Source of the DNA: an uncultured Methanosarcinales archaeon
GTDB taxonomy: Archaea > Nanobdellota > Nanobdellia > Woesearchaeales > JACPBV01
DNA length: 64,000 nt
Direction of reading: 5' to 3'
Assembly (NCBI GenBank): GCA_964577685.1
Contig: CAZNZT010000001.1
Span: 47,978-111,977 of the forward strand
Shown: one piece after another, positions 1 to 64,000 of the stretch
How the letters are laid out: each line of letters begins with the position of its first letter
How positions within the stretch are numbered: the first letter of the stretch is position 1
The notes under the pieces: model-generated
Database searches by the model: none
Told to the model about the DNA's origin: nothing
What the model saw: only the letters and a program-made list of their open reading frames with translations
Position numbers and translations under genes: made by a program

Positions 1-537
1 ATTAACTTAAATGGAGAAACAGATATAAAAAATCTTTATGCAATAGGAGAGGTATCCTGCTCAGGATTACATGGGGCAGAAAGACTGGCTTCTAATTCTC
101 TAACAGAAGGCCTTGTTTTCAGTACAAGGTTAATAGAGTTTCTAGGGAAGGGTATAAGAAACAAGAGTATTAAATCAGTCAAAAACAAGACTATTGGGGT
201 TATAAAAGGAAGCAAAAAGGTAAATCAGCTAAAGAGTGAGATAAAGAAAATAATGTGGGACAAAGTTGGAATAATAAGGAAAAGAGAGGGAATGAAGAAA
301 GCATTGAAGAGGCTAGACAAAATTGAAAAGATTGTTAATAATATTTCAAGAAAAGGAATAAACAAGGAAATAGTAGAGCTAAGAAATCAAATTACAGTAG
401 CTAAATTAATAACAAAATCAGCATTAGCAAGAAAAGAAAGCAGGGGTTCTCATTTTGTTGAAGACTACCCCAAAAAAGATGATAAAAATTGGAGAAAACA
501 TTCAATAATAAACAAAAAAGGAGTTAGATTTTGTTAA
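1..537 (+). CDS. nadB: L-aspartate oxidase / fumarate-reductase-family FAD flavoprotein, C-terminal part. The 5' end lies outside the window; frame 1 is open from nt 1, and the ORF track starts only at an internal Met at 253.
   Basis: Seen: continuous frame 1 from position 1. Translation contains '...SGLHGAERLASNSLTEGLVFS...' and 'RKESRGSHFVEDYPKKD'. Knowledge: the 'GLHGANRLASNSL.EGLVFG' and 'ESRG.H.R.D.P' motifs mark the C-terminal capping domain of NadB/SdhA-family flavoproteins. Confidence 0.6.
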   Translation: MNLNGETDIKNLYAIGEVSCSGLHGAERLASNSLTEGLVFSTRLIEFLGKGIRNKSIKSVKNKTIGVIKGSKKVNQLKSEIKKIMWDKVGIIRKREGMKKALKRLDKIEKIVNNISRKGINKEIVELRNQITVAKLITKSALARKESRGSHFVEDYPKKDDKNWRKHSIINKKGVRFC

Positions 538-578
538 TACAAACATTTTTAAAGAAGACATAAGTTCTTTTTTGAATT

Positions 579-2789
579 ATGTATGAACTGATAATAACAG
601 AAAAGCCACAGGCAGCTCAGAAAATAGCATATGCTTTGGCTGAAGATAAGCCAATAAAAAGAAGTATAAAGGGAGTCCCGTATTATGAATTAAAGAGAAA
701 AGGGAAGCAGATTATTGTTGCTTGTGCTGTTGGACATCTTTATGGATTAGACCAAAAGGAAGGAACGAAAAAGTGGGATTTTCCTATCTTCGATGTTGAA
801 TGGCAACCAACCCATGAAACAAAAAAACAAGCAGATTTTACTAGGAAGTATCTAGAAGCAATAAAAAAACTATGCAAAAAAGCCAGCGAATTTACTGTTG
901 CATGCGATTATGATGCAGAAGGTTCTGTTATTGGGGCAAACATTATAAGATTTGCTTGTAAACAAAAAGATGCGGCTAGGATGAAGTTCTCTACCCTAAC
1001 CAAGGAAGATTTGATAGAAGCTTATGAAAACAAATCAAAAACTTTAGATTGGGAGCAGGTTAGGGTAGGTGAAACAAGGCATTACTTAGACTGGTTTTAT
1101 GGTATAAATTATTCTAGAGCATTAACATCTTCTATAAAAAAAGCAGGGGCTTTTAAGATTATGTCTACTGGTAGGGTGCAGGGACCTGCACTAAAAATAA
1201 TTGTAGATAGAGAGAAAGAAATAAAGGACTTTAAGGCTAAACCATTTTGGCAGATTCAATTACTTGGCAAGGTAAAGGGGGAAAAGATTGAGGCATGGCA
1301 CAAAGAAAATAAATTCTGGGAAAAAGAAAAAGCAGATAAGATAGTTGAAAGAACAAAGAGTAGCAAGGAAGGGAAAGTTGAAAGTCTAGAAAAGAAACAA
1401 TTTAACAACGCCCCTCCAATTCCATTTGATTTAACTACCCTACAGGTGGAAGCATACAGGTGTTTTGGAATACAACCAAGGGACACATTAGCAATTGCTC
1501 AAGACCTTTACACTGGAGGGTTTATTTCCTATCCCAGAACATCCTCACAACAATTGCCACCAAAAATAGGTTATAGCAAAATTCTTTCATTGCTAAAAAA
1601 ACAAGAGAAATATGCAGGTTTGTGTTCAGAGTTACTGAAGAAGCAATTAAGACCAAATAATGGAAAAAAGACAGATCCTGCTCATCCTGCTATTTATCCC
1701 ACAGGGGTTATTCCTAACCTAGGCAAAAAAGAGATGAAAATATATGACTTAATAGTAAGAAGGTTTATGGCTACCTTTGCTGAACCTGCGTTAAGAGAAT
1801 CAGCTATTATAAACATTAATGTGAATGATGAAATATTCATCGCGAAAGGAACAAGGACTATAAAAAGAGGATGGCATGTTTATTACGAGCCATACCTAAA
1901 GCTAGAGGAAGTTGAATTACCTAGTGTTAACAAAGGCGATACTGTAAAAATAGAAAAGATAAACCTATTAGAGAAAAAAACTCAACCTCCCAAGAGATAC
2001 ACTCCTGCCTCTATAATAAGGGAGCTTGAAAAGAGAGGATTAGGAACAAAAGCTACAAGGGCTCAGATAATTGATACTTTATTCCAAAGAGGTTACATAG
2101 AAGGAAGGTCTATTAAGGCTACTGAGCTGGGTATAAAGACTGCAGAGGCACTAGAAAAATATGTGCCCAAGATTGTTGATGAAGAGCTAACAAGACATTT
2201 TGAAAACGAAATGGAAGAGATCAGGGAAGGAAAAAAACAGGAAGATATTGTTCTAAAGGAAGCAAAAAATGAGATAATCAAAATCATTGAAGACTTTAAA
2301 AAGAAAGAAAAAGAGATAGGTAATGAATTACTTGAGGCGCATAAAGAAACAAGAGATAGGAGGAATAATCTTGGAAAATGCCCCCTATGTGATGATGGAA
2401 AACTCATGATAAAAAAAGGAAAGTTTGGTTATTTTGCTGCATGCACTAATTATCCAGAGTGCAAAATTGCGATATCTTTGCCTAATAATGCAAAAATTGT
2501 GGCGTCTGAAAAAAGATGCGATATTTGTGGTTATCCAATGGTAAAAAAGATACTAAAAAGAAGAAAAGCCCAAGAATTTTGTTTAAATCCTAATTGTGAT
2601 TCAAAAAAAGCTGATGATAAAGCTGAAAGTGAAGCAAGAGATGTTGCTGATGGCAAAATAGAAAAAATATGTCCAAAGTGTGGCGGAAAAATGGTTTTAA
2701 GAAGTTCTATTTACGGCAGATTCTTCGGTTGCTCTAATTATCCTAAATGCAAGCATACAGAGAAATTAGAAAACAATAAAAATAAATAA
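579..2789 (+). CDS. topA: DNA topoisomerase I (type IA) with four C-terminal Cys4 zinc ribbons
   Basis: 736 aa. A Toprim/type-IA core ('GVPYYELKRKGKQIIVACAVGHLYGL') is followed by repeated C-x2-C...C-x5-C zinc ribbons ('CPLCDDGKL...CTNYPECK', 'CDICGYPM', 'CPKCGGKM...CSNYPKCK'). Confidence 0.85.
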   Translation: MYELIITEKPQAAQKIAYALAEDKPIKRSIKGVPYYELKRKGKQIIVACAVGHLYGLDQKEGTKKWDFPIFDVEWQPTHETKKQADFTRKYLEAIKKLCKKASEFTVACDYDAEGSVIGANIIRFACKQKDAARMKFSTLTKEDLIEAYENKSKTLDWEQVRVGETRHYLDWFYGINYSRALTSSIKKAGAFKIMSTGRVQGPALKIIVDREKEIKDFKAKPFWQIQLLGKVKGEKIEAWHKENKFWEKEKADKIVERTKSSKEGKVESLEKKQFNNAPPIPFDLTTLQVEAYRCFGIQPRDTLAIAQDLYTGGFISYPRTSSQQLPPKIGYSKILSLLKKQEKYAGLCSELLKKQLRPNNGKKTDPAHPAIYPTGVIPNLGKKEMKIYDLIVRRFMATFAEPALRESAIININVNDEIFIAKGTRTIKRGWHVYYEPYLKLEEVELPSVNKGDTVKIEKINLLEKKTQPPKRYTPASIIRELEKRGLGTKATRAQIIDTLFQRGYIEGRSIKATELGIKTAEALEKYVPKIVDEELTRHFENEMEEIREGKKQEDIVLKEAKNEIIKIIEDFKKKEKEIGNELLEAHKETRDRRNNLGKCPLCDDGKLMIKKGKFGYFAACTNYPECKIAISLPNNAKIVASEKRCDICGYPMVKKILKRRKAQEFCLNPNCDSKKADDKAESEARDVADGKIEKICPKCGGKMVLRSSIYGRFFGCSNYPKCKHTEKLENNKNK

Positions 2790-2805
2790 AAATTTTTAAG
2801 TTTCT

Positions 2806-4638
2806 ATGAAGAAGCAGATTTGGTTTTTTTTATTTTTAATTTCTATGGGAAACGTACATGCTATGCAAGGACATATGAAACTCCTTGCTGTTAGAGACAC
2901 AGGCCTTGGTTATGAGGGAGCCAGTGCTGACTTATATCTTGAAATAAAACCTGGCTCCGGAAGAGTTTTTTTGGATACATTTCCGCTGACAAAAGTAGAT
3001 ACACAAATATCAACAAGATTAGCAAAAGAGGTAGCATGTAATTATTTGAATAAAAATTGTGATAAGTATGATTTCATCTATACAATAAGGTCCGATTCTT
3101 CAATTGTGGCTGGGCCTAGTGCAGGTGCAGCGATTGCTATATTAACTATATCCCTATTAGATGGTTTTAAACTAAATGAGTCAATTAGCATAACGGGAAC
3201 AATAAATTCTGGGGGTGTTATTGGTAGTGTTGGGGGGATAAAAGAAAAAATAGATGCTGCAAGAAGAATCAGGCTCAAAAAAGTTCTAATCCCAAGAGGG
3301 GAAAGATTCATAAGAGAAGAGAGAATGGGAAAAAATGGTAGTAATGACACTAATACTACTAATGATATTTCTAATGAAACGCTTGACATTGTTGAGTACG
3401 GAAAAAAGATGGGGATTAACATTATAGAAGTATCAGATTTGGGAGAGGCATTATATGAATTTACAGGGAAGAGATTTGAAGAAAACAACTATAGCTTAAT
3501 TATTGACGAAGGCTATAAAAAGATAATGAGAGGACTTGCTATTGAATTGTGCAATAGAAGTAAAAAATTATTTAACAAAATAACTGAGCAAGGATTGAAT
3601 AAGAGTATTTATAACAGCAGCATTAGTGTAGCATTAAATTTAAGCAGAAGAGGGGACTCTGCTATAGCTAAAGGAAGATATTATTCTGCTGCTTCATATT
3701 GCTTTGGTTCAAATGTTAGATTAACCGAAGTTTTATTTAGAAACCTCACAAGTAAGGAAATAGAGAATAAGATTTCTTTAATAGAAAGGAATATAGAAAG
3801 ATTGGATGGAGTTGTGAATAAAAAGAAAAAGAAAACAATAACAGATTTAGAATCTTATATGGTAGTAGAAGAGAGACTAATAGAAGCAAAGGAGTATAAA
3901 AAAGAGATAAAAGAAAAAAATATTGAGAATGTTAGCAATAAGGATATATACAGATTAGCATATTCCTATGAAAGAGTATATTCTGCATTTTCATGGTATA
4001 AATTTTTTGTTCATATTGGCAGAGAGATAAATCTAGATAAAAATTCCCTTAGAAAATCCTGTGAAAAAAAGCTTTCTGAGGCCGAAGAGCGCCGCCAGTA
4101 TGTTATTTTCTTTTATCCAAGTCTTAAGGAGACCAGTACAAAAAGAGAGATAGAATATGCTTATAAGGATTTAAAGGATGGTAGATATGAGCTTTGTCTT
4201 TTCAAGGCAACAAAGGCAAAAGCAGAATCTGATATAGTGCTTAGTGTAAGTGGCATTACTAAAAACAAACTAGATGTACTAATAAAAAAGAAATTGGAAA
4301 TAGCCAAGAAGAATATTGTAAAACAAATCAGGAAAGGAAATTTTCCAATATTGGGTTACTCTTATTATGAATATGCAAATGATTTGAAAGATTCTGACAA
4401 GTATTCTGCACTCCTCTATGCAGAATATGCTCTAGAACTTAGTAATTTGGACGTATATTTCAAGCAGGAAGGTATCTCTTATCTGGATTACATCAAACAA
4501 AAAGCAGTATATCTTCAGCCGATTTACCTAATTGTACTAGGGATAGTAATTGGGTTTCTAGCTGCTGGAATTATGGTTAGGAGAGAATATTCCTACAAAA
4601 AAAGAAAAACAAAAAAGAGAAAAAGAACATATTTTTGA
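2806..4638 (+). CDS. Extracytoplasmic Lon-protease-domain (S16) protein with an N-terminal signal peptide and a single C-terminal TM anchor. No AAA+ domain.
   Basis: N-terminus 'MKKQIWFFLFLISMGNVHA'. Lon proteolytic-domain motifs 'SIVAGPSAGAAIAILTISLL' and 'GGIKEKIDAARRIRLKKVLIP' (catalytic Ser/Lys). C-terminal hydrophobic stretch 'IYLIVLGIVIGFLAAGIMV' followed by KKRK. Confidence 0.6.
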   Translation: MKKQIWFFLFLISMGNVHAMQGHMKLLAVRDTGLGYEGASADLYLEIKPGSGRVFLDTFPLTKVDTQISTRLAKEVACNYLNKNCDKYDFIYTIRSDSSIVAGPSAGAAIAILTISLLDGFKLNESISITGTINSGGVIGSVGGIKEKIDAARRIRLKKVLIPRGERFIREERMGKNGSNDTNTTNDISNETLDIVEYGKKMGINIIEVSDLGEALYEFTGKRFEENNYSLIIDEGYKKIMRGLAIELCNRSKKLFNKITEQGLNKSIYNSSISVALNLSRRGDSAIAKGRYYSAASYCFGSNVRLTEVLFRNLTSKEIENKISLIERNIERLDGVVNKKKKKTITDLESYMVVEERLIEAKEYKKEIKEKNIENVSNKDIYRLAYSYERVYSAFSWYKFFVHIGREINLDKNSLRKSCEKKLSEAEERRQYVIFFYPSLKETSTKREIEYAYKDLKDGRYELCLFKATKAKAESDIVLSVSGITKNKLDVLIKKKLEIAKKNIVKQIRKGNFPILGYSYYEYANDLKDSDKYSALLYAEYALELSNLDVYFKQEGISYLDYIKQKAVYLQPIYLIVLGIVIGFLAAGIMVRREYSYKKRKTKKRKRTYF

Positions 4639-4779
4639 AGATTGATTATTAAAACCCGGCAGAGCTTTTTTAGGAAAGCCCTGCTGGGAAAAAGAGGTGA
4701 TAGATTACTATCTATTTATACTGAAAATAACTTATATATAAACTTTTCTTTTTTGTATTATCCTAGAGTAGTGACAAAA

Positions 4780-5757
4780 ATGATGGGTTTAATGAAATTA
4801 ACTTTGATTGTTGGACTCATAGGGGTTATTGTCTTTGGATGCAGCAATGACATAAAAGAAAGCACAAAGGAAATACCAAGTGAGATTAATAAAGGGATTT
4901 ATGTGTACTTCTCACCAAGAGATAATTGTGAATCTGTTTTCTTAGATTTGATTAATTCTTCAAGAAGGTATATACACTGTGCATTTTTTGATGTTAATCT
5001 AAAATCTATAATTAAAGCTATAAGCAAAAAGAGTAAATCTATTGATGTTAAGGTTGTTATTGATGACGAAAATTGTTGTAAAATAAAGGGGCAAGGTGTT
5101 AGACAAGATACTAGAAAACAATATTCTCACAATAAGTTTTGTATTATTGATGGAGAAATTGTGATAACAGGCTCTATGAATCCTACATACGATGGGTTAT
5201 TTAAAAATAATAACAACTTACTTGTAATCTACTCTAGATATCTAGCAAGAAATTACGAAGATGAATTTATGGAGTTATGGAATGGATTGTTTGGGAGTGG
5301 AGAAAAGGTAAGATACCCCATTATCTATTTGAATGGTTATAAGGTTGAGAATTATTTTTGTCCTGAAGACAAGTGTTCTGAGCATATCATTAGAGAGATA
5401 AGTAATGCAAATAGAAGCATATACTTTATGGTTTTTTCCTTTACGAATGAAGAAATCGCAGATGCTATTCTTTTTAATGAAATAGTAGATGTAAAGGGGA
5501 TATTTGAAAAGAAAAACGCATTTAATAGATACTCGCAATACAAAAGAATGAAAGGTTTTGGATATGATTTAAGATTAAGTAATAGCAGAGGTATAATGCA
5601 CCACAAGGTTTTTATAATTGATAATAAAACGATAATCACTGGTTCTATGAATCCTACAAAAAGTGGCGATACAAAAAATGATGAAAATATTTTAATTATA
5701 CATAATGAAAAAATAGCAAAAAAATATGTTAAAGAATTTATAGAGCTGTTCAAATGA
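4780..5757 (+). CDS. Phospholipase D-like (two HKD motifs) secreted/lipoprotein. The ORF track extends to 4642, but the likely start is the Met at 4780, which precedes a signal/lipobox.
   Basis: Two HxK(x)4D motifs: 'HNKFCIIDGEIVITGSMNPT' and 'HHKVFIIDNKTIITGSMNPT'. N-terminus 'MMGLMKLTLIVGLIGVIVFGCSN' has a signal peptide plus a lipobox-like VFGC. Confidence 0.65.
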   Translation: MMGLMKLTLIVGLIGVIVFGCSNDIKESTKEIPSEINKGIYVYFSPRDNCESVFLDLINSSRRYIHCAFFDVNLKSIIKAISKKSKSIDVKVVIDDENCCKIKGQGVRQDTRKQYSHNKFCIIDGEIVITGSMNPTYDGLFKNNNNLLVIYSRYLARNYEDEFMELWNGLFGSGEKVRYPIIYLNGYKVENYFCPEDKCSEHIIREISNANRSIYFMVFSFTNEEIADAILFNEIVDVKGIFEKKNAFNRYSQYKRMKGFGYDLRLSNSRGIMHHKVFIIDNKTIITGSMNPTKSGDTKNDENILIIHNEKIAKKYVKEFIELFK

Positions 5758-6149
5758 GTTATTCTTTTTTGGCCTGGGGTCATAAGAATATAACTGGAAC
5801 CCATAGAAGAACACTTGAATTTACTAAAGATTCTGAGCTTAGCCTTAGAGGGAACTGTATTATTGGTGTGAGTGCTAATTTTGATTTGAATGAATTAAAG
5901 AAATTACTAAAAAACGGAAAGACCCTAAAAGCAGAGATAAAAGCAGATGGTATTTATGATACGGTAGTGTTTGAACCAAATAAGGAGTTTAATGATGAAA
6001 GAGAAATAGTAATAAGAAAAGGAGATTTTATATCTGAAAGAACTTTTGGTATTAAGGCTGATAAAGCATGCATAGACCTAAAGAGAGATTTGATAGAAAA
6101 GATTAGGAATCCAAATCAGAAAATTGAGGTAAAGATAATTATGTTGTGA
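5754..6149 (+). CDS. Small conserved archaeal protein, DUF371-like
   Basis: 131 aa. 'ITGTHRRTLEFTKDSELSLRGNCIIGV' matches my recollection of the DUF371 'THxTT.E.TKD...GDCI.GV' signature. No function inferred. Confidence 0.4.
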   Translation: MSYSFLAWGHKNITGTHRRTLEFTKDSELSLRGNCIIGVSANFDLNELKKLLKNGKTLKAEIKADGIYDTVVFEPNKEFNDEREIVIRKGDFISERTFGIKADKACIDLKRDLIEKIRNPNQKIEVKIIML

Positions 6150-6594
6150 TTCTTCTTATCTTTGGAAAAAAATTCAGAATCTTATCCTCTTTTATTTTAC
6201 CACAACCAAGATAATCATTTCCAGATTTGACGATAACAAAGCCGGTTAGGTTTTTTATGCTTTTGTCTTTCGGAATATCTTCTCCACTTAACCATTTTTT
6301 TAGATTTTCTTTATTTATATTAATTATGTTTCTTTTTGATTTTGGACCGATTATTTGGCTTCCTTCAATAGACAGTCGTACTCCTTCTTCTCTTAATTCA
6401 GCTATATACAAGCCGAGAGAATTTATTTTTATTTTATTTAAATCAAGCTGGGCTATATCTTTATTTATTATAAAAACCTTATTTTTATTGTTGATTAGGA
6501 ATACATAATCCAATTTATCTTCAAACCCAAATTGTTTTTTTAGTATATCAAAGAATTTTCTTTTTTCTTTCTTTTTTAGTTGCCTTAGTGACAT
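6139..6594 (-). CDS. Nip7-like pre-PUA/PUA RNA-binding protein (ribosome biogenesis)
   Basis: 151 aa. 'NSLGLYIAELREEGVRLSIEGSQIIG' (pre-PUA) and 'GFVIVKSGNDYLGCGKIKEDKILNFFPK' (PUA-like). Knowledge of archaeal Nip7 architecture. Confidence 0.45.
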   Translation of the reverse strand: MSLRQLKKKEKRKFFDILKKQFGFEDKLDYVFLINNKNKVFIINKDIAQLDLNKIKINSLGLYIAELREEGVRLSIEGSQIIGPKSKRNIININKENLKKWLSGEDIPKDKSIKNLTGFVIVKSGNDYLGCGKIKEDKILNFFPKIRRITT

Positions 6595-6613
6595 CTTTTA
6601 TGTTTTATTTCTT

Positions 6614-8377
6614 CTAAATGCCCCAAAGTGGGTTTGACTTTCTTTTTATTTGTGCTATCTCTTTAAGTACTTGTTTTTCATCCTCAGTTAAATATTCCTT
6701 AAGTGTTTTTAACTTTCTAAAGTCATTTTCAGGAACATCAGAATACAAAATATCTTGCTCATTAATATGCCTTCCAATGGTAACATTATCTACAGCTATT
6801 GCTGCCTGTTTGCCTTTCTCTATTTTTTCTATATTTTCTTGTTCTATTTGGATGCTCTTTACTTTATCTAGCCTCTTTCCATCAGATTTCATAAGCGGGG
6901 TAGCTACTCTTAGAGTCCCTGCTAGAACATCAACTCCAAAAATAGCTGGATTGCTTTGTCTGAATATATATCCCTTCAATATCTGTATTTTGCATGGGGT
7001 AACTAAAAGCTCCAACTCTCTTTTCTCTAATTCTTTTTTTCTTTCTGATTGCCATTTTTCTAAATCTTCTATTAATCTATAGATAACATTATTAGTAATT
7101 ATCTTTACATTTTCTTTACATATTCCAGATTCGTCAGCTACATTGAATCCTAAGACCACTGATTTTAGAGGATCCTTCTCGTAATTTGCTTCTGCATCAT
7201 AAAGGTCCTTCTTGGTTATATTGCCTATAGAGGCTTTTTTTATGGGAATGCCTTTCTCCCTTATTAAGCTAGAGAGGGCTTCTAATGAGCCTAAGGTATC
7301 GGCTTTTAGAACAACCCCTTCATTATCTGTCTCCATTAAAACCTCTGATAGCTCGGATCTTATTTCCGCCTTTACTTTTTCTATGTCTTCTTTAGAGCAA
7401 GACCTAATAGGCATACCTGCTATTGCTCCTTCAATGTCTGGTGCTGAGACTCTAACACCAGTAGCTGCATGTACTTCTTTTACTGATTTGAACTTGCTCT
7501 TTTTATCCCTCATTTCTTTTAATGGCATTGGTTCAAAAAGGCCCTTTACTTTAGTAACAATTGGTTCTGTTAATGTGCCTATGATTATTGTATCATTTCT
7601 TTTTAGAGAACCATCATATAGGATTACATCAATACATTTCCCTAGACCCCTTTCTTCTTTTACCTCAACTATTGTTCCTTTTGCGTACCCTTCAACATCA
7701 CATTTCAAACAACCTTCAAGAAATTTCTGGGCTAATCCAGTTATAACCATTAATAGTTCAGGTATTCCCTCACCCGTTTTAGCGGAAGTAGGAATTATTG
7801 CTATCACCCTAGTAAAATCTTCTATCCTATCAAACCTATCACTATCAAAACCAAGTTCTGATATCTTACCTACTAACCCATATATCTTTTTCTCTAGTAG
7901 CTCTTGAACCTTTTGAGATTGTTTCTGGATGCTAGAAATAAGAGTAGATTCAATATGTGTTTGCCACCCAGCAATTAAATCAATCTTATTGGCTGCAATT
8001 ACAAAAGGAGTTTTATAGCTTTTCAGTATTTCTATTGACTCTATCGTTTGGGGCTTTACTCCTTCATTTATGTCAATAACCAAGATAGCTATATCAGCTA
8101 AGTTGCCTCCCCTTTTTCTGAGGTTTGTAAAGGCAGCATGGCCTGGTGTATCAATAAAGAGAAGACCCGGAATTGTAAACTTCATCTTTAAGGCATCCAA
8201 TAAAGGCCCACATATCTTTTTTATTGTCTCTATAGGGATAATAGATGCTCCAATTGCTTGTGTTATTCCGCCTGCTTCATTAGCAGCAATAGAGCTACCT
8301 CTAATTTTGTCTAATATTGATGTTTTTCCATGATCCACATGAGCCAAAATAGAGCAGATTGGACTTCTTATTGCCAT
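6614..8377 (-). CDS. infB: Translation initiation factor aIF5B (IF2 homolog), no intein
   Basis: 587 aa. GTPase G1 'AHVDHGKTSILDKIRG', 'FIDTPGH', 'NKIDL'. Domain order and length are typical for aIF5B. Confidence 0.85.
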   Translation of the reverse strand: MAIRSPICSILAHVDHGKTSILDKIRGSSIAANEAGGITQAIGASIIPIETIKKICGPLLDALKMKFTIPGLLFIDTPGHAAFTNLRKRGGNLADIAILVIDINEGVKPQTIESIEILKSYKTPFVIAANKIDLIAGWQTHIESTLISSIQKQSQKVQELLEKKIYGLVGKISELGFDSDRFDRIEDFTRVIAIIPTSAKTGEGIPELLMVITGLAQKFLEGCLKCDVEGYAKGTIVEVKEERGLGKCIDVILYDGSLKRNDTIIIGTLTEPIVTKVKGLFEPMPLKEMRDKKSKFKSVKEVHAATGVRVSAPDIEGAIAGMPIRSCSKEDIEKVKAEIRSELSEVLMETDNEGVVLKADTLGSLEALSSLIREKGIPIKKASIGNITKKDLYDAEANYEKDPLKSVVLGFNVADESGICKENVKIITNNVIYRLIEDLEKWQSERKKELEKRELELLVTPCKIQILKGYIFRQSNPAIFGVDVLAGTLRVATPLMKSDGKRLDKVKSIQIEQENIEKIEKGKQAAIAVDNVTIGRHINEQDILYSDVPENDFRKLKTLKEYLTEDEKQVLKEIAQIKRKSNPLWGI

Positions 8378-8509
8378 TTTATTTTTAGTTTTTTGTTTTT
8401 TGGGAGCTTACCTCCTGAGGAATCATATATCATTTTTAAACATTATGATTGAGTAAATAAATCTTTAAATATCAGTGAGTATTCTACAATAGTAAATATT
8501 GGGGGCAAA

Positions 8510-8869
8510 ATGAGATTGTATAGCATATTTTTTGGTTTTTTATTGTTTATGGGTTTTGTTAGTTTTAATCCTATTGGAAAATTCTATATAGAAGAACCAT
8601 TAGAGAGAGGAAAAATCTCACTAAGTTATATTAATATAAAGAATAATCTTGATATTGAATTAGAAAAGGTTAGCACAAAGTTGTTTATTTATGATTTGGG
8701 ATTATTATATTATTCCATACCCCAGGACATAGAAGAAAGGGATAGTACCACTTCCGTATTAGTCATGCCCATACCTGAAGATGTTACTCCTGGGATTTAT
8801 TTAGCTAGGATTAGTGTGGGTAATGATAACTTTAGAGACATAAGGCATGTATATGTGAGGATAAGATGA
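8510..8869 (+). CDS. Small secreted/membrane protein, unknown function
   Basis: 119 aa with N-terminal hydrophobic signal 'MRLYSIFFGFLLFMGFVSF'. The stop overlaps the next start (ATGA). Confidence 0.4.
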   Translation: MRLYSIFFGFLLFMGFVSFNPIGKFYIEEPLERGKISLSYINIKNNLDIELEKVSTKLFIYDLGLLYYSIPQDIEERDSTTSVLVMPIPEDVTPGIYLARISVGNDNFRDIRHVYVRIR

Positions 8870-9144
8870 AAATGAGATTATTTCAGTTATTGGTTGTATC
8901 TATTTTTGTTCTATGTGGAGTGGTTGCTCTCTGTGAGGAATCCAAAAGAATAGTCGAGTTAAGGGTAATAGAAAAAGAAAAGGTATGCTGGTTTAATGAT
9001 GTAAAAATCCCTTTGAATCTTGATGAGAACCTTATAGTAAATATAAGATGTAATGATGACTACGATTGTTACAGGTACATAGAGGGTCTTTATGATTTTC
9101 GTGGTTTGAGTTATGAGTTCAACCCGAATGTTTATTGCGAGTGA
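8866..9144 (+). CDS. Small secreted Cys-containing protein, unknown function
   Basis: 92 aa. Signal 'MKMRLFQLLVVSIFVLCGVVALC' and 6 Cys. Translationally coupled to the previous ORF. Confidence 0.4.
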   Translation: MKMRLFQLLVVSIFVLCGVVALCEESKRIVELRVIEKEKVCWFNDVKIPLNLDENLIVNIRCNDDYDCYRYIEGLYDFRGLSYEFNPNVYCE

Positions 9145-9269
9145 GCATAAGTAAGATAAAAGTTTATTTCATGAATCAATTGTTTTAACACTACCTGTTT
9201 AACTTATTCTAACTAAAAAATGTTTGCAAAACAAAAGATATTTAAAGCAATTCTGCTATAAAAATAAAG

Positions 9270-10142
9270 ATGGTAGACAATATAGGGGAGCTTAGTAGTC
9301 TGATTGTAAAACTTACTCCAATAATAAGAACAATAGTGGCTGTTGTTGTTGCATATGTTATCTTTAGTCTTGTTTTGGGAATCATAAAGAAAGCATTGCT
9401 AAAAAGGGTAAAGAAAAAAAGACAGAGATCAAATGTGGAGATTTTCTCTAAGGTGTTAAAATATGTTTTCTTTTTAATCCTTATACTACTTGCTGTATCT
9501 TCCTATTCTGGCTCTTGGGCTGGGTTGGGCCTTGGGGTTGGTTTGTTTTCTGCTGCATTAGGTTGGGCCTTACAAAAACCAATTACTGGTGTTGCTGCTT
9601 GGATAATGATTGTCACGAAAAGACCTTTTGAAATAGGGGACAGAATTATAATAGGAAATGTGAGGGGTGATGTAAAAGACATTACACTTACCCATATATA
9701 CATCAGAGAAATAGGTGGGATTGTAGCAGGAGAAGAGAATTCAGGGAGGATAATAATGGTCCCAAATTCAACACTGTTTGAGAAGAACATAATAAACTAT
9801 ACCTCGGAAGATGAATATATATTAGATCAGGTTTCTTTTAATATAACCTATGAAAGCAACTTGGATAAAGCAATAGATATCGCAATAAAAGTAGCAGAAA
9901 AAGAAACAAAAGATATTATAAAGAAAACAAAAAAGAGACCATATGTCAGGACTTATTTTAAACCAAGTGGTATAGCTGTAAATGTAAGGTACTTTGCACC
10001 AGCAAAGAACCTTCAAGAACTTTCTAGCAGGATAACGCAAAGTATATTAAGGATGGTAAAAAGAGAAAAAGAGGTTAGGATAGCTTATCCACATACAGAG
10101 GTATTGTTGAAAGAAAAAGCTAAAAAATCGTTAGATTTATAA
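9270..10142 (+). CDS. Small-conductance mechanosensitive channel (MscS family)
   Basis: 290 aa. TM helices followed by 'ITGVAAWIMIVTKRPFEIGDRIIIGNVRGDVKDITLTHIYIRE', the MscS beta-domain signature. Confidence 0.75.
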   Translation: MVDNIGELSSLIVKLTPIIRTIVAVVVAYVIFSLVLGIIKKALLKRVKKKRQRSNVEIFSKVLKYVFFLILILLAVSSYSGSWAGLGLGVGLFSAALGWALQKPITGVAAWIMIVTKRPFEIGDRIIIGNVRGDVKDITLTHIYIREIGGIVAGEENSGRIIMVPNSTLFEKNIINYTSEDEYILDQVSFNITYESNLDKAIDIAIKVAEKETKDIIKKTKKRPYVRTYFKPSGIAVNVRYFAPAKNLQELSSRITQSILRMVKREKEVRIAYPHTEVLLKEKAKKSLDL

Positions 10143-10210
10143 ATGAATTAGAGTTTCTTATAGCAAATCAGCAAAACCCGGTTTTACTACTCTGAGAGTA
10201 GGAGGGTCGA

Positions 10211-10897
10211 ATGAATAAAGAACAAGTAATAAAAGCACTAAATGAATTAAAGAAGATTTCTAAGAAAAGGAATTTTATCCAGACCTATGATTTAATAATT
10301 AATATGAAAGGTATAGAATTAAATAAGACTCCTGTTGATTTATTTGTAACACTACATCATACAAAGGGGAAGAAAATAAAGGTCTGTGCCTTAGTTGGAC
10401 CAGAATTATTGGAGGAGGCAAAGAAGGTCTGTGATTTGGTTATTTCTGTTGATGATTTCCCAAAATACCAGAATAAGAAGGAAGCAAAAAAACTAGCCTC
10501 TTCATATGATTATTTTATTGCTCAAGCAACAATTATGCCAAAGGTAGCTACTAGTTTTGGGCGAGTATTTGGACCAAGAGGGAAGATGCCAAATCCAAAG
10601 GTAGGTTGTGTTGTTCCACCGAATGTAAATCTAAAGGGGCTATATGAAAAGCTACAAAAAACTGTGAGGTTACAAGCAAAGAATAGTCCAGTAGTACAGG
10701 TAGGTATTGGAAACGAATCAATGAAGGATGAGGAGGTTGTTGATAATATTTTAACAGCCTATGATAGTCTTATACATCATTTACCAAATGGAGAAAACAA
10801 CATCAAGAGTGTTTTTTTAAAGCTCACTATGAGCAAACCAGTGATGATAGGCGAAGAAACAAGAAAGAAAGGAAAAGATAAGGCTAATAAAGTTTAA
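10211..10897 (+). CDS. rpl1: 50S ribosomal protein L1
   Basis: 228 aa, 'MNKEQVIKALNELKKISKKRNF...DLFVTL'. A GGAGGG Shine-Dalgarno-like sequence sits 6 nt upstream inside a small hairpin (ctactctgagagtag). Confidence 0.8.
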   Translation: MNKEQVIKALNELKKISKKRNFIQTYDLIINMKGIELNKTPVDLFVTLHHTKGKKIKVCALVGPELLEEAKKVCDLVISVDDFPKYQNKKEAKKLASSYDYFIAQATIMPKVATSFGRVFGPRGKMPNPKVGCVVPPNVNLKGLYEKLQKTVRLQAKNSPVVQVGIGNESMKDEEVVDNILTAYDSLIHHLPNGENNIKSVFLKLTMSKPVMIGEETRKKGKDKANKV

Positions 10898-10898
10898 A

Positions 10899-12104
10899 AT
10901 GGAAAAAAAGGAAACAAGGGCATCTGAAAAAAAGAAAAGGATAGTTGCAGAATTAGAGAAGTTATTAGTTGAATATCCTGTTATAGCAGCAATAAATATG
11001 GAAAATATGCCAGCACCACAACTCCAACAAATGAGAGCCAAATTGGTTGATAGAATATATCTAAAGATGGCAAAAAAGAGATTGATAAGAATTGCTTTGA
11101 ACAATGTTAAAAATAAAAAGAAAAATATTGAGAAACTTGCTGAATACCTGCGGGGAATGCCTGCCCTTATATTCACAAAAGAAAATCCGTTTTCATTATT
11201 TAAACTACTAAAGAAAAATAAAACTAATGCTCCAGCAAAGCCAAACCAATTAGCGCCTACAGACATTAAAGTCCAGAAGGGTCCAACAGGGTTTGCGCCA
11301 GGACCAATTATAGGAGAATTGGCCCAGATTGGTATAAAGGCTGGTGTTGAAAATGGGAAAGTGGTTATTAAAGAAGACAGCATAGTAGTTAAGGAAGGTG
11401 AAAAGATATCTGCAAAATTAGCTGAGATATTGACTAGGCTAGGGATTGAGCCAATGGAGATAGGATTAAATATTAATGCTATTTACGAAAATGAGACAAT
11501 ATACACCAAAGATATATTAGATATAGATGAAGATAAATTCAGGAAAGACTTAGAAGATGCTGCTAGGTTTGCTTATTATCTTGCTATTGACATAGCATAT
11601 CCAACAAAAGGAACCATAGAAAGACTAATAATTGACGCATTTAATAACGCCAAGCTATTAGGAATAAGCCAAAAGATAATAGATGATGAAGTAATAAACG
11701 AATTATTATGTGAAGCTGAAAAATCAGCATTAAGTATAAAGGATACAGCAAAGATAGAAATTCCTGAAAAGCACAAGAGGGACGAGGAAAAACCTGAAAA
11801 AAAAGAAGTGGCAAAGGAACCTGAAAAAAGAAATGAAAAATCAGATACAGAAAAAAAGATTGAAAAGATGGTAGAAGAAACAAAAAAATTTGTTAAAGGT
11901 GAGGTACCCTCCGCAGATAAGCTTATTGAAGAGGCAAGCAAACTATCAGCAAAAGAGATTCCAAAAGAAGATAAAAAGAAAAAAGAAGACGTACCTTCTG
12001 CTCATCAGTTAAAGGAAAAAATAGAAAAAAAGAAAAAGGAACAAAAGGAAATTGAAAAGCTAACACAAGAATTGATTAAAAAAGGAACATTGAGAAAATC
12101 ATAG
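10899..12104 (+). CDS. rplP0: 50S ribosomal stalk protein P0 (L10) with an unusually long Lys/Glu-rich C-terminal extension
   Basis: 401 aa. Starts 1 nt after the L1 stop. Core 'IAAINMENMPAPQLQQMRAKL...' is followed by a 120-aa K/E-rich tail. Confidence 0.75.
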   Translation: MEKKETRASEKKKRIVAELEKLLVEYPVIAAINMENMPAPQLQQMRAKLVDRIYLKMAKKRLIRIALNNVKNKKKNIEKLAEYLRGMPALIFTKENPFSLFKLLKKNKTNAPAKPNQLAPTDIKVQKGPTGFAPGPIIGELAQIGIKAGVENGKVVIKEDSIVVKEGEKISAKLAEILTRLGIEPMEIGLNINAIYENETIYTKDILDIDEDKFRKDLEDAARFAYYLAIDIAYPTKGTIERLIIDAFNNAKLLGISQKIIDDEVINELLCEAEKSALSIKDTAKIEIPEKHKRDEEKPEKKEVAKEPEKRNEKSDTEKKIEKMVEETKKFVKGEVPSADKLIEEASKLSAKEIPKEDKKKKEDVPSAHQLKEKIEKKKKEQKEIEKLTQELIKKGTLRKS

Positions 12105-12152
12105 TCCAAAAAAGAGAAATATTTATAATAATAAAAATAGGAGGTAGAAAAA

Positions 12153-12467
12153 ATGGAATATATCTATGCGGCTATGTTACTGCATAAGGCTGGTAAAAAA
12201 ATAAATGAGGAAAGTATAAAGAAGGTTTTAGAAGCAGCAGAGGTTAAGGTAGATGATGCTAGGGTTAAGGCTTTGGTGGCTAGTCTAGAAGGTGTAAATA
12301 TTGATGAAGCAATAGAAAAAGCATCTGCTATGCAGGTAACCGCAGTACAGCCAGCAGCAGAACAGGCAACAGAGAAGAAAGAAGAGAAAGCAAAGGAAGA
12401 GAAGAAAGAGGAAGAGAAGAAAAGTGAAGAGCAAGCAGCAGCCGGACTCGGTGCCTTGTTTGGCTAG
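12153..12467 (+). CDS. rpl12: 50S ribosomal stalk protein P1 (L12)
   Basis: 104 aa, '[31 protein letters not shown]'. An acidic hinge precedes the conserved C-terminal 'GLGALFG'. Confidence 0.85.
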
Positions 12468-12531
12468 ATTTAATTTTTAATATTCCAACTAATAATAAGA
12501 ATGAAAATAAAAACAGTGAACGTGACACACT

Positions 12532-13434
12532 ATGCAAGAGGAAAAACCGGGAGAGCTATTTAAAAAGCTAAATGAGCTAAAGAAGGAGGTAACACATTTA
12601 AGAAAAGAGCTCAATCAAATAGATGCTCAAAAGGAATCTTGGTTCAAAAAGAAAGAAAACTATAGTAACCAGATAAAAGAACTAATAAAGAAGATAAAAG
12701 AAAATAAAGAAAAGAGGGATTCTCTTACCTCTAAGGTAAAAGAGGATAAAAAGGTAAGGGATGAACTAAATAATAAGGTAAAGGAAATTATTCTGGAACT
12801 AAAAGAGCTTGAGAAAAAGAAGATAGAAATTTCTAAAAAGCATAAAATAAAAGAAGATCCATCAAAGATTAAAGAGAGGATAGAAGAGTTGGAATTCAGA
12901 ATAGAAACAGAAGGGCTTTCTTTTGAAAAAGAAAAAAAATTAATGCAGAAAATAAAGGAGTTAAAAGAAAAATACAATAAATCAAGGTTGATTAGTGATG
13001 TTTGGGAAAAGATAAACCAAGAATCAGAAAAGATAAGAGAAACAAAAAAGAAGGCAGAAGAGATTCATAAGAGAATACAAAACAGGGCAAATGAAAGCCA
13101 GAAATATCATGAAGAAATCATAAAGCTTTCAAAAGAAATTGATGAGCTAAAGAAAAAAGAAGAAGAAGCTTTTAGCAGATTTATTGAATTTAAGAAAAAA
13201 TTTAATGAGATTAATAGTAAGCTAAAAGAGAGATTAGTAGAATTAAACAGAGTAAAGCAGGATGTAGATAAGATAAAAGAAAAATCAAAAAGAGAGAGAG
13301 AACTAAAGGACATTGAATTAATAAAAACCAAGGCACTGGATATTAAGGACAAAATAAAGAAAGGAAAAAAACTAACAACAGAGGACTTATTAATATTTCA
13401 GAAGATGGAAAAAAGCAACATTAATGAGAAATGA
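12532..13434 (+). CDS. Lys/Glu-rich coiled-coil protein, unknown function
   Basis: 300 aa with heptad-like K/E/L periodicity throughout. The long ORF in an AT-rich genome argues it is real. Confidence 0.4.
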
Positions 13435-13603
13435 ATTCTGTATAGTGACAGTTCCCACAGGTATATCTATCTTTATGCTTTGCCATAAAAACGCCTGGGC
13501 CACATTTAGGGCAAAACTTGTTTTTTCTAGTTAAGCCTTTACTTAAGTCGTATAATTTCCATCTCTTATTGCTTTCCTTTGATTTCTTTTGTTTTTTTGC
13601 CAT
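13421..13603 (-). CDS. rps27ae: 30S ribosomal protein S27ae (zinc ribbon)
   Basis: 60 aa, '[27 protein letters not shown]'. Confidence 0.8.
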
Positions 13604-13620
13604 TTTAGTTTATAAGAAAT

Positions 13621-13947
13621 TTATTTGGTTTCCTTGTTCTTTTCTTCTGTTTTTTCTTGGCTTTTTTCCGCTTCTTTTGTTTCCTTTGTCTTTCTTTTAG
13701 GCTCCAGCTCGTTTAGAATTTCAATATTTTCATATATGTAGGCTATAACGCTTGCCTTTGGTTCTCCAAATCTAGTATGAATACTCTTAACTATTACTAA
13801 TTCCTCATTGACTTTCTCTGTCTCAGCTATCTTTTTCTTTACCTCTTCTTTTTTTGGTGTTGATTCTCCAAAAAATGATAGCTCTGCTTCTATTTCCTTT
13901 CTAAGCAGTGCTCTATTCTCTTTCTTCTCCAGTATTTTTAGCTCCAT
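13621..13947 (-). CDS. rps24e: 30S ribosomal protein S24e with a K/E-rich C-terminal tail
   Basis: 108 aa, 'MELKILEKKENRALLRKEIEAEL...ELVIVKSIHTRFG'. Confidence 0.75.
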   Translation of the reverse strand: MELKILEKKENRALLRKEIEAELSFFGESTPKKEEVKKKIAETEKVNEELVIVKSIHTRFGEPKASVIAYIYENIEILNELEPKRKTKETKEAEKSQEKTEEKNKETK

Positions 13948-13965
13948 GTTTAAGTCACCAAAGTT

Positions 13966-14151
13966 TTATTTTACTTTTATGGCGTATTCTCCTTTTGCTT
14001 TAATTTGGAGTTTTTTTGCAATTATTGATTTGTTTGGATCAAGGATCGCTAGCCTACCTTGCCAGTTTGTACTAAACTGATTTCCTTTGCATATAGGACA
14101 TTCATTCCCTTCAACAAATAACTTACACTTCTTACATACCTTTTTTTTCAT
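13966..14151 (-). CDS. spt4: Transcription elongation factor Spt4 (RpoE'')
   Basis: 61 aa zinc ribbon 'CKKCKLFVEGNECPICKG'. Position between rpoE' and S24e is the conserved archaeal order. Confidence 0.75.
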   Translation of the reverse strand: MKKKVCKKCKLFVEGNECPICKGNQFSTNWQGRLAILDPNKSIIAKKLQIKAKGEYAIKVK

Positions 14152-14738
14152 TTTTTAGTACCTTTATTTTCTTTTTCTGTTTTAGTTTCTTTTTTCTCTT
14201 TAGCTTTTTGCTCTTCTTCTATCCAGTCCAATCTGCCTAAATAAGGTTGTCTCATTGTCAAGCCTAGCTTAGGATTGTTTATATCTTTAAAAGAAACAGC
14301 GATTATCCTAGCCCTACACTTATCTCCAACCTTTAATGTTTTCTTTGTTTCTTTCCCAGCAAGTGTTTTATCCTTAGAAAAGCTTACAAAATCATCCATT
14401 GTTTGTGATATATGAATCATTCCCTCTATAGGTCCAAGATTAATAAATGCTCCAAAATCTGCAATATCACTTATCCTACCGAGAATAACTTCCTGTAACT
14501 CTGGTTTGAATGTTAAAAGTTCAAAAGAAGTATCATAATAAGCAGCACCATCCCCTGGCAGAATGACCCCTTCTCCTATTTTTTTTACATCAGTTACATC
14601 TATAACTATGCCTAGGTCTTTTGAAATAAAGCCTTCATATTTCTTCTTGATTCTTTTGATAATTGCCTCATTTAAGGGTAGATCAAAAAAGTTAGGTGGT
14701 ACCCTTATGTGGTCTCTTACTTCTGTCTTGTAAAACAT
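14148..14738 (-). CDS. rpoE: DNA-directed RNA polymerase subunit E' (Rpb7 homolog, S1 domain)
   Basis: 196 aa, 'MFYKTEVRDHIRVPPNFF...' with an S1-like segment 'KVGDKCRARIIAVSFKD'. Confidence 0.8.
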   Translation of the reverse strand: MFYKTEVRDHIRVPPNFFDLPLNEAIIKRIKKKYEGFISKDLGIVIDVTDVKKIGEGVILPGDGAAYYDTSFELLTFKPELQEVILGRISDIADFGAFINLGPIEGMIHISQTMDDFVSFSKDKTLAGKETKKTLKVGDKCRARIIAVSFKDINNPKLGLTMRQPYLGRLDWIEEEQKAKEKKETKTEKENKGTKK

Positions 14739-14781
14739 TTTATTCTTTATAATGGATTTCTAATTTGTTTTTTAAAGCTTT

Positions 14782-15177
14782 CTATTTCTCCTCTAAGATG
14801 AGGTATCTCTTCTGCCTCATTGTTATGGTAAGGATGCCCTTGCCCTTAAGTCTTTTTTTTAGTTCTTTATCAAGGGTTGCAACGATGGTATCCTTGTCTG
14901 CAATATCATATAGCAAATTGTCCACACCGTCCTCCTTTGTCTTAAGCAGAGGTATTTTCTTCTTTCTGATTAATAAAAAAGCCAGCTTTGCAGCTTGTTT
15001 ATTTTTTCCTTTCTCTTTTTTTATTAGGTTTTCTAATTCATTTATGGTCTTATCCAAAATAAACAGTGAATATGGAAAATGACAGATTCTATCAATCTCA
15101 GAGAAAATATCAAGATTAAACTGCCCACACGCCATCAAAAAGTTTGTATCAAGGATTATTCTTTTTTGTTTAACCAT
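14782..15177 (-). CDS. PIN-domain protein
   Basis: 131 aa, 'RIILDTNFLMACGQFNLDIFSEIDRI' (PIN acidic residues). Confidence 0.55.
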   Translation of the reverse strand: MVKQKRIILDTNFLMACGQFNLDIFSEIDRICHFPYSLFILDKTINELENLIKKEKGKNKQAAKLAFLLIRKKKIPLLKTKEDGVDNLLYDIADKDTIVATLDKELKKRLKGKGILTITMRQKRYLILEEK

Positions 15178-15202
15178 TTTTTATATCTAAATATAAAGAA
15201 AC

Positions 15203-15982
15203 TTATTTTAGTTTTTCTAATATCTTTTTCATCTTATAAGCATCCCCAATAGGATCCGGGCTTTCATTTATTATTGTTATATCAAGGTTTTTATTGATAA
15301 TCTCCTTTAGTAAATCCCTCATCTCTTTTTCTGGAGTTAGAACATGCCTTTTTTCTCCTTTTTCAGTCCATTCAATCCCAGAAAAGTGAGAGTGAATATG
15401 CCTAAAGTGTTTTACCTCGTCTAACATTTCACCATAGCTTAGCTTGCCTTGACTTCTTGCTTTTAGATGTGCAAAATCTATTGTCAAAGAACATTTTGTT
15501 TCTTTAGTTAAATCAAGTAATTCATGCAAATCACCAAAGGCAGAATGTTTTCCTGTTGTTTCTATGGCTAGTTTGACATCCCATTTTTTATCTTTGATTG
15601 TCTTCATTAAGTCTTGTATCTCATTTTTAATGATATTATATGTCTCTTCTTTTGTTCTTTTTTGATAAAAGCCAGGATGAAAAACAACATATTTTGCATT
15701 TAATTTACTTGCTCTTTCACAACTCTGAAGGATTCTTCTCCTAGATGCAATCAATTTTTGTTTTTCATTAGAAGCAAGATTAATATAGTATGGGGCATGA
15801 CAGCTCAAGCTTATGTTTAGTTTTTCTGCTATTTTTCCTACTTTTTCCGCTGTTTTATTGGTCATATTAATTCCATATGTAAACTCTATTTCCAAGGCTG
15901 TTAAGCCAAGTTCCTTAATCTTACTGAGGCCTTCTTCATAACCTAATCCTGCAGTCCCTCCAGGCCCTATTTTTATATTCAT
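15203..15982 (-). CDS. nfo: Endonuclease IV (AP endonuclease, TIM-barrel)
   Basis: 259 aa, 'LSCHAPYYINLAS', 'YVVFHPGFY', 'IETTG', 'TIDFAHL' (Endo IV metal-binding blocks). Confidence 0.75.
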   Translation of the reverse strand: MNIKIGPGGTAGLGYEEGLSKIKELGLTALEIEFTYGINMTNKTAEKVGKIAEKLNISLSCHAPYYINLASNEKQKLIASRRRILQSCERASKLNAKYVVFHPGFYQKRTKEETYNIIKNEIQDLMKTIKDKKWDVKLAIETTGKHSAFGDLHELLDLTKETKCSLTIDFAHLKARSQGKLSYGEMLDEVKHFRHIHSHFSGIEWTEKGEKRHVLTPEKEMRDLLKEIINKNLDITIINESPDPIGDAYKMKKILEKLK

Positions 15983-17163
15983 TTTACATCAAAACCCACA
16001 AAATATTTAGAAAATTTCAATGCAAATGTAGATAAGATTATAGAATAGAGCATAAAAAGAAGAGTAAGGTTCAAAATTGTTTGTAGACCAAATAAATTTA
16101 TTGTTGTTAAGCTGAAAGCTACTACTGCCACAGCAATTCCTTTCTGAGCATTTAGAGTAATAAATATCTTCTCTCTAAGAGACAAATCTAAACTTTTTAG
16201 TGACCATGTTACAGAAATATAACGAACTATGAGATAAGTCATAAAAAGGAGTAAAGATTTTAGTATGAAATAATAATTCAACGGGAACTTTATTATTATC
16301 CCTATAAGAACAAATACAAGTATCTCAAGAGAATTAACAAAGAAGGATGAAATTTCTTTCAGTTGCAGTTTATGAGTAAAGTAGACATTCCCAAAGAAAA
16401 GTCCAAGTGTTGTAACAGCTAAGACACCATTGCCTCCAAGATTTTCTGCTAGTATGTATGCCATAATAACAGATGTGATTATAGCCAGAGGAGAAAGAGT
16501 TTCTGAGTACTTTTTTTTCATTATCTTAAATATAATCAAGGCTATAAGAATACCTGAACCTATCCCTGTGACAAACTGCTGCAAGAAAGGACCTATTTGT
16601 TCAATAAAGCCAGATAATATATAATTGAGATTAACTCTTCTTATAAAATCAAGTATTATAAAGGGCAACAATACAACTAAGGGTGTATTTATGATAGACT
16701 CAATCTCAAGTAGCTGTGATATTTTTGGCTTAGTGGACTTTAACATAAACATTACTGCATCTGGTGATGTGCCACTCATTAGGGTAGCAAAAATCAAAGC
16801 TACAGAAACAGGGATAATCTGGAAAAGTTTTATTGTAAATATGGTTAAGAACACTATATTCAGGAACAAGAATATTAAAGAAAGTTTTATAGCGTAGGTA
16901 GATAGTGCGTCAAATTGACTTAGCTTAAATCTAGAACTAGCATCAAAGACAATCAAAGCTAAAGCAAGAATTGCTATTGTGGTGAGAAATATTTGTGGGA
17001 ACCATATTAGAGGTTGACTTTTATAGCTTATATTCCCGATGATTATTCCCGCAAAAAGCAAAAATAAGATGTTTGGGATTTTGAATTTTCTGCTTATTAA
17101 TGTGGAAACTATACCAATCAATAATATGACAGATAGGTAGGTTAAGAATGTTATTGGTCCCAT
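15979..17163 (-). CDS. Cation/proton antiporter (CPA/NhaP-type) integral membrane protein
   Basis: 394 aa with 10-12 predicted TM helices. 'ENLGGNGVLAVTTLGLFFGN' resembles Na+/H+ exchanger family proteins. Confidence 0.55.
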   Translation of the reverse strand: MGPITFLTYLSVILLIGIVSTLISRKFKIPNILFLLFAGIIIGNISYKSQPLIWFPQIFLTTIAILALALIVFDASSRFKLSQFDALSTYAIKLSLIFLFLNIVFLTIFTIKLFQIIPVSVALIFATLMSGTSPDAVMFMLKSTKPKISQLLEIESIINTPLVVLLPFIILDFIRRVNLNYILSGFIEQIGPFLQQFVTGIGSGILIALIIFKIMKKKYSETLSPLAIITSVIMAYILAENLGGNGVLAVTTLGLFFGNVYFTHKLQLKEISSFFVNSLEILVFVLIGIIIKFPLNYYFILKSLLLFMTYLIVRYISVTWSLKSLDLSLREKIFITLNAQKGIAVAVVAFSLTTINLFGLQTILNLTLLFMLYSIILSTFALKFSKYFVGFDVK

Positions 17164-17298
17164 AGCCGCACCTCTTTTTGAATATCTATAAGAGGATATG
17201 TTTAAATAGTTTATGGTTAACTTTGCTTGGAAATAAAAACCGCAAAGAATTTAAATAAGTAGTGCTTGCTTTTTTATATAATTGAGGGGGTGTCTCTT

Positions 17299-18036
17299 AT
17301 GAGATTAACACTAGCAGAACCGAGTTATATCAAGGAAAGTATAAGCATAATATCAGATCTTGTTAGCGAAGGAAGATTTAAAATAAATAAAAATGCTTTG
17401 GAACTTGTGGCTATGGATCCTGCCAATGTTGCCATGGTAATTTTTAAGCTTCTAAGTTCTACATTCACAGAGTATGATGTAAAAGAGGAAACAGAGATAG
17501 GTATAAATCTCGGTGACCTAAAAAAAATATTGAAAAGAGCTAGTCCAAATGATATGCTAACCCTAGAACTAGATGGGAGTAAACTAAAAATCCAGTTAAA
17601 GGGAAATACCACAAGGACATTCCATATATCTCTGATAGATATTGAAGAAAAAGAACAAAAGATACCTGAATTAGAATTTCCCATTAAAATAAAGATACCA
17701 TCAAACATCTTATCAAATGCCATAGAAGATGCTGATATTGTTGCTGAATCTGTTACATTTGAGGTAGAACCAAAAAAGTTTACAATAAGCGCAAGTGGAG
17801 ATTTATCAAATGCAAATATTGAGATTAAAGAAGGAGAGGGGATAGAAATAGAGACTAAAGAGAAATTAAGGGCAAAGTATAGTATAGAATATCTAAAAAA
17901 GATGATAGGTGCATCTAAACTAAGTGACGAGGTTATTATTAGATTTAATAAGGATTACCCGCTAAAGCTAGATTTTAAGATTATAGACAAGCTAATATTA
18001 AGCTTTATTTTGGCTCCTAGGGTTGAGAATGAGTAA
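17299..18036 (+). CDS. pcn: DNA polymerase sliding clamp PCNA. The likely start is the Met at 17299; the ORF track begins at 17266.
   Basis: 'MRLTLAEPSYIKESISIISDLVSEGRFKINKNALELVAMDPANVAMVIF' is a typical archaeal PCNA N-terminus, about 245 aa. Confidence 0.8.
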   Translation: MRLTLAEPSYIKESISIISDLVSEGRFKINKNALELVAMDPANVAMVIFKLLSSTFTEYDVKEETEIGINLGDLKKILKRASPNDMLTLELDGSKLKIQLKGNTTRTFHISLIDIEEKEQKIPELEFPIKIKIPSNILSNAIEDADIVAESVTFEVEPKKFTISASGDLSNANIEIKEGEGIEIETKEKLRAKYSIEYLKKMIGASKLSDEVIIRFNKDYPLKLDFKIIDKLILSFILAPRVENE

Positions 18037-18037
18037 A

Positions 18038-19822
18038 CTACCATAAGAATATTTTTTTTATCCAACTAAGTATTTTACTAAAAAGATTCTTCTCTTCTTT
18101 TTTAGTTTTTGATGGTTTATCTGTTTCATTTGTTTTTTTGGTTTTATTTGTTGTCTTATTAGTAGATAATTGATTAACTTCCTCAATCATCTCTTCGAGG
18201 GGTTTTTTCCCCAATACATTTATCTTCTCTGTCTTCTTGAGAATAATAAGTTGGCCATTTAATCTAACATTAACATTCGTTGTAAATTCTAATTCTGCTT
18301 CACCATAATCTTTTGGTATTGTTACGGAGTAAGAATATGCTTCTTTTTCTTCCAATGGTTCAAGTCTTTCTATAAAAGCAGTTATATTCCCCTTCAAAGT
18401 GGCACGTATCGTTTTTGGAAAAATATCAACAACATCAATCCCTTCTAGCACCGTATTTTTTCTATTTTTTAAACTTACCTTGACTTCAATTTTTTCTCCT
18501 TCATAGACATTTTTCTTGGTGGTTTCCCTTATTATCTCTATTACTTTGTTCACAGCTTCGACTTTTATTCTCTGTGATTTTTTAAATGTATAGAGCTTCC
18601 CCGAAGATGAAGTATAAGAACCAGTAATAATTATATTAAAGAACTTATCTTCTTCAGTATAAGGTGCTGTTAGGGTCTTTTTGTAGATGTCTATTGTTTG
18701 ACCTGCTGCAATATTCTTTGTTTCTGTTATGTTGTTGAAAAGATCGCTAATAACGCTAATCTTAACATTGTTTATTTTTTTCTCAGCCCAATTTTTGATG
18801 CCTATATATAAATCATAAGCTGAATTCGATTTTACAATTGGGGTTACATTAAGTATCGGAACTACACTTGAAAGACCAACTGTAAATTGTTTCTCTAGGT
18901 TCTCTTCATACTTTCTTCTTGAGATTTCTAATACAGCAGATGTCTTTATTTTGAACCTACCAACGCGGCTTGGTTTGAGCTTTATAGTGAAATTTTTAGT
19001 TTCTTGCTCTTCCAGTTCACCTTCAAATATCAGTCTATTATCTTCTCTCTTAAAGCCAACTGGTATATTAAGGATAGATATAGACTCTGGTATCGATATC
19101 TCCAGATTTTCTATTTCCAATTTGTTTGAGCTATGCCTATTCCCTATTTTTAGAGTATAGTTTATTATGTCACCCCTGTCTGCTGCTTCTGTAGATATAG
19201 TGTCATTAAGGTAAAATGGTTTTTGTACACTTATTGTTACAATATCTGATTCAGTGGTTATATCATCTCCATTATATTTATAAGAAACCTCTGCTTGGGA
19301 ATCAAACGAAATAAGTTCTTTTGCTCTTATAGTGTAGGTAAAGGATTTCTCCTGTCCTGCACTAAGACTTCCCTCCCAGCTTCCTGCACCGCCATAAACC
19401 AATAAGCCCTCTGGATAAACATCAAGATACTTTATATTGTAGGCTTTTGCTTCTCCATTGTTTTTTATCGTAACACTTACTGTAATTAAATCATCTATAC
19501 TAGGTTTTACTGTAGAAAAAGACCTTGTAATTTCTATCTCTGGTTCTAATTCTGTAACCTTAATTTTTATCTCATTCCCATCTATATCTTCAAAGCAGTA
19601 TTTTATCTTTTCTTTTTTTTCACACTCCCCAATCTCCATTAGTCTTCCCAAACCATTAACCTTAAGAAGTAGTTTACCACTAGATTCAAAGTATTCAGCA
19701 TAGAAATAATCATCCCCTACCTTGAATGTCTCTCTATTAGTAACCCAATCATCAAATATAACTGCAGCTGACGAAAATGGGATAAGTAAAAGCAGAATAG
19801 GAAATATTGCCAAAAATCTCAT
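18038..19822 (-). CDS. Secreted repeat-containing cell-surface protein (DUF11/CARDB-like beta-sandwich repeats)
   Basis: 594 aa. Signal 'MRFLAIFPILLLLIPFSSAA'. Repeated 'V..V.NNGEA' units. C-terminal K/T-rich tail 'KTTNKTKKTNETDKPSKTKKEEK' followed by the amphipathic 'LFSKILSWIKKIFLW'. Confidence 0.55.
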   Translation of the reverse strand: MRFLAIFPILLLLIPFSSAAVIFDDWVTNRETFKVGDDYFYAEYFESSGKLLLKVNGLGRLMEIGECEKKEKIKYCFEDIDGNEIKIKVTELEPEIEITRSFSTVKPSIDDLITVSVTIKNNGEAKAYNIKYLDVYPEGLLVYGGAGSWEGSLSAGQEKSFTYTIRAKELISFDSQAEVSYKYNGDDITTESDIVTISVQKPFYLNDTISTEAADRGDIINYTLKIGNRHSSNKLEIENLEISIPESISILNIPVGFKREDNRLIFEGELEEQETKNFTIKLKPSRVGRFKIKTSAVLEISRRKYEENLEKQFTVGLSSVVPILNVTPIVKSNSAYDLYIGIKNWAEKKINNVKISVISDLFNNITETKNIAAGQTIDIYKKTLTAPYTEEDKFFNIIITGSYTSSSGKLYTFKKSQRIKVEAVNKVIEIIRETTKKNVYEGEKIEVKVSLKNRKNTVLEGIDVVDIFPKTIRATLKGNITAFIERLEPLEEKEAYSYSVTIPKDYGEAELEFTTNVNVRLNGQLIILKKTEKINVLGKKPLEEMIEEVNQLSTNKTTNKTKKTNETDKPSKTKKEEKNLFSKILSWIKKIFLW

Positions 19823-20147
19823 TTTTGGTTAGTATAATATACTATTGATTTATATTTTTATTGATTTTGTTATGCGAGTTATTTAAACTCGCCGTAAGTT
19901 TGTTGATACCTGCGCAAATAGATAGATTTGGATTTTAAAAAATAAAAGGACAAGCACTACAAACTAAAATCTTTTTTTGGAGTAAATCCAAAATAAAAGA
20001 TAAATTTAAATAGGGGTTTTTTTATTCATTTTTTATTACAGAACAAGACAAAAGGGGCTCACCTATAACAAGGGTCTATGACCACTTAGTTTTGTGGCCT
20101 TGTGTCTTGTGTAAAAATCTGGGCATCCCATTATCTAAACCTTAAAT

Positions 20148-20729
20148 CTAAAGAAAAAGGGTTATTATCTCGCCTACAAATCCAGAAAAAAGAGGAACAA
20201 ACAAGTTATCTTCCAATTCACTGAGAAAAGTTTCTACAATAGTTGCTGTTAGAGCCATTCCAATGATTGTATATATGTTTGTAATCAGAAAAATACCAAC
20301 AACTAGGTTTACTACTAACTCTGTAAGGCAACCAACAAGGGTTTTATTCTTGAATATTAATGTTTCTCCAAATTTTGTCCCTATAATAGCAGCCGACATA
20401 TCTCCTAGGGCCGTCATTAAAAGAGCAGCTAAAGCTATTCTAAAATCAAAAACAGCTAAACAAATAATTGTGGCTGTTAAGAAATATATTGCAGCACTCA
20501 TCCTAGTCGCTTCTTTTGCTCTGATAAGTTGTTTTACTATCGGAAGTTCTATATTTAATTCTAATCTGATATATTCTATTATTAGTAGAATTAAAAGCAA
20601 AAAAACAAGGCTGATTAAGGCTATTTGCTTTGAAAAAGTTTTTTCTATAATTGAGTAGAAAATTAACACAAAAATGATTGTCATATGAAATGCCTTTCTT
20701 CTAATCTCATGTAGTAATGTCCATGCCAT
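20148..20729 (-). CDS. Polyprenol/dolichol-kinase-like integral membrane protein (COG0170-like)
   Basis: 193 aa, 6 TM helices. 'ALGDMSAAIIGTKFG' fits the D..A...G...G(K) CTP-dependent kinase motif. Confidence 0.4.
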   Translation of the reverse strand: MAWTLLHEIRRKAFHMTIIFVLIFYSIIEKTFSKQIALISLVFLLLILLIIEYIRLELNIELPIVKQLIRAKEATRMSAAIYFLTATIICLAVFDFRIALAALLMTALGDMSAAIIGTKFGETLIFKNKTLVGCLTELVVNLVVGIFLITNIYTIIGMALTATIVETFLSELEDNLFVPLFSGFVGEIITLFL

Positions 20730-20866
20730 AGTATTCCTAAGTATTTGGTCTGAGTTTATAAAATTTCTGATTTGGATTTAAATGTGCATTGCCTATTATT
20801 TTACAACAAGGTTACTAAAATGACAAATAGAAAGTTTTATATATTAATAATATCAGATTAGGGAAT

Positions 20867-21424
20867 ATGGTTAATCAATTTAGGGAAGTTATAGACTTTT
20901 TTGGAGAGATAGGATTATATGATGTTGTATTGCCATTTTTGTTGGTATTCACAATTGTTTTTGCTATTTTAGAAAAAACAAGAGTCTTTGGTACAGAAAC
21001 AATTGATGGAAAACAATATCCAAAAAAAAACTTAGATGCCATGGCTTCTTTTGTTATAGCATTTTTTGTTGTTGCTTCTTCAAAGCTTGTTGAGATAATA
21101 ACTACTGTATCTTCCTATACTGTGTTGTTATTGATGCTTTCTGTTTTGTTTTTATTGTTAGTTGGGTCTTTTATGAAAGAAGGAGAGGGTGTTTTCTTAC
21201 AAGGTGGTTGGAATACACTCTTCATGATTATTATGTTTGTTGGTATAATATTAATTTTTACATATGCAATAGGGTGGTGGGATACATTCTGGGATTATCT
21301 TAGATTCGGAAAGGGGACAGAGGTAACGGGTTCTATTATTTTACTTGTAATCATAATTATTTGTGTTTGGTATATCGTCCAAGGTGAAGGGAGTAAAGAA
21401 ACAAAAAAAGAAGAATCTAAATAA
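20867..21424 (+). CDS. Membrane protein, paralog 1 of a tandem triplet
   Basis: 185 aa. Conserved N-terminal 'DVVLPFLLVFTIVFAILEKTRVFG'. 4 TM helices and a Trp-rich segment 'GWWDTFWDY'. Confidence 0.5.
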   Translation: MVNQFREVIDFFGEIGLYDVVLPFLLVFTIVFAILEKTRVFGTETIDGKQYPKKNLDAMASFVIAFFVVASSKLVEIITTVSSYTVLLLMLSVLFLLLVGSFMKEGEGVFLQGGWNTLFMIIMFVGIILIFTYAIGWWDTFWDYLRFGKGTEVTGSIILLVIIIICVWYIVQGEGSKETKKEESK

Positions 21425-21436
21425 TGAGGTGTTAAA

Positions 21437-22039
21437 ATGGCTACTAGAGCGTATAATCTTGAAGAATTTATTAGGATATTAGATAGTTGGGGATTGACTG
21501 ATGTAATGTTGCCTTTTTTGCTGATATTTGTAGTGATATTTGCATTAATGGCAAAAACTAGGATATTAGGGGAGGATAAAAAGAAATATAATCTGGTTGT
21601 TGCTTTGGTGATATCTCTGTTAGTTGTTATACCCCATGTCTTGGATGTATATCCAGAAGGGGCAGATGTTGTAGAGATAATGAATGAAGCTTTGCCACAG
21701 GTTTCTCTTATTGCAGTAGCTGTTATAATGCTGCTTATATTGATAGGACTGTTTGGTGGAGAGGCTAGATGGATGGGCTCAAGCCTTAGTGGTTGGATTG
21801 CAATAGTTTCTTTTATAATAATCCTAGTAATTTTTGGAGGAGCAGCTGGATGGTGGGGAGACTGGAGTTGGTTTTATAATTTCTTTGGTGAAGAAACAGT
21901 TGCAATAGTAATAATGATATTGGTTTTTGCTATAATAGTTTGGTGGATAACTAGAGGGGAAGGTAAAGAAAAAGAATTAAACGCCTTATCACAGCTTGGC
22001 AAGTGGGTTGGAGATATGTTTGGTGGTAGTAAAAAGTAA
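21437..22039 (+). CDS. Membrane protein, paralog 2 of a tandem triplet
   Basis: 200 aa, 'DVMLPFLLIFVVIFALMAKTRILG', 'GWWGDWSWFYNFFG'. Confidence 0.5.
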   Translation: MATRAYNLEEFIRILDSWGLTDVMLPFLLIFVVIFALMAKTRILGEDKKKYNLVVALVISLLVVIPHVLDVYPEGADVVEIMNEALPQVSLIAVAVIMLLILIGLFGGEARWMGSSLSGWIAIVSFIIILVIFGGAAGWWGDWSWFYNFFGEETVAIVIMILVFAIIVWWITRGEGKEKELNALSQLGKWVGDMFGGSKK

Positions 22040-22041
22040 AA

Positions 22042-22551
22042 ATGGCTACCTTTTTAGATATAACAGCTTTAGAGCATTTTTCTAGTCTTTTTGTTTTTAT
22101 ATTTGTTTGGTTAGTTATTTTCGCAATTCTCTCCTATACAAAAATCTTAGGTGAGAATGTAGGTATTCAAATAGTTATTGGACTGATAATAGCTATTCTT
22201 ACTTTGTTTTCCCCTCTTGCTACAAAGATAATAGAAAATATCGCACCTTGGATAGCAGTTGTCTTTGTCTTTGCAATATTTGCTATAATTGCCGCAAAAA
22301 TGTTTGGTGTGAGTGAGGCAGAAGAGTTGGGTTCTTTAAAATTGATAACATTAATAGTGGTAATGCTTATTATTGTTGTTGGTGTATTAAGCTACATAAG
22401 AGGAGAAATATCTGTGCCTGAAGAAGAAGGAGATATAGATTACAGCAAACCGAGCATTATATTATTTCATCCTAAGGTGATGGGTGCTTTGTTTATTCTA
22501 ATCGTAGCTATATTTGCTATTGTACTTATGGCTGGAAAGCAGTATGTTTAA
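22042..22551 (+). CDS. Membrane protein, paralog 3 of a tandem triplet
   Basis: 169 aa, 'LFVFIFVWLVIFAILSYTKILG'. Starts 3 nt after the paralog 2 stop. Confidence 0.45.
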   Translation: MATFLDITALEHFSSLFVFIFVWLVIFAILSYTKILGENVGIQIVIGLIIAILTLFSPLATKIIENIAPWIAVVFVFAIFAIIAAKMFGVSEAEELGSLKLITLIVVMLIIVVGVLSYIRGEISVPEEEGDIDYSKPSIILFHPKVMGALFILIVAIFAIVLMAGKQYV

Positions 22552-22553
22552 GT

Positions 22554-23177
22554 TCACTTTTTCTTTGTCTTTTGATTAGACTTTATCTTTTGGTCAGACA
22601 TCCTTTGTAGTTTATTGACAGAATCCGTTAAAGAAGGTAGAATCTTAGAAAAAACCTGTTCCATTGCCTTTATCTCTGTCCCAACATTAGTAAGGTGCTC
22701 GTCATATTCCGATATCTTCCCAAGTACGCCTTTATGTAAAGAGTCAAAGTTTGATTTTAGATTGTTTATTTGTTCTTGAATTTTGGTTATTTCAGTAGCA
22801 ACTTGTTCCTTCCATTCAAGAAGTTTATCAATTTCCTTTTTTGCCTCATTCCATTTTTCCTCTACTATTGCCTCTGTCACCTCTTGAATCTCTTCTCTTC
22901 CTACTCCTGTCCCTGGTTGCTGTTGAGGTGGGTACTCTGACGGAACTTCCTGTTCTACTGCTATATTTGCCTGTGGCGGATATTGGAATTGAGGTTGTGG
23001 CTGCTGAGGAAATGGTTGGTACGGCTGTTCTGGAGGATAATCCTGATAATTACCTGGCGGGGTTCCAGAAGTCGGTGGAGGGGTCCCAGAACCAGCAGGA
23101 GGATAATCAAATGACGGGGGTGGTGGCTCTTGAGGAGTATCTGTTGTTTTCTTTTTGCCAAACCCCAAAAAGGCCAT
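22554..23177 (-). CDS. Pro/Gln-rich N-terminal low-complexity plus C-terminal coiled-coil protein
   Basis: 207 aa. 'PPPPSFDYPPAGSGTPPPTSGTPPGNYQDYPPEQPYQPFPQQPQPQFQYPPQ' is followed by the heptad coiled coil 'EKWNEAKKEIDKLLEWKEQVATEITKIQEQINNLK'. The encoding DNA is locally GC-rich. Confidence 0.5.
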   Translation of the reverse strand: MAFLGFGKKKTTDTPQEPPPPSFDYPPAGSGTPPPTSGTPPGNYQDYPPEQPYQPFPQQPQPQFQYPPQANIAVEQEVPSEYPPQQQPGTGVGREEIQEVTEAIVEEKWNEAKKEIDKLLEWKEQVATEITKIQEQINNLKSNFDSLHKGVLGKISEYDEHLTNVGTEIKAMEQVFSKILPSLTDSVNKLQRMSDQKIKSNQKTKKK

Positions 23178-23241
23178 TCTAGCACCTCTTTTTTATATTC
23201 TTACTTTTATATTTTTAATAATCCCCTTTATATAAATATTT

Positions 23242-23676
23242 CTATTTATCTTTTTCTAGTTTTGCTCCTATTGTTTCTTGGATTACTTCTTGAAGCTCAT
23301 TATGCGTAACAAAATTTAAGGGCTGCCACAATTCAATGTATCTCTGTAAGGTTTTAACATCTTCTTTTTTTGCGAATGAGCCAAGCTCCTTTATTATTAA
23401 TATTATCTTATCCTTGAGTTCTTCTACATCTCTTTTCAATTCGCTTATATCTGATAAGATGGTTTTTATTTCTGTACTCAGAGTTTTATTCTTTCTTATC
23501 ATGTTTTCCTCTGTTATTTTTGTTGCTGTTCGTAAATTTGTATATCTCTCTTCTAGTATCCTTATCCTATCTATTAGACTATTTAATCGTTCTGAAAAAT
23601 CAGAACTCCCTACACCGGGTTTTTTGTTTTTTGATATTAATTTTTTTTGTGGAGGTTTAATTGAAAATTGAACCAT
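23242..23676 (-). CDS. Coiled-coil protein, unknown function
   Basis: 144 aa with heptad repeats ('LIDRIRILEERYTNLRTATK', 'ISELKRDVEELKDKIILIIKEL'). Confidence 0.4.
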   Translation of the reverse strand: MVQFSIKPPQKKLISKNKKPGVGSSDFSERLNSLIDRIRILEERYTNLRTATKITEENMIRKNKTLSTEIKTILSDISELKRDVEELKDKIILIIKELGSFAKKEDVKTLQRYIELWQPLNFVTHNELQEVIQETIGAKLEKDK

Positions 23677-23732
23677 ACAGATATTGAAAAAAGATGTTAA
23701 TATAAAGTTATGTTAGTATTCCCTAGTAGTCT

Positions 23733-24047
23733 TTATCTCAGACGCTGACCACAAAAGTAACAGAAATTCTCATTCCCTCTTAAGGGTGTCCTACACCTAG
23801 GACAATAGCCCAAATGGTTCTTAACGTTTTGGGGTTTATTACCAATATATCCTAGCTCACCTTTAGTTTCTTTTTTTCTATTTATAAACCAGATTAATAT
23901 TTTTGCTATCCCTATCACTAAAAAAAGATAACCAACGAGAACAAAAAACCTTAATCTTCCAGAACCAATTTTGTTTTCTACGTAGTGTGTATAGAATAAA
24001 ACAACAATACCAACTGTCAAGTAAAAAGCTCCATGTATCTTAACCAT
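23733..24047 (-). CDS. Membrane protein with C-terminal zinc ribbon
   Basis: 104 aa, two TM helices, then 'GYCPRCRTPLRGNENFCYFCGQRL'. Confidence 0.45.
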   Translation of the reverse strand: MVKIHGAFYLTVGIVVLFYTHYVENKIGSGRLRFFVLVGYLFLVIGIAKILIWFINRKKETKGELGYIGNKPQNVKNHLGYCPRCRTPLRGNENFCYFCGQRLR

Positions 24048-24048
24048 T

Positions 24049-25329
24049 TTATTTGCCGATAATTCGGATATTGCCCATGTATGGTTGTAATGCCTTCGGG
24101 ATGGCTATGCTGCCATCTTTCTGTTGATAGTTTTCTATAATTGCTTTGATTGTTCTTCCTGTTGCAATCGCTGTTGAATTTAAAGTATGAACATAGTCCT
24201 TTTCATTCCCTTTTTTATACCTTATATTTAATCTTACTGCCTGATAACTCGTACAATTTGAACAAGAAACTACTTCTTTGTAGGCTTTTTCTCTTGGCAT
24301 ATAAACTTCCAAATCATATTTTTTTGATGCTACAGTCCCTATATCACCTGTGCATATATTAACTACCCTATATGGTAATTTCAATTTTTGGAAAAGCACT
24401 TCCGCATTTTTTATTAGCTCTTCATGAAATTCCCAGCTTTCTTCTGGTTTACAAAAGATAAACTGCTCCACCTTATTGAATTGGTGAACACGGAAGAGTC
24501 CTTTCTCATCTATGCCATGGCTTCCGATTTCTTTTCTAAAACAGGAACTTACACCACAAAACTTTAAGGGAAGTTCTTCTTCATCAAATACCTTACCCAT
24601 CATCATTGCTCCGATTGGGTGCTCTGATGTGGCTATTAAAAAAAGGTCTTCATTTTCACCCTCTACCTTGTACATCATTGTCTCAAAATCCTTCAAATCT
24701 GTAACACCCTCATAAGGTTTGCGTCTTAACATAAGTGGAGGTTCAATTAGTTTATATCCTTTCTTTATTAGGGAATCTATAGCAAACCGTTGTAATGCTA
24801 AGTCCATTAAGGCCAACTCACCTAGTAGATAATAAAAACCCCTCCCAGATACCTTAACAGCGGAACTGAAGTTTGCTAGTCCTAGCTTCTCTATCAATTC
24901 ACCATGTGGTTTTAATTCAAAGTAAAATTTAGGGATCTCTCCCCATTTCCTTATTACCTTATTATCTGATTCATCTTTACCAACGGGAACAGAATCATGA
25001 AGAATATTGGGCAAACGCATTAAATAGAATGTTATCCTTTCCTTTAGTTTTGCTATCTTTTCCTCACATTCTTTAATTTTTTTTGGTAATTCTTTTGCCT
25101 CCTTTATTTTTTTTGTTATATCCCTTCCTTGTTTTTTTAATTGATTTATTTCCTCGGTTATTAGGTTTCTCTTATGCCTCAATTCCTGATTCACTTGCAA
25201 TAGTTTCCTGTATTCTTTATCTTTTTTTATCAAATCATTAAGCCATTGTACCTTCTCCCTGTCTTGTCTCTTTTCCAGATTTTTTCTTACAATTTCTGGA
25301 TTCTCCCTGACAAACTTTATGTCTAACAT
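24049..25329 (-). CDS. serS: Seryl-tRNA synthetase
   Basis: 426 aa. N-terminal coiled coil 'MLDIKFVRENPEIVRKNLEKRQD'. Class II motifs 'FRKEIGSHGIDEKGLFRVHQFNKVEQF' and 'GRTIKAIIENYQ'. Confidence 0.85.
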   Translation of the reverse strand: MLDIKFVRENPEIVRKNLEKRQDREKVQWLNDLIKKDKEYRKLLQVNQELRHKRNLITEEINQLKKQGRDITKKIKEAKELPKKIKECEEKIAKLKERITFYLMRLPNILHDSVPVGKDESDNKVIRKWGEIPKFYFELKPHGELIEKLGLANFSSAVKVSGRGFYYLLGELALMDLALQRFAIDSLIKKGYKLIEPPLMLRRKPYEGVTDLKDFETMMYKVEGENEDLFLIATSEHPIGAMMMGKVFDEEELPLKFCGVSSCFRKEIGSHGIDEKGLFRVHQFNKVEQFIFCKPEESWEFHEELIKNAEVLFQKLKLPYRVVNICTGDIGTVASKKYDLEVYMPREKAYKEVVSCSNCTSYQAVRLNIRYKKGNEKDYVHTLNSTAIATGRTIKAIIENYQQKDGSIAIPKALQPYMGNIRIIGK

Positions 25330-25443
25330 ATAAGCTGTTTAATTGGATTCTGTTTATATATTTTTCTTATATAAAAAGTACAATAGAAGAAAATAGAAAT
25401 ATTTAAATATATGTAATAGCAAGGGTTTATTACATATACAAAA

Positions 25444-26094
25444 ATGGATATTAGCTGTATAGTAGATAGATTAAACATAACACAGCATCCCTACACGAGG
25501 ATTAATGAATTCTTGAATGGGATATTAACAAGGATTACAGCTCCAATACAAGATGGGGGCTTAGGGTATGATATGGCTCTTTTCTTTTGGCACCAACCTG
25601 TAAGAACAGGCAGACTAAATACGGATGTGTTTGCTTACTATACAGGAAGAGCCCAGATTTGCTCACGAGGAGGAATTGAATCAGCAGAGGAATCCAATAC
25701 TAAAAGGAGATTGGATGAGGTATTAGGTGGTTTATATGTTACTGCAAGTGAGTCCCAGAGTATAAAAGATATAATGGGGTATTTAAAAATAGGGCTTTCT
25801 CCTGAAGAGGAAACATATATGCTTCGCCCTCAAGACCCTGTTCTCTCATTAATAGGAGAAAAAGTTCAGCTAGATGGGCTAGAGGGTGCTGTTGTTCCAT
25901 TTGGAGATGAGCATCCCCCATATGGTATTGTAATAGTAGTTAGTTATTCTGGAGGGAATGGGGTAAGGGGAAATTTAGGAAGCCTTGTTGGACTATTATA
26001 TAAAGCACAATCAATTATGCCTCATTTCAGAGATAGAAAAGAAATACCTCCAGAAATACTTGAACCTATTTTTCAGCCCCTAGGGGTTTCTTAG
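25444..26094 (+). CDS. Hypothetical protein with composition atypical for this window (Lys-poor, Gly/Leu/Pro-rich)
   Basis: 216-aa uninterrupted ORF. Codons still end mostly in A/T, as in the host. I recognise no motif. Confidence 0.35.
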   Translation: MDISCIVDRLNITQHPYTRINEFLNGILTRITAPIQDGGLGYDMALFFWHQPVRTGRLNTDVFAYYTGRAQICSRGGIESAEESNTKRRLDEVLGGLYVTASESQSIKDIMGYLKIGLSPEEETYMLRPQDPVLSLIGEKVQLDGLEGAVVPFGDEHPPYGIVIVVSYSGGNGVRGNLGSLVGLLYKAQSIMPHFRDRKEIPPEILEPIFQPLGVS

Positions 26095-26107
26095 CTTTTA
26101 GAAGTTT

Positions 26108-26323
26108 TTATCTTATTTCTACTAATTTTATTCTTGATTTTGGATTCTTAATTTTTATAGAGTTAGGTAATACATTAAAATATTTTGAAAGAAGGTTTAT
26201 AAGTTCTATATTTGCTCTGTTATTTTCTGCTTTTTCTTTTAGTCTAACCTCAAATTCAGTATTAGAAATCTTAGTAATGGTTGTTTTTTTAGACCTTGGC
26301 TTAACCTTTACTTTTATTATCAT
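26108..26323 (-). CDS. DUF167 (YggU-like) small protein
   Basis: 71 aa, 'MIIKVKVKPRSKKTTITKI...FEVRLKEKAENNRANIELINLLSKYFNV' matches the DUF167 pattern. Confidence 0.5.
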   Translation of the reverse strand: MIIKVKVKPRSKKTTITKISNTEFEVRLKEKAENNRANIELINLLSKYFNVLPNSIKIKNPKSRIKLVEIR

Positions 26324-26327
26324 TTAC

Positions 26328-28142
26328 TCACTGTGCTTTTAAAGTTATGTCTTCCCCATTATTATAGGCCATCACCAATGTTCTGCCTATAGGACTATTT
26401 TTTTTTATTTTTATTGTGCCAGTAGAACCTGCCTTGACTCTCACAAGAAATTCGTTATTTACATATATGCCTATGTCCTTATTTTGGTTCTCTATGTTTG
26501 TTGTAAATATTATTGAACTTTTTTTTATTCTAATATCAAAAGGAATAACTCTTGTCTCTTCTTTTTCTGTTCTGCTTCTTTCTAATGGTTGAATATCAAT
26601 CCCTATGTTAAGCTTTCTTTCAATTGTTTCAATTTTTCTACCATTTCTCCCTATTATCTTGGGTATATCCTTGTTGGGAATATAAACAATTGCCTTTGTA
26701 TCTGAGATTAGCTCTACTTTTACATTACTACAATACCTCATAAACTCCCTTTCAATAGAACTTGCTGCTAATTTATGCACCCCTGTTTTAGGTGTTTGCT
26801 GTACTGGAACAACAACAGTTTGCTCACCATAGGTATATATCTCATATTCAAGCTTATTTGTTTCAAAATCATTAACTACTACTACAGGTCTAGCTAAATC
26901 GGCTTCTGTCATTCCTGTTGGGACCTTCACAACAATCTTCAATGACAACACTTTTTCTATTTGACCATTCTTTATAAAGACAACAGTATCAATAACCTGA
27001 GGTATTACACCCATTTCTATCCTGCCGATGAATCTTTGTATTGCATCTATCGGATTTGTGGCATGAACCACTCCAACCATTCCAACCCCAGCAAGCCTCA
27101 TGTCTGCAAACAATTTAAAATCTTCTGTATTACGCATTTCATCAAAGATTGTATAATCCGGTCTTGATAACAGCAATATATCATGAATCTCCTGAGCATC
27201 TCCGTGAGAGATTGCATATTGAGTTATGGTGTCTGGCAGAATTAGGTCTCTTGGAGCCTCAACTGTTTTTATTGTTTTGTTTTTTGAAGCGTAATATTCT
27301 GCAAGTGCTTGTGCAAAGGTAGATTTTCCCATGCCGGGGGAACCAGCTACCAATATGCCCTCTGCTTGTTCTGCTATTCTTTTTTTGAGTTTTTCGCTTA
27401 GCTTGTAGTCATCAAGTATTAACCTCTTTATTGGCCTAACAGCTGTAATCTCCCAACCGTCTGAGAATGGTGGCTTTGTTATTACAATCCTATACTTTCC
27501 TAACTGCACAATAGTGGACCCTTCCCTTTCTATCTCTATAAACCCATCTTTCCTTAGTTTTGCATCTTCTATAATCTCCCTAGAAATCTCTTGGACTTCT
27601 TCTTGTTTTAATGGTTCATCTCTGAGTTTAGTAAATTCCCATGAGCCAGGAAATCCTCTTTTTGCGTATGGAACAACATTTTCTTTTAGATGGACAGACA
27701 TTGTTGTGTCATCAAAATATTCTTCTAACTTTAGTTTTCTGATTGCTGACTCTGGTTTGAAGTATATACATTTAATACCTCTTGCCAGTGCTACTTCTGC
27801 CTGAACTTTATCAGAAGTCATTAGTGTTGCATCTTCCTCATATGCGAGCTGTCTTATCAATGAATCTATCTCTCCTAAAGAGGCATTTCTTATTTCAATT
27901 GCTTTTGGTCTTTGGCCAGAAAATATCAATTCAATATTTTTTAGCTCTCTTAATCTTTTTATCTCATCCAAACCAAGAAATCCAATTGCTTTTCCTAAGT
28001 TCGCTTGATGCTCAAGCTCAGATAAGATTGCTTCATGGATTATTACTTGATTCGTCTTTAACTTTTTGGATTTTATTTTAGATGAAACAAGACCTTCTAT
28101 TATAACACTTGTGTCTGGAACAAGTTTTTCTATGAATTGCAT
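26328..28142 (-). CDS. PIN-domain / PilT-like ATPase / KH-domain protein (archaeal COG1855-type)
   Basis: 604 aa. N-terminal PIN ('VPDTSVIIEG'). P-loop 'VAGSPGMGKSTFAQALAEYYAS'. C-terminal KH 'KIIGRNGRKIETIERKLNIGIDI'. Confidence 0.7.
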   Translation of the reverse strand: MQFIEKLVPDTSVIIEGLVSSKIKSKKLKTNQVIIHEAILSELEHQANLGKAIGFLGLDEIKRLRELKNIELIFSGQRPKAIEIRNASLGEIDSLIRQLAYEEDATLMTSDKVQAEVALARGIKCIYFKPESAIRKLKLEEYFDDTTMSVHLKENVVPYAKRGFPGSWEFTKLRDEPLKQEEVQEISREIIEDAKLRKDGFIEIEREGSTIVQLGKYRIVITKPPFSDGWEITAVRPIKRLILDDYKLSEKLKKRIAEQAEGILVAGSPGMGKSTFAQALAEYYASKNKTIKTVEAPRDLILPDTITQYAISHGDAQEIHDILLLSRPDYTIFDEMRNTEDFKLFADMRLAGVGMVGVVHATNPIDAIQRFIGRIEMGVIPQVIDTVVFIKNGQIEKVLSLKIVVKVPTGMTEADLARPVVVVNDFETNKLEYEIYTYGEQTVVVPVQQTPKTGVHKLAASSIEREFMRYCSNVKVELISDTKAIVYIPNKDIPKIIGRNGRKIETIERKLNIGIDIQPLERSRTEKEETRVIPFDIRIKKSSIIFTTNIENQNKDIGIYVNNEFLVRVKAGSTGTIKIKKNSPIGRTLVMAYNNGEDITLKAQ

Positions 28143-28177
28143 AGGAAAATAGGAATATCTATTATTTTAAATAGGTT

Positions 28178-29296
28178 TTGATTAATTGCATAATATTTAA
28201 AAATATCAGGGGTTTAACTATAAATATGTCGCTCTTTAAGGACATGCTTGGTTCTGAGGAAAGCCTTTTTAAGGATGAGGTAGCTTTAGATTTTAGCTTC
28301 ATGCCCAAGATGATTCCATACAGGGAAGATTGCCAGAGAAGAATGGCTTATTGTATTAAACCGTTGTTCCAGAAAAGAAATGGAAAGAATCTTTTTATTT
28401 ATGGGGTTCCAGGGATAGGAAAGACCCTCGCATGTAGACATGTTCTTAAAGAACTAGAGGAAGAAACAGATGACATAATTCCAATATATATAAACTGCTG
28501 GCAGAAGAATACAACATTCAAGGTTATGATTGAGATATGTGAAATTCTTGGTTATAAACTAATCATGAATAAATCTTCTGATGAGTTGTTCAAAGATATA
28601 AGGAACATAATAAATAAGAAAGCAGCTGTTTTTGTCTTTGATGAAATAGACAAGGCAGATGACCTTGATTTTGTTTATTCTGTATTGGAGGAGATTTATA
28701 GGAAGACGATTTTTTTTGTAACAAACAGCAAAGAATGGTTGTACAATGTAGAAGAAAGGCTCAAGTCTAGATTAATGCTTGAAATGTTAGAATTCAAACC
28801 ATACAATTATGAAGAAACAAAGGGAATTCTAAGGCAAAGAATTGAGTATGCCTTTGTCCCAGGTGTTTTGAGTGATGAGGCTTTTAAATTAATATTAAAA
28901 AAGACAGTTGAGATAAAGGATATAAGATGTGGTTTATATATGCTAAGGGAAGCTGGCTTAAACGCAGAAAATAGGTCTTCCAAAAAGATAACTGCAGAAG
29001 ATGCAAGGATTGCTATAAAAAGGCTTGGAGATTATAATATATCAAAGGCTGAGAGATTAGAAGATGAATCGAAATTTATTCTTAATCTGATAAAGAATAA
29101 CAGCAATAAAAGGATGGGAGAGCTATACAAGATATATAAAGAGGTTGGTGGAAATTCATCCTACAGGACCTTTTTTAGAAAGATAAATAAATTGGCTGAC
29201 AATAACCTTGTTCTTCTTGAAAAAAAGAGTGGTGGAAAAGAAGGAAATACAACCATTGTAAGATATTTTGATAAATCTAAAGAGACCCAACATTAA
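28178..29296 (+). CDS. cdc6: Orc1/Cdc6 replication initiator (AAA+ plus winged helix). The true start may be the Met at 28226.
   Basis: 'LFKDEVALDFSFMPKMIPYREDCQRRMAYCIKP...LFIYGVPGIGKTLACRHVLKELEE' (Walker A) and 'VFVFDEID' (Walker B). C-terminal wH. Confidence 0.8.
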   Translation: MINCIIFKNIRGLTINMSLFKDMLGSEESLFKDEVALDFSFMPKMIPYREDCQRRMAYCIKPLFQKRNGKNLFIYGVPGIGKTLACRHVLKELEEETDDIIPIYINCWQKNTTFKVMIEICEILGYKLIMNKSSDELFKDIRNIINKKAAVFVFDEIDKADDLDFVYSVLEEIYRKTIFFVTNSKEWLYNVEERLKSRLMLEMLEFKPYNYEETKGILRQRIEYAFVPGVLSDEAFKLILKKTVEIKDIRCGLYMLREAGLNAENRSSKKITAEDARIAIKRLGDYNISKAERLEDESKFILNLIKNNSNKRMGELYKIYKEVGGNSSYRTFFRKINKLADNNLVLLEKKSGGKEGNTTIVRYFDKSKETQH

Positions 29297-29565
29297 TATC
29301 CTATCTCAAAATTAGAGAATTCATTTCTCGGTTCTTCATATTCTATCTTTATACCTATAACTTCAGCTGCTCTTGGTCCTATCTTGCAAAAATCTATTAG
29401 TTTATTTATCTTCTCTTCTTCACCTTCAGCAACAATCTCAACAGTTCCGTCAGGTAAATTTCTTACAAAACCACCCAATCCTAATTCGTTAGCTATCTTT
29501 TTCGTGTTATACCTAAAAAATACGCCCTGTACCCTACCAGAGATTATTATATGGACTCGTTTCAT
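29293..29565 (-). CDS. acyP: Acylphosphatase
   Basis: 90 aa, 'VHIIISGRVQGVFFRYNTKKIANELGLGGFVRNLPDGTVEIVAEG'. Confidence 0.8.
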   Translation of the reverse strand: MKRVHIIISGRVQGVFFRYNTKKIANELGLGGFVRNLPDGTVEIVAEGEEEKINKLIDFCKIGPRAAEVIGIKIEYEEPRNEFSNFEIGY

Positions 29566-29653
29566 TTATAATATTAGAAAAAATAATAACTTTTTAATTT
29601 TTTGTTTTTATTTTTAGAAAAATTATTTAATGGTCCAAAGATAACATAGGATT

Positions 29654-30196
29654 ATGACAAAAATAACAGAAAAAAAAGCAAAGAAGATTCTTGAAAGGTA
29701 TGCTCCAAACAATGAGACATACAAAAAGGTTCTAAGACACTCTGAAGAGGTTAAAGGGGTTGCTATTAAGATAGCAAAAAATATCAAGGGTATTGACATT
29801 AATTTTATAAGAACAGCAGCTATCCTCCATGATATAGGAAGGTTTAGATGTCCTCCAAATTCCAGAGAGAGTATAAAGCATGGTATAGAGGGGGCTAAGA
29901 TTTTAAGAAAAGAGGGGCTTAACAAACATGCTTTAGTAGCTGAAAGGCACCTTGGTGCTGGAATTACTAAAGAGGATATAATCAAACAAAAACTAGATTT
30001 GCCTCTTAAAGACTATGTACCAATAAGCAATGAAGAAAAGATTATATGCCACGCTGATAATCTAGTTTTTGGTGATAAAGAAGTGAATTTCAAGAGAGTG
30101 ATTGCAAGATACAAAAAAGAATTAGGAAAAAAATATGTTAGAAGGTTAAAAAGACTTAAAGATGAGATTGAAAAGATGGAATATAGGAATAAATAA
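29654..30196 (+). CDS. HD-domain phosphohydrolase
   Basis: 180 aa, 'VLRHSEEV...AAILHDIGR...ICHADNL' (H..HD...D pattern). Confidence 0.6.
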   Translation: MTKITEKKAKKILERYAPNNETYKKVLRHSEEVKGVAIKIAKNIKGIDINFIRTAAILHDIGRFRCPPNSRESIKHGIEGAKILRKEGLNKHALVAERHLGAGITKEDIIKQKLDLPLKDYVPISNEEKIICHADNLVFGDKEVNFKRVIARYKKELGKKYVRRLKRLKDEIEKMEYRNK

Positions 30197-30818
30197 AGAC
30201 AAAAGACTTCTGAATTTTAGAACAATACAGAGAGACATAGCTGAGAAGATAAGTTTGGAAGATAAATTCAAAAAGATAAGAAAGGTTGTAGGATTTGACT
30301 TGGCATTCAGTAAAGACAATGTTATCTGTGCTGCTATTGTAGTAGATTATAAAAGCCTAAAGGTACTTGAGAAAAGATATGTTATATGTAAAGAAACAAT
30401 TGGTTATATACCAACATTCCTGACATTTAGAGAAGGACCTCCGATACTAGAGGTATATAAAAGATTAGAGAATAAGCCAGACATACTTTTGTTTGATGGG
30501 AATGGAATCTTACATCCATTAAGGGTAGGAATAGCTTCTCATATAGGGGTTGTACTAAAAAAGCCCTCTATAGGTGTAGCTAAGTCGTTGCTTTGTGGGG
30601 AATTAAAGGGTGATTATATTTATATGGACAATGAGAAGGTAGGATATAGATTAAAAAATAAGAGATTCAAGCCAATCTATATATCTCCTGGGCATAGGAT
30701 TAGTCTAGAAAGTTCTGTAAGGATAGCTAGAAAGCTTATTAGGAATCACAGATTGCCTGAGCCATTAATCCTAGCACATAGATATGCAAATGAAACAAAA
30801 AATAGGTGTGATGGATGA
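30162..30818 (+). CDS. nfi: Endonuclease V (inosine-specific)
   Basis: 218 aa, 'VVGFDLAFSKD...YIPTFLTFREGPPILEVYKRLENKPDILLFDGNGILHPLRVGIASHIGVVL' (conserved Endo V catalytic D/E/D/H/K blocks). Overlaps the HD gene by 35 nt. Confidence 0.8.
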   Translation: MRLKRWNIGINKDKRLLNFRTIQRDIAEKISLEDKFKKIRKVVGFDLAFSKDNVICAAIVVDYKSLKVLEKRYVICKETIGYIPTFLTFREGPPILEVYKRLENKPDILLFDGNGILHPLRVGIASHIGVVLKKPSIGVAKSLLCGELKGDYIYMDNEKVGYRLKNKRFKPIYISPGHRISLESSVRIARKLIRNHRLPEPLILAHRYANETKNRCDG

Positions 30819-31700
30819 AGGATATAAACAAGGCGTTATCTGGGTATCTAAATATCCTAGAAAAAAAACAAAAACCAAAATTTAAGAAAATAAGTAAATA
30901 CGTTCTTAATAAAAAAATCAAAGGAGCATTTAAAATTCTTGAGGCATGTGTGCTGTGTGAAAGAAAATGCAGGGTTAATAGGAAAGATGGAAAAGTAGGT
31001 TGGTGTAAATGCAAGGAAATGGAGATTTCATCATTTTTTGAACACATTGGAGAAGAATATTTTTTTATTCCAAGCTTTACAATATTCTTTGTTGGGTGTA
31101 CATTTAGCTGTCAATATTGCCAAAATTGGACAATATCACAAAGGTTTGAGCATGGTAAAAGATATAAGGAAAATGAATTAGCAAAGATTATTGACAAGCA
31201 TAGCTATTGCAAAAATGTAAATTTTGTTGGTGGGGATCCTGTACCATATCTTCCTTTTATATTGAAAACAATAAGTTTTGTTAAAGCTGATATCCCAATA
31301 GTGTGGAATTCGAATTTTTATATGTCTAAAACTGCTATGGAACTTTTAAGTGGTGTTGTAGATGTTTATTTGTCTGATTTCAAGTATGGAAATAATAAAT
31401 GTGCAGAAAGATTAAGTAAAGTAAAAAACTATTTTGAGGTTGTTTCAAGAAACCATATTCTTGCTTTTAAAGACTCAGCGTTGGTAATTAGACTCTAATC
31501 TTACCAGGGCATATAGAATGTTGCACAAAGCCAATACTTAAGTTTATTAGAGATAACTTTAAAGATAAGGTAATAGTAAATATAATGGGACAGTATAGAC
31601 CTTGCTGGAATGCTTTTAGATATAGTGAAATAAAAAGATATGTAAACGAAAAGGAAATTAATGAAGCTATAGATTACGCCACAAAGCTTGGATTAAATTT
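30815..31700 (+). pseudogene. AmmeMemoRadiSam-type radical SAM enzyme (PflA-like) interrupted by an apparent 1-nt deletion near 31490
   Basis: Frame 2 (30815..31498) ends 'KDSALVIRL*'. Frame 1 continues at 31501 as 'LPGHIECCTKPILKFIRDNFKDKVIVNIMGQYRPCWNAFRY...KLGLNFII*' (stop 31700). 'CVLCERKCRVNRKDGKVGWCKC' and 'CTFSCQYCQNW' are the N-terminal and CxxxCxxC radical SAM motifs. 'IRHLVLPGHIECC' is the expected junction. Confidence 0.6.
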
Positions 31701-31730
31701 TATTATTTGAGTTTTTTATGAATTAGAAAC

Positions 31731-32162
31731 TTAATTAATAAACCTGACTAGTGTTGAGTTTAAAAATTTTTCAGCCTTCTGCAGTATTTTCTTTGATTCA
31801 TTATATGTTATTTGCTCTATGGCTCTGTCATAATTTAACCACTTATAACCTATATGTTCAAAAGATAATTTAATATGTTCTTCCTTTGTTTCTGCTAAAA
31901 GAAAAACAACCTTCTTTGAAACAAGATTTTTGTCTTTTTTATAAAAATAATGTATGAATTCCCTAAATCCCTTTATGAACCTCAGATTCCTGATTCCTGT
32001 TTCTTCTTCTATTTCTCTTCTTGCTGTTTCCTCTTCAGTTTCATTTTTTTCAATATTACCTTTTGGAAAGTCCCAATGCCCAGCTTCGTAGTGTAATAAT
32101 AGATACAACCTTTCTTTGTTTTGCCTAAATATTACTGCACCAGCGGATTTCTCATTTATCAT
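31731..32162 (-). CDS. Nudix hydrolase
   Basis: 143 aa, Nudix box 'GNIEKNETEEETARREIEEETGI'. Confidence 0.75.
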   Translation of the reverse strand: MINEKSAGAVIFRQNKERLYLLLHYEAGHWDFPKGNIEKNETEEETARREIEEETGIRNLRFIKGFREFIHYFYKKDKNLVSKKVVFLLAETKEEHIKLSFEHIGYKWLNYDRAIEQITYNESKKILQKAEKFLNSTLVRFIN

Positions 32163-32382
32163 TTGGTTCTTGATAGTTTTTCCTAAAGCCTATTCTTTTT
32201 CTTTAATTTTTTTATATGCTTCTCTTCTACAAATCTTTCATGCACTGGAATATCTGAATCATCTATTTCAATTTGATTATCTACCTCTTTCTTTATTTTT
32301 TTTCTTATATCTTCCATATTTAAAGATAATAATAAAAAACTTTATAAAGTTTATTTTTTAGGTCTTATTAGAGGTGGTGTAA

Positions 32383-32628
32383 ATGGCAGAGGAGGAATAT
32401 GATGATGTTTACTCAGAAGAAGGTAGAGAGAGCCTTGTAGAAGATGATGAAATTTCTCCAGAAGAAGAGGGATTTATGGAGGGTGCGAACGGAGGAGGGC
32501 AGGGAGCAAAGTGCAGAAGATGTGGAGCGATATTGGGGGATGACTTCATAGAGAAAGAGATTGATGGGGAAATATATAGGTTCTGCTCTGATGAATGTGC
32601 TGAAAAATATTCAAAGAAAAAAGGATAA
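32383..32628 (+). CDS. Small acidic protein with C-terminal zinc-ribbon/TRASH-like motif
   Basis: 81 aa. N-terminal D/E-rich, then 'KCRRCGAILGDD...YRFCSDECAEKY'. Confidence 0.45.
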   Translation: MAEEEYDDVYSEEGRESLVEDDEISPEEEGFMEGANGGGQGAKCRRCGAILGDDFIEKEIDGEIYRFCSDECAEKYSKKKG

Positions 32629-33370
32629 CTCTAGATGCTACAAGATAGGGTGCTGTGGATGGAGTTTTCTTAATACTAAAAGGTATTTCGGTGATAGGTG
32701 GAAGAAGAGATTTGATAGCGTTCTCCAATGTTATGCTAGCATGTTTGATATTGTTGAGGTAAACTCTTCTTTTTACCATATACCAAAGCTTGAAACAGCA
32801 GAAAAATGGAGAGAACAAGTAAATAAAATAAATAATAAGTTTGAATTTACATTAAAGGCGTCAAGGATAATAACACATACTGACAGATTTTCTTCAGAAA
32901 AATCAATAAGAATATTTGACATATACAGAAAAGTTGCAAAAAGATTGGATTCTAAGATTATATTACTACAATGCCCTGCTTCTTGGACCCCATCTGAAAC
33001 CAATATAAGAAACTTCAAAGGATTTCTAAAAAAAGTTAGATATGAATTAATCGCATGGGAACCCAGAGGAAAGTGGTGGGATAAGTTAGATTTAGTAAAG
33101 GAAATATGCAGTGAGTTTAATCTTATTCATTGTGTTGACCCACTTAGAATCCATCCTCAATACTTTTCTAGAAAGAATATTGCTTATTTCAGGCTACATG
33201 GATTTGGAAAACCATCGATGTATAATTACAGTTTTAATAGAGAAGAGTTATATAAAATAAAAAAAATTTTAATTAGCTTAAAAAAGAAAAGGAATTATGT
33301 CTTCTTCAACAATGCTACAATGTATGAAGATGCATTAAAATTTATAAGAGGAATTAAAAAGAACGATTAA
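32591..33370 (+). CDS. DUF72 family protein. The start is uncertain (32561 or 32591); either way it overlaps the upstream gene in another frame.
   Basis: 'YKIGCCGWSF...FYP' and 'YFRLHGF' are DUF72 hallmarks. Confidence 0.55.
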   Translation: MNVLKNIQRKKDNSRCYKIGCCGWSFLNTKRYFGDRWKKRFDSVLQCYASMFDIVEVNSSFYHIPKLETAEKWREQVNKINNKFEFTLKASRIITHTDRFSSEKSIRIFDIYRKVAKRLDSKIILLQCPASWTPSETNIRNFKGFLKKVRYELIAWEPRGKWWDKLDLVKEICSEFNLIHCVDPLRIHPQYFSRKNIAYFRLHGFGKPSMYNYSFNREELYKIKKILISLKKKRNYVFFNNATMYEDALKFIRGIKKND

Positions 33371-33402
33371 CTATTTAAATAAAGTAAGCTTTTCTATTTG
33401 AT

Positions 33403-34494
33403 ATGCAAAAAACTGGGATTGTCAATCTACCTTTGCATGGGGGGAAGGCTCCACCTTGGCTTTTTAGGAGAATGGTTAAGCTATCTGGGGCTATAACTGA
33501 GGTTTTGATTTACGAATTTGGAAAGAATGAGTTTATAAGAAGAATTGCGAATCCTTTTTGGTTTCAGGCATTAGCTTGCACTATTGGCTTTGATTGGCAT
33601 TCAAGTGGAACAACAACTACAACTCTAGGCGCTTTAAAGGAAGTGCTAAATAAATCTAACCTAGGCATAAAGATTGCGGGTGGGAAAGGTGCAATATCAA
33701 GAAAGGCTCCAAAAGAGATAGAAAGATTTGCAGAAGAATTTGACATGTCAACGAACAAGATAAAAAGACTGATTTATTCTTCAAAAATGAGTGCAAAGGT
33801 GGATAATTCTTGTATACAAGACAAATACCAACTTTACCACCATTGTTTTGTTTTTTCTGAAGATGGAAAATGGGCTGTTATACAACAAGGAATGTATGAG
33901 AGATATGCAAGAAGGTACCATTGGTTAAGTGACAATATTAATAGCTTTGTTAATGAGCCGCATGATGCTATATGTTGTGACAGAAAAGAAAACAAGGTCT
34001 TAGATATGACTGCAAATGAGAGTGAAGAGGTTAGAAATATTTCAGTTGATATTGTAAGAGACAACCCAAAACACATAGAAAAATATCTTAAAGAACCAGA
34101 GCAAAAAACATTACAGAGTTTTGAGACATTAAGTTTCAGGCCAAGGCATTCTATTATTAACCAAGAGAAGATAAATATTGAGATGCTAAAGAAAACATAT
34201 GAATTACAACCGAGGAACTATGAAGAGCTTGTTTCCATTAAAGGTATTGGACCAAAAACCATAAGAAGTCTTGCTCTAATTTCGGAGTTGATTTATGGCA
34301 AGAGAGCTTCATGGAAGGACCCTGTTAAATTTTCATTTGCACATGGTGGGAAGGATGGTTATCCATACAAGATAAGCAGACGGCACTATGATAAGTCAAT
34401 AAGTATATTGAGGTCTGCAATAGAAAACGCAAAAATAGGAATGAAGGACAGGCTCTATGCTATAAGAAGGCTAAATAAGTTTTACAGGGGTTAA
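33403..34494 (+). CDS. Conserved archaeal protein (DUF763-like)
   Basis: 363 aa, 'MQKTGIVNLPLHGGKAPPWLFRRMVKLSGAITEVL' resembles the DUF763 N-terminus from memory. Confidence 0.4.
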   Translation: MQKTGIVNLPLHGGKAPPWLFRRMVKLSGAITEVLIYEFGKNEFIRRIANPFWFQALACTIGFDWHSSGTTTTTLGALKEVLNKSNLGIKIAGGKGAISRKAPKEIERFAEEFDMSTNKIKRLIYSSKMSAKVDNSCIQDKYQLYHHCFVFSEDGKWAVIQQGMYERYARRYHWLSDNINSFVNEPHDAICCDRKENKVLDMTANESEEVRNISVDIVRDNPKHIEKYLKEPEQKTLQSFETLSFRPRHSIINQEKINIEMLKKTYELQPRNYEELVSIKGIGPKTIRSLALISELIYGKRASWKDPVKFSFAHGGKDGYPYKISRRHYDKSISILRSAIENAKIGMKDRLYAIRRLNKFYRG

Positions 34495-34503
34495 TTTATA
34501 ATA

Positions 34504-35541
34504 TTAATATGTTTTTATAATCTTTATTAGCCTTTTTAAGTCTATATCGCTTCTAATTGAAACTGGGTCAAAGTGAGTACACGATGCTTTGTGGTTTATT
34601 TTTTTTATTTTTTCTATTATTGTAGAAAGTTTTGGTATTTTTAATTTATTTCTTTTACAGATTTTGTGGATATTATAGAATCCTATTACATCTATTTTAG
34701 ATTCTTCTTTTATTAAGTTCAAAAATTTTTTATTTTCTTCAATCTTATTTTTTTCTAACATCTTACCTACCAATTCTTTATCCCATAAATGCCCTTTCCA
34801 CAATGGTCCAGCTTTTTTGTACATTCCATGTTGTTTCATTATTAAATCCGTTTTCTCCTTACTTTTTTCGCACCTAAAAAAGACTCTCATATAGTGGTCT
34901 TTGAAATATGAAAACATAGGAATTAACGCTTTGCCGTATTGAGAGCCTATTAGTTGTATTTTCCTTATTAATATTCTAAGCCCAATCTCATGCATTAGTT
35001 CGTTCCTCAAAGGAATAGCCCAATATTTCCTTAGGCATGCTTTTGGATAGGATCCAGCAAGTGCTGAGGTGTCTGTCGCTGTAACAGCCAATATTCCATT
35101 TCTTGATATCCTCTTTAGTGAAGAGTCAAGATATGGAGATGGATTGCCGAAGGGGTCTATGTCTATGTAATCAAACCCCTTTGATTTCAAAAGAAATAGA
35201 TTTGCATCTTCGTTATTTATGGAATGTTTCTTTATTTTTAATTTATTAAGTTTAAAGTTTCGCTTTATAATATTTATTGCTTTCTTTTTATAATCATTGA
35301 CTAGAATTTTATCAATTTTATTTTTTTCTAATTCTTTTAGAAACCTTATTGCTCTAATTCCAGTTCCAGCTAGAGGTAATGCTATTCTTAGTTTTTTCTT
35401 TTCAATTGAGTTTAATAGTAGAATTGAGATATCCCTATTGAATTTCATAACTGAGTTATAAAAAACATCCATCTTCTTTGAAATCTTATTTGTCTTAGGA
35501 ACATATATTAGGGCTTTACCTTCACTAATAATTTTGTACAT
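34504..35541 (-). CDS. trm1: tRNA (guanine26-N2)-dimethyltransferase Trm1
   Basis: 345 aa, 'EGKALIYVPK...DVFYNSVMKFNRDISILLL...ALPLAGTGIRAIRFLKE'. Confidence 0.75.
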   Translation of the reverse strand: MYKIISEGKALIYVPKTNKISKKMDVFYNSVMKFNRDISILLLNSIEKKKLRIALPLAGTGIRAIRFLKELEKNKIDKILVNDYKKKAINIIKRNFKLNKLKIKKHSINNEDANLFLLKSKGFDYIDIDPFGNPSPYLDSSLKRISRNGILAVTATDTSALAGSYPKACLRKYWAIPLRNELMHEIGLRILIRKIQLIGSQYGKALIPMFSYFKDHYMRVFFRCEKSKEKTDLIMKQHGMYKKAGPLWKGHLWDKELVGKMLEKNKIEENKKFLNLIKEESKIDVIGFYNIHKICKRNKLKIPKLSTIIEKIKKINHKASCTHFDPVSIRSDIDLKRLIKIIKTY

Positions 35542-35561
35542 TGTTTTATGGGAAAGAATTA

Positions 35562-35969
35562 TTAAATAAAAATATTGTTCTTTTTGATATCTAAAATCTC
35601 TATTTTGTCTCCTACTCTGGTCTTTGTTTGCCCTATTTTTCCTGCTGGCAATTCTATAATGTACTTTGCCTTATTCCTTGGCCTGTAGAATGTAAAGGGC
35701 CTAAGGTTTTCTTTTAGTTCTGTGACTTCTTTATGTTCATTTAAAAATAAAACATCTATTTGATAAAAAACAAAAAACATATGTAACAGAGTTATCTTTT
35801 CTTTTTTGAATGGGAATACTAAAGCTACATCCTTAATCTTCTTTGAGAACATTAATCCTATGGATTTCTTAAAGATATTTTTGCATATCTTCAATTTTTT
35901 CACTAGTATTTTTTTTCTTGTTTTATTTATTAGCATTTTTAAAGGATTATTACTAGAGAGAAGTTTCAA
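35562..35969 (-). CDS. DUF192 family protein
   Basis: 135 aa, 'KKSIGLMFSKK...PLHMFFV...DVLFLNE' matches the DUF192 (COG1430) pattern. Confidence 0.5.
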   Translation of the reverse strand: MKLLSSNNPLKMLINKTRKKILVKKLKICKNIFKKSIGLMFSKKIKDVALVFPFKKEKITLLHMFFVFYQIDVLFLNEHKEVTELKENLRPFTFYRPRNKAKYIIELPAGKIGQTKTRVGDKIEILDIKKNNIFI

Positions 35970-36063
35970 TAAATAGGAATATTTAAATATTTCCTATAGT
36001 TTTAATTCTTCAAGGGTTTTTTAGTCTAGTTGTTATATTTACTAAAAAAGGGGGGTAATATAA

Positions 36064-39000
36064 ATGGAAGGGTGTAATTTGAAGTCAAGGATTATTTCTA
36101 TTCTTATTTCTATGTTTTTATTGATTTTTGTTTCAAATGTTTTGGCTCAATCGAATATTTTTGATTTCTATGGGTATGTGAAAGACGCTAATGGAAACTA
36201 TGTAAGTGGAGCAAATGTTACATTAAGAGAAGAGCTTATGGGCCCTGGAGGGACGCCATTAATATTTTCCACTTTATCAGATGCTAATGGCTTTTTTAAT
36301 ATTTCAAGTGTAAATGGCAGTACACTATATTTGCTTTCAATAGTTAAGTATTCTAATGGAGTTGCACAGCTTGTTAATAAACCACTTCCCCCCCTTCCAT
36401 CAGATATGTATGAGTTTCAATTGATTAATCAAACATTTTATTTAAAAGATGCTGCTACAATAAACATAACAATGTATAACGAAAGTGGGGATGATGTAAG
36501 CTTTAATGGATTTGTCCTAGACACAAAATATAATTATCCAATAGCGAAATTTGAGGATGAGAATAATCCAGTAATTAGAAAAGAGGTTGTTATCCCTGCT
36601 GGGAGGTTTAACTATTCTGTTGTTGTCTGGAAATCTGGTTATGCTCCTCCAAGGTCATTCAATGCTATTGCATACAATACAAGTAGAGGAGATATAGTAA
36701 ATGTAAGAGAAAATATAACCACAAATATGTTTTATCTGACTGGTTATTTAAAATGGCCTAATGGAAGCAATGTCACAAATGTTAATTTTACAGATGTTGC
36801 TTCTTATTTTCCAATTAGTAATTTTTTACCCCTAGATGGAGAAATAAAGGGATTCCAAAAGTATGTTGGAAGCAAAGGTGGTTATGCATGGTATAATATT
36901 TCTGTACCAGGGCCAAACCTTGATATCTTCGTTATGGCATTCGCTAATGATTCAGAATATTATATGGGTACTGCAAGAGTAACCATAACTGGTAATAAAG
37001 AAGAAAATATAACAATATATCCGTTAGCAGGTAGTTATGATATAGCAACTAGTACAAGTGTAGTGAATGTAAATACTAGTAAGACTACAATTAATGTTTT
37101 CTATGATAATGGAACACAAAATGTAAGTGCTGGGGAGACCTTCTTTGATATTCTAGTGAATTATAATGGAACACAGATTAAATTCACAGCAAAAACAAAT
37201 CTTAGTGGTTCAGCTAAGATTCCATTAAGGAATGATACAGGTGCAACAATAGAGATATTCAATGATAGGTTTCCACCAAGAAAGTTTACTTATAGTGGAG
37301 CTGAGCTTGAATCAGATATTAATATTATACTGAAGGGATTTGATAGAATGGAGGATGTAGAAGGAAACATAATTCAAGATATAAAGTCAGAATTTTTTGT
37401 TTCAAACTCAAGTTGTGATGTTCCGAATCCACCTTCTGATTGTTTGGTATTTGAAATAAGTAATGCTTCAAATCCAAGAGAGGGAGTAAAACTCTTATTG
37501 TTGCCTGGGGATGTATCAGTAAGATTAACCCAACTTTCAACAAATATTGTTGTACATTATAAGAATACAGACCTAATAGCTTCTGGCCCACCAGACTTTG
37601 AACCAAGCACTAGGGCTAATAATACTGGTTCTGGAGCATCTTTGAGAGATATTTGGAGATTTGGAAGTTTAGGCCCTGAAATTTATGAAAGCCTTCTTGT
37701 TGGTGTCCCGTATAATAGTTCAAGGATTGATGAAACTTATGCACCATTACCAAGTATATTAATAGGTAATTTATATGATGTACAAAACAATTGGGTACCA
37801 ATATGGAATTCAACAGACGACCCAAATGCCTCAAATGTCCCATCCGCTTACAGTGATTTTGATAGCAGATGGTTTAATGCTAGCTATGGTGGAATGCCAT
37901 GTACTAATGACTTGGATGTTTTCAATTCACTAAGTCAGGGTTGTTATGTAGACAAAACAAATGACATGATATGGTTAAAGATACCCCATTTCTCTGGACT
38001 TGGAATAACTGTGCAGGCATATGCTAACTTAGGTAACATTACATCAGATAGGGCTTCTTATTCTTGCTATCCAAGCTGCTCTGCTTATATTAACTTGACT
38101 ATGAACAACTCAGACCTTGCAGGGGTGCAGAATATCTCTGTTAACAATACAGCAACAGTTACTGGGATAACTTACAAGATAGAATATAAGAACCTCTCAA
38201 ACGGAGAGTGGGTCTACTTAGGGACAGCAAACGACAATAATAGCTGGATATACGATTATGATTTAGTTTTATATAATAGCTCAAATGTAGATAATACAAC
38301 ACATCAGTTTAGAATCAATATAACACTTCCTAGTGCACTATCAACAAAATGGAATTTTAGTTTAGTAATTAATGGTAGCATATATACCCTTGATCCATGG
38401 TTAGATAGTATAAACCTAACAAGTCCAGCAGATGGTGCTTCTGTTGCTTCAGGTAGTAACAATTTTGTATTTACATTGTTTTCTGACAGCTATCCAACAC
38501 AAAATTGTACACTTTATGTTGATGGCAGTGCTGTTGCATCAAATGCTTCAACGGTTAATGGTTCAGCAACTACACTCACAGCCAGTGTAACAAGTTCTGG
38601 TAGTTGGTATGTGAGTTGCAATGAAACAGGAAACTCCGAAGTAAGAACATTTATAGTTGATACAACTGGGCCAAGCATAACCTCTCTAAATTATCCAGGG
38701 AATAATCTAAAAGTAGGTAGTAGTTCTATAAACTTCAACTGGACAGCTACTGATGATATAGATACAAGCTTTGAGTGTAATTTAACTCTAGATGGGTTAG
38801 TCAATGCAAGCAGCATAACTGTAAGTAATGGGACCCCAGCAAACTATACAGTAAATAATATTAATGACGGGACACATAACTGGAGTGTAATTTGCGAGGA
38901 TGGTGTGGGTAACACAGGAAGTTCGCAAACTTATACCTTCTATATAGACACAACAGCACCTACTGTAACTATGAACCAGCCAACGGATGGTATGAATACA

Positions 39001-41214
39001 AGTAGCAGGATTATTAATGTAACCATAGTAGACTCAATCGCAGGAATAGATAATGAGTCTATAATGGTTGATACATATATCTGGAATGGTTCGGCGTTTA
39101 TTAATCAAACGAGATACTTATTCCCTAATAATGTAAGTTGCACAAGCACAGCAATGAATAGTACAAGCACGACATGTACATTTAATGCCTCCAAATTACC
39201 TGATACTGCAAATAGTAGCATAAATATTAGCGTGTTTGTAAATGACTCTCTTGACAATCAAAAGGTATCATCAATAGTCTTTAACCTAGATACTGTAGTG
39301 CCAGTTATGAATTCTATTAGTTTATCTGATAGCTATATAAGTTCTGGACAAGCAATTACAGTTACTGTTAATAGTACAGATACCCCTGGTACAGGTATTA
39401 GTAGTGTAACTCTAACATACTCTGTTGATAGTGTCAATGATACTACTCTCACAAAGGGAACAGGGGATTTATGGTTGGATTCAATCCTCGTTACAGAATC
39501 AAGTGATGGAAGCTACAATATTAGTGCAACAAGTGTAGATTATGCAGGAAATAGCAATGCAATCTCTGCTATAATCAGGATAGACAATACAGCACCTACA
39601 ATATCTGGAGCCTACGCCGATAATAGCTTATTGAGTAATTCTCCGACAATTACTGATGCTGATGGAAATGTAACAATAAACTGGACAATTACAGATGTAA
39701 ACCTTTCGTCTACTAATTTGTCAATAGACTCAGGTGTTATAACCAACTCTTCAACTTCAGCTGTAAATTCGTTTACTACAAGCTTGTCTGCGGGAGAACA
39801 TAATGCCACTATAAGTGCTATTGATGAGGCAGGAAATAGTGTTACAACAACATATACATTCTATATGAATTCACAGGAGAATACCAGTGAAATACTAAGT
39901 AAAATACAAAACGCAATAGGCTCGGATACAGCATTAAGTTTATCTCTAAAAGAAAGTGATGGGACTGACTTATCAAGTAATTTAACATACCTAAATAAAA
40001 CATTAGTACTAGAGATACTCTTAAATGGAACAAATGGACAGAAGGCATGGGGTACAATAAGAGAATTCAGTGGTCTATATGCTAAATGGAATAACAGCGA
40101 TAAAATAAGAATAGAAAAGGATAGTTCATCAAGTATAGGAACAAGGATAACACAAAGAGCAGGAACAACTTTAGACAAGTTTATATTGTTTAGGAATGCA
40201 TCTTATTTCCTTGGTAGTAGCAGATTTTCCCAAGGTGCATCAATTATATTTAATCAGAGTTTACCATCTGGCTATGATGTATTGTATATAGAAGATGATG
40301 ATGGTGAAACAATCTATAAACTAAGTAGATGTACTACAGTCCCTACAACAATAACAACCGATAATATGTGCTATGTGAACACATCAAATAATGTAACACT
40401 GTATATACCTCATTTCTCTGGTGGGGGACTAGCGAATGACACAACAGCACCAATTATTAATATAACAGACCCAGTGAACAATACTATAAAGAACAACAGT
40501 TACTTTACACTTACATTTGATGTTTGGGAGGCAAATCCAAAAACAAACAATCAATTTTGTAGGTATAATCTTACAAACAGTACAAACAAGGAGATAGAAG
40601 TAGGTTATCTTACAACACCTACACCAACTGGAACAAAGTATACATTCACTAAGGCTATAAGTGGTCTAAAAAACGATACATACAATATAACTATAATTTG
40701 TGCTGACTTAAATAACCAAAGTAGAACAGTAGTTCATAATTTCACGGTCGCAGATTCAATAGCTCCAAGGATAACTTCCATAAGTACATCATCAAGTGGA
40801 ACAACAGAGGTAACAGTAACCTTATCTGTTACAACAGATGAAGCAGCAACATGTAGGTATAGCTCGGCTGATGTAGCATATTCTTCAATGAGTTTAATGT
40901 CAAGCACTGGAGGGACTTCCCATTCTTATAGTAATAAATTTTATTTAGATAGTTCAGGCAGGTATTATGTGAGATGCATGGATGAAATGGGAAATGCCAT
41001 GACAAGTTCAAACTCTACCTCATATAGCATATACATAACAGAAGAAACTACAACCAGTTCAGGCGGAGGTGGGGGAGGAATTGGATATAGGCTAGTAAAG
41101 AAAAAAACAACCGCCTTTGAGTTAATTGACATTATAAGAGAGTTCTATGAAGGGACTTCAAAACTTAGTGCTTTTGATATAATTGATAAGATAAGAGAAT
41201 TTTATGGAGGTTAA
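36064..41214 (+). CDS. Giant secreted surface (S-layer/adhesin-like) glycoprotein candidate with no TM anchor
   Basis: 1716 aa. Signal 'MEGCNLKSRIISILISMFLLIFVSNVLAQ'. Dozens of N-x-S/T sequons. Repeated Ig-like segments ('DTTAPTVTM', 'DNTAPTISG', 'DTTGPSITS', 'DSIAPRITS'). Ends with a Gly6 run followed by the tandem 'AFELIDIIREFYEG'/'AFDIIDKIREFYGG' repeat. Confidence 0.7.
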   Translation: MEGCNLKSRIISILISMFLLIFVSNVLAQSNIFDFYGYVKDANGNYVSGANVTLREELMGPGGTPLIFSTLSDANGFFNISSVNGSTLYLLSIVKYSNGVAQLVNKPLPPLPSDMYEFQLINQTFYLKDAATINITMYNESGDDVSFNGFVLDTKYNYPIAKFEDENNPVIRKEVVIPAGRFNYSVVVWKSGYAPPRSFNAIAYNTSRGDIVNVRENITTNMFYLTGYLKWPNGSNVTNVNFTDVASYFPISNFLPLDGEIKGFQKYVGSKGGYAWYNISVPGPNLDIFVMAFANDSEYYMGTARVTITGNKEENITIYPLAGSYDIATSTSVVNVNTSKTTINVFYDNGTQNVSAGETFFDILVNYNGTQIKFTAKTNLSGSAKIPLRNDTGATIEIFNDRFPPRKFTYSGAELESDINIILKGFDRMEDVEGNIIQDIKSEFFVSNSSCDVPNPPSDCLVFEISNASNPREGVKLLLLPGDVSVRLTQLSTNIVVHYKNTDLIASGPPDFEPSTRANNTGSGASLRDIWRFGSLGPEIYESLLVGVPYNSSRIDETYAPLPSILIGNLYDVQNNWVPIWNSTDDPNASNVPSAYSDFDSRWFNASYGGMPCTNDLDVFNSLSQGCYVDKTNDMIWLKIPHFSGLGITVQAYANLGNITSDRASYSCYPSCSAYINLTMNNSDLAGVQNISVNNTATVTGITYKIEYKNLSNGEWVYLGTANDNNSWIYDYDLVLYNSSNVDNTTHQFRINITLPSALSTKWNFSLVINGSIYTLDPWLDSINLTSPADGASVASGSNNFVFTLFSDSYPTQNCTLYVDGSAVASNASTVNGSATTLTASVTSSGSWYVSCNETGNSEVRTFIVDTTGPSITSLNYPGNNLKVGSSSINFNWTATDDIDTSFECNLTLDGLVNASSITVSNGTPANYTVNNINDGTHNWSVICEDGVGNTGSSQTYTFYIDTTAPTVTMNQPTDGMNTSSRIINVTIVDSIAGIDNESIMVDTYIWNGSAFINQTRYLFPNNVSCTSTAMNSTSTTCTFNASKLPDTANSSINISVFVNDSLDNQKVSSIVFNLDTVVPVMNSISLSDSYISSGQAITVTVNSTDTPGTGISSVTLTYSVDSVNDTTLTKGTGDLWLDSILVTESSDGSYNISATSVDYAGNSNAISAIIRIDNTAPTISGAYADNSLLSNSPTITDADGNVTINWTITDVNLSSTNLSIDSGVITNSSTSAVNSFTTSLSAGEHNATISAIDEAGNSVTTTYTFYMNSQENTSEILSKIQNAIGSDTALSLSLKESDGTDLSSNLTYLNKTLVLEILLNGTNGQKAWGTIREFSGLYAKWNNSDKIRIEKDSSSSIGTRITQRAGTTLDKFILFRNASYFLGSSRFSQGASIIFNQSLPSGYDVLYIEDDDGETIYKLSRCTTVPTTITTDNMCYVNTSNNVTLYIPHFSGGGLANDTTAPIINITDPVNNTIKNNSYFTLTFDVWEANPKTNNQFCRYNLTNSTNKEIEVGYLTTPTPTGTKYTFTKAISGLKNDTYNITIICADLNNQSRTVVHNFTVADSIAPRITSISTSSSGTTEVTVTLSVTTDEAATCRYSSADVAYSSMSLMSSTGGTSHSYSNKFYLDSSGRYYVRCMDEMGNAMTSSNSTSYSIYITEETTTSSGGGGGGIGYRLVKKKTTAFELIDIIREFYEGTSKLSAFDIIDKIREFYGG

Positions 41215-41869
41215 AATGAAAAAAAGCATAACTTATTTGGTGATGATATTACTAGCTATAAGCCTTGTTTCTGCAGTTTCAGTAACAAGAGTGTTACCAA
41301 AAAGAGCTAACCCAAATAGTGAATTGACAGTAAAACTAAAAATAACAAACGCTGATAGCACAGGCCTATTAACATTAGAAGAAGAATTGCCCAAGGGGAT
41401 TTCTATTAAGGATTGGAAAGTAATCGGTGCAAAGGAGCCAAAGGACAAAATTAATACGAGAGAGAAAGATAATAGGTTTGGTTGGTCATTCACGCCAAGT
41501 GGTTCATCTGCCACTGTTGAGTATAAGATAAAGTTAGGTAAGAGCGATGTAGATTTTGGTACGCTTATTTATTTTGATAAATCTGGATACGGAAAGGTTG
41601 ACCCTGAAAGCTTAAAGGTTGCTCCAATAACTTGTGGTGATGGTATTTGTGAAGGTAATGAAAACCCTGAAACCTGTGCAGCAGATTGTCCGAAGAAAGC
41701 CGAAACGCCAAAACCAGAAGAAACTCCTAAAGCAGAAGAAACGCCAAAAACACAAGTGAAAGAGGAGGAAGAAGAAGTTACAAAGATACCAACCATAGGA
41801 ATAGCAATCGCAGCTGTAGTGTTGGTGATAATAGTTATTTTGGTATATTTAGCAAAAAAGAAAAAATAA
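41204..41869 (+). CDS. Small secreted protein with Thr/Pro/Glu-rich stalk and C-terminal TM anchor; candidate membrane stalk for the giant protein
   Basis: 221 aa. The start overlaps the giant gene by 11 nt. Signal peptide. 'CGDGICEGNENPETCAADCP' Cys motif. 'ETPKPEETPKAEETPKTQ' repeats. C-terminal 'IGIAIAAVVLVIIVILVYLAKKKK'. Confidence 0.6.
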   Translation: MEVKMKKSITYLVMILLAISLVSAVSVTRVLPKRANPNSELTVKLKITNADSTGLLTLEEELPKGISIKDWKVIGAKEPKDKINTREKDNRFGWSFTPSGSSATVEYKIKLGKSDVDFGTLIYFDKSGYGKVDPESLKVAPITCGDGICEGNENPETCAADCPKKAETPKPEETPKAEETPKTQVKEEEEEVTKIPTIGIAIAAVVLVIIVILVYLAKKKK

Positions 41870-41898
41870 AGTTTTTTTATTTTAAAACTTTATTTATT

Positions 41899-42843
41899 TT
41901 AATTCTCTTTATCTATAGAAATAGCAGCATAGCCAACAGCGGAGCTATAGTCATTTATGATGTCTCCTGAGGTATAGTAGTTTAATAATCTTGATTTATT
42001 TGCACCTAAAATCTTTGATACTGCTATTGTGGTTGCTATTGGAACCCTCCCACAAATCGTAGCTCCTGTTTCAGTTATGTAATCAAGAAAACCATCTGCA
42101 TCTAGACTTTTTATCTTCTCTATTGCACCCTTATCAAGATTATACATATTTTCTTTTATATCTGAGTGAAATGGAAAGAAACCATAATTTATACCATAGT
42201 GGGTAAAATCGGAAGAGGCTATTATAATCGCTCTTTTTTTTGTCTCAATTATGGTCTTTGCTATTGATTCGGCTATTTTTTTATAGTTTCTATCTTCTGA
42301 AACAATTATAGGGGCTATCCTCATCTGTCTTAAGTAGTCTTTATTGACAAACTGAAGGAAAGGAAGTTGAACTTCTATTGAATGTTCTTGAGCATGAGCT
42401 TCCTCATTTTGCACCAATCCGGAGTTTTTCATCAAAAGCTGATTAAACTCTTTATCTACCTTTACCATACCAAACGGTGTTTCCCAGTCTTCTAAAGAAA
42501 CACAAGAAGGAAAACCGGAATGTGACAAGCCAATAAGAATATAAATATCTGCCAATTTGCTTTCTGCTATTTCTTTATATGCCCAAGCTGCACATGGCCC
42601 AGAGAACTGATATCCTGCATGCGGTGATATAATAGCAAGTATCTCTTTAGTTCTTTTTTTTATTGGCAATGCGCCGGGTCCAAGTCTTGAATGGAAACAA
42701 TCATTAATTTGGTTGCTTAGCTCATCAAAATCAGAAGAATAGAATATCCCGGCTACTGAAGGCTTTCTTGCCATATTAAAGTAATAATAGGGAAGGATAT
42801 AAAAATATTTATGTTTTTTACTTATTATGTTCCCTCCTGCCAA
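41899..42843 (-). CDS. Memo1-family protein (AmmeMemoRadiSam system protein B-like)
   Basis: 314 aa, 'ARKPSVAGIFYSSDFDELSNQINDCF...ISPHAGYQFSGPCAAWAYKEI'. Confidence 0.65.
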   Translation of the reverse strand: MAGGNIISKKHKYFYILPYYYFNMARKPSVAGIFYSSDFDELSNQINDCFHSRLGPGALPIKKRTKEILAIISPHAGYQFSGPCAAWAYKEIAESKLADIYILIGLSHSGFPSCVSLEDWETPFGMVKVDKEFNQLLMKNSGLVQNEEAHAQEHSIEVQLPFLQFVNKDYLRQMRIAPIIVSEDRNYKKIAESIAKTIIETKKRAIIIASSDFTHYGINYGFFPFHSDIKENMYNLDKGAIEKIKSLDADGFLDYITETGATICGRVPIATTIAVSKILGANKSRLLNYYTSGDIINDYSSAVGYAAISIDKEN

Positions 42844-44099
42844 GAAGTTAAATACTTTATCTGCTCTTTAGTCATCTCATCAATCTCTATACCCATGGCA
42901 TCTAATTGAAGTTTTGCTATTCTATTATCTATCTCATCTGGTAGTTTTATAACTTTCTTAGGTAGTTTGTCTTTGTTCTTAACAGCATATTCAGCAGCTA
43001 ATGCTTGTCCACAAAAGGACATCGCCATTATTGTTGATGGATGTCCTTCTGCTGCTGCTAGGTTAACGAGTCTGCCTTCGCTACAAAGATATATGTGCTT
43101 TCCATTTTTTAAAGTGTATCTCTCAAGAGAATCGCGTACCCTCTCCACTTTTTTTGTTATTTTTTTTAGGCTAAGAATATCTATCTCTATATCAAAGTGG
43201 CCAGCATTCGCTAAAATTGCTCCTTCTTTCATTTTATTGAAGTGTTCTTCCCTTATGACATGTTTATTACCAGTTACTGTTACGAAGATATCTCCTACTT
43301 TAGAAGCTTCTGATAGAGGCATAACTCTGAAGCCATCCATTACAGCCTGTAAAGCTTTAAATGGATCAACCTCAACTACAATAACTTCTGCATCCATACC
43401 TTTAGCTCTCTTTGCTACTCCTTTTCCACAGTTTCCATAACCACAGACAACAAACTTTCTTCCAGCAAGTAAGATACTTGTAGCTCTTAGTATTCCGTCT
43501 ATTGTACTTTGTCCTGTGCCTTTTATATTATCCATTAGATATTTTGTTTTTAAATCATTAACAGCAATAATAGGATACTTTAAAGAGCCCTCATTCTCCA
43601 TTGCCTTTAGCCTTATTATGCCGGTTGTTGTTTCTTCAGCGCCTGCTATTATATTTTGAATTAGTTCTGGATGCTTTGAATGGATTTCGCTAACTAAATC
43701 ACAACCATCATCTATTGTGTAGTTTGGTTTTGTGGCTATAACATTTTCCATAAACCTGTAGTAGTCTTCTCTTTTTTCACCCTTATAAGCCCATATTTTT
43801 ACTCCTTCTTCTGCTAAAGCAGCAGCAACATCATCTTGAGTGGAAAGTGGATTGCATGCACATATAGCTACTTCAGCTCCACCTGCAATTAAGGTTCTCA
43901 CAAGGACTGCCGTTTCTTTTGTAGGATGTAAAGCCATACCTACCCTTATCCCTTTTAACGGCTTTTCTTTTTTAAATCGTTCTCTTACCTTGAGTAATGC
44001 TCCCATCTGTGATTCTGCCCACTCAATATTTCTCCTTCCTTGCTCAGCTAGCCCTATATCTTTTATCTCATAGTTTTCTGATTTATCCATAACTATCAC
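42825..44099 (-). CDS. ahcY: Adenosylhomocysteinase
   Basis: 424 aa, 'YEIKDIGLAEQGRRNIEWAESQMGALL', NAD-binding 'VVCGYGNCGKGVA'. Confidence 0.85.
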   Translation of the reverse strand: MIVMDKSENYEIKDIGLAEQGRRNIEWAESQMGALLKVRERFKKEKPLKGIRVGMALHPTKETAVLVRTLIAGGAEVAICACNPLSTQDDVAAALAEEGVKIWAYKGEKREDYYRFMENVIATKPNYTIDDGCDLVSEIHSKHPELIQNIIAGAEETTTGIIRLKAMENEGSLKYPIIAVNDLKTKYLMDNIKGTGQSTIDGILRATSILLAGRKFVVCGYGNCGKGVAKRAKGMDAEVIVVEVDPFKALQAVMDGFRVMPLSEASKVGDIFVTVTGNKHVIREEHFNKMKEGAILANAGHFDIEIDILSLKKITKKVERVRDSLERYTLKNGKHIYLCSEGRLVNLAAAEGHPSTIMAMSFCGQALAAEYAVKNKDKLPKKVIKLPDEIDNRIAKLQLDAMGIEIDEMTKEQIKYLTSWQEGT

Positions 44100-44228
44100 C
44101 CATGTGACAGCTATTTTGTAATATTTATATATTTTTCTTATTTTTTTGTTTAAATTGTCTAATTTTTTTTTATTTTTTTAGACAAATAACGAAAAATTTA
44201 AATATTAGGTAGACAAATTTAAAAAGAA

Positions 44229-44654
44229 ATGGACCTTGATAGGAAGGATTTTGCTATTATCAGTGCATTAAAAGAAAACTCAAGGTTATCCATAAGAGAT
44301 ATTGCAAGAAAAACAGGATTGAGGCCTAGTACTGTTCATAAAAGAATACTAAGGCTGAGGGAAAGGGGGGTTATTGAGAAGTTTACGATAAAACTCAATA
44401 ATAGGGCGGTGGGTGAAGGATTTATTGTATTTGTCTTAATAAAAACAAAGCCAGCTGTAATGCTTGATAAGGTTGTAAGCAATAAACATGTGAAAGAATT
44501 TTTTGGTGTAACTGGAGAATATGATTTACTAATGAAACTGAAATTCAAGGATGTTGAGGAGTTTAATGATTTTATAATCAGGTTTAGGAAAGAACAGGCA
44601 ATTCAAACTACACATACAATGGTTGTTACTGCAAACATAAAAGAAGAAATTTGA
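44229..44654 (+). CDS. lrp: Lrp/AsnC-family transcriptional regulator
   Basis: 141 aa. HTH 'DFAIISALKENSRLSIRDIARKTGLRPSTVHKRILRL' followed by a RAM domain. Confidence 0.75.
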   Translation: MDLDRKDFAIISALKENSRLSIRDIARKTGLRPSTVHKRILRLRERGVIEKFTIKLNNRAVGEGFIVFVLIKTKPAVMLDKVVSNKHVKEFFGVTGEYDLLMKLKFKDVEEFNDFIIRFRKEQAIQTTHTMVVTANIKEEI

Positions 44655-44670
44655 ATCATATTTATTTTGG

Positions 44671-44755
44671 ACTGGGATATTGTTTTTAACACCCCCAACT
44701 TTTTTAAATTAAGGAGGAGTTCTCCAAATATCCCAGTTCTTTTTTTATTTTTTTC
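44671..44755 (+). terminator. Inverted repeat (actgggatat / atatcccagt, 47-nt loop) followed by a T-run, between convergent lrp and yggS
   Basis: Seen: arms at 44671-44680 and 44728-44737, then 'tctttttttatttttttc'. Archaeal termination at oligo-T is established. Confidence 0.35.
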
Positions 44756-45410
44756 TTGGGCCAAAAAGTTTTGTGCCTATCCTAACCATGTTTGCTCCTT
44801 CTTCTATTGCAACCTTATAAGAATCTGACATACCCATGGATAAAATATCCATATCCACATTTTCTATATTTAGATTTTTAATTTTGTCAAACAATTTTTT
44901 TGTGTTTCTAAAATAAAGCCTATAGTCCTCTGGATCCTCAAAATAAGGCGCCATTGTCATTAGCCCTTTTACCTTAATGTTATCCAAAAAAGATATGGAT
45001 TCTATTAGAGATTCTAATTCCTCTGGAATACACCCTGTTTTGGTTTCTTCTCTGGCAATATTTATTTCTACAAGAACAGGCATTACTTTACCAATAGTCC
45101 TGCACCTTTTATCAATCTCTTCAGCTACTTTTATTGAATCTACGGTCTGTATCATATCAAATATCTTAACAGCCTTCTTTACCTTATTCCTTTGCAAATG
45201 CCCAATACAATGAAATTTTACTTTTTCTTTGAGTACTTGAAATTTTTTTTCTGCCTCTTGTACATAGTTTTCCCCTATAATCTCGATACCAGCGTCTATT
45301 GCTTCCTTAATTTCCTCAATTGTCCGTGTTTTTGTTGCCGCAACTAGCGTTACATAAGTGGGCAATTCACTTTTTATTCTCATAACATTTTCTTTTATTG
45401 ACATTTTCAT
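44745..45410 (-). CDS. yggS: YggS-family PLP-binding protein (PLP homeostasis)
   Basis: 221 aa, 'VTLVAATKTRTIEEIKEAIDAGIEIIGENYVQE...HCIGHLQRNKVK'. Confidence 0.75.
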   Translation of the reverse strand: MKMSIKENVMRIKSELPTYVTLVAATKTRTIEEIKEAIDAGIEIIGENYVQEAEKKFQVLKEKVKFHCIGHLQRNKVKKAVKIFDMIQTVDSIKVAEEIDKRCRTIGKVMPVLVEINIAREETKTGCIPEELESLIESISFLDNIKVKGLMTMAPYFEDPEDYRLYFRNTKKLFDKIKNLNIENVDMDILSMGMSDSYKVAIEEGANMVRIGTKLFGPRKK

Positions 45411-45416
45411 AAGCTT

Positions 45417-45980
45417 TTATTTTGAAAGCAAAACATTTAGTTTACGAAATATTCTCTTTGCTGCATCTAATGGTTTTACTTCGTTTGAATTAATTATTAT
45501 CTCGCTGGATTTATTCTCTTCAAACGGAACATCAACTCCTATGACTTGTCCCAGACCATCAAATTTTTTCCTATGCATCTTCCTTTCAAGTGCTTTTTTG
45601 TAGATTCTAGCCATAACCAAGCTTTCTTTCCTATTAGTTTCTCTTTTGATACAGATATCTAAAGGACATTTTATATAAACTTCAATGAAATTATTTACTT
45701 TTTTTCTTACATAATCCCTATATAACTTCTTATGTGCTGTCGCATCAATTAATACATTATTGTTTTTTGATAACTCTATTGCATAATCTCCCAATTTTCT
45801 ATAAACAAAATCTCTCTCCTCTTCTGTATATTTTGGATTTGGCACTATTTTTTTTCTAAATTTGTCTAGTCTTAGATATTTTATTGATATTTTATTGTCC
45901 TTTAGTAGTTTTAATAGTTTCTTTGCAATTGTTGATTTGCCAGAACCAGGTAATCCTGTAATCCAAATTACAAAAGTCAT
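45417..45980 (-). CDS. Adenylylsulfate (APS) kinase-like P-loop kinase
   Basis: 187 aa, 'IWITGLPGSGKSTIAKKL...LRLDKFRKK...FIEVYIKCPLDICIKRE...GVDVPFEE' parallels APS-kinase blocks. Confidence 0.5.
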   Translation of the reverse strand: MTFVIWITGLPGSGKSTIAKKLLKLLKDNKISIKYLRLDKFRKKIVPNPKYTEEERDFVYRKLGDYAIELSKNNNVLIDATAHKKLYRDYVRKKVNNFIEVYIKCPLDICIKRETNRKESLVMARIYKKALERKMHRKKFDGLGQVIGVDVPFEENKSSEIIINSNEVKPLDAAKRIFRKLNVLLSK

Positions 45981-47053
45981 TTTAGATAATCATTTAACTT
46001 GTTAATGTTAAATTCTTTATCCTTAAGAATATTTTTTATGAATTTGAATATCTTCTTTCTTGTTTCATTGCTTTGATTTGGGTAGAACAGTGGGTGTGCT
46101 ACCACTACGCCCCTAAACGCAAAAAAGATTGGAGCAATGTGGCTAATAGCTTTATCATTTGTCTTTCTAAGATAATTATTCCAAAATAGATTAAATAGCT
46201 CTATAAAAATGCCTGAAAACCTATTGTTCTGCTGCAAGGCATACCAGAGATAGTTTATTGATAATGCTGTCAAATCATCCGTAGGATCCCCGAACTCTTC
46301 TCTAGAAGCATCTAGGACTGTAAATTTATCTTTGTAGAATAAGATATTTCCAGGATGGAAGTCTCCATGAATCCTACATAGCCTATAACTCATATGTTTT
46401 ATCTCCTCCCTAAGTTCCACAGCCCTTGTTATTATTTCAGTAATCTCTTTTATATTAGTCCATTTTAATCTTTCTGGATATGTATCTAAGACACCCATCA
46501 GCATCTCCCCACCACCAACACAATCCCTCAGATGCCTTCTATAGAGTGAATCCGCTATTTCTTTTTTACCTCTAAATTTATTTTTGTGTAAGTTCACAAG
46601 ATAATTCGATAACAAAAGTGCTTTTTTCCTATCTTCTTTGCTGAGTTTCCCTCTTTCTTTGATTTCATTTATATAGTCAAAGTATTCCCTTCCTTCTGCG
46701 ACCTCAACTATCTGGAAAAACTCTTCGCAATTGCCTAAAGAAACAAGAGAACCATGCTTAGTGTAGCCTCCAACATCTAGTGATTTTATGTGAAGCGGAA
46801 TCTTCTTGCTTAGCTCATGTTGCAGTATAAAGACTTTTGCTCTATCTGCTTTATAATCATGAGAAAAGCCCTCAGGTCTTATAGTTCTTAATATAACTTT
46901 TTTTTCCTTTTTACCCACAATATAAACAATGCTATAACCAGTTCCATGCCATCCGGAACCAAGCCTTTTATAAGTCTTAATTTTGATAGGTTTATTTTCT
47001 ATTTTTTCAAGATATTTCTGCATTATATGCCTTGGTATTTTTATTTCTTTCAC
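45977..47053 (-). CDS. Aminoglycoside/choline-kinase-type phosphotransferase (APH fold)
   Basis: 358 aa, 'RIHGDFHPGNILFYKDKFTVLDASREEFGDPTDDL' (HGD..N catalytic loop plus D). Its stop overlaps the upstream kinase start (ATGA). Confidence 0.5.
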   Translation of the reverse strand: MKEIKIPRHIMQKYLEKIENKPIKIKTYKRLGSGWHGTGYSIVYIVGKKEKKVILRTIRPEGFSHDYKADRAKVFILQHELSKKIPLHIKSLDVGGYTKHGSLVSLGNCEEFFQIVEVAEGREYFDYINEIKERGKLSKEDRKKALLLSNYLVNLHKNKFRGKKEIADSLYRRHLRDCVGGGEMLMGVLDTYPERLKWTNIKEITEIITRAVELREEIKHMSYRLCRIHGDFHPGNILFYKDKFTVLDASREEFGDPTDDLTALSINYLWYALQQNNRFSGIFIELFNLFWNNYLRKTNDKAISHIAPIFFAFRGVVVAHPLFYPNQSNETRKKIFKFIKNILKDKEFNINKLNDYLK

Positions 47054-47092
47054 AGGAAAAAGAAGCTAGAGATTATATATAAAACTTTTTGA

Positions 47093-47368
47093 TTACCTTA
47101 ATATGTCCTCTATTGGTTTTTTCTTAGGTTTTTCTTTTTCATTAACCTTTTTCTTTACTTCCTTTGCTGCTGCTTCTAGATCAACTCCTAATTGCTTCAA
47201 AGAAGCTATATGCATTTTCATTAGCTGTTCTACTATTTGAAGGATTTTCAACATCTCTTCTCTTTCCTTTGCAAGTGTTGAAAGGGCACCCTTGTGGAAC
47301 CCGATTTGTTCTTCCTTGCTTATGTTTTCATCAGTTTCTTTATTGTTTTTCTTTACCATAAAAATCAC
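47093..47368 (-). CDS. Small coiled-coil protein, unknown function
   Basis: 91-aa ORF on the same strand as, and upstream of, the DRG GTPase gene. Confidence 0.3.
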   Translation of the reverse strand: MIFMVKKNNKETDENISKEEQIGFHKGALSTLAKEREEMLKILQIVEQLMKMHIASLKQLGVDLEAAAKEVKKKVNEKEKPKKKPIEDILR

Positions 47369-47417
47369 CTTTATTACCCTAGTGGAGGGGCTATTTAAAT
47401 AATTATCTATATATTCT

Positions 47418-48380
47418 TCATCTCAGATGCAGTTCAACTATATCATCGTCTTCAAGTTTGTGTTTTAAACCTACTCTTTGTGAGCTAAATTTAGCAGAAC
47501 TACCCCATATCCTTGCGAATCTGAACTTTTTTATAAAGTCCTTATGTATGTAAACAGCTAGGTCTTCTATCGTAGAGCCTTTTTTTAAACATAAAGGCTC
47601 ATCCTTTTTAACCTTCTTCCCAGGCTCTTTAGTATAAACCTTTATAAGATTCAGATGCTTCCATATCTTATCTTTCAAGTCTTCTATTTCATTAGTATCC
47701 AAGAATGAAATAGATATCTCATCAAAATCGGGATATCTTGTAGATTCCGGAATTTTGGTGTTAATCCCTTTTTTGTTTATTACAATCATGCCTCTTAAAC
47801 AGGTTATTGAACTATTACTTGCAGGTCTGTTTATAAGAATATTTGCTTTTTTTAACTCATCAAATAGAAAATCTAATTCTTGATCTTCAGTGACTATTAA
47901 AACTAAATCTGCTTGCCTTAGAACTGACAAAAACTGAGGTCCTTTTTCACTATCAGAGTAACCTTCAAATATGGCTGGAATTTCTATTACTTGTATTTTT
48001 AGTCCTTTGTACTTCATAATGCCTACTTCTGGTTTTTCTGTTGTAAATGGATAGTCTGCAACTTTAACTTTTGAATTAGTTAATTTATTTAATAAAAAGC
48101 TCTTACCAGAATTTGGTGGACCTATTAGGCATATTGTTGCTGCCCCTTCCTTCTTTATGGATACTCCTTTGCCCTTAGTCTTTTTCTCTGTTTCTTTAGC
48201 TTTTTTCTCCTTTAATTTTGCAAGTCTTTTTTTTATGTCTTGCCTTAGCTTTTCACATCCCTTATGGTCTGGACATTTAGAAAGCATATCCTTAAGTGCT
48301 AATATTTTCTCATCTATAGTCCTCGCTTTTTTATATTTTTCTTCAGCTGCTATATATTCTGCGGTTACATTTGTTGGCAT
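47418..48380 (-). CDS. DRG-family GTPase with C-terminal TGS domain
   Basis: 320 aa. 'ICLIGPPNSGKSFLLNKLTNSKVKVADYPFTTEKPEVG' (G1 plus the Obg/DRG 'YPFTT' motif). C-terminal TGS-like 'LCLKKGSTIEDLAVYIHKDF'. Confidence 0.7.
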   Translation of the reverse strand: MPTNVTAEYIAAEEKYKKARTIDEKILALKDMLSKCPDHKGCEKLRQDIKKRLAKLKEKKAKETEKKTKGKGVSIKKEGAATICLIGPPNSGKSFLLNKLTNSKVKVADYPFTTEKPEVGIMKYKGLKIQVIEIPAIFEGYSDSEKGPQFLSVLRQADLVLIVTEDQELDFLFDELKKANILINRPASNSSITCLRGMIVINKKGINTKIPESTRYPDFDEISISFLDTNEIEDLKDKIWKHLNLIKVYTKEPGKKVKKDEPLCLKKGSTIEDLAVYIHKDFIKKFRFARIWGSSAKFSSQRVGLKHKLEDDDIVELHLR

Positions 48381-48475
48381 TTTTTTAATATTATTTTTGA
48401 TAAATAATTTATAAAATTAACCGTTATTAGCAAAAAACCGAAGAGTTTAAATAAGCAAATTAATAAAAAGATGAT

Positions 48476-50326
48476 ATGATAGTCAAGCCAAAGGGAAGAT
48501 ACCTTATAGAGATATCTCAAGAGGTAATGAATCCTATCGGTGGAGTGTACACTGTCATAAGGTCTAAAGTTAAAGAGATGGTTAGATACTATGGTAAAAA
48601 CTACTTTTTGATAGGTCCTTGTTCCTCATTGTATCCAGTAGAATTTAAGGAAGAAAAGCCACCTAGAGATATCAAGGCTGTTTTTGATGGGTTATCAAGA
48701 CTAGGGATTATATGTTATTATGGGAGATGGATTGTTGAAGGTAGACCACAGGTGTTTCTGGTTGATTCTTCCAAACGAATAAATGAGTTAAATGAAATAA
48801 AAGACAATTTAACAAAAAAATATAATATTGACTTTAGATTATCAAATAATGAGAAAACAAACAAAGAAATAGACGAGCTTATTGTTTGGGGAGATTCAAC
48901 AACAATCTTAATTGAAAAATTAATACAATTGAATAGATTCAAAAATAAGATAGGTGTAATCCACCTTCATAATTCAGGTATTCCCGTTCTACCTTTAATT
49001 GCCAAGTTAAGAGACAAAAATGCGAAAGTTGGTTTAGTACTAACCTTACATGCTACCAGCCTTGGGAGAAAGATACTCATGAATAAAGAAAACCTTTACT
49101 CTGAGATAAAAAAAGGACTCAAAAATAAATGTGAGGTAAGTAAAAATAGAGTATCTCTTTACGGACAACCAAGCATATTTCTTCATCAATTAGAAAAACT
49201 AGGTGCTAAAAGAGCTGATGTTGTAACTGCCGTTAGTGGATTAACATCAAAAGAAGCAAGATATATTCTTGGTAGGGAGGCTGATGTTGTAACGCCGAAT
49301 GGTGTTGACCTTAGTTTTTTTCCTACTCTTGAAGATAGAGCCATAATCCACAGTATTTCAAAAGAAAAAATACATAAATTCCTAAATGCTTATTTTTTAC
49401 CATATTATCCAGTTGATGTCAAGGATTCATTATTGTTTTTTAGTTCTGGAAGATATGAATTGATAACAAAGGGATATGAGATTTTTCTTGAGGCGTTAGG
49501 AAAACTCAATAATATTCTAAAGAAAAAAAATAGTAAGAAGAATATATTCGTTTTTTTGTTTATTATGAAAAAAAACAAAGAACCAAAAGAAGAAGTGATA
49601 AGAAATCTTTCTTTATATTGGACTATTGAACAAGAGGTTAATAAGGAGATGCTATATATAAAGAACAAAGTAATGGGGGCGTTAATCCATGGTTATGATT
49701 TAAAATATAAGCATATATTTGATGATGCATTCTTGATAAATACAAAAAAGATTATCCAAAAACTATTCAATAAAAAAAATAAATTACCACCTGTCTGCGC
49801 CCATAGGGGATTGGATAAAGGGGATTCTTTATTGGAGTTGTTGAAAAAAAACAAACTTGAAAACAAAAAGAGTGATAAGGTCAAAGTTATATTTTATCCT
49901 GCTCCGGTTTCTGTATCTGATGGTCTATTGTCAATGGACTATTTTTCCGTTATTTCTGGTATGCAACTTGGGGTATTTCCTTCGCTATATGAACCATGGG
50001 GATATACAGCACTAGAAACTGCCCTGCACGGTGTTATGGGTATTACAACAGACGCAGCAGGATTTGGAAGGTTTATTCAGAAGATAAACAAAGGAAAAAA
50101 AGAAGGAGTGTTTGTATTAAAAGTGCTAAATAGAAAAGAAAAAGATATTACTAATGAATTAGTTAAAATGATGTACAAGATAACAAAGCTTTCTAGAGAG
50201 GAAAGGATAAAAAATAAGATAAAGGCATATGAGCTTGCTACTCTTACAGATTGGAAGAGATTTGCTAAATATTATATAAGGGCGCATAATTTGGCAATTG
50301 AAAGATGCAAAAAAAGATTACATTAA
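48476..50326 (+). CDS. GT3-type glycogen(starch)-synthase-like glycosyltransferase, paralog A
   Basis: 616 aa. 'YLIEISQEVMNPIGGVYTVIRSKVKEM' matches the GT3 'EVANKVGGIYTV' N-terminal signature. 'FPSLYEPWGYTALE' matches the GT-B catalytic E. Confidence 0.6.
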   Translation: MIVKPKGRYLIEISQEVMNPIGGVYTVIRSKVKEMVRYYGKNYFLIGPCSSLYPVEFKEEKPPRDIKAVFDGLSRLGIICYYGRWIVEGRPQVFLVDSSKRINELNEIKDNLTKKYNIDFRLSNNEKTNKEIDELIVWGDSTTILIEKLIQLNRFKNKIGVIHLHNSGIPVLPLIAKLRDKNAKVGLVLTLHATSLGRKILMNKENLYSEIKKGLKNKCEVSKNRVSLYGQPSIFLHQLEKLGAKRADVVTAVSGLTSKEARYILGREADVVTPNGVDLSFFPTLEDRAIIHSISKEKIHKFLNAYFLPYYPVDVKDSLLFFSSGRYELITKGYEIFLEALGKLNNILKKKNSKKNIFVFLFIMKKNKEPKEEVIRNLSLYWTIEQEVNKEMLYIKNKVMGALIHGYDLKYKHIFDDAFLINTKKIIQKLFNKKNKLPPVCAHRGLDKGDSLLELLKKNKLENKKSDKVKVIFYPAPVSVSDGLLSMDYFSVISGMQLGVFPSLYEPWGYTALETALHGVMGITTDAAGFGRFIQKINKGKKEGVFVLKVLNRKEKDITNELVKMMYKITKLSREERIKNKIKAYELATLTDWKRFAKYYIRAHNLAIERCKKRLH

Positions 50327-50382
50327 CCATATTCTTAAATCGGCGAAAGTCTTATAAAGACAAATAAATACATAGCAGATGT

Positions 50383-51381
50383 GTGGAAATGAATGTCGAA
50401 GAATGGTTTAATAAATATAAGTTCAAATGTCAAAGTTTTTCAAATATAAAAAGACTAGTTGAACTTAAAAATAAACAAAAGTTGAAGATAAGTTTGTGTA
50501 TTCCTACCTATAACGAAGAGGCAACTATAGAGAAGATTGTTAGTATTATAAAATCAAAGTTTATAGACAGATATAAACTATTAGATGAGCTTGCAGTTAT
50601 AGATTCTGGCTCTAGTGACAAAACAAGAGAATTAGCAAAAAGGGCTGGTGCTGATGTTTATCTTGCATCTGAAATCCTAAAAAAAGAGGGGCATCACAGA
50701 GGTAAAGGTGAAAACCTATGGAAGGCTCTTTATGTGCTTAGTGGAGATATAATATGTTGGATTGACGGAGACATAAAAAATATACATCCTAGGTTTGTCT
50801 ATGGTTTAGTCGGTCCATTGCTTACACATCCAAAGATTGGATTTGTAAAACCATTCTATAAAAGACCCCTTAAGATAGGAGACAGACTACAACCGCTTGG
50901 GGGAGGCAGAGTAACTGAATTAACGATAAGACCTTTATTCAATCTCTTTTTTCCTAGGCTAAGCGGATTTATACAACCACTTAGTGGGGAAGGAGCCGGG
51001 AGGAGAAGCATTCTTGAAAGAATCCCGTACTTCACTGGCTATGGCGTTGAAACTGGAATGTTGATTGATATAGTAAAAAAATTCGGTTTAAGATCAATAG
51101 CTCAAGTAGATTTACTAACTAGGGTACACAGGAATCAAGAGCTTTCTAGCCTAAGCAATATGGCTTTTGCTATTTTACAGGTTTTTTCAAAGAGGGCAAA
51201 TACACTTGGAAAACTTGTTCTTGTTAGAGGGATAAGAAAGAAATACAGAATAATTGAAAGAAGGAATGGGGAATATATCTTAAAGAAAAAGATTATATCT
51301 GAAGTGCAGAGACCACCGATGATAACTTTAAAACAATACAGAAAAAAATTCAAAAAAGATCCAGTATGGTTATATGTATAG
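50383..51381 (+). CDS. GT2/GT81-like glucosyl- or mannosyl-3-phosphoglycerate synthase candidate
   Basis: 332 aa, 'ISLCIPTYNEEATIEKIV...LAVIDSGSSDKTRELAKRAGADVY...WIDGDI' (DxD). Pairing with an MpgP-like phosphatase supports the call. Confidence 0.5.
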   Translation: MEMNVEEWFNKYKFKCQSFSNIKRLVELKNKQKLKISLCIPTYNEEATIEKIVSIIKSKFIDRYKLLDELAVIDSGSSDKTRELAKRAGADVYLASEILKKEGHHRGKGENLWKALYVLSGDIICWIDGDIKNIHPRFVYGLVGPLLTHPKIGFVKPFYKRPLKIGDRLQPLGGGRVTELTIRPLFNLFFPRLSGFIQPLSGEGAGRRSILERIPYFTGYGVETGMLIDIVKKFGLRSIAQVDLLTRVHRNQELSSLSNMAFAILQVFSKRANTLGKLVLVRGIRKKYRIIERRNGEYILKKKIISEVQRPPMITLKQYRKKFKKDPVWLYV

Positions 51382-52180
51382 AAAATTTGTTATTTTTACA
51401 GATGTAGATGGGACTTTAATAGACTCAGAAAGATATTCCTGGAAGGATGCTAGTCAGGCGGTTTCGTTAATAAGGAAAAGAAAGATTCCTTTAGTGTTAT
51501 GTTCAAGTAAAACAAAGAGAGAAATAGAGGTTCTGAGAAAAGAGATAAAAAATAAAAACCCATTTATAGTAGAGAATGGAAGTGCTATATTTATTCCAAA
51601 AAACTATTTTGATTTTGACTTCGATTATAGTTACAAAAAAGGAAGATATTATGTTATTCAACTGGGAGAGAAGTACAATAGAATAATAAAAGCATTATGG
51701 AAAATAAAGAAACTAAAAGGGATAAAGGTAAGTGGTTTTAAGGATATGTCTGTTAAGGATTTAAGCAAAGATTGTGGGTTGACTATAAAAAAAGCTCGTT
51801 TGGCCAAGAAAAGAGAATTTAGTGAACCTTTTATATTGAAAAGAGGAAATATAGAGGATATAAAAAAAGCTATGAATAAGATGGGATTAACATATATGAA
51901 AGGCAGAAGGTATCATTATATAATGGGGGATTGTGATAAAGGGGAAGCAACAAAAATACTTATAGGCCTTTTTAAAAGAAAGTATAAAAACATTGTTTCT
52001 GTTGCCTTAGGAGATAGTTTTAGTGACCTACCTATGCTAAAAAGCACAGATATAGCGATTATAGTTAAGATGCAAAAAGATAAGTATGATAGTAAATTAC
52101 TGAAATATGGTTTTTTAAAAAAAGCGAAAGGAATAGGTCCAAAGGGATGGAATTCGACTATTCTTGATTTAATTAAATAG
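51374..52180 (+). CDS. Mannosyl/glucosyl-3-phosphoglycerate phosphatase (HAD-IIB, YedP/MpgP family)
   Basis: 268 aa, 'VIFTDVDGTLIDSERYSWKDASQAVSLIRKRKIPLVLCSSKTKREIE' closely matches the MpgP N-terminus. Overlaps the synthase by 8 nt. Confidence 0.6.
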   Translation: MYRKFVIFTDVDGTLIDSERYSWKDASQAVSLIRKRKIPLVLCSSKTKREIEVLRKEIKNKNPFIVENGSAIFIPKNYFDFDFDYSYKKGRYYVIQLGEKYNRIIKALWKIKKLKGIKVSGFKDMSVKDLSKDCGLTIKKARLAKKREFSEPFILKRGNIEDIKKAMNKMGLTYMKGRRYHYIMGDCDKGEATKILIGLFKRKYKNIVSVALGDSFSDLPMLKSTDIAIIVKMQKDKYDSKLLKYGFLKKAKGIGPKGWNSTILDLIK

Positions 52181-52189
52181 CAGGTCATT

Positions 52190-53902
52190 ATGAAAAAAAT
52201 AAAAGCAAAGGCAGATTTCCTGATTGAAGTATCCTATGAGATAGTTAAACAACTCGGTGGAATTCATACTGTTATTAAAACAAAAGCACCTTTTATAAAG
52301 AAATATTATGGAGAAAATTACCTAGTCATTGGGGTTTATACTAAAGAAGGGATTAAAAAAAGATTTAAAGCGAGAAAACCAAGTAAGGAGATAAGAAAAC
52401 TTTTTTTGGAATTAAAAAATGAGAAGATACTAGCGCGCTATGGTACTTGGCTTGTAAAGTCTAATCCAAAGGCGATTCTTATTGATACTAGAAAATTAAG
52501 AAAAGACAAAAAAATAAAGAGTATTATAAAAAAGGAATATGGCATTGGACTTTCTAGTAAGGACTATTATCAAAGAGATTCCTTTCTTTTCGGATATGCT
52601 GCCGGGAGATTGATATATGAATTAAGAAAACTAAATTTTCTTAAGAACAAAAAGATAGTCGTTAATGCTCACGAATATATGAGTGGTCTATGTTTATTAT
52701 ATTTAAGAAAACATAAAGCAAATTTGCCATTGGTTTTTACAACCCATGCTACTGTTCTTGGAAGAACTATTAGTTATAAGGGTGAAAATATACAAAAGAC
52801 GATACTAAGACTAAGCAAAAAAGGAAAACATGAGCATGAAAAAAAAGTTAAGGAATATATAAAAAAGATAAACAAAATAACATATACGAAGCATTTAGTT
52901 GAGAAAGCTTGTTCAAAAAAAGCTGATGTTTTTACTACGGTTAGCGAAACAACATCAAAGGAAGCGGCTTTTTTGTTAGGAAAAAAAGCAGACATCATAA
53001 CACCGAATGGATTAGAAATTATAAAACATCCTAGTATAGATGAACAGCTGGCAATAAACTACAAATCAAAACAAAAAATTTATAGATTCCTTGAAGCATA
53101 TTTTTATCCGTATTATTGGATAAACACAAAAGACTCCTTATTATTTTATACCTCTGGGAGAAACGAGATATATACGAAAGGATATGACCTATTTTTTGAG
53201 GCTTTGAACAAACTAAACTCAAGACTAAAAAGAGAGAAGTATGAAGGAAACATATTTGTATTCTTATTTATAATGATCAGAAAAAAAAGAATAAAGAAAA
53301 TCATTAAGAAAACATTATATGCTTACAGAAAGAACAAAAAGCTATTAAAAAAGATAAAACTTACTAAAAATCCTCCAAACTGTGCATTTGATACTAGAGG
53401 TGATAATACTGTTTTGATGTATCTTAAAAAAAATAAACTTGAAAACAAAAAGAGTGATAAGGTCAAAGTTATATTTTATCCGGCACCTGTGGAGGAGAAT
53501 GATGGATTACTTTCAATGAGTTACAAAGAGATAATCTCTGGAATGGACTTAGGCATTTTCCCGTCTCTATATGAACCATGGGGGTACACCCCGCTTGAAT
53601 CTGCTGCTATGAGTACAATCACCATAACAACAGACATAGCAGGATTTGGAAGGTTCATAAAGGAAAAAAGTGATCAAAGAAAAAGACAGGGAATAATTGT
53701 TTTAAGGACCAAGAGAAAAACTAGATTGGAGATTATTGAAAATTTGGCTAAGACAATGCAGGAAATTGTTAATATGCCAAAAGAAAAAAGGCTAAAAATG
53801 AGGATTGATGCCAATAAACTATCAGGCTTCGCAAATTGGGAGGAGTTCTCTAAGAATTATATAAAAGCCCATAACCTTGCTCTTGAGAAACATAAGAAAT
53901 AA
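52190..53902 (+). CDS. GT3-type glycogen-synthase-like glycosyltransferase, paralog B
   Basis: 570 aa, 'FLIEVSYEIVKQLGGIHTVIKTKAP', 'FPSLYEPWGYTPLE'. Shares an identical 23-aa / 47-nt patch with paralog A. Confidence 0.6.
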   Translation: MKKIKAKADFLIEVSYEIVKQLGGIHTVIKTKAPFIKKYYGENYLVIGVYTKEGIKKRFKARKPSKEIRKLFLELKNEKILARYGTWLVKSNPKAILIDTRKLRKDKKIKSIIKKEYGIGLSSKDYYQRDSFLFGYAAGRLIYELRKLNFLKNKKIVVNAHEYMSGLCLLYLRKHKANLPLVFTTHATVLGRTISYKGENIQKTILRLSKKGKHEHEKKVKEYIKKINKITYTKHLVEKACSKKADVFTTVSETTSKEAAFLLGKKADIITPNGLEIIKHPSIDEQLAINYKSKQKIYRFLEAYFYPYYWINTKDSLLFYTSGRNEIYTKGYDLFFEALNKLNSRLKREKYEGNIFVFLFIMIRKKRIKKIIKKTLYAYRKNKKLLKKIKLTKNPPNCAFDTRGDNTVLMYLKKNKLENKKSDKVKVIFYPAPVEENDGLLSMSYKEIISGMDLGIFPSLYEPWGYTPLESAAMSTITITTDIAGFGRFIKEKSDQRKRQGIIVLRTKRKTRLEIIENLAKTMQEIVNMPKEKRLKMRIDANKLSGFANWEEFSKNYIKAHNLALEKHKK

Positions 53903-53908
53903 TTTTTG

Positions 53909-54679
53909 TTATATTCTCCTACAAAAGGTTAAAAAACCTGTGTGTACTGTCTGTGTAGTAACAGGTCTTACCCTTCTTTCTTCTACTTCCCAATCCCTTT
54001 TAATTATTTCAAGAGTTCTTAGATGAATAAAAGAACTGCTATTATTTACGACTCTAACAAAATCCATTACTTGAGGTATTGTTGGGGAATAAGACACAAG
54101 AAAACCCCCTATTTTAAGTGCTTTCCCCACACTTTTTAGGGCGTTCCAAGGGGAGGGTAGGTCCAAGACAACGAGATCAACATCCTTTTCGTCTATGCCT
54201 TTGAATACATCCTTTTTTTTCACTTTTATGTTTTTTAATCCTAAAAATCTTATATTATCCTTAACAAGTTTATAAAAATCATCTCTTATCTCATAGGTTA
54301 CTACCTCTTTACAGATATTAGCTAGAAAACATGCTAGAGCTCCTGAGCCAGCACCAGCATCAACCACCTTGCTGTTCTTATTAACTCCTGTAAATGCAAT
54401 GATAATGCCTATGTCCTTTAAAGATACAATTTGTGCTCCTCTTTTTATCCTCATATAATCATCAACAAAGCTTGGGGATATAAGGATGAACTCTTTTTTT
54501 ATGTTACTAAGAATTCTAGAACCATCCTTCCTCTTTAAATCGCTTTTTTTTATCACACCATCAGAACAATGATAATCTTTAGAGATATCATTTACATAGT
54601 ATGTCTTTATCTTTGTTGATTTAAACTTATTACTTAATTTCTCTTTATTACTTTCTTTTCTGACTAATATTTTTGGCAT
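53909..54679 (-). CDS. trmI: tRNA (adenine57/58-N1)-methyltransferase TrmI
   Basis: 256 aa, 'GAQIVSLKDIGIIIAFTGVNKNSKVVDAGAGSGALACFLA'. Confidence 0.7.
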   Translation of the reverse strand: MPKILVRKESNKEKLSNKFKSTKIKTYYVNDISKDYHCSDGVIKKSDLKRKDGSRILSNIKKEFILISPSFVDDYMRIKRGAQIVSLKDIGIIIAFTGVNKNSKVVDAGAGSGALACFLANICKEVVTYEIRDDFYKLVKDNIRFLGLKNIKVKKKDVFKGIDEKDVDLVVLDLPSPWNALKSVGKALKIGGFLVSYSPTIPQVMDFVRVVNNSSSFIHLRTLEIIKRDWEVEERRVRPVTTQTVHTGFLTFCRRI

Positions 54680-54693
54680 TGTAATGAATTAAA

Positions 54694-54830
54694 TGGGCCT
54701 AGGAGGATTCGAACCCCCGACCTTAAGCCAATCTAGGTTCTCACCTAAGATTTTCAGCTGACCTCCTATTTAATAGAAGGCTGCCGCTCTTTTTGGCAAA
54801 CCCATTGTGTCCAAACTGAGCTATAGGCCC
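54694..54830 (-). tRNA. Intron-containing tRNA gene (137-nt precursor). Probable tRNA-Arg with anticodon UCU. Three non-exonic inserts are inferred.
   Basis: The minus-strand read is GGGCCTA-TA-GCTC-AGTTTGG[20 nt]A-GAGC-G-GCAGC-CTTCTA[14 nt]A-GCTGA-[35 nt including about 30 extra]-GGGGG-TTCGAAT-CCTCC-TAGGCCC-A. The acceptor stem is a perfect 7 bp and the T-arm is canonical. Exons sum to 73 nt. Confidence 0.6.
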
Positions 54831-54890
54831 ATTTAATTTCGATTGATCTAAATTTGAATGATTTATTATTTTGAAGAAAAAGATTTTTAT

Positions 54891-55034
54891 TTATAAATTT
54901 TGTTGTAGATCCAGATCCTCAACTTTCTCAACCCTCTGTGTGCATTCTTTCTTGAGGTCCCAGTAAACCCAGCAGTTCTTTCCAAATTTCTCCCATTTTA
55001 TACATCCTTTGCAGCACTCTGGAATCTTTGCCAT
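54891..55034 (-). CDS. Small Cys-rich protein (47 aa), absent from the ORF track because of the length cutoff
   Basis: Translated by hand: MAKIPECCKGCIKWEKFGKNCWVYWDLKKECTQRVEKVEDLDLQQNL. Six Cys in a CC..GC / C / C arrangement. Same strand as the top6BA genes and the tRNA. Confidence 0.4.
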   Translation of the reverse strand: MAKIPECCKGCIKWEKFGKNCWVYWDLKKECTQRVEKVEDLDLQQNL

Positions 55035-55069
55035 TGTATACTAAAGGAAAATCAATTACTATAAAAACT

Positions 55070-56158
55070 TTATGGCAACCAAGTCTTTGGGTTTTTTAAT
55101 TTTTGAGGCAAATATTTCTCAATAACATAGTTTAATCCCCATTTAGCTAGGGCTTGCTGCTCTGCTCTTACTTTCATTTGCGTTATTAGTTTTATTGCTC
55201 TTTTCCATTCTTTATAGTGATGCACAAAAGGGTCATTCTTTAAGGCATCTTTTGCCCTCTTGATATCAACATCCTTCAATGGATGTGTTGGAAGCTTGTA
55301 ATCAACAATATCCTGGGGTGTCACTCCAATAAACCTTGCTTTTGGCACACAAAAATATTTGTTTATATGTGCTGCATTTCCAGAGCCAACCTTAAGTGTC
55401 CTATAAATATTAAAGTATCCATATGGATCACCGTCAGTGAAAACATAGACCGGAAGTTTCTTTTCATCACTAAGTTTTCTTATGAATCTCCTACATGCTC
55501 TTGTAGGAACCCCACCCATACTAACCAATATACAATTTGCCTTTTTCCAATATTTATGTTTTACAAGTCTCTGAAACATACCTGCTGTTTCTATGGCTAA
55601 TATAAATTTCGCTTTTGTCTCAAACTTTAGATGTTCTACAGAAATAGGAATAGAGTAGGCACCAGAACCAAATTTAGTACAATCTATCCTTATTGGCTTC
55701 TTTGTCTCTGGGTCCCTATCAATAACAACCAATTTACCAGCTACTTCTCCTCCTTTCTCTTCTGGAATGAACCCCAATTGCTCCCTATTAACCATCATCA
55801 TGGCTTCTACATCATCAATTATAGAATCAGAATCTTGTTGCGTCTTAAACATCGCTTCTCCCCAATTCTTTGAAACATAATAGGCTTCTCTTTTTGTTGC
55901 TAGGTCATCCTCCTGGATTAGCTCCTTCGAGAGAGCCATCATCCGAAGTGTTTGGGCAAATGTTTTTATAGTGGAGACAGTCAGAGTTCTATTCTTCTTT
56001 TTCCCCAATATCTCAAAGTAACCCTCTTTTTCATCATATTTAACATTTGAGAGGCTTCTCAAAGGTAGTTCTAATTCAGGTGTCTTTTTTTTGATTATGC
56101 TTTTGTAAATACTAGTTGCTTTTTCTTTTAGGGCTTTAAGCACATTAGTTTTTGTCAT
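55070..56158 (-). CDS. top6A: DNA topoisomerase VI subunit A (Spo11-like)
   Basis: 362 aa, 'SKNWGEAMFKTQQDSDSIIDD', Toprim 'FTDGDPYG'. Confidence 0.8.
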   Translation of the reverse strand: MTKTNVLKALKEKATSIYKSIIKKKTPELELPLRSLSNVKYDEKEGYFEILGKKKNRTLTVSTIKTFAQTLRMMALSKELIQEDDLATKREAYYVSKNWGEAMFKTQQDSDSIIDDVEAMMMVNREQLGFIPEEKGGEVAGKLVVIDRDPETKKPIRIDCTKFGSGAYSIPISVEHLKFETKAKFILAIETAGMFQRLVKHKYWKKANCILVSMGGVPTRACRRFIRKLSDEKKLPVYVFTDGDPYGYFNIYRTLKVGSGNAAHINKYFCVPKARFIGVTPQDIVDYKLPTHPLKDVDIKRAKDALKNDPFVHHYKEWKRAIKLITQMKVRAEQQALAKWGLNYVIEKYLPQKLKNPKTWLP

Positions 56159-56161
56159 TTT

Positions 56162-57796
56162 TTATCTAGTACTTGATGTGTTGCCAATCTTAGCTATTTC
56201 CTCATCATAATCTGGATTATCAATCTTTATTTCCTCAAGCCTCCCTCTTTTCTCTTCTAAGATTTGTTTTAATAACTTTTTTATCTTTTCTTCATCCTGT
56301 TTGCTATAACCAACAAGTTCTTTGAGGGCTTCTGCAACATGAGGTATGTATTTTTCTAGATAAGACCTCTTTGCTCCTTCCATTTGTATTTTTCTTTTTT
56401 TATGGATATAAATAGAAAGTCTTCTTCCTATTTCTTGTAAGGCTAATTTTATCTCTTTTATAATCTCAGGATAATGGGCTATTGCTTCTTTGCTCTCTGA
56501 TGTGAATGGAACCCACACAGAATTTATAGAGACTACAATAGTGACAGGACCTACTGGTAAAGCACCCTTACTTTGGCTTAAACCATAATTACGCCAGCTC
56601 GTGTTTATTATAGACTTTGTAATTGCACAGGCACTCTGTTGATATAATAATGGAACCCTATTAGCATATCTATAAATCCTAGCTGTGCCCTCTGGGTCTT
56701 GTTCTCCACCATATGCTAGTCCAGCCTCAATAACAAAAGGATTTCCCCTATACACTGATGGTGTTCTTGTTGTTGCACAATAGAATTCTGCGTTTATTTC
56801 TTTTCTTAAACCCTTTTCCAATAATTCTTGGCCTATCGGAGAGATACAGTCAGAAGGAGGTGAAATAATTTTTGTTTTATTTATTCCCTGTAACAGTCTT
56901 TCAGCCATTTCCCTATTTATGTCTTTGGGCTTTGTTGTAGGTAAGAGAGCAGCATTTCTACAGATTTCCTTTGCTGTCCCGCTACCAACTCTAGAGAATT
57001 CGTTCATTAGAAAACTTTGTAATGTTCTAGACTCTGTAAGACTCAACATTCTAACAAGCACACCAAGTTCAACTCCATAAGGATGGGGTTTTATTTCTAC
57101 TGGTTTTTTTGGTAGTTCATTTGTTACTCTAGCAAATATTAATTGTTCTGCCTTTGGGTTAGTGTATATTATTGTAACATGGGGGTTCACAATTGCTGTT
57201 TGTTTTAGATATTGGTCTATAGATTGGTAACCTCCTTGATAAGAGCCCTCTAAGTCTAGTTCTACCCTAGTTCCGTGCTCTTTTTTCCATTCTACTATGT
57301 CTTCCTTTGCGATTATTGGTTTATTTTTTTGAGTATCAATATGTAGCTCATAATAATGTGCTGGTGAGTTTTTGGATATTCTTGATGTTATCTTTGCTGG
57401 TTTACCCGTTGTTAGCTGTGCATAAAGAACCGAAGCACTTATACCTATCCCTTGTTGGCCTCTGCTTTGGCTGAGCTTAAAGAACTTGCTACCATAGAGT
57501 AGCCTAGCAAATATGTGGGGTATTTGTTTTTTAACTATTCCTGGGCCGTTATCTTCTACTATAACTCTAAATCTATTATTACCAATGTCAATAACCTCAA
57601 CACTTATTTCTGGCAATATGCCTGCTTCTTCACATGCATCAAGGCTGTTGTCAACAGCTTCTTTTATGGTAGTCATCAATGCCTTCCTTTTATTATCAAA
57701 ACCAAGAAGATGCCTATTCCTAGCAAAAAACTCTGCTACACCTATTTCTCTTTGCTTTTTGGCTAATTCTAGGGCAATAGGAATATCTTCTGCCAT
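56162..57796 (-). CDS. top6B: DNA topoisomerase VI subunit B (GHKL ATPase)
   Basis: 544 aa, Bergerat fold '[14 protein letters not shown]', 'EDNGPGI', 'GQQGIGIS'. Confidence 0.8.
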
Positions 57797-57839
57797 CCTA
57801 ACAAAACCCAGAAACCACTCATTATTAAAGCTTTTGCTT

Positions 57840-58403
57840 TTAGATATTGGTTAGTCTCCCTATCTTAAGGCTTTTTTTCTTTTTTTCTAAGAATTTGTAA
57901 ACACTTGAGTGAGGGCTTCCTTTTAATAGTTTTTCAATAGCTTGTCTTGCCATTGAAACTTCTTCTGGTAGGCCAATGATACCTATTGTTTTTCCATAGA
58001 CACATACATAAGCTCCAGATAGCTCTTCTATCCTCCTCCTAGATTTTCCTTCTTTTCCAATAACCCTGCCTTTAACCCTTATCAAAGAATTCTTTGATTT
58101 ACCAACATACTCTTTTAGGTCAACTATCTCAAAGCAATAATCTGGTTTCAGTAATAGCTTCGCTATATCCGGATTAAATCCCCTTCCTATTGCTTCTATA
58201 ACCTCCTTTACAGTATAAAGATTTATGGCGTCTGTTCCCTCTATATTAATATCTCCTTCATTGCTATCAATATTAATCTTTATGTTTGTAGATTGTTCTA
58301 TCTCTTTTTTTGTTTCTCCCTTTTTACCAATTAAAACTGCAATCCTTTCTTTAGGTATTTTTAGTTCATAAATAAATGAATCCATATAAGATGGGAGTAT
58401 CAT
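57840..58403 (-). CDS. KH-domain RNA-binding protein (archaeal Dim2/Pno1-like, two KH domains)
   Basis: 187 aa, '[16 protein letters not shown]' and '[19 protein letters not shown]' (GxxG KH loops). Confidence 0.65.
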
Positions 58404-58472
58404 TATTATTTTTAAGGCTTTTCATAAAGTTTATATAATAATTAACTTGGAGGCTAAAGCCACCAGAGCTGC

Positions 58473-59180
58473 CTAGCCCTTGATTTGCTTGATTATTTTT
58501 TCTTCATCAACTTTCAATCCCAGTTTCCTAAAGAATAAACAAATATTTGAGATGTCCCTAACTAAAAATTCCTCTGCTCTCGGATTCCTTAAAGTTGTAG
58601 CTTGTGAGAAATCAATAAAAACAGGATTCTCTTGATGGTTTAATATGTTAAAGGCTGAGAGGTCTGCATGAACCAAGCCCGCCCTGTATAATCTTTTTAT
58701 ATTTTTGATTATCTTATCAAAGAAGTCTTTAGGGTTTTTTGGTTTTTCTACTATTAGTCTTGGTGCAATCTTATTGCCGGTACCTATGAATTCCATTACT
58801 AAGATATTGTTTTTGAAGGTTATTGGCAGGGGTATACTAACATTAGCCTCTCTGGCCTTAATAAGGTTTCTATACTCCCTTTGAACCCACATAAATATAA
58901 TCTTTCTTCTCTTCCCTTTTATTTCTGCGTACCTTGGGTCTTCTTTTAAGTAATCATACATCTTATGGAAGTCGCAAGTTTCTAAACGATATATTTTTAC
59001 CATAACCCTGCTAAGGTCGTTTCTAATGGCAGAAAAAATGTTTGCTTCCTTTCCTACAGATATCGGGCTTTCTAGACCCTCAAAATAACCTTCAGACATT
59101 AACTTAAAGATTGTTCTATTTGTAAATTCATCAAATACATCATGCATTGTTTTGAATTTTTCCTTTGGTTTTTTACCCAT
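58473..59180 (-). CDS. rio1: RIO-type serine protein kinase (Rio1-like)
   Basis: 235 aa, 'ISVGKEANIFSA', 'LVHADLSAFNIL', 'FIDFSQA'. Confidence 0.75.
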   Translation of the reverse strand: MGKKPKEKFKTMHDVFDEFTNRTIFKLMSEGYFEGLESPISVGKEANIFSAIRNDLSRVMVKIYRLETCDFHKMYDYLKEDPRYAEIKGKRRKIIFMWVQREYRNLIKAREANVSIPLPITFKNNILVMEFIGTGNKIAPRLIVEKPKNPKDFFDKIIKNIKRLYRAGLVHADLSAFNILNHQENPVFIDFSQATTLRNPRAEEFLVRDISNICLFFRKLGLKVDEEKIIKQIKG

Positions 59181-59525
59181 CTTGGTTCTTGATTAAAGAT
59201 GATTCTCTATAAAAAGATTTTTGATTTGCTCTAGATACCACCCTATAATAGTTACAAAAACAAAAGATTTAAATATTAGTTCTACTATACAATAGTTACA
59301 AAAATTTGGAAGTTTAGATGCTAAATCAAAATAGTTAAGACACAAAAAAACCATGGTGCTGCCTAAACACCTCCTTCAAAGCTCAAATGTCTAGGATAAG
59401 ACATTTGAGATTATTTTTTTATTAGATAAGCTCAAAATCACCTCTTTTTCCCTAGCAGGGGCCTCTAAATGAGGCTCTTGTTAGGGTTTTATGTTTCTTG
59501 TTGACTATCCCTAAAACGGCAAAGG

Positions 59526-59533
59526 TTTATAAA
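59526..59533 (+). promoter_or_regulatory. TATA-box-like 'tttataaa' about 25 nt upstream of the GTG/ATG start of the ChlI-like gene (probably a leaderless transcript)
   Basis: Seen in sequence. The archaeal TATA position of about -26 is established knowledge. Confidence 0.3.
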
Positions 59534-59555
59534 GCCGTGGTACTTCTTTTTTTAT

Positions 59556-60599
59556 GTGATTATGGTGAGAAAGGATATACTAAGCGAAATAAAGGGACTC
59601 CTAGTAAAGAATAATATCTTTAACGACATCATAGGTCAAAACAAGGTAAAGGAACAACTAAAGTCAGCTTTATTGATGAATAGACATGTTATCATAGTTG
59701 GTCCTCCAGGAGTTGGAAAGACTACTTTATCTAAAAATCTGGCTAAATTGTTACCAGAAATAGATGTTGTAGAAGGATGCCCATATAACTGTGACCCAAA
59801 TGCTCCGATATGTCCAGCATGCAAGGGTAAAGAAGTTAGAAAGGCTAAAAGAATCAAAGGTATTGATAGGTTCGTAAGGGTTCAAGGAAGTCCCGACTTA
59901 ACAGCAGAAGATTTACTCGGAGATATTGACCCATTAAAAGCCCTGAAGTTTGGTCCAATGAGTATTGAGGCATTTACTCCAGGAAAGATATTCAAAGCCA
60001 ACAGAGGGATTTTATTCTTTGATGAGATTAACAGATGTCCAGAGAAACTACAAAATGCTCTATTACAGGTCCTAGAAGAGGGAAAGGCCACACTAAGTAG
60101 TTATTATGTAGAAATACCTGCCAATTTTATATTAATAGCAACAATGAACCCTGAGGATAGCTCTACAGAGAGGCTTAGTGATGTTTTCATAGACAGATTT
60201 GATATAATATATATGAATTATCCTGAAACAATAGATATTGAAAAAGAAATTGTGGTAAAAAATGGCAAAAAATTGGATGTTTCTTTTTCAGATGATTTAT
60301 TAAGATTTGCGGTAGGTTTTGTTAGGTCTCTCAGAGAGGATGAAAATCTAGAAAAGAAACCATCTGTTAGGGCATCTATTGGCTTGTATGAAAGGGCACA
60401 AAGTAATGCTTTGATTAAAGGAAGAAAAAGAGTGAAAATAGATGATATCGAAGATGTTGTTATATCTGTCTTAGCACATAGAATAAGATTGAAGCCATCT
60501 ATCAGATATCTACAAACACCAGAAGCCTATATTGAGGAGGCATTTGGTAGGTTTATGCAAGAAAAAAAAGAAATAACCGAATCGGGTGGTTGTCGGTAG
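59556..60599 (+). CDS. AAA+ ATPase of the Mg-chelatase ChlI/BchI / MoxR-like family with a Cys-rich insert
   Basis: 347 aa (GTG start). 'VIIVGPPGVGKTTLSKNLAKLL', insert 'CPYNCDPNAPICPACKG', 'GILFFDEINRCPEKLQNALLQVLEEG'. Confidence 0.65.
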   Translation: MIMVRKDILSEIKGLLVKNNIFNDIIGQNKVKEQLKSALLMNRHVIIVGPPGVGKTTLSKNLAKLLPEIDVVEGCPYNCDPNAPICPACKGKEVRKAKRIKGIDRFVRVQGSPDLTAEDLLGDIDPLKALKFGPMSIEAFTPGKIFKANRGILFFDEINRCPEKLQNALLQVLEEGKATLSSYYVEIPANFILIATMNPEDSSTERLSDVFIDRFDIIYMNYPETIDIEKEIVVKNGKKLDVSFSDDLLRFAVGFVRSLREDENLEKKPSVRASIGLYERAQSNALIKGRKRVKIDDIEDVVISVLAHRIRLKPSIRYLQTPEAYIEEAFGRFMQEKKEITESGGCR

Positions 60600-61794
60600 C
60601 ATAGAACAAAAAAGAAAAGAGATAAAAAAAATTTCTAATAGGAAGAAGCACAAAATAAGAGACGAATCATGTAAATCTAGGGAAAACAAGCTGATTGTGT
60701 CAATTATTAGGGGAGATAAGAAAACTATAGAAGACGGCAGGATAATCAATGACGCCATAAATCGAGGAATTATGTCTTTTACACCTGAGTTGATATTTGA
60801 ACAGCTCGTGGAGAGATATTCTATTGCAAAAAATATTTATGGTCCTTCAATAATTAGAATTCTAACTAATTATGATGAGGAATATGTTAGGAGGAACATC
60901 AATATCCCTGAGTTTAAGGTCAAAATTAAAGAAAATATTGAGTCAAATATTGAGAGATTAAAGGATAGGGGGCTTATAGAAAAGGATGGTAAAATAACTA
61001 AGGAAGGAATAAAGCTAGCTTCTTTGATTTTGTATATGGAAGAACTGAATAATCTTGTGCCAAGAGGTATATTGGGTGAGAAGCTACATAAAAGAATGTT
61101 TGTATATGGCGATAAAAAGAATACAAAGGAATATAAGAGAGGAGACCTGTACAAAGACATTGATATAAGAAAGTCGATAAGACTAGCTATAAGAAGAAAC
61201 CATCACGAGATAAAAGAAACCGACTTAAGAGCCTTTGAAAAAGAGGGTAGGGGTCAGATATATGTAATCTATGGGTTAGACGCGTCTGGCTCAATGAAGG
61301 GAAAGAAGATTGAAACATGCAAAAAAGCAGGTATAGCATTAGCATATAAAGCGATTGAGAAAAAAGACAAGGTTGGCTTGATTGTTTTTGGTTCTGAAAT
61401 AAAACAGACTGTAGAACCTACAGGAGACTTTAGGAAGATTATATATGAGATTGCTAAGGTAAGGGCTTCAAAAAAAACAAATATTGCTTTGACTATAAAA
61501 AAGGCTATAGAATTATTTCCAAATAAAGAGGTTACAAAGCACTTGATTCTGCTAACGGACGCTCTACCAACGGAAGGAAAAGAACCTGATAAAGAAACGC
61601 TAGAGGCAAGCAGTATAGCAAAGAGTAAAGGGATAACTATATCTGTTGTCGGGATTAAACTAGACAGTAAAGGTGAAAACTTAGCAAAAAAGATTGTAAG
61701 TTTAGGTGATGGAAGATTGTATATTGTTAAGGACATAAAAAACATAGATAAGATTATATTAGAAGATTATTATAGTCTTCAAAACAAATTGTAG
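60586..61794 (+). CDS. von Willebrand factor A (VWA) domain protein, partner of the ChlI-like ATPase
   Basis: 402 aa. MIDAS 'VIYGLDASGSMKG...VGLIVFGSE...LLTDALPT'. Overlaps the ATPase gene by 14 nt. Confidence 0.65.
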   Translation: MVVGSIEQKRKEIKKISNRKKHKIRDESCKSRENKLIVSIIRGDKKTIEDGRIINDAINRGIMSFTPELIFEQLVERYSIAKNIYGPSIIRILTNYDEEYVRRNINIPEFKVKIKENIESNIERLKDRGLIEKDGKITKEGIKLASLILYMEELNNLVPRGILGEKLHKRMFVYGDKKNTKEYKRGDLYKDIDIRKSIRLAIRRNHHEIKETDLRAFEKEGRGQIYVIYGLDASGSMKGKKIETCKKAGIALAYKAIEKKDKVGLIVFGSEIKQTVEPTGDFRKIIYEIAKVRASKKTNIALTIKKAIELFPNKEVTKHLILLTDALPTEGKEPDKETLEASSIAKSKGITISVVGIKLDSKGENLAKKIVSLGDGRLYIVKDIKNIDKIILEDYYSLQNKL

Positions 61795-61876
61795 TTTAAC
61801 TAAAAAATACAAATCAAGGTTCAATAATCAAATGTATATTCAAGTATTCTTAATTATACAAAGAAGAGATTATAGT

Positions 61877-62305
61877 TTATCGCACCTCAGCATCGGTTCC
61901 AGAGGCAGGATATGGTGAGATAATAAAACAATCCCCATTAGGTATAAATGAAACACAAGAAGTTTTTTCATATTCTGGTGGGAGAGATATCCTCCCAAGA
62001 GTGTTTATTGCTGTTTTTTTTGCTGTAAAGTAAGCAATCCTAGCACTATCCTCCTTTGGCAGTTTTAAGAATTCTTCTAGTCTTCCGTAATAATCTGCTG
62101 CTGCGTAACAAGTATATCTCGGTGGTATTCTAGAATCAGATGGTTGTTGCCTTACCAGAAATATTATACTCCTCATAGTCTCATCTAGACTTTTATTTCT
62201 ATTTAAGATTATATCCCTTATGGGTTTGGGGACACATACTCTTCTCTTCCTATCTACTTTTCTTTGTTTTGGTTCTCCAAAGAATATAGAATCTATGCTC
62301 TCCAT
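61877..62305 (-). CDS. Hypothetical protein with AbrB/MazE-like N-terminal segment
   Basis: 142 aa, 'RRVCVPKPIRDIILNRNKSL' resembles a swapped-hairpin beta-barrel DNA-binding motif. Weak. Confidence 0.3.
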   Translation of the reverse strand: MESIDSIFFGEPKQRKVDRKRRVCVPKPIRDIILNRNKSLDETMRSIIFLVRQQPSDSRIPPRYTCYAAADYYGRLEEFLKLPKEDSARIAYFTAKKTAINTLGRISLPPEYEKTSCVSFIPNGDCFIISPYPASGTDAEVR

Positions 62306-62407
62306 AAAAACTATTGATTATAAGTCTATTTATAAATTTTACTTATTTTTACTATAATTTAGTAATCACAATTAACTTTAAATACATAACCGAAACCCCA
62401 TAATAGC

Positions 62408-63016
62408 ATGAAACTACTTGCATTCGTTGATATGCATGGAAGCCTAAGGGCTATGGAAAAACTTAAAGAGAAAGGTAAAAGAGCAAATGTTATTTTGTGT
62501 GCAGGGGATATATCTATTTTTGAGCAAAGGATTGAGTATTTCCTTAAAGAATTTAACAAGCTAAAAAAGCCATTCTTAATTATTCCTGGTAATCATGAAG
62601 ATGATGAGCATATTGATAGCATTTCAACTCTTTTCGGACATGTATATAATATTCATAAAAAAACCAAGATTATTGGAGATTATTTATTTCTTGGGTATGG
62701 TTCCGGTGGTTTTTCTGTTTTAGACAGAGAATTTGAGAGAGTAGCAAAGAGGTTTAGAAAAGAGATAACAAAGCTAAAGAAAAAAAATCCAAAGCTAAAA
62801 ACAATATTAGTTACCCATGCTCCTCCATATAAAACAAAGCTTGATGTAATAGAAGGCAGTCATGTAGGAAATAAATCAATACGATTGTTTATTAAAGAAA
62901 CAAAGATAGATATGGTAGTGTGTGGACACCTACACGAGAATGCTGGTAAAGAAGAGAAGATTGGCAAAACAAGGATTATCAATCCTGGAATGTTTGGTAG
63001 GTTAATAACTATGTAA
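62408..63016 (+). CDS. Calcineurin-like metallophosphoesterase (YfcE-like)
   Basis: 202 aa, 'LAFVDMHG', 'CAGDIS', 'IPGNHED', 'VTHAPP', 'CGHLHE'. Confidence 0.7.
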   Translation: MKLLAFVDMHGSLRAMEKLKEKGKRANVILCAGDISIFEQRIEYFLKEFNKLKKPFLIIPGNHEDDEHIDSISTLFGHVYNIHKKTKIIGDYLFLGYGSGGFSVLDREFERVAKRFRKEITKLKKKNPKLKTILVTHAPPYKTKLDVIEGSHVGNKSIRLFIKETKIDMVVCGHLHENAGKEEKIGKTRIINPGMFGRLITM

Positions 63017-63051
63017 TTACTCTACAATAACAAAATATTTAAATAGTTGTT

Positions 63052-63642
63052 GTGTTATTCTTTCTTCAAGTGGTTATTTTGGAAAGCAACCAGAATACGA
63101 GAGAAGAAACTAAAAAGCCTGATTTAGAAGGGGTAGTAACCAAGCTAGAAAATCAAGTTACTTCCCTCCTAGCTGGCAATTTCCGTGGAAGTGGGCCAGT
63201 AGATGAACCAATAGTTATAGGTGGGATAAGAAATACTTTGGACTGGTTGAGAGAAAAATATCCCGGCAGCCACATAGAAAGAATAAATAAACTAGAAGAA
63301 GGATTTAGAAGATATGTTACAAAAAACCACCCAGATATAGCTGAGAGATTAGGATATAGGAAAGAGGATGGAGAAGGCTTAAGCTTTGTTATGCCCGAGA
63401 AATATACCAAATTGGAGGGAATGATTAAAGATAAATTGAGGGAAATAGCCAGTAAATTGAACCCAAAATATAAATTATTTGTCGTTGGTGTGAAAAAAGA
63501 TGAGATGGGAAATAGACTTGTCTTTGGTGCTGGTAGGAATCCTAAAGAATTAAGGAGGGCAATGAAAGAAGGAGTACACTATTTTGCTATGTACGAAAAA
63601 ACAGAAACTGGCTTTGAGCTTTGTAATACAAGAGTAGAATAA
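63052..63642 (+). CDS. Hypothetical protein
   Basis: 196-aa ORF with no recognised motif. The true start is possibly internal. Confidence 0.3.
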   Translation: MLFFLQVVILESNQNTREETKKPDLEGVVTKLENQVTSLLAGNFRGSGPVDEPIVIGGIRNTLDWLREKYPGSHIERINKLEEGFRRYVTKNHPDIAERLGYRKEDGEGLSFVMPEKYTKLEGMIKDKLREIASKLNPKYKLFVVGVKKDEMGNRLVFGAGRNPKELRRAMKEGVHYFAMYEKTETGFELCNTRVE

Positions 63643-64000
63643 TCATAATTTTATTTTTATCTTGCTGTTTTTTACTAACAAAACAACCCTACTATTTTCT
63701 TTTTCATCTGTTATTATATAGTTAGAATATTTGGCTATTTTCTTTGCAAATTCTTTTACTTCAGTATGGGAAGGCATATTATCTTGTTTAAGTCTTTCCC
63801 TACTATAACCAACCCACATATACGCCTTACACTCAACAAAGCTTGGTGAAGAAACCCTAATTAGTTCTGCATATTCTTTTGGATTTAACATGTTCTTATT
63901 TTTTACTAGTGTTAACCTCATAACGCTCCTTTTGAAATCTTTTAAGAGCATTAATGATTTAAGAATATTTTTCCAATTATCTCTTGATAAAGGTCTACAA
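63643..64000 (-). CDS. C-terminal part of a TYW1/Taw1-like radical SAM tRNA-wyosine enzyme. The gene runs off the window end; the frame is open upstream of the Met at 63951.
   Basis: 'ECKAYMWVGYSRERLKQDNMPSHTEVKEFAKKI' resembles the Taw1 C-terminus. No in-frame stop between 63951 and 64000. Confidence 0.4.
   Translation of the reverse strand, partial: CRPLSRDNWKNILKSLMLLKDFKRSVMRLTLVKNKNMLNPKEYAELIRVSSPSFVECKAYMWVGYSRERLKQDNMPSHTEVKEFAKKIAKYSNYIITDEKENSRVVLLVKNSKIKIKL

Follow-up and report, generated by a model that had tools for sequence, protein, structure and literature searches.

A strongly conserved five-gene module of paralogous membrane proteins and coiled-coil proteins in Woesearchaeota

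What are three similar membrane proteins for, when their genes stand in tandem on an archaeal chromosome and match no named family? The question is raised by the 64-kb stretch of DNA analyzed here (the window), a low-GC (about 32%) segment of an archaeal chromosome that carries housekeeping genes for PCNA, SerRS, topoisomerases, aIF5B, and Cdc6 and is assigned by its named homologues to Woesearchaeota/Nanoarchaeota (DPANN). An earlier note on this DNA had described tandem plus-strand ORFs of 185, 200, and 169 aa, the first two 12 nt apart and the last two 2 nt apart, and our coordinates reproduce it exactly. The three genes are referred to as A, B, and C, and the two genes next to them as D and E:

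20836..20843, plus strand: TATA-like box TTTATATA, read directly from the sequence, 31 nt before the ATG of gene A
20867..21424, plus strand: gene A, 185 aa
21437..22039, plus strand: gene B, 200 aa
22042..22551, plus strand: gene C, 169 aa
22554..23177, minus strand: gene D, 207 aa, without a transmembrane (TM) helix
23242..23676, minus strand: gene E, 144 aa, cytoplasmic coiled-coil protein
About 26-30 nt upstream of E: TATA-like box of gene E, separate from the A-B-C box

The 12-nt A-B spacer contains GGTG ahead of B. Together with the 2-nt B-C spacer and the single TATA-like box, this suggests that A-B-C is one transcription unit, of which the TTTATATA box would be the candidate archaeal promoter. 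The two coiled-coil genes are indeed adjacent to the triplet, as had been noted, but they are not divergent from it: both come after C and are read from the minus strand, so that D converges on C tail-to-tail across a 2-nt gap. The truly divergent neighbor of A is a 193-aa polytopic membrane protein (20148-20729, minus strand) without a match in Pfam. Its motif LGDMSAAIIGTKFGE resembles the CTP-dependent polyprenol kinase/CDP-archaeol synthase families, and its position is usually taken in relatives by a Translin gene. Two further observations concern the window at large. Between SerRS and a 71-aa ORF sits a 216-aa ORF (25444-26094, plus strand) within a GC-rich island (40-42% versus about 27-30% in the flanks). 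The region has no match in Pfam, nor in Rfam even at E<=1; candidates are a structured RNA not yet described and a gene that is unusual or of foreign origin. Rfam also places a tRNA at 54694-54830 (minus strand, 40 bits), whose 137-nt span suggests an intron inside; ARAGORN found no tRNA in the whole window.

The three proteins form a paralogous triplet, as proposed previously, with a similarity far beyond chance. A can be aligned with B along the entire protein (BLASTP 4e-23 with composition-adjusted statistics, 30% identity) and B matches C (BLASTP 3e-5), the comparison of A with C alone being weak to marginal (0.013). At the family level, a C profile built from an alignment of six C orthologues matched the B family over helices 1-3 with an hhalign probability of 96.8% (E 2e-10). 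On these sequence comparisons, A, B, and C are true paralogues. The common N-terminal motif D(V/M)xLPFLL..F..FA(I/L)..KTR(V/I)(F/L)G described in the note is found in the sequences, and GWW(D/G).. and GEG(S/K)KE are both found in A and B. Conserved residues of the A family include G16, D19, V20, L22, P23, F24, E36, T38, G42, K54, N55, E105, and W115. B is the most conserved of the three paralogues, with the outer loops PHV..YP..D.V.I.N..LP and FG.AAGWW..W.W and a basic C-terminal tail ending in ..FGG.KK. C, the third paralogue, is divergent: its acidic outer loop varies, and an FHPK motif is conserved ahead of its last helix. Three paralogues in a fixed order and with tight coupling of their genes point to a hetero-oligomer of A, B, and C.

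By hydropathy, A, B, and C each have an amphipathic helix followed by five hydrophobic segments. In A and B the TM helices fall as follows:

Protein A: N-terminal amphipathic helix, then TM helices at about 17-35, 60-78, 85-103, 118-136, and 153-171
Protein B: TM helices at about 20-38, 53-71, 89-107, 119-137, and 154-172

The moderately confident AlphaFold model of B (pLDDT 69.7) concurs, with a helix at 8-18 followed by helices at 20-41, 49-68, 78-112, 117-136, and 152-195. Each protein thus has five helices, not the four first counted. The short cytoplasmic N-terminus that had been assigned to them must likewise be turned around. Lys/Arg residues in the odd loops plus the C-tail outnumber those on the even side by 12 to 2 in B and by 10 to 3 in A, and by the positive-inside rule this distribution predicts an N-terminus outside and a C-terminus inside.

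The helices of all three proteins are almost purely hydrophobic, nearly without polar residues, and conservation is sited in two aromatic-rich outer loops, the helix-1 start (G-L-x-D-V-x-L-P-F), the basic cytoplasmic loops, and the tail of B. Because the helices offer so few polar residues and conservation lies in loops and tails, the assembly would most likely act as a membrane scaffold or anchor and not as a solute pathway. Some features might instead suit a heteromeric channel or small-solute transporter made of A, B, and C, with D and E as unrelated neighbors or regulators: the fifteen TM helices in total, the conserved Asp at the helix-1 start of A and B, the conserved His/Asp/Asn in an outer loop of B, and a weak profile match (E 0.057) to NuoJ, which is a hydrophobic multi-helix protein with five TM helices like A, B, and C. 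That match is most simply explained as a composition effect, as is the sub-threshold match of B to DUF2070 (E 4e-4), also a hydrophobic multi-helix protein, whose score of 19 compares with a curated cut-off of 30 bits and is inconsistent across members. We consider such a transport function quite improbable. The DUF2070 lead was dropped on account of its sub-threshold scores, and no relevant literature was found for it.

Comparisons with known families bear out the view of the triplet as uncharacterized, since no known transporter or pilin family was matched in Pfam or NCBIfam. Searches of A, B, and C against Pfam, NCBIfam, PHROGs, and PADLOC gave nothing above noise. A Pfam scan of 46 members of the three families revealed no consistent family and none at threshold, the stray matches being Acyl_transf_3 (8/46), DUF2070 (8/46), and AmiS_UreI (2/46). 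PDB sequence and profile searches returned nothing significant (best profile E 0.057), and the literature searches did not turn up any account of the A/B/C family. Given the moderate confidence of the B model, a relationship at the level of fold may have been missed.

The N-terminal motif had been called reminiscent of, but distinct from, class III pilin-like signals. The distinction holds and the resemblance does not, as the proteins lack Lys/Arg at -2 to the conserved Gly, where A has Ile and B has Trp, never Lys/Arg, and are polytopic. The prepilin-peptidase site that was to be looked for proved largely absent, a FlaFind-like site occurring in only 8/80 A, 1/83 B, and 3/81 C orthologues. 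Like type IV pilins, A and B have a hydrophobic N-terminal helix after a conserved Gly, and the relatives of the module have a type IV filament core as genomic neighbor. Unlike type IV pilins, A, B, and C have no basic residue before this Gly, no short leader, and four further TM helices. Alternatively, the five TM helices and the two invariant Asp of B (D22 and D77) are shared with the A24 prepilin peptidases PibD/FlaK, and the positions of these residues resemble those of the PibD catalytic Asp23/Asp80. However, there is no GxGD, D77 of B is replaced by K/S in A and absent in C, the Asp residues are predicted on the outer side, and PF01478 is unmatched. Neither the pilin models of Pfam and NCBIfam nor Peptidase_A24 of Pfam gave a match even at E<=1. 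That A, B, and C are pilin-like substrates with a class III signal or degenerate 5-TM PibD/FlaK peptidases is therefore highly improbable. The prepilin idea was rejected on the rarity of the leader motif and on five helices without a globular domain, and the peptidase idea on the missing GxGD, the fate of D77, and the unmatched PF01478.

Conservation past this genome, on which the proposal in the note had been made to depend, is strong. In a collection of 5.8 billion proteins, A has 2124 homologues and B has 768; all are unnamed or "hypothetical," and every named source is Woesearchaeota/Nanoarchaeota. With a cut-off of E<=1e-3, an exhaustive profile search yielded 3110 clusters (50% identity); with one of E<=1e-10, there were 1650. 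The best 150 of the 3110 comprise 81 A-type and 69 B-type clusters, cleanly separated, and this split among the best matches suggests that the triplication is older than the radiation of the group. With one genome per species in GTDB, a B relative occurs in 218 species, and the 80 loci retrieved all come from Woesearchaeota/Nanoarchaeota MAGs. Contigs with the module (L009, L012, L016, L021, and others) are often titled "uncultured Methanosarcinales archaeon," most likely a placeholder or mislabel. Identity to the six closest genomes is 80-88% for B and 68-75% for A, compared with 73-77% for SerRS, 59-64% for C, 48-71% for D, and 50-57% for E. The values of A and B, close to or above that of SerRS, point to purifying selection comparable to that on a core enzyme. 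These data also bear on the most skeptical reading, i.e., that the ORFs are not real genes or that their similarity is a hydrophobic compositional bias. Membrane proteins of low-GC genomes do readily give spurious similarity, but the BLASTP E-values are composition-adjusted, and orthologues in the same order and of the same length recur in the 218 species with 45-88% protein identity and invariant motifs, which leaves this reading a negligible probability.

In the exhaustive search, a single representative, P0241 (365 aa), resembles A fused to B. An artifact of gene calling or sequencing is the probable cause, because A ends inside and B starts outside, an awkward topology for a fusion, and the reading frames bear no sign of read-through. 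Programmed read-through of A and B, which are in frame in the window, was rejected, as the frame offsets are evenly spread (25/33/21).

Inspection of synteny in relatives, suggested as a check in the earlier note, revealed that gene order is largely kept. In 78/82 loci, drawn from different species, A, B, and C follow one another on the same strand, the remaining loci being truncated; C is followed by D at a distance of <=2.5 kb in 57/63, and 48/55 contain E. Translin is divergently upstream of the module in 51 loci. In L032, all five genes are on the same strand with 33- and 56-nt spacers, and the module has thus remained intact through rearrangement. In L046, D and E are relocated with the ATPase gene, away from A-B-C, and in five loci neither D nor E is found within 7 kb of A-B-C.

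D has the motif MAFLGFGKKK at its N-terminus and a conserved coiled coil of about 110 aa at its C-terminus, joined by a low-complexity linker rich in Pro and Gln. Ahead of the linker, the D proteins of most relatives carry a putative UBA-like three-helix domain with the pattern MxQQGYxNNQIxQxLQxQGYxxxQIFDAxNQA (e.g., L034 9531-10220 and L046 3612-4283), which the D of the window has lost, a Pro/Gln-rich low-complexity stretch standing in its place. Pfam matches among 70 D members were to PF24625 (DUF7626; 28/70, best 4e-6) and UBA (2/70, 4.6e-5). E carries the invariant C-terminal motif Y..LW.P..FVT. Searches with D and E against Pfam, NCBIfam, PHROGs, and PADLOC gave generic coiled-coil matches only, none above noise; an aggregated Pfam scan of 62 E members showed no consistent family; and PDB sequence and profile searches yielded nothing significant. 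A paralogous relationship of D and E was rejected (hhalign probability 27%). The C-terminal tail of B, ..[DE]xF[GK][GP]xKK (21995-22036; F195 invariant), resembles the N-terminal (A)LFGKKK of D (23150-23177), and this likeness may reflect a putative shared short binding or membrane-contact motif. Being cytoplasmic, coiled-coil, and co-conserved, D and E are the obvious partners of A-B-C, whose cytoplasmic face would most likely dock them; we give this docking an even chance.

The surroundings of the module in relatives add a second set of genes. An ATPase lies within 7.4 kb of it in 25 of the 42 loci with enough flank, as part of a block divergent from E that comprises an ORF of 46-52 aa and genes for a GspE-type ATPase (about 760 aa) and a polytopic protein (about 720 aa). 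The short ORF, directly upstream of the ATPase gene, reads MKKPISATIDEELIxWI...YRNKSHLIEIALE, looks, by its sequence pattern, like a ribbon-helix-helix (RHH) regulator, and was located in about 20 further loci besides the following:

L005, 13010-13156
L088, 6271-6429
L089, 6566-6715
L090, 6320-6460

The ATPase of L001 (10385-12664) matches PF00437 (3e-15), A. fulgidus GspE (2OAP, 6e-28), CpaF and FlaI, the latter also in NCBIfam (3.9e-35), and these similarities identify it as a bona fide secretion ATPase of GspE/CpaF/FlaI kin. The adjoining gene (L001 12661-14820) encodes a 719-aa polytopic protein without a Pfam or NCBIfam match. It has at least 4145 homologues, all unnamed or "hypothetical," and the proteins of this type have a mean column identity of 66-72%. 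Fold matches of its AlphaFold model (pLDDT 78.3, pTM 0.72) indicate a PilC/GspF-type platform protein; judged by this model, a whole Woesearchaeal platform-protein family is missed by current profiles. Of a type IV filament system, relatives thus have the ATPase and the platform protein, and genes for pilin and prepilin peptidase were not found at the locus. In 13 loci, the platform gene is not followed by any conserved pilin-like ORF, and none of class III type was found in the 64-kb window. A derivation of A, B, and C from the platform protein, as fragments split off from it, was rejected (hhalign probability 0.1%).

The two sets of genes also occur apart. In the window and its clade, E is followed by a zinc-ribbon membrane protein and SerRS, and there is no ATPase/platform pair in the 64 kb; in a marine clade (including L088), the ATPase block is found without A-E nearby. 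The zinc-ribbon protein of the window (23733-24047, minus strand) is 104 aa long, with two TM helices and the zinc ribbon at its C-terminus. It also follows E in the closest clade (L009, L012-L015, and L025), and elsewhere its place is the site of the ATPase operon. Since synteny in the region is broadly high, adjacency alone is weak evidence for a functional link and may be inherited gene order, as Translin upstream of the module and the conserved OB-fold gene after the platform gene illustrate. We regard a link of A-E to the ATPase machine as plausible yet less likely than not.

Persistence of A-E without an adjacent ATPase/platform pair, in the window and its clade, would also fit an envelope, cell-division, or cytoskeleton-tethering scaffold unrelated to the secretion ATPase, in which the coiled coils join the membrane to an internal structure and the aromatic outer loops touch the S-layer or a host surface. 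The housekeeping surroundings (PCNA, SerRS, Translin, and AspRS) speak for it, and so does the layout of D, with a long P/Q linker between a basic-aromatic N-terminal motif and a coiled coil, a layout that resembles membrane-to-cytoskeleton tethers such as ZipA. However, no FtsZ, SepF, or Cdv is near the module in any locus examined, and neither sequence nor fold revealed a link to proteins known from division or the envelope. On balance, we hold this explanation to be unlikely.

The explanation that we prefer as a whole, with a probability of about 0.4, is that A, B, and C make a membrane scaffold that docks D and E and is possibly accessory to a type-IV-filament-like motor. The three proteins would be anciently triplicated subunits of one integral-membrane assembly, found only in Woesearchaeota-type Nanoarchaeota (DPANN) and transcribed together from one promoter. 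Each subunit would have an in-plane N-terminal helix, five TM helices in an N-out/C-in arrangement, aromatic outer loops, and, on the cytoplasmic side, loops and tails that are short and basic. In the ancestral order, the five-gene module would have stood beside a pilin-less core made of the RHH regulator, the GspE/FlaI-type ATPase, and the PilC/GspF-fold platform, and it may be a lineage-specific accessory or stator-like part of this neighboring core.

The accessory role is plausible because type IV pilus (T4P) loci often carry such proteins. In archaea, T4P loci commonly include accessory membrane and coiled-coil proteins specific to one lineage, and nanoarchaeal T4P ATPases without identifiable pilins have been noted earlier (Makarova et al. 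2016, PMC4858521). The closest comparison is with the accessories of archaeal T4P and the archaellum described there (PMC4858521), e.g., arCOG07564 of subclade 4F and the ArlX/ArlCDE scaffolds. Like them, A-E are lineage-limited small polytopic and coiled-coil proteins beside genes for a GspE/FlaI-type ATPase and a PilC/TadC-type platform. Unlike them, A-E have no detectable sequence similarity to those families and persist away from ATPase genes, as in the window; a paralogous 5-TM triplet is not described in that work, and the putative functional tie of A-E to such systems is one of gene context. A bolder version holds that A-E supply the membrane and cytoplasmic part still missing from a nanomachine that is pilin-less, specific to Woesearchaeota, and powered by the neighboring ATPase and platform protein, i.e., a new architecture of the type IV filament superfamily or a derivative of it. 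We deem this version rather improbable; were it true, the machine might serve these host-dependent archaea in contacting other cells, or in uptake from them, and not as a conventional pilus.

To conclude, the five-gene module is real, strongly conserved, lineage-specific, and previously undescribed, and A-B-C probably mark an unstudied membrane complex. With no detectable family-level relative, the module is a probable new accessory variant around archaeal type-IV-filament systems. Were it merely a lineage-specific scaffold, it would merit a new family definition and leave current concepts unchanged. The abundant, uncultured Woesearchaeota and related DPANN are believed to live in dependence on other cells, and their surface biology is mostly unannotated. 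B is among the most strongly conserved membrane proteins of this lineage, above SerRS, yet it has no Pfam family or name. The module thus offers a concrete five-gene target with the pilin-less ATPase/platform pair as a possible partner, and it may help explain the pilin-less ATPases of nanoarchaea (PMC4858521).

Follow-up and report, generated by a model that had tools for sequence, protein, structure and literature searches.

A probable two-gene surface-display module of a Woesearchaeota/Nanoarchaeota-type DPANN archaeon, with a tandem C-terminal tail as candidate docking tag for a membrane-anchored partner

Among the closest described systems for holding a large surface protein at the archaeal cell envelope is the SlaA/SlaB pair, in which a large N-glycosylated, Ig-rich protein without a transmembrane (TM) segment is combined with a smaller TM tether (PMC10903991, 10.64898/2026.08.21.746120). 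In DPANN archaea the cell surface mediates attachment to host cells and so matters for the symbiotic lifestyle; for cultivated DPANN, a need of an anchorless S-layer-like protein for a partner of the SlaB type has been put forward as speculation only (10.1101/2023.10.27.564410). Other surface proteins, such as the Haloferax S-layer glycoprotein, use the PGF-CTERM/archaeosortase A route, or, like Pyrobaculum PySLP, carry a stalk and TM helix in a single chain. A PGF-pre-PGF domain normally precedes the PGF-CTERM signal. A further point of comparison is the cohesin-dockerin pair, where the dockerin (Pfam PF00404) is made of two copies of a segment of ~22 residues that holds a Ca-binding F-hand loop, and the cohesin (Pfam PF00963) is a nine-stranded jelly-roll β-sandwich, known also from cell-surface anchoring scaffoldins and from a non-cellulosomal cohesin of Archaeoglobus fulgidus (PDB 2xdh).

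Here we analyse a locus within a 64,000-nucleotide stretch of archaeal DNA (the window, whose coordinates are used throughout, on the plus strand unless stated otherwise). We consider it probable that this locus encodes, in two translationally coupled genes, a surface-display module of a Woesearchaeota/Nanoarchaeota-type DPANN archaeon, with docking of a C-terminal tail on a membrane anchor as the best explanation of its features. The first gene (36064..41214), which we call the carrier, is an ORF for a secreted surface glycoprotein of 1716 aa that is rich in sequons, has Ig-like repeats and lacks a TM anchor, and a Shine-Dalgarno (SD)-like GGGGGGT can be read from the sequence 7 nt 5' of its ATG (36050..36056). 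Its hydropathy peak is N-terminal (aa 4-33, with a signal-like hydrophobic segment at aa ~8-30) and, with the basic n-region, predicts a Sec signal peptide of aa 1-28 (36064..36147), presumably cleaved between ...SNVLA and QS; past aa 33, hydropathy revealed no TM-like or hydrophobic segment, and a C-terminal TM helix is absent. The carrier holds 91 N-x-S/T sequons against 38.5±5.1 expected from composition-preserving shuffles, i.e., 2.4 times the expectation and ~10 SD above the shuffles.

Paired cysteines (815/852, 905/944, 1499/1546 and 1597/1638) and DxTxP domain linkers mark an Ig-like repeat region at aa ~780-1660 (38401..41043), and the inter-domain motif D[TN]T[AG]P occurs four times in the carrier, at aa 866, 962, 1174 and 1459. 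Against Pfam, an Ig-like Big_13 match at aa 906-963 was sub-threshold (24 bits, cut-off 27), and CarboxypepD_reg matched weakly. An internal BLAST of the carrier found no repeats at E<=1e-2, and the Ig-like domains are therefore too divergent for BLAST self-comparison. A Sec signal, sequon enrichment and tandem Ig-like domains are what is generically expected of an archaeal surface (S-layer-type) glycoprotein, and the carrier has all three. A sequence-only reading of this DNA had described the giant ORF as a protein with a signal peptide, many sequons, Ig-like blocks and no C-terminal TM segment, and each of these points is upheld by the measurements above; the coordinates it gave for the two ORFs were likewise confirmed.

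The carrier ends in a Gly6 run, a flexible linker at aa 1667-1672 (41062..41079), followed by a tandem tail with the consensus 'TAF(D/E)IIDxIRxFYxG'. Its C-terminus reads ...SSGGGGGGIGYRLVKKK-TTAFELIDIIREFYEG-TSK-LSAFDIIDKIREFYGG up to the stop codon, with TTAFELIDIIREFYEG (41107..41154) as repeat 1 and predicted helix 1, and LSAFDIIDKIREFYGG (41164..41211) as repeat 2, predicted helix 2 and the extreme C-terminus of the protein. As the sequence-only reading had noticed, the end of the ORF is a tandem 14-mer, whose two copies have 10/14 residues and 32/42 nt in common. AF2 models the tail as a helix-loop-helix with two 13-residue amphipathic helices (pLDDT ~95), a repeat period of 19 residues and a 6-residue loop. 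There are conserved Asp and Phe/Tyr residues and one Arg per helix, this Arg being replaced only in the divergent loci L017, L041 and L045 (by Asp/Glu in L041 and L045).

In a word-indexed search, a profile of the tail matched just 6 short fragments and none of the long carriers; an exhaustive representative search, covering 1.84 billion proteins, was used instead and yielded 69 cluster representatives at E<=1e-3. Nearly all of these have the same tandem tail, at most a few residues from the C-terminus. The tail is far beyond what chance would give.

With muH ~0.5 and a mean hydrophobicity of 0.1-0.3, the two tail helices are borderline 'surface-seeking', and could conceivably anchor the carrier directly by lying in the plane of the membrane interface, in which case the function of the small protein encoded downstream would be unrelated. 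We think this improbable, because the tail is net acidic (-3), has conserved Asp and lacks a flanking Lys/Arg collar, and because a linker of six Gly would have to bring the glycoprotein to the bilayer, yet tail-less homologs of the carrier body use stalks of ~40-100 residues plus a TM helix. It would also leave unexplained why tail and small protein co-occur in 32/32 pairs (see below).

This small protein, which we call the anchor, is encoded by the second gene (41216..41869), and is a 217-aa predicted type-I membrane protein. The mechanical ORF start lies at 41204, and the sequence-only reading had accordingly placed the start of the gene 11 nt inside the carrier gene. That overlap is probably a first-ATG artefact and the true start probably the ATG at 41216, since 40/40 aligned homologs start with MKK/MRK, 217 aa is also the length of the identical protein (P0001) as publicly annotated, and an SD sequence, GGAGGT (41206..41211), lies 4 nt 5' of this ATG. 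The gap between the carrier's TAA stop and the anchor ATG is then 1 nt, and the embedding of GGAGGT in the carrier's terminal Gly-Gly codons implies translational coupling.

The anchor belongs to a family of 68 proteins, all ~205-230 aa long and with MKK/MRK at the start. Invariant residues of the anchor are R25, R30, E55, W67, E74, W90, F92, Y103, F120 and D121. In the window it begins with a signal peptide, MKKSITYLVMILLAISLVSA (41216..41275; hydropathy, AF2 helix at aa 2-16), followed by an ectodomain of aa ~21-136 (41276..41623), a cohesin-like β-sandwich that we propose as the socket for the tail. Next comes a four-Cys mini-module, CGDGICEGNENPETCAADC (41633..41689, aa 140-158), whose residues C140, C145, C154 and C158 are invariant in a 40-sequence alignment, and then a low-complexity Pro/Glu/Thr/Lys stalk (41690..41785) with three (A/E)ETPK repeats and an acidic run, of which aa 161-190 are disordered by AF2 (pLDDT ~47-58). 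The protein ends in a TM helix and a cytoplasmic KKKK (41786..41866; hydropathy, AF2 helix at aa 193-215), which are kept in all homologs. The features listed for the small ORF in the sequence-only reading, namely the signal peptide, the Cys motif CGDGICEGNENPETCAADCP, the stalk repeats, the TM segment and KKKK, were all recovered, and the predicted topology, with the β-sandwich outside the cell (hydropathy, AF2), speaks against the intracellular location that would have undermined that reading.

The β-sandwich was modelled with high confidence (AF2 pLDDT >90), and a Foldseek comparison of the anchor model with the PDB gave the A. fulgidus cohesin 2xdh as the best match; many cohesins from cohesin-dockerin complexes also align to the model near full length, at 2.5-2.8 Å. 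The Pfam Cohesin family has no match in the anchor. Sequons are scarce in anchors: only 4 occur over 6997 aa where 29.5±4.9 would be expected, whereas in long carriers their density is 4-7 per 100 aa. The scarcity is consistent with a putative glycan-free binding module. The four-Cys mini-module corresponds to no Pfam family in a Pfam scan, and also occurs as tandem repeats and is widespread in unrelated proteins. It was considered as an essential tail-binding element and rejected, both on account of this wide distribution and because it is absent from four divergent anchors, each of which is still paired with a tail.

Tail and anchor always occur together, in 32 distinct pairs from Woesearchaeota/Nanoarchaeota MAGs, with the anchor gene directly 3' in nearly all. 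A tail-profile search of GTDB species representatives found 15 loci, one per assembly, with an anchor homolog in 15/15 that starts a few nt past the carrier stop, except in L019, where the spacer is 59 nt. In the reciprocal direction, an anchor-profile search found 21 metagenome loci, and in 19/19 of those with upstream DNA a tail-bearing ORF ends at or just before the anchor start. The loci L001, L003 and L005, which were fetched via the anchor protein, have the same carrier-anchor arrangement as the window, whose pair is carried by the source samples SRR7051284, SRR7051285 and JGI 3300021468. The sequence-only reading had offered adjacency in relatives as a point on which it could fail, and the adjacency was found from both sides. 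Such adjacency proves a functional link, though not necessarily physical contact between tail and sandwich.

As in the window, most related loci have the anchor's SD within the Gly-Gly codons that end the tail, or else a separate GGAGG in a short spacer. We considered a split or recoded single gene, i.e., a carrier-anchor fusion made by frameshifting or readthrough, and ruled it out, because spacers differ in length and frame (0, 1, 2, 3, 4, 5, 7, 8, 9, 12 nt and more) and every anchor comes with an SD and a signal peptide of its own. The loci all belong to a single archaeal clade, in which phylogenetic inertia adds to synteny, so that the two surface-protein genes might be neighbours through vertical inheritance, with no functional link at all. 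This we hold to be very improbable: the genes around the pair change from locus to locus (Memo/AdoHcyase in the window and L003, HTTM in L001, other surface proteins in L005) but never separate its two members, the distance from stop to start is mostly 0-12 nt with an embedded SD, and tail and anchor persist where the carrier body has been replaced or split.

Carriers range from ~330 to 2465 aa and have little in common beyond the tail, or beyond a pre-PGF domain plus the tail. In L005, a 385-aa protein bears the tail and the adjoining 2295-aa giant does not. Across all 32 pairs, the only conserved parts are the tail and the downstream anchor, against a body that evolves fast. The body of the window's carrier has homologs in P0100, P0142, P0143 and P0144 (E 3e-77 to 1e-40 for the last three; P0142 at E 3e-77, P0144 with 28% identity over 824 aa). 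P0100, the closest relative, has a PGF-pre-PGF domain between its Gly linker and tail. P0142, P0143 and P0144 have no tail and end in a stalk, a C-terminal TM helix and basic residues; the pre-PGF domain is retained in two of them, P0142 and P0144, the latter with a Cys-rich segment in addition. When the loci of P0142 (L106) and P0144 (L105) were examined, neither a tail nor an anchor gene was found in either. By these sequence comparisons, the cis-TM ending and the tail/anchor ending appear to be mutually exclusive.

Amphipathic helix-loop-helix units commonly form bundles, and the confidently modelled tail hairpin could thus be a self-association module that forms dimers, trimers or hexamers at the symmetry axes of a lattice, the anchor being a co-expressed spacer or subunit of the envelope that leaves the tail unbound and perhaps touches another part of the carrier or nothing. 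The absence of clear compensatory changes would fit this: a comparison of the divergent tails (L041, L044 and L045) with their anchors gave no clean pattern of charge compensation, in what are few lineages, and the anchor's Asp121 is also lost in lineages that retain the tail Arg. We nevertheless judge self-association unlikely, given that nothing else is conserved across the 32 carriers, that the window's carrier and L003/L008 lack the pre-PGF domain, which leaves the tail as the only candidate contact, and that body homologs with their own TM helix have neither tail nor partner, which points to anchoring rather than to a lattice.

In the relatives scanned, including L001, L005, L007, L014, L020 and P0100, the PGF_pre_PGF domain TIGR04213 lies directly before the tail (63-104 bits, cut-off 28); the window carrier gave no NCBIfam match to TIGR04213, and the domain is also missing from L003/L008. 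The tail of these relatives occupies the place of PGF-CTERM, and might be read as a sorting or processing signal for some enzyme, archaeosortase/PGF-CTERM- or sortase-like, with the small protein as covalent acceptor or as export or assembly chaperone. To our knowledge, all known archaeosortase/exosortase and sortase signals have a TM helix and a basic end. The hallmarks of PGF-CTERM (PGF motif, TM helix and basic end) are absent from the carrier's amphipathic, acidic C-terminus. NCBIfam curates C-terminal signals of the archaeosortase/sortase type, and none of its models matches the tail. No sorting-enzyme candidate is conserved near the module, the only recurrent neighbour being a DUF192 gene. 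A sorting signal hence has a low probability.

In the docking reading that we prefer, the 1716-aa carrier would be exported by Sec and heavily N-glycosylated, would have no membrane anchor of its own, and would plug its helix-loop-helix tag non-covalently into the unglycosylated cohesin-like β-sandwich of the 217-aa anchor. The anchor would be held in the membrane by its C-terminal TM helix and KKKK, with the four-Cys mini-module and ~30-residue Pro/Glu/Thr/Lys stalk spacing the sandwich off the membrane. The pair would then do in trans what relatives do in cis with stalk and TM helix, or what PGF-CTERM proteins do after the pre-PGF domain. We infer that the tail binds the sandwich directly, with a carrier:anchor stoichiometry of 1:1; any lattice (S-layer) of the carrier would likewise be hypothetical. 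In a published survey, the S-layers of Nanoarchaeota are attributed to another, MSTP-like type of protein (10.1101/2024.05.28.596244), because of which the carrier may be an adhesin rather than an S-layer protein.

The likeness to SlaA/SlaB of the Sulfolobales, and to the SlaA/SlaB-like pair of Nitrosopumilus, lies in an anchorless large glycoprotein whose gene adjoins that of a smaller protein, which carries a Sec signal and, by way of β-sandwich domain(s) and a C-terminal TM helix, tethers (or in the window would tether) the large one some way off the membrane. Neighbouring genes in the same orientation, one for a large glycoprotein that lacks an anchor and one for a TM stalk protein, were found in the window and in the 32 pairs. 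At the sequence level, the module has no similarity to solved S-layer chains, including SlaA/SlaB, in agreement with what the sequence-only reading had said. SlaB has three Ig-like domains and a long trimeric coiled coil, whereas in the anchor a single β-sandwich is followed by a Cys mini-module and a disordered stalk, and the only helices in its AF2 model are the signal peptide and the TM segment, with no coiled coil. The contact proposed here is, by difference, a discrete and portable C-terminal helix-loop-helix tag, and while SlaA/SlaB form an S-layer lattice, a lattice of the carrier would be conjecture.

As in cohesin-dockerin systems, varied cargo proteins end in a small helical unit that is duplicated, and a β-sandwich is the candidate receptor that would tether them to the cell surface. 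Unlike a dockerin, however, the tail, with its 19-residue period and 6-residue loop, has no DxNxDGxxxxxD F-hand Ca loops, and no dockerin match was found for it by sequence (Pfam) or among fold matches. There is one tail and one candidate receptor per genome, side by side, whereas cellulosomes have many dockerins per scaffoldin, and the anchor is a TM protein rather than SLH- or sortase-anchored. PGF-CTERM proteins resemble the carrier as secreted, sequon-rich cargo, and in most relatives the tail likewise follows TIGR04213; they differ in being attached to lipid after cleavage, where the anchoring proposed here is non-covalent and via a partner. The single-chain proteins (Pyrobaculum PySLP; P0142, P0143 and P0144) have the same stalk, TM and basic-end elements as the anchor, and the latter three combine these in cis with a body of the carrier's family, whereas in the window the elements are on a separate gene product and a putative tag/receptor pair is added.

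Searches of the literature on cohesin, dockerin and S-layers in DPANN or Woesearchaeota, and on PGF-pre-PGF, found no description of the pair. It is neither a SlaA/SlaB homolog nor a canonical cohesin-dockerin pair, and most likely a new form of non-covalent surface anchoring. We give even chances to the more specific proposal that tail and cohesin-like ectodomain are an unrecognised, Ca-independent tag/receptor pair specific to Woesearchaeota-type DPANN, which arose by splitting off a cis stalk-TM anchor or replacing PGF-CTERM, and which in some lineages builds a three-tier assembly of tail-less giant, ~385-aa pre-PGF-plus-tail adaptor and membrane anchor. If this tag/receptor reading is true, the pair would found a new class of envelope anchoring in archaea and be a new orthogonal pair for protein docking; if binding is confirmed, a compact and maybe Ca-free docking pair would join the cohesin-dockerin-type toolbox. 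The analysis puts forward a specific, conserved pair of partners, consisting of a tag of 35 residues and a candidate receptor of ~115 residues, and indicates that, within a single protein family, membrane anchoring can pass from cis to trans. It also gives annotators two new family signatures for proteins now without a Pfam or NCBIfam assignment.

Around the module, the DUF192 gene (35562..35969, minus strand; Pfam DUF192, 62.6 bits) is divergent from the carrier and is a conserved neighbour: at least 15 related loci have a homolog 5' of the carrier, or of a preceding giant gene, and L037 is the only one of them in which it is not on the opposite strand. Just past the anchor stop, a T-rich tract read from the sequence (41873..41890) is likely an archaeal terminator between convergent genes. 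Elsewhere in the window, a second secreted protein (18038-19822, minus strand), which the sequence-only reading had described as lacking a TM segment and ending in a Lys/Thr-rich tail, was seen to do both; it has a DUF11 domain, and its Lys/Thr-rich stretch is followed by a short cationic amphipathic end.

The large gene of the pair (window positions 36064-41214) encodes a 1716-aa protein, the carrier, in which an N-terminal signal-like hydrophobic segment is the only TM-like stretch across the whole length and which holds 91 N-x-S/T sequons, against 38.5±5.1 in shuffled sequences. The Ig-like repeat blocks of the sequence-only reading correspond to four DxTxP inter-domain linkers, paired cysteines and a sub-threshold Big_13 match, features typical of tandem Ig-like domains. 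The C-terminus consists of Gly6, then IGYRLVKKK, then two 14-mers, AFELIDIIREFYEG and AFDIIDKIREFYGG, which are identical at 10/14 residues and 32/42 nt. This tandem motif, 2 x 'TAF(D/E)IIDxIRxFYxG', is referred to here as the tail. Carrier bodies are poorly conserved: most relatives align to the window protein over the last ~35 residues only, and a whole-database search with it returned nine homologs and no more. The small ORF directly downstream, the anchor, encodes the signal peptide, four-Cys motif, three (A/E)ETPK repeats, TM helix and KKKK read from it earlier, together with a domain of ~115 residues.

We examined the co-occurrence of tail and anchor from both sides, using a tail profile and an anchor profile. 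Across GTDB species representatives the tail profile found 15 loci in 15 different assemblies, and an anchor homolog lies downstream in 15/15, a few nt past the carrier stop except in one locus (L019), where the spacer is 59 nt. Searching metagenome contigs with the anchor profile yielded 21 full-length anchors, and a tail-bearing ORF ends at or just before the anchor start in 19/19 loci with upstream DNA; the adjacency expected of homologous gene pairs in relatives is thus seen from either side, in 32 distinct pairs from both searches together. Three contexts reached via the anchor family all have a large secreted protein directly upstream (3/3), and the upstream proteins end in the same tandem tail (3/3); in one, L005, the tail is borne by a 385-aa protein, not by the 2295-aa giant preceding it. 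When 1.84 billion representatives were searched exhaustively with HMMER, no more than 69 tail-bearing proteins emerged, about as numerous as the 68 clusters of the anchor family. Their lengths cluster around 330-480 aa and 1000-1770 aa, and in nearly all of them the tail lies at most a few residues from the C-terminus.

The 11-nt overlap first read between the two genes probably does not stand: it arises from ATG 41204, and a start at ATG 41216 fits instead. Sequence comparison makes the latter almost certainly the true start, because 40/40 aligned anchor homologs begin MKK/MRK at this position, the public annotation of the identical protein has 217 aa, and GGAGGT (41206-41211), made by the carrier's two terminal Gly codons, lies 4 nt upstream. 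In most related loci the carrier stop is 0-12 nt from the anchor ATG and the anchor's Shine-Dalgarno sequence falls within the terminal Gly-Gly codons or in the short spacer, which points to coupled translation. It is scarcely credible that the genes are merely syntenic, since the pair remains contiguous and apparently coupled while flanking genes vary. A recoded single gene spanning carrier and anchor was also considered; the variable frame between loci argues against it. The tail's conserved terminal Gly-Gly is encoded as GGAGG/GGTGG/GGGGG, doubling as the anchor Shine-Dalgarno sequence (window 41206-41211 and about 20 related loci), so RNA-level selection may account for some of the 'conservation' that the final GG shows in the protein.

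The anchor family has no Pfam domain. An AF2 model built on a 40-sequence alignment gives a confident β-sandwich at aa ~21-136 (pLDDT 92-98), followed outside the sandwich by a disordered stalk and a TM helix. The top Foldseek match in the PDB is a non-cellulosomal Archaeoglobus fulgidus cohesin (2xdh, E 2.6e-6), and the modelled ectodomain fold is cohesin-like, a fold that alone does not single out cohesins; no cohesin signal was found in the anchor at sequence level. Anchors are nearly sequon-free, holding 4 in 6997 aa where 29.5±4.9 would be expected, and long carriers contain 4-7 per 100 aa; the depletion in anchors is suggestive only, their sequences being related. The anchors' four-Cys mini-module, CGDGxCEGxENxxxCxxDC (window 41633-41689), also occurs in L048, L049, L056, L078, L080 and about 55 other metagenome loci, where it forms long tandem arrays of up to 11 copies in many unrelated secreted proteins. 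No Pfam family covers the module; the one match, in one of these proteins, is to a MopE-type motif next to it. The module seems to be a disulfide spacer that has not been catalogued.

The tail is modelled by AF2 as two 13-residue helices (pLDDT about 95) separated by a 6-residue loop. Both helices are amphipathic (muH about 0.5), and the tail as a whole carries a net negative charge; this charge makes it very improbable that the tail is an in-plane membrane helix, a role that would also give no account of its co-occurrence with the anchor.

Most relatives carry a PGF-pre-PGF domain (TIGR04213; 63-104 bits, cut-off 28) immediately ahead of the tail, a domain usually found in front of the PGF-CTERM archaeosortase signal. 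It has been lost from the window carrier and from those of L003 and L008, so that there the tail hangs straight from the Gly-rich linker. The tail thus occupies the PGF-CTERM position but has no feature of that signal; with neither TM segment nor basic end, and no conserved enzyme nearby, it is hardly likely to be a sorting or processing signal. Three homologs of the window carrier's body have no tail: P0142 (E 3e-77), P0143 (E 1e-40) and P0144 (E 1e-40; 28% identity over 824 aa). Their C-termini are formed by an acidic stalk, or one of Pro/Glu/Ala, then a TM helix and basic residues; the pre-PGF domain sits ahead of the stalk in P0142 and P0144, and P0144 contains a Cys-rich segment as well. 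Neither tail nor anchor gene was found at the two loci examined, those of P0142 and P0144. Three other homologs, P0100 (50% identity to the window carrier), P0077 and P0146, finish with the pre-PGF domain and the tail. One protein family therefore has two alternative endings: either the protein's own stalk and TM helix, or a tail together with a second protein that brings the Cys module, stalk, TM helix and basic end. An anchoring role of the small protein would predict just this pattern. Were the tail instead a homo-oligomerisation module, which we regard as unlikely, these cis-TM alternatives and the conservation of tail and anchor alone would be left unexplained.

In eight loci (L005:1891-10639, L014, L020, L021, L037, L039, L043 and L044) a three-gene variant places a giant secreted protein first, a short carrier second and the anchor third. 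Complete giants span about 920-2300 aa; the giants have no tail or TM segment, and within sub-groups they keep C-terminal motifs (...NNTNDKxYxxN...; ...NERIE(I/V)...). The short carriers (334-440 aa) consist of N-domain, pre-PGF domain and tail, sharing only the last two with the long carriers. The arrangement suggests an adaptor role for the short carrier, between giant and anchor; long carriers, the window protein among them, may represent the fused form.

A functional link of some kind between carrier and anchor is very nearly certain, and every comparative test run supported the earlier reading of the pair as a surface module, whose anatomy was confirmed apart from the start codon of the small gene. 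In the mechanism we favour, both proteins would be made from one mRNA by coupled translation and exported by Sec. The carrier would be N-glycosylated and kept on the cell by its helix-loop-helix tail binding the glycan-free, cohesin-like sandwich of a type-I membrane protein, the anchor, with the disulfide mini-module and ~30-residue stalk setting the distance from the membrane. Such docking of tail into sandwich seems rather probable. The anatomy, the co-occurrence, the modularity, the alternative cis endings and the two modelled folds are what the analysis shows; we infer the direct contact and its stoichiometry, as well as any lattice that carriers might form.

Like SlaA/SlaB, the pair combines an anchorless glycoprotein with an adjacent TM stalk protein, but comparison found no sequence similarity, as had been noted, and the anchor model lacks a coiled coil; the pair is not a member of that system. 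Its logic and receptor fold resemble cell-surface cohesin-dockerin anchoring, whereas the tail fails the dockerin definition. We found no description of the tail/anchor pair in the literature searched; for an S-layer candidate without an anchor in a cultivated DPANN archaeon, one preprint goes no further than speculating about a partner resembling SlaB (10.1101/2023.10.27.564410). Because Nanoarchaeota S-layers have been assigned to MSTP-like proteins (10.1101/2024.05.28.596244), we do not claim the carrier as an S-layer protein. The module would add a variant to a type of system already known, in which two proteins together achieve non-covalent anchoring at the surface, and its two conserved parts, tail and anchor, have no assignment in current family databases.

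The chromosome segment around the pair is archaeal and low in GC (about 33%). Housekeeping genes surround the pair: those for Trm1, DUF763, Memo and AdoHcy hydrolase adjoin it, with topoisomerase VI B, aIF5B, ribosomal protein P0 and SerRS genes farther away. Close relatives of both proteins are in MAGs labelled Nanoarchaeota or Candidatus Woesearchaeota, and the host is therefore taken to be a DPANN archaeon. Four MAGs labelled 'uncultured Methanosarcinales archaeon' carry the module with typical synteny (L008, L014, L015 and L020; CAZKBD01, CAZBPE01, CAZJZJ01 and CAZDCW01); apart from these the module is specific to Woesearchaeota/Nanoarchaeota, and they are likely mislabelled bins or contaminant contigs. 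A DUF192 gene (35562-35969, minus strand) is kept upstream of the carrier gene, or of the preceding giant, in at least 15 related loci, divergently in all but one; its product may be a third, uncharacterised component, or the gene may share the regulatory region.

Elsewhere in the window, a 594-aa secreted protein (18038-19822, minus strand) has a DUF11 domain and repeated CARDB-like segments and no tail motif. As read earlier, it lacks a TM segment and has a Lys/Thr-rich stretch near its end; a short cationic amphipathic end (NLFSKILSWIKKIFLW) follows, which may be a different, direct membrane-surface anchor. A 604-aa protein (26328-28142, minus strand) joins an N-terminal PIN domain to a type II/IV secretion (T2SSE) ATPase domain, and two paralogous glycogen-synthase-family glycosyltransferase genes (48476-50326 and 52190-53902, both plus strand; Pfam Glycogen_syn E 2e-108 and 2e-100) lie 2 kb apart. 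A 137-nt tRNA (54694-54830, minus strand; Rfam match 40 bits), missed by ARAGORN, is consistent with an intron-containing archaeal tRNA. In a related Nanoarchaeota MAG (L001:16599-19217), precomputed Pfam matches place an intein with a LAGLIDADG endonuclease domain inside the eRF1 gene.

Follow-up and report, generated by a model that had tools for sequence, protein, structure and literature searches.

Layout of the cluster

Why should a glycosyl-phosphoglycerate synthase and a matching phosphatase be bracketed by two glycogen synthase-like proteins in an archaeon? The question is raised by four genes on a 64-kb stretch of DNA (hereafter the window). The window is archaeal, with TopoVI A/B, PCNA, Orc1/Cdc6, aIF5B, L10/P0, RIO1 and an intron-containing tRNA, and the host is a small-genome, low-GC DPANN-type archaeon. 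An earlier note on this DNA described the gene order, shared strand, 8-nt overlap and tight spacing, all of which are borne out (window 48476-53902, all + strand; Table 1). Read from the sequence, synthase and phosphatase overlap by 8 nt (ATGTATAG) and a 9-nt spacer precedes GT3-2. An alternative GTG start at 50383 would lengthen the synthase to 332 aa; its database counterpart (P0217) begins at the ATG. The identical four-gene set occurs in L001 and L002, independently assembled sequences from the same organism.

Table 1. Features of the four-gene cluster (window coordinates)
Feature	Position	Strand	Description	Evidence or remark
Region upstream of GT3-1	48381..48475	+	intergenic	AT-rich TATA-like box TTTATAAAATTAA, about 48409-48421
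GT3-1	48476..50326	+	616 aa, clade G long type	PF05693 Glycogen_syn, E=2e-108
47-nt tract in GT3-1	49853..49899	+	encodes KLENKKSDKVKVIFYP	identical to 53435..53481
GT3-1/synthase spacer	50327..50388	+	62 nt	TATA-like TTATAAAG at 50351-50358
GpgS-type GT81 glycosyl-3-phosphoglycerate synthase	50389..51381	+	330 aa from ATG at 50389	
MPGP-family HAD-IIB phosphatase	51374..52180	+	268 aa	candidate glucosyl-3-phosphoglycerate phosphatase
GT3-2	52190..53902	+	570 aa, clade G short type	PF05693, E=2e-100
47-nt tract, partner copy in GT3-2	53435..53481	+		identical to 49853..49899

The cluster is compact and probably co-transcribed. The region upstream of GT3-1 possibly holds an archaeal promoter, and the spacer after GT3-1 a possible internal promoter for the synthase, phosphatase and GT3-2; TATA-like strings are common because the genome has 32% GC. 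A sigma-70 scan upstream of GT3-1 gave fewer sites than shuffled sequences, and the sigma-70 model is not applicable here. In the 64-kb window there is neither a branching enzyme nor an NDP-glucose pyrophosphorylase nor a glucan hydrolase, and GalT-like, GDE_C, GH15 and GT4 genes are absent too.

The synthase and phosphatase

The synthase scores 363 bits against the NCBIfam glucosyl-3-phosphoglycerate synthase model NF010496, exceeding the equivalog cutoff (262) by 100 bits, and also matches PF00535. A dolichyl-phosphate mannose synthase was considered and rejected, as models of that type reach 16-21 bits, and the GT81 assignment proposed earlier stands. The DxD (DGD), GGRVTEL, PLSGE and HRN motifs align with those of its PDB matches, a Rubrobacter MpgS/GpgS (3f1y, 226 bits) and M. 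tuberculosis GpgS (4y6n, 193 bits). Relatives named GpgS in DPANN are up to 83% identical. The best solved match is deposited as MpgS.

The phosphatase belongs to the MPGP family, as had been suggested, scoring 223 bits against TIGR01486 (cutoff 164.75) and 227 bits, just under the cutoff of 244, against the MpgP equivalog TIGR02461. Its HAD motifs DVDGT, SSKT and GDSFSD align with the MpgP structures of P. horikoshii (1wzc, 4e-34) and T. thermophilus (3ztw, 3e-32). Judged from their sequences, a GT81 enzyme and a HAD-IIB phosphatase form the standard two-step glycosylglycerate pair. The synthase would convert NDP-hexose and 3-phosphoglycerate to glycosyl-3-phosphoglycerate and the phosphatase would release glycosylglycerate, most likely glucosylglycerate. 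An archaeal precedent is Methanococcoides burtonii, where GpgS and a MPGP-like HAD phosphatase acting as GpgP make a compatible solute (work cited in PMC3736172). The window GpgS is, however, of the actinobacterial/Rubrobacter GT81 type and scores only 28 bits against the Methanococcoides-type model NF040724 (cutoff 700), and we found no literature describing a GT3 linkage of the M. burtonii system.

Two divergent GT3 proteins

Both flanking proteins are predicted to have the glycogen-synthase (GT3) fold. The AlphaFold2 models of GT3-1 (pLDDT 90.1) and GT3-2 (pLDDT 91.8) superpose on solved eukaryotic glycogen synthases (GS) with TM scores of 0.87-0.91 and 0.85-0.90, respectively, which together with PF05693 upholds the GT3-like assignment of the earlier note. 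Homology to the eukaryotic enzymes (yeast Gsy2p, human GYS1, C. elegans GSY-1; CAZy GT3) is full-length (1e-83), and GT3-1 aligns with all three from end to end. The two proteins share 39-54% identity by region and 45% over 556 aligned codons, so "divergent paralogs" describes them correctly.

The residues that bind donor glucose, diphosphate and ribose, the E-X7-E motif and the catalytic residues are intact in both proteins and identical to those of eukaryotic GS, and most of the phosphate-binding half of the G6P site survives (K301, R582, K/R586). Other features differ from eukaryotic GS. The phosphoregulatory N- and C-terminal tails are absent, conservation does not extend to the Arg cluster R580/R588/R591, and the uracil-stacking Phe481 is Pro in both (IFYPAPV in GT3-1). 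GT3-1 retains the tetramerization helices (alignment and AlphaFold2 model), but its loop equivalent to yeast E169 (human E181) reads HLH-NSGIP and lacks both the acidic residue and the adjoining Trp; the Lys of NKVGG is Pro. GT3-2 retains this Glu (NAHEY), carries Asp where the G6P site has His501 and is about 40 residues short in the tetramerization helices, a deletion that maps to human GYS1 389-431.

A 47-nt tract is identical in the two genes: 15/16 codons match, the background for identical residues elsewhere being 0.475 (uncorrected p about 7e-6). It is probably a short gene-conversion patch between the paralogs.

A clade with broken family invariants

In neighbour-joining trees, the only kind built for the GT3s, both proteins fall within a clade of DPANN-archaeal GT3s, clade G, that is monophyletic in 100/100 bootstraps. 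It is small, with 5 members among the 150 best representatives, as against 334 clusters at E<=1e-30. New here is that two GT3 family invariants are broken in this clade. The aromatic residue that stacks on the base (human position 481), found in 161/161 GT3s outside clade G, is Pro, so that by sequence the nucleotide pocket of the clade is altered. In the long type, which includes GT3-1, the HEW loop at yeast E169 is remodelled, whereas E181 is present in 161/161 outside GT3s. The loop is heterogeneous, and some long-type members, that at L169 among them, keep Asp or Glu. All 23/23 long-type proteins conserve H205, R211, R331, K337, E510, W512, G513, Y514 and E518 (donor sugar, diphosphate, ribose), and the catalytic residues as well, which argues for a working enzyme. 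GT3-2 belongs to the short type (P0125-P0139; 58-66% identity, 558-574 aa; monophyletic in 100/100 bootstraps), which, from the alignments, is a conserved group keeping the Glu and lacking the tetramerization helices.

The canonical GT3s of DPANN and Patescibacteria, of the same family and host kind, are about 35-40% identical to the window proteins and have a putative alpha-glucan function (PMC11046441). They differ in keeping HEW (159/161) and mostly the NKVGG Lys, while the window proteins lie apart in the 100%-bootstrap clade. The suggestion of the earlier note that the window GT3s are not classical glycogen synthases draws independent support from the way the nucleotide pocket has changed in this clade specifically, and from the change that GT3-1 shows in the otherwise invariant E169 loop.

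Genomic neighbourhoods

A GpgS and/or MPGP-type phosphatase adjoins a clade-G GT3 in 6/13 sampled loci: the window and five other, divergent loci (L003, L167, L169, L170/171, L172) in which the gene order is rearranged. This recurrence is the opposite of the missing co-occurrence in related genomes that the earlier note would have counted against its idea. Scores in these loci are 357-368 bits for GpgS and 202-269 bits for the phosphatase. The other seven clade-G loci have neither within the sequence available, and neither lies beside other prokaryotic GT3s at any of 158 loci outside clade G, many from DPANN (Fisher p about 5e-8, without correction for phylogeny). Glycerate-2-kinase-like genes accompany four loci and GH13_18-type phosphorylases two; L003 has an MGS-type GT (PF21969, 92.6 bits) beside its clade-G GT3, and L175 a full-length distant MggS homolog (195 bits). 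Canonical loci typically run GT4 ... GT3 - GalT-like - GDE_C - GH15, and GalT-like, GDE_C and GH15 genes occur in 66/160 loci of the wider family.

At L169, the long-type GT3 abuts MPGP-GpgS and a separate canonical GT3 abuts GH15/GDE_C, implying different roles for the two. At L177, the short-type ortholog is accompanied by an NDP-sugar pyrophosphorylase, a canonical GT3 and a GT4/5-like transferase, while neither GpgS nor MPGP is encoded within 10 kb of it. DPANN archaea very commonly carry GpgS, and the top matches of the synthase are mostly not on contigs with a clade-G GT3; the pathway can therefore do without these enzymes. Shared ancestry of a small-genome "sugar island" could account for part of the association.

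What would the GT3 enzymes make?

Our preferred reading, held tentatively, is that the GT3s may glucosylate glucosylglycerate or its phosphate to give glycerate-anchored glucosides or a primed glucan, acceptor and donor being proposed only from gene context and residue changes. The cluster would then couple two-step glycosylglycerate synthesis to two specialised glucosyltransferases that transfer alpha-glucose from NDP-glucose to glucosylglycerate or its phosphorylated precursor, comparable to MggA in mannosylglucosylglycerate synthesis. With an acceptor-side loop lacking the invariant Glu-Trp, GT3-1 would take a non-glucan, anionic acceptor, and chain extension would fall to GT3-2, with its Glu. 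This would yield either an oligoglucosyl-glycerate solute or an alpha-1,4-glucan primed by glycerate, with a small molecule standing in for glycogenin. Eukaryotic GS has a glycogenin partner, of which archaea have no known homolog, and their GT3 enzymes are uncharacterised (PMC11046441). If the reading is true, glucosylglycerate would be the missing starter of glucan synthesis in archaea without glycogenin. Against it, GT3s of the same organisms occur in the glucan-enzyme context described above. In line with the earlier note, our literature searches turned up no described archaeal cluster joining glycosylglycerate genes to GT3s.

Two known systems resemble this proposal. In mycobacteria, GpgS, a GT81 enzyme like that of the window, initiates methylglucose lipopolysaccharide (MGLP) by making the glucosylglycerate base for an alpha-1,4-glucan (GpgS Rv1208, GpgP Rv2419c; PMC2674218). 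The window phosphatase differs in being HAD-IIB (MPGP family) rather than of the mycobacterial type (cf. PMC3240985). The four-gene cluster has no methyltransferase or acyltransferase genes as neighbours. The proposed elongating enzyme of MGLP is a GT4, whereas that of the window cluster would be a GT3. In the mannosylglucosylglycerate pathway of Petrotoga and Rhodopirellula (GpgS, MggA, MggB), a retaining GT-B enzyme acts on the phosphorylated intermediate GPG before a phosphatase; the genes sometimes form one gpgS-mggA-mggB operon and are often accompanied by a sucrose-phosphorylase-like gene (PMC3736172). The GH13_18-type phosphorylases and distant MggS homolog among relatives of the window cluster are reminiscent of this. 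However, MggA and MggS are GT4 mannosyltransferases, whereas the GT-B enzymes of the window cluster are GT3s and the window has no GT4; the sugar they add would be glucose, because the glucose-binding residues are conserved.

Could two pathways simply be co-located? It is a real possibility, and the main alternative, that glucosylglycerate is a compatible or nitrogen-limitation solute and that the GT3s are glycogen synthase isoforms making ordinary alpha-1,4-glucan, which would either prime itself or depend on a different priming enzyme, for instance the GT4 often present in related loci. Clustering would then follow from a shared NDP-glucose pool and joint induction, for instance when carbon is in excess and nitrogen is limiting. 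Consistent with this are the conserved fold and catalytic, sugar and diphosphate residues, the Glu of GT3-2, the glycogen-type neighbours family-wide (GalT-like, GDE_C, GH15, GT4), the merging of both gene sets in one island at L169, the short type at L177 with a pyrophosphorylase and without glycerate genes, the spread of GpgS in DPANN independently of clade-G GT3s, and the treatment of archaeal GT3 as glycogen synthase in a review (PMC11046441). Left unexplained are why GpgS/MPGP adjoin clade G only, why the long type lost a loop residue invariant elsewhere, why the base-stacking aromatic was lost clade-wide and why L169 retains a canonical GT3 alongside the long type. The window also lacks the branching enzyme, pyrophosphorylase and hydrolase of a glucan pathway.

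That GT3-1 is instead an impaired, regulatory or scaffolding paralog seems unlikely. It would assemble with an active GT3 into a hetero-oligomer (its partner being the short type here and the canonical type at L169), and its link to glucosylglycerate would be regulatory, for instance sensing GPG or GG, rather than through substrate. The missing Glu-Trp and NKVGG Lys of GT3-1 fit such a role, as do the recurrent pairing of GT3s from different subfamilies (window, L169, L177), the tetramerization helices that GT3-2 lacks, the mostly kept phosphate binders of the eukaryotic G6P site (K301, R579, R582, K586) and the genetic interaction evident in the probable gene-conversion patch. Yet conservation of the donor-sugar, diphosphate and ribose residues throughout the long type would be unusual for a pseudoenzyme, most sampled long-type loci have only one GT3 within reach, and front-face retaining GT-B enzymes do not need a catalytic base, according to a review.

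We consider it improbable that the GT81 enzyme makes mannosyl-3-phosphoglycerate for mannosylglycerate or a glucosyl-mannosylglycerate-type solute: the higher-scoring match to the Rubrobacter xylanophilus "MpgS" than to mycobacterial GpgS, a phosphatase family named for MpgP with a score near the equivalog cutoff, and the MGS-type (mannosylglycerate synthase) domain at L003 favour it, but the clear margin over the GpgS cutoff, the hundreds of close DPANN relatives annotated GpgS and the M. burtonii precedent count against it, as does the Rubrobacter enzyme itself, which is GpgS-like and accepts both GDP-Man and glucose donors.

A glycosylglycerate gene pair between two GT3 genes

The four plus-strand open reading frames described in an earlier note were recovered at the same coordinates. 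They encode two glycogen synthase-like GT3 proteins, GT3-1 and GT3-2, and, between them, a GT81 synthase (GpgS) and an MPGP-family HAD-IIB phosphatase. The junctions, read from the sequence, are a 62-nt gap between GT3-1 and the synthase, whose start in databases is the ATG at 50389, an 8-nt overlap of synthase and phosphatase (ATGTATAG), and a 9-nt spacer before GT3-2. Neighboring genes are archaeal housekeeping genes (topoisomerase VI A/B, PCNA, Orc1/Cdc6, aIF5B, L1, L10/P0, SerRS, Trm1, RIO1, endonuclease V and an intron-containing tRNA), and the GC content of the region is 30-36%. TATA-like AT-rich boxes precede GT3-1 and GpgS, so the cluster may consist of two transcription units, GT3-1 alone and a tightly coupled GpgS-phosphatase-GT3-2, a visual impression in a genome of 32% GC. 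A sigma-70 promoter scan returned fewer hits than shuffling predicts; this bacterial model is not meaningful for an archaeon.

Features of the window and of selected GT3 loci (coordinates are those of the window unless a locus is named)
Feature	Location	Strand	Details
GT3-1 (PF05693 Glycogen_syn)	48476-50326	+	616 aa; 2e-108, 364 bits
GpgS, GT81 synthase	50389-51381	+	NF010496, 363.4 bits vs 262; aligned 2-317 of 332 residues (GTG-start form)
Phosphatase	51374-52180	+	TIGR01486 MPGP family, 223.2 bits vs 164.75
GT3-2 (PF05693 Glycogen_syn)	52190-53902	+	570 aa; 2e-100, 337 bits
TATA-like box upstream of GT3-1	about 48409-48421		AT-rich
TATA-like box before GpgS	50351-50358		AT-rich; in the 62-nt gap
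47-nt identical tract	49853-49899 and 53435-53481		in GT3-1 and GT3-2
GT3 pair, long and short	48476-53902	+	around the GpgS-MPGP cassette
GT3 pair, long and canonical	L169 8001-16515		around MPGP-GpgS-GDE_C-GH15
GT3 pair, canonical and short	L177 6165-11710		around NTP_transferase-GT4
Enolase-superfamily gene	L167 6603-7970
Enolase-superfamily gene	L170 2070-3443
Enolase-superfamily gene	L169 5437-6813
Enolase-superfamily gene	L172 7230-8597
GCD14/TrmI-type tRNA methyltransferase	53909-54679	-
tRNA gene	54694-54830	-	137 nt; 71-position Rfam model, 40.1 bits
APH-like phosphotransferase and APS_kinase/AAA_33-type P-loop kinase	45417-47053	-	358 aa and 187 aa; 4-nt overlap
MscS-type mechanosensitive channel	9270-10142	+
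Na+/H+ exchanger	15979-17163	-
Large open reading frame	36064-41214	+	1716 aa

The assignments that the earlier note gave to the middle pair are borne out. Against 363 bits for the GpgS equivalog model, dolichyl-phosphate hexose and all other GT2 models reach 49 bits or less on the synthase, which discards a dolichyl-phosphate mannose synthase. Its best match among solved structures is a Rubrobacter GT81 enzyme deposited as MpgS (226 bits), followed by mycobacterial GpgS (193 bits), and its D-G-D (DxD), GGRVTEL, PLSGE and HRN motifs are in register with 3f1y and 3e25. By the M. tuberculosis structures, the last three motifs would bind 3-PGA and DxD would be the metal site. The phosphatase passes the MPGP family model and falls below the MpgP equivalog TIGR02461 (227.3 vs 244.35 bits), which its orthologs at the related loci L167, L169 and L172 pass with 246-269 bits. 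It matches MpgP of Pyrococcus (P. horikoshii 1wzc, 4e-34) and Thermus (3e-32), and the HAD motifs FTDVDGTL, CSSKT and GDSFSD, aligned to 1wzc, are intact. The two enzymes form the standard two-step route to a glycosylglycerate, and the equivalog model indicates that the product is probably glucosylglycerate (GG).

GT3-1 and GT3-2 belong to a distinct GT3 clade

Both flanking proteins far exceed the curated PF05693 cutoff of 27 bits, and GT3-1 aligns end to end with glycogen synthases of C. elegans, human and yeast (1e-83 to 1e-76). AlphaFold models (pLDDT 90.1 for GT3-1 and 91.8 for GT3-2) have the GT-B two-Rossmann fold and superpose on eukaryotic glycogen synthases with TM scores of 0.85-0.91 (0.85-0.90 for 4qlb, 8cvx and 5suk), compared with about 0.5 for the GT5 synthases of P. 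abyssi and E. coli. Thus Pfam, alignment and superposition all agree with the earlier description of the proteins as GT3-like. Residues were mapped using the ligand contacts of human GYS1 (PMC9287172), whose numbering is used below unless yeast is named. In both paralogs, every contact to donor sugar, diphosphate and ribose is retained, namely H205, R211, R331, K337, E510, P511, W512, G513, Y514, E518 and Y493, with E510 and E518 forming E-X7-E. The set E510/E518, R331, K337, H205, R211 and W512-G513-Y514 is complete in 23/23 proteins of the type of GT3-1 and 15/15 of the type of GT3-2. This conservation argues that both are active glucosyltransferases.

GT3 homologs are plentiful in both DPANN archaea and Patescibacteria, an abundance that had been pointed out in a 2024 review (PMC11046441). 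GT3-1 and GT3-2 fall within a small DPANN clade (clade G), recovered in 100/100 bootstraps; all GT3 trees here are neighbor-joining trees. Its members are at least 44% identical to GT3-1, except two proteins added later, P0143 and P0144, at 39%. The clade splits into a long type (605-645 aa, including GT3-1), a short type and a third group. The short type comprises GT3-2 and 14 orthologs (558-574 aa, 58-66% identity, 100/100 bootstraps). GT3-1 and GT3-2 are sisters in 0/100 bootstraps, which points to an old duplication. GT3-2 as a decaying copy of GT3-1 is rejected, given its orthologs of the same length with the same motifs and its position, never sister to GT3-1. An HMMER search of 1.84 billion representatives gave 334 GT3 clusters at E ≤ 1e-30, and clade G accounts for 5 of the best 150 of these 334 cluster representatives. 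A metagenome scan for closer relatives yielded identities of 45% or less among the matches listed, and scans of viral contigs gave nothing useful.

One 616-aa clade-G protein (P0121) is labelled ‘Flavobacteriales bacterium’ in NCBI. Locus L167 (NCBI GCA_001048895.1 contig) carries P0009, which represents the 90% cluster to which P0121 belongs. Its contig also encodes DPANN-like genes and an archaeal deoxyhypusine synthase, and the label therefore probably reflects a mis-binned MAG contig.

Clade G departs from otherwise invariant GT3 positions. Position 481 (human F481), where an aromatic residue stacks against the nucleotide base, is F or Y in 161/161 GT3s outside the clade and Pro in the long and short types, including both window paralogs (motif IFYPAPV); in the unbiased sample of the best 150 representatives, Pro481 occurs only in the five clade-G members. 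This alteration of the nucleotide pocket suggests that the donor nucleotide differs too. The loop H-x-H-E-W, which corresponds to yeast E169-W170 (human E181) as checked via the native-numbered chain 6u77_A, is HEW in 159 and HEY in 2 of the 161 outside proteins, and among the best 150 representatives it is remodelled only in clade-G members, plus one HKW. GT3-1 has HLH-NSGIP, without Glu, Trp or any acidic residue. GT3-2 has NAH-EY, keeping the Glu, and N-x-H-E-Y occurs in 15/15 short-type proteins. Long and third types carry insertions of 1-3 residues and varied sequences; some long-type members keep an Asp or Glu nearby (e.g., Q-DY at L169), so the loop has been remodelled in varied ways. 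We take yeast E169 to be important for catalysis or acceptor positioning; PDB 4kqm is an ‘E169Q mutant in complex with glucose and UDP’. In GT3-1, remodelling of this loop with loss of its acidic residue suggests that the acceptor is not the end of a plain glucan.

An identical stretch of 47 nt is shared by the GT3-1 and GT3-2 genes, whose DNA identity is otherwise 57%. The tract, with 15/16 codons identical vs a background of 0.475, spans the clade-specific nucleotide-pocket motif KVKVIFYP(AP) and is probably a short gene-conversion patch.

Further positions differ as well. The NKVGG Lys is lost in the long type. All 15 short-type proteins are missing ~40 residues equivalent to human 389-431, and GT3-1 keeps this helical hairpin (H372-405 and H417-430 in the AlphaFold model). 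In the human enzyme these residues lie within the ‘tetramerization domain’, and helix alpha16 carries K429/R430 (PMC9287172). His501 of the glucose-6-phosphate site is Asp in 14/15 short-type members and Gln in GT3-1. Prokaryotic GT3s generally keep the phosphate-binding residues K/R301, H501, R582 and K/R586 of the eukaryotic glucose-6-phosphate allosteric site (human GYS1 alignment positions 301, 501, 579, 582, 586), and the phospho-sensing Arg cluster R580, R588 and R591 is absent from them. The retained residues hint at an ancient effector site for phosphosugars, older than eukaryotic regulation.

Glycerate genes adjoin some clade-G GT3s

The earlier note had asked whether the cluster co-occurs in related genomes, and linkage of its genes does recur. 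GpgS and/or MPGP genes adjoin the GT3 in 6 of 13 distinct clade-G loci, sampled on metagenomic contigs of varying length, vs 0/158 loci outside the clade (Fisher p about 5e-8, uncorrected for kinship). The order of the genes varies from locus to locus, an argument for selection on their proximity. The 158 other loci come from metagenomes and species-representative genomes. Their flanks contain no GpgS, MPGP-type phosphatase, glycerate kinase or GH13 gene, and glycerate-gene linkage as a general property of prokaryotic GT3s is therefore rejected.

Gene content of clade-G loci (MGS-type, PF21969 glycosyltransferase; bit scores in brackets)
Locus	Genes
Window	GT3-long, GpgS, MPGP, GT3-short
L003	MPGP, glycerate-2-kinase-like, GT3, GpgS-like GT2 (166 bits), MGS-type GT (92.6 bits)
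L167	GpgS (357 bits), glycerate kinase-like, GH13_18-type phosphorylase, enolase-superfamily, GT3, MPGP (246 bits), GalT-like
L170/171	gene set as L167; GpgS (368 bits)
L169	GalT-like, glycerate kinase-like, GT2, enolase-superfamily, GT4, GT3-long, MPGP (269 bits), GpgS (362 bits), GDE_C, GH15, canonical GT3
L172	GalT-like, GH100-like hydrolase, MPGP (257 bits), GT4, GT3, enolase-superfamily
L175	full-length distant MggS homolog (195 bits); no GpgS/MPGP in reach
L174	weak MGS-like and MggS-like GTs; no GpgS/MPGP in reach
L004, L006, L007, L096	no GpgS/MPGP in reach
L177 (short-type ortholog)	canonical GT3, NTP_transferase, GT4/5-like, GT3-short; no glycerate genes

GpgS itself is widespread in DPANN archaea, with 7980 matches at E ≤ 1e-40. 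The top 120 are 62-83% identical, and the name GpgS is already attached to many of them, in Nanoarchaeota, Woesearchaeota, Aenigmarchaeota and Diapherotrites. Their contigs rarely agree in length with those of clade-G GT3 matches, so most DPANN GpgS genes probably do not adjoin such a GT3. Evidently the glycerate pathway works without clade-G GT3s, and any dependence runs from the GT3s to the pathway. By best non-self identity, GpgS (83%) is far more conserved than its neighbors GT3-2 (66%) and GT3-1 (54%); GT3-1 is either fast-evolving or missing from the closest relatives.

Recurrent pairs of GT3 subfamilies were found: long and short in the window, long and canonical (outside clade G) at L169, and canonical and short at L177. 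Their recurrence suggests that paired enzymes cooperate, as a hetero-oligomer or in sequential steps.

Among 160 fetched GT3 loci, which include the two clade-G loci L007 and L096, common neighbors are GDE_C (66), GT4 (65), GalT-like (27) and GH15 (13). In DPANN and Patescibacteria these genes form a cluster with the usual order GT4 ... GT3 - GalT-like - GDE_C (about 590 aa) - GH15 (about 330 aa); examples among L007-L166 are L012, L022, L027, L048, L061 and L095. This arrangement is a glycogen-type cluster, and the recurrent GT4 is a candidate initiator. The GalT-like gene directly downstream of GT3 suggests that phosphorolysis or exchange, rather than a pyrophosphorylase, supplies the nucleotide sugar.

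At four divergent loci, an enolase-superfamily protein (455-458 aa, MR_MLE_N/C) directly adjoins the long-type GT3. It has no equivalog assignment and is absent from the window, and no part for it in the metabolism of glucosylglycerate or glucan is known to us. A 417-433-aa (alpha/alpha)6 hydrolase that adjoins several clade-G GT3s was considered as a glucosylglycerate hydrolase; the GgH model gives 26-29 bits vs 550, which does not support this, and the best solved matches are GH100 invertases (2e-15). A 332-aa gene at the edge of L172, considered as GpgS, is deoxyhypusine synthase.

Possible roles of the clade-G GT3s

Do these enzymes make glycogen? Branching enzyme and sugar nucleotidyltransferase, which the earlier note named as genes to look for, are not found in the window. 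Pfam searches of 34 ORFs detect no branching enzyme, NDP-glucose pyrophosphorylase or glucan phosphorylase/hydrolase there, and 25 tblastn queries recover no glycogen-cluster accessory gene. GH13/15/57/133, GalT-like, GT4 and sugar nucleotidyltransferase genes are likewise missing, with all of these searches covering the 64-kb window rather than the genome. In these absences from the window the cluster differs from a classical glycogen gene cluster. It also differs from the mycobacterial methylglucose lipopolysaccharide (MGLP) system, since no methyltransferase, acyltransferase (OctT) or GT4 alpha-1,4-glucosyltransferase of that pathway lies beside it; the sole adjoining methyltransferase is the GCD14/TrmI tRNA enzyme on the opposite strand. 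The MggA/MggS GT4 mannosyltransferase of the mannosylglucosylglycerate pathway is absent from the window, and a distant MggS homolog occurs only in the relative L175 (195 bits vs a cutoff of 640).

Eukaryotic GT3 glycogen synthases need glycogenin and cannot start a chain. According to the 2024 review (PMC11046441), glycogenin has no homolog in the archaea and bacteria that possess GT3, and none of the archaeal GT3s has been assayed. There are precedents for building on glycerate compounds: GpgS initiates the MGLP glucan (PMC2674218), and elsewhere GpgS is followed by MggA acting on glucosyl-3-phosphoglycerate (GPG) and then by a phosphatase (PMC3736172). Because of these precedents and the clade-specific glycerate-gene linkage, we tentatively propose, as the best and a quite possible reading of the sequences, that clade-G GT3s glucosylate GG or GPG to give glycerate-anchored glucosides or a glycerate-primed glucan. 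GT3-1 would then be the initiating enzyme, and GT3-2 would extend.

The main rival, which we hold with slightly more doubt, is that these GT3s are glycogen synthase isoforms merely co-located with an osmolyte pathway. Shared NDP-glucose and shared regulation would explain the adjacency. If true, this would be a tidy example of co-organized osmolyte and storage metabolism in reduced genomes. That GT3-1 is a regulatory protein or pseudoenzyme, its loop devoid of acidic residues, is improbable given its perfectly conserved donor site.

In a more far-reaching reading, rather unlikely in our estimate, clade-G GT3s would prime GT3-type glucan synthesis independently of glycogenin. The long type (GT3-1), through its remodelled loop free of acidic residues, would add glucose to GG or GPG. 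A GT3 that keeps the Glu (in the window the short type, at L169 the canonical type) would extend the glycerate-anchored chain, possibly within a hetero-oligomer. DPANN archaea would then have a small-molecule primer for GT3 glucan, akin to the glucosylglycerate head of MGLP but built by the glycogen enzyme family of eukaryotes.

GT3 and GpgS in DPANN archaea are each already known or auto-annotated. The earlier note knew of no described archaeal cluster of this kind, and full-text literature searches accord with this, as they turned up neither a described GT3-glycosylglycerate linkage nor a described GT3 subfamily of the clade-G type. Glucosylglycerate is nowhere mentioned in the review of archaeal GT3 and its missing glycogenin (PMC11046441). 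What is new is a conserved combination of known families and a GT3 subfamily defined by its sequence.

The priming of archaeal GT3 synthases, an acknowledged open question, becomes directly testable. The cluster is a cloneable four-gene hypothesis, with acceptors (GG and GPG) that are commercially or enzymatically accessible and three candidate donors. Whether or not the primer idea holds, clade G is now defined as a GT3 subfamily whose nucleotide pocket and acceptor loop are changed, and it should help to explain how enzymes of the GT3/GT35 lineage select donors and acceptors. To our knowledge, the carbon storage and stress physiology of DPANN archaea are largely unknown; the cluster may reveal new glycerate-anchored oligosaccharides in them, either compatible solutes or storage compounds.

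Other features of the window

Approximately 1.4 kb upstream of the cluster, on the opposite strand, are the overlapping genes for an APH-like phosphotransferase and a P-loop kinase; maltokinases are APH-like. The tRNA gene directly upstream of the GCD14/TrmI-type methyltransferase is much longer than its Rfam model and so contains an intron; it was missed by ARAGORN in bacterial mode. The MscS-type channel and Na+/H+ exchanger, neither of which adjoins the cluster, are consistent with an organism that manages osmotic stress. The 1716-aa open reading frame, whose sole Pfam match is a weak, sub-threshold Big_13, probably encodes a large surface protein typical of DPANN archaea.

Follow-up and report, generated by a model that had tools for sequence, protein, structure and literature searches.

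Interparalogue conversion of duplicated protein genes is known from the archaeal chaperonin paralogues. Among the settings in which ectopic gene conversion is described in prokaryotes is the concerted evolution of rRNA operons (PMC6002687). In Sulfolobus acidocaldarius, recombination intermediates have been shown experimentally to be resolved by local excision and refilling, giving short and even discontinuous tracts (PMC3367456). In the polyploid Haloferax volcanii, efficient intermolecular gene conversion equalises the genome copies, according to the outline given in PMC11276520.

Here, we describe a pair of GT3 glycogen synthase paralogues, A and B, that share a patch of 47 identical nucleotides within otherwise diverged genes. 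We consider this patch to be the product of a recent, short-tract and non-reciprocal copy from one paralogue to the other, by ectopic gene conversion or a template switch (probability about 0.82). So understood, the locus would be like other cases of ectopic interparalogue conversion in being non-reciprocal and confined to one genome, with a local drop in synonymous divergence and sharp edges; within the segment, moreover, the two paralogues resemble each other more than they resemble their own orthologues. It would be unlike the usual cases in the length of the tract (47–56 nt) and in the divergence of the partners, which share 57% DNA identity and are saturated at synonymous sites. Unlike genes undergoing concerted evolution, A and B show a single patch and not an ongoing homogenisation of the whole gene. 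The scale of the patch is that of the short-patch tracts of S. acidocaldarius (PMC3367456), which hence provide an archaeal precedent; however, the donor there was nearly identical transformed DNA, whereas here the partners are diverged chromosomal paralogues of an uncultivated DPANN-type archaeon with a small genome, known from sequence only. Conversion in H. volcanii, as outlined in PMC11276520, is also archaeal but takes place between allelic chromosome copies and not between diverged paralogues.

The window, that is, the whole 64 kb stretch of DNA that was analysed, carries both genes on the forward strand. The features relevant to the patch are the following.

48476..50326, + strand: gene A, GT3 glycogen-synthase homologue, 616 aa (Pfam PF05693, E = 2e-108)
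49844..49899, + strand: maximal tract in A, 56 nt with one mismatch, from the start of an A8 run to a TATCC end (repeat family D1)
49853..49899, + strand: patch copy in gene A, likely acceptor (exact match to 53435-53481)
52190..53902, + strand: gene B, GT3 glycogen-synthase homologue, 570 aa (Pfam PF05693, E = 2e-100)
53426..53481, + strand: maximal tract in B, partner of 49844-49899
53435..53481, + strand: patch copy in gene B, likely donor (exact match to 49853-49899)

Both proteins match PF05693 over its full length, with 364 bits for A and 337 bits for B against a cut-off of 27. In a comparison with PDB entries, residues 4-611 of A align with the glycogen synthases of Caenorhabditis elegans, human and yeast (E = 1e-83 to 1e-76). 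By these matches A and B are members of the GT3 glycogen-synthase family, with a predicted glucan synthase activity. GT3 synthases occur in DPANN archaea, and the archaeal GT3 enzymes are enzymatically uncharacterised (PMC11046441). The closest database proteins of A and B are named Nanoarchaeota and Woesearchaeota; in the window, which has 33% G+C, the neighbouring genes include those for topoisomerase VI A and B and a GCD14-type tRNA methyltransferase. Taken together, these features assign the window to a DPANN-type archaeon.

In a codon-aware alignment, A and B are 45% identical at the protein level and 57% identical at the DNA level. An earlier note on this DNA had described the remainder of the two proteins as only moderately similar, which agrees with these values, and the alignment of the whole genes reveals no uniformly high nucleotide identity that would make the patch unremarkable. 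Each paralogue has orthologues of its own: those of A (P0002-P0024; 605–644 aa) are 44–54% identical to it and those of B (P0121-P0135; about 565 aa) are 58–66% identical to B. By BLASTP, A is 41% identical to B and the other A-clade proteins are 41–47% identical to B, so A is not nearer to B than its relatives are. On this evidence A and B are old duplicates belonging to distinct orthologue clades. A recent duplication or a gene-wide concerted evolution of the pair is thereby ruled out, and the patch is not a relic of a recent duplication.

The two types of protein also differ by about 45 residues located upstream of the patch (approximately 49590-49740), which are present in A-clade proteins, A included, and absent from B and from all B-clade proteins. 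The stretch missing in the B-clade proteins is present in the alignment with C. elegans glycogen synthase, and we take it to be the helical insertion of the tetramer interface in the eukaryotic enzymes. Lacking it, the B-type enzymes may oligomerise differently.

Direct reading of the sequence and a pattern search both confirm that positions 49853-49899 equal positions 53435-53481, 47 nt without a mismatch. Upstream of this core, 49844-49851 equals 53426-53433 and forms the A8 run, which leaves one mismatch (C at 49852, T at 53434) in a tract of 56 nt. The earlier note had proposed about 60 nt with one mismatch; the single mismatch holds for the 56 nt of 49844-49899 but not for 60, since the four additional positions 49840-49843 contain three mismatches to B. 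Downstream, identity ceases at 49900, and the next four codons (PAPV) are all synonymously different between the two genes. Both copies are in frame and in register, at homologous columns of the alignment of these two PF05693 homologues of one genome. The distance between them, previously given as 3.5 kb, is indeed short and measures 3582 nt (3 x 1194). As had also been noted, they encode an identical peptide, in total 23 residues (LKKNKLENKKSDKVKVIFYPAPV).

An exhaustive k-mer comparison of both strands found the 47-nt pair to be the only exact repeat of at least 20 nt in the window. With up to three mismatches allowed, the pattern search for the 47-mer returned its two sites in the window and none in 100 dinucleotide shuffles. 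A dispersed repeat or mobile element was considered and rejected: the window holds no third copy within three mismatches and no other exact repeat of at least 20 nt, and the 47-mer was not found in the viral contig collection.

Outside the tract, the two genes are saturated at synonymous sites. Nei–Gojobori estimates for A against B are pS 0.725 (dS approximately 2.5) and pN 0.37 outside the tract, compared with pS 0.12, corresponding to one synonymous difference, and pN 0 within 49844-49899. In a sliding scan of 20 codons, pS reaches its minimum of 0.20 in the window starting at 49832, which covers the tract, and this is the only value below 0.30. Across the whole alignment, 127 columns with identical residues use the same codon, against 116 expected from independent draws with genomic usage. 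As the patch contributes 17 identical codons to these 127, synonymous sites elsewhere are fully randomised. The synonymous saturation that the earlier note had assumed is thus borne out by the estimates made along the alignment.

The simplest alternative to copying is coincidence, in which a conserved peptide combined with AT-biased codon usage would have produced 15 consecutive identical codons (KLENKKSDKVKVIFY). The peptide is indeed highly conserved, typical members of the A and B clades already sharing about 17 of the 23 residues, and the run contains several preferred codons (AAA, GAT, TTT and TAT). Besides, the patch was chosen from a scan of many windows, which entails some selection effect. 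However, the run also includes non-preferred codons: GTC, used for 8% of Val residues, AGT (23% of Ser), CTT (21% of Leu) and AAG twice; GTC and the two AAG codons in particular are difficult to attribute to bias. Given the identical residues, the probability of the 15-codon run is 1.1e-5.

We evaluated the match over the whole gene by simulation, with the protein alignment fixed and the codons at identical-residue columns redrawn according to genomic usage. The longest in-register exact match in the simulated pairs was 15 nt on average, with a 99th percentile of 28 nt. A length of 47 nt was attained in none of 20,000 simulations with the codon usage of the window and at a frequency of 1e-4 with the usage of the two genes themselves, and an analytic bound across all possible positions amounts to 8e-5. 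For this protein alignment and codon usage, the 47-nt identity therefore exceeds chance (P about 1e-4 or lower).

Other GT3 gene pairs allow an empirical comparison. Four other genomes (L083, L085, L087 and L172) carry two GT3 genes of similar divergence within a few kilobases, and the longest in-register exact matches of these pairs are 11, 13, 20 and 13 nt, respectively. In 73 further GT3 gene pairs the maximum was 32 nt, reached only in orthologues with 76% protein identity, and pairs with at most 50% protein identity never exceeded 23 nt. Neither the four co-resident pairs nor the 73 other comparisons thus contain a comparable patch, and none of these 77 pairs surpasses 32 nt. Taken with the codon statistics, this makes coincidence very unlikely. 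A recurrent hotspot at the patch site is likewise unsupported, as nothing was seen there in the four other co-resident pairs.

The amino acid identity itself is less surprising. In an alignment of 45 proteins of the A and B clades, DKVKVIFYPAPV is nearly invariant in both clades and is preceded by L.K..L.N, and the patch region aligns with a 24-residue stretch of C. elegans glycogen synthase. Since the peptide is conserved in the family, a long run of identical residues is to be expected here. Judged by this alignment, much of the 23-residue identity is ordinary family conservation and the anomaly consists of the synonymous identity only.

A sequence element acting at the nucleotide level, such as a structured RNA, a recoding signal or a site recognised by a small RNA or DNA-binding protein, might also have kept the two copies identical, and the earlier note had listed this as its second explanation. 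The exactness of the identity even at synonymous sites is what such an element would produce, and A and B, as they flank one gene cluster, plausibly require a coordinated expression. In about 55 distinct homologous genes of archaea and bacteria, however, the codons of the motif D[KR]VKV[IV][FY]YP vary freely (GAT/GAC, AAA/AAG, all four GTN, ATA/ATT/ATC, TTT/TTC and TAT/TAC). These genes represent all loci that were fetched and include the B-clade orthologues at L083, L085 and L087 and the A-clade orthologues at L088 and L089; neither clade shows nucleotide conservation in the region, and no nucleotide constraint common to the homologues accounts for an identity that, synonymous sites included, greatly exceeds both that of the flanks and the chance expectation.

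Nor does the patch have the properties of a structured RNA. Folding of both copies with their flanks, on both strands, gave z values of +0.08 to +1.03 relative to shuffled sequences, that is, no excess of structure, and a search of the whole window against Rfam gave no match at the patch, its only match being a tRNA at 54694-54830. At the 5′ edge of the A copy, the A8 run generates an in-frame A_AAA_AAC heptamer, which might be read in favour of recoding. This candidate was rejected, for the −1 frame (AAA CAA ACT TGA) stops within four codons past the A-run and there is no downstream structure. There is furthermore no third or complementary copy of the patch in the window, and no match to it in the viral contigs. 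In view of the varying codons, the z values not below zero, the lack of an Rfam match and the −1 stop codon, an element of this kind is unsupported and we regard it as extremely unlikely. Least probable of all the readings is a lineage-specific cis-site, for instance a target of an antisense or small RNA or of a DNA-binding protein, that would co-regulate both paralogues around the glucosylglycerate genes described below; such a site would escape notice because only distant homologues are available.

The possibility of an assembly artefact concerns chiefly the B copy. Two other contigs originate from the same population: L001 (ENA), matching the window along 14.5 kb at 99.99% identity, and L002 (JGI, Ga0190360_1003017), matching it along 8 kb at 100%. 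Both contain gene A with its two flanks and the identical patch, so that three assemblies, produced by two pipelines, agree on the A copy. L002 and L001 terminate within gene B, at 52734 and 52970, respectively, i.e. 544 and 780 nt from the start of B. These early ends, which may reflect low coverage or strain variation in B, lie 465–700 nt upstream of the B patch and do not coincide with it. No other contig was found to carry the exact B protein, and the B copy of the patch is seen in one assembly only.

These facts would be compatible with an assembler or an error-correction step having placed the patch into one of the paralogues, as the B copy rests on a single contig, two assemblies of the same population break within B and no further record of the exact B protein was found. 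A mis-join, on the other hand, would switch the paralogue identity across the junction, whereas the flanks of each copy remain paralogue-specific: the downstream flank is A-like in A (SVS..D.F) and B-like in B (EEN...K). Because this holds on both sides of the patch, an artefact would require two compensating switches within 56 nt. A de Bruijn assembler, moreover, needs reads containing the junctions to link the B flanks with the patch, and the distance of the contig breaks from the B patch, together with the agreement on the A copy, also speaks against this explanation, which we find highly improbable.

A probable direction of the copy from one paralogue to the other can be read from the residues of the two clades. 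Position-specific profiles were made for each clade without the window's own proteins, and protein A was scored residue by residue against both. Overall, A is strongly A-like, with +675 bits over 560 columns. Its most B-like window of 11 residues is KNKLENKKSDK, with −7.4 bits, and this window lies in the patch; just downstream of the patch, the residues of A are again strongly A-like (S +7.0, V +6.4). The flanks of the patch in B are strongly B-like, and the patch peptide of B fits its own subclade, as seen in P0124 (LKKNKLFNKQSDKV) and P0125 (LRKNKLFNKETDKVKVIFYPAPVEE). The patch is accordingly incongruent in clade within A; with the peptide conserved in either clade, this signal is a modest one. 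P0024, an A-clade protein, natively has KKNKLEN, and no second GT3 gene was seen on its contig. Copying probably proceeded from B as donor to A as recipient, a direction to which the approximately 7 bits lend modest support.

We propose that one paralogue served as the template by which a homologous stretch of the other was overwritten. The two genes are co-oriented on the same chromosome, with their copies of the patch 3582 nt apart, and the copied tract would have measured between 47 and 56 nt. The earlier note had put forward recent local gene conversion as its first explanation, and the saturation outside the patch, its sharp boundaries, the lack of comparable patches elsewhere and the clade-incongruent segment support it. 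The nearest relatives of A and B are 54% and 66% identical, respectively. As no sister lineage with an unconverted copy was found among them, the event is read from a single genome. Two protein-based scans of sequence collections returned, among the matches listed, only relatives with at most 44% identity. A pattern with degenerate codons for the patch peptide gave no match in metagenome_contigs, a weak negative result: L126 (Ga0190360_1002073), from the same sample as the patch-bearing L002, is included, so that L002 is either absent from the collection or was missed by the pattern.

At the patch site, where the peptide was already strongly conserved, the two genes were probably more alike in DNA before the event than anywhere else along their length. 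Two routes may be envisaged. In the first, a recombinase-mediated strand invasion would have been followed by short-patch repair of the heteroduplex. With an identity of only about 57%, the flanks speak against a long heteroduplex and are a poor substrate for classical homologous recombination, and the molecular route is uncertain for this reason. In the second, the copy would have arisen by template switching with the A8 run and TATCC serving as microhomologies. Microhomology-mediated template switching occurs in replication or repair and would account for a short patch between poorly homologous sequences that is bounded by A8 at one end and TATCC at the other. Classical conversion and template switching would have the same outcome in the sequence, and the A/B patch is accompanied by no rearrangement or insertion.

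Only about three residues of A would have been altered by the event. With so little change to an almost identical peptide, the copying was most likely selectively neutral and without a function of its own. The A/B patch would then be ordinary interparalogue gene conversion, unusual only in the shortness of its tract and the divergence of its partners. It would indicate that templated patching can act on partners that are only about 57% identical. Such patches could mislead searches for functional elements embedded in coding sequences, and these GT3 genes may yield locally mosaic trees when their phylogeny is reconstructed by segments. Otherwise the case matters little: it is clean and statistically solid, and it presents neither a new kind of system nor a new question.

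Several observations concern the surroundings of the two genes. The interval between A and B (50383-52180, + strand) contains two genes, one predicted by its score to encode a glucosyl-3-phosphoglycerate synthase (NF010496, 363 bits, cut-off 262) and the other a phosphatase of the MPGP family (TIGR01486, 223 bits, cut-off 165). The pair is predicted to constitute the glucosylglycerate pathway. The same pair of GT2 and HAD genes adjoins an A-clade GT3 gene in L172 (11837-13616), and in L088 (7876-14101) an A-clade GT3 gene adjoins genes for an HAD phosphatase, a glycerate-kinase-like MOFRL protein and an MGS_GT protein. Mycobacteria use glucosylglycerate as the primer at the reducing end of an α-1,4-glucan. 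DPANN archaea are without a recognised glycogenin (PMC11046441). The linkage to GT3, the lack of a recognised glycogenin in DPANN archaea and the mycobacterial primer hint, by analogy, at a possible role of glucosylglycerate in priming or capping the glucan that these GT3 enzymes would make.

The tRNA reported by Rfam on the reverse strand (54694-54830) scores 40 bits; model positions 1-71 are spread across 137 nt, a length that would require an intron of about 65 nt. In contrast, ARAGORN detected no tRNA anywhere in the window.

A third kind of GT3 gene, here called C type and encoding about 594 aa, was observed a few kilobases from a B-type or an A-type gene in L083, L085, L087 and L172, accompanied by NTP-transferase and GT4 genes. 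The occurrence of such pairs in several genomes indicates that paired GT3 synthases are common in the group and that the type of pair varies from genome to genome.
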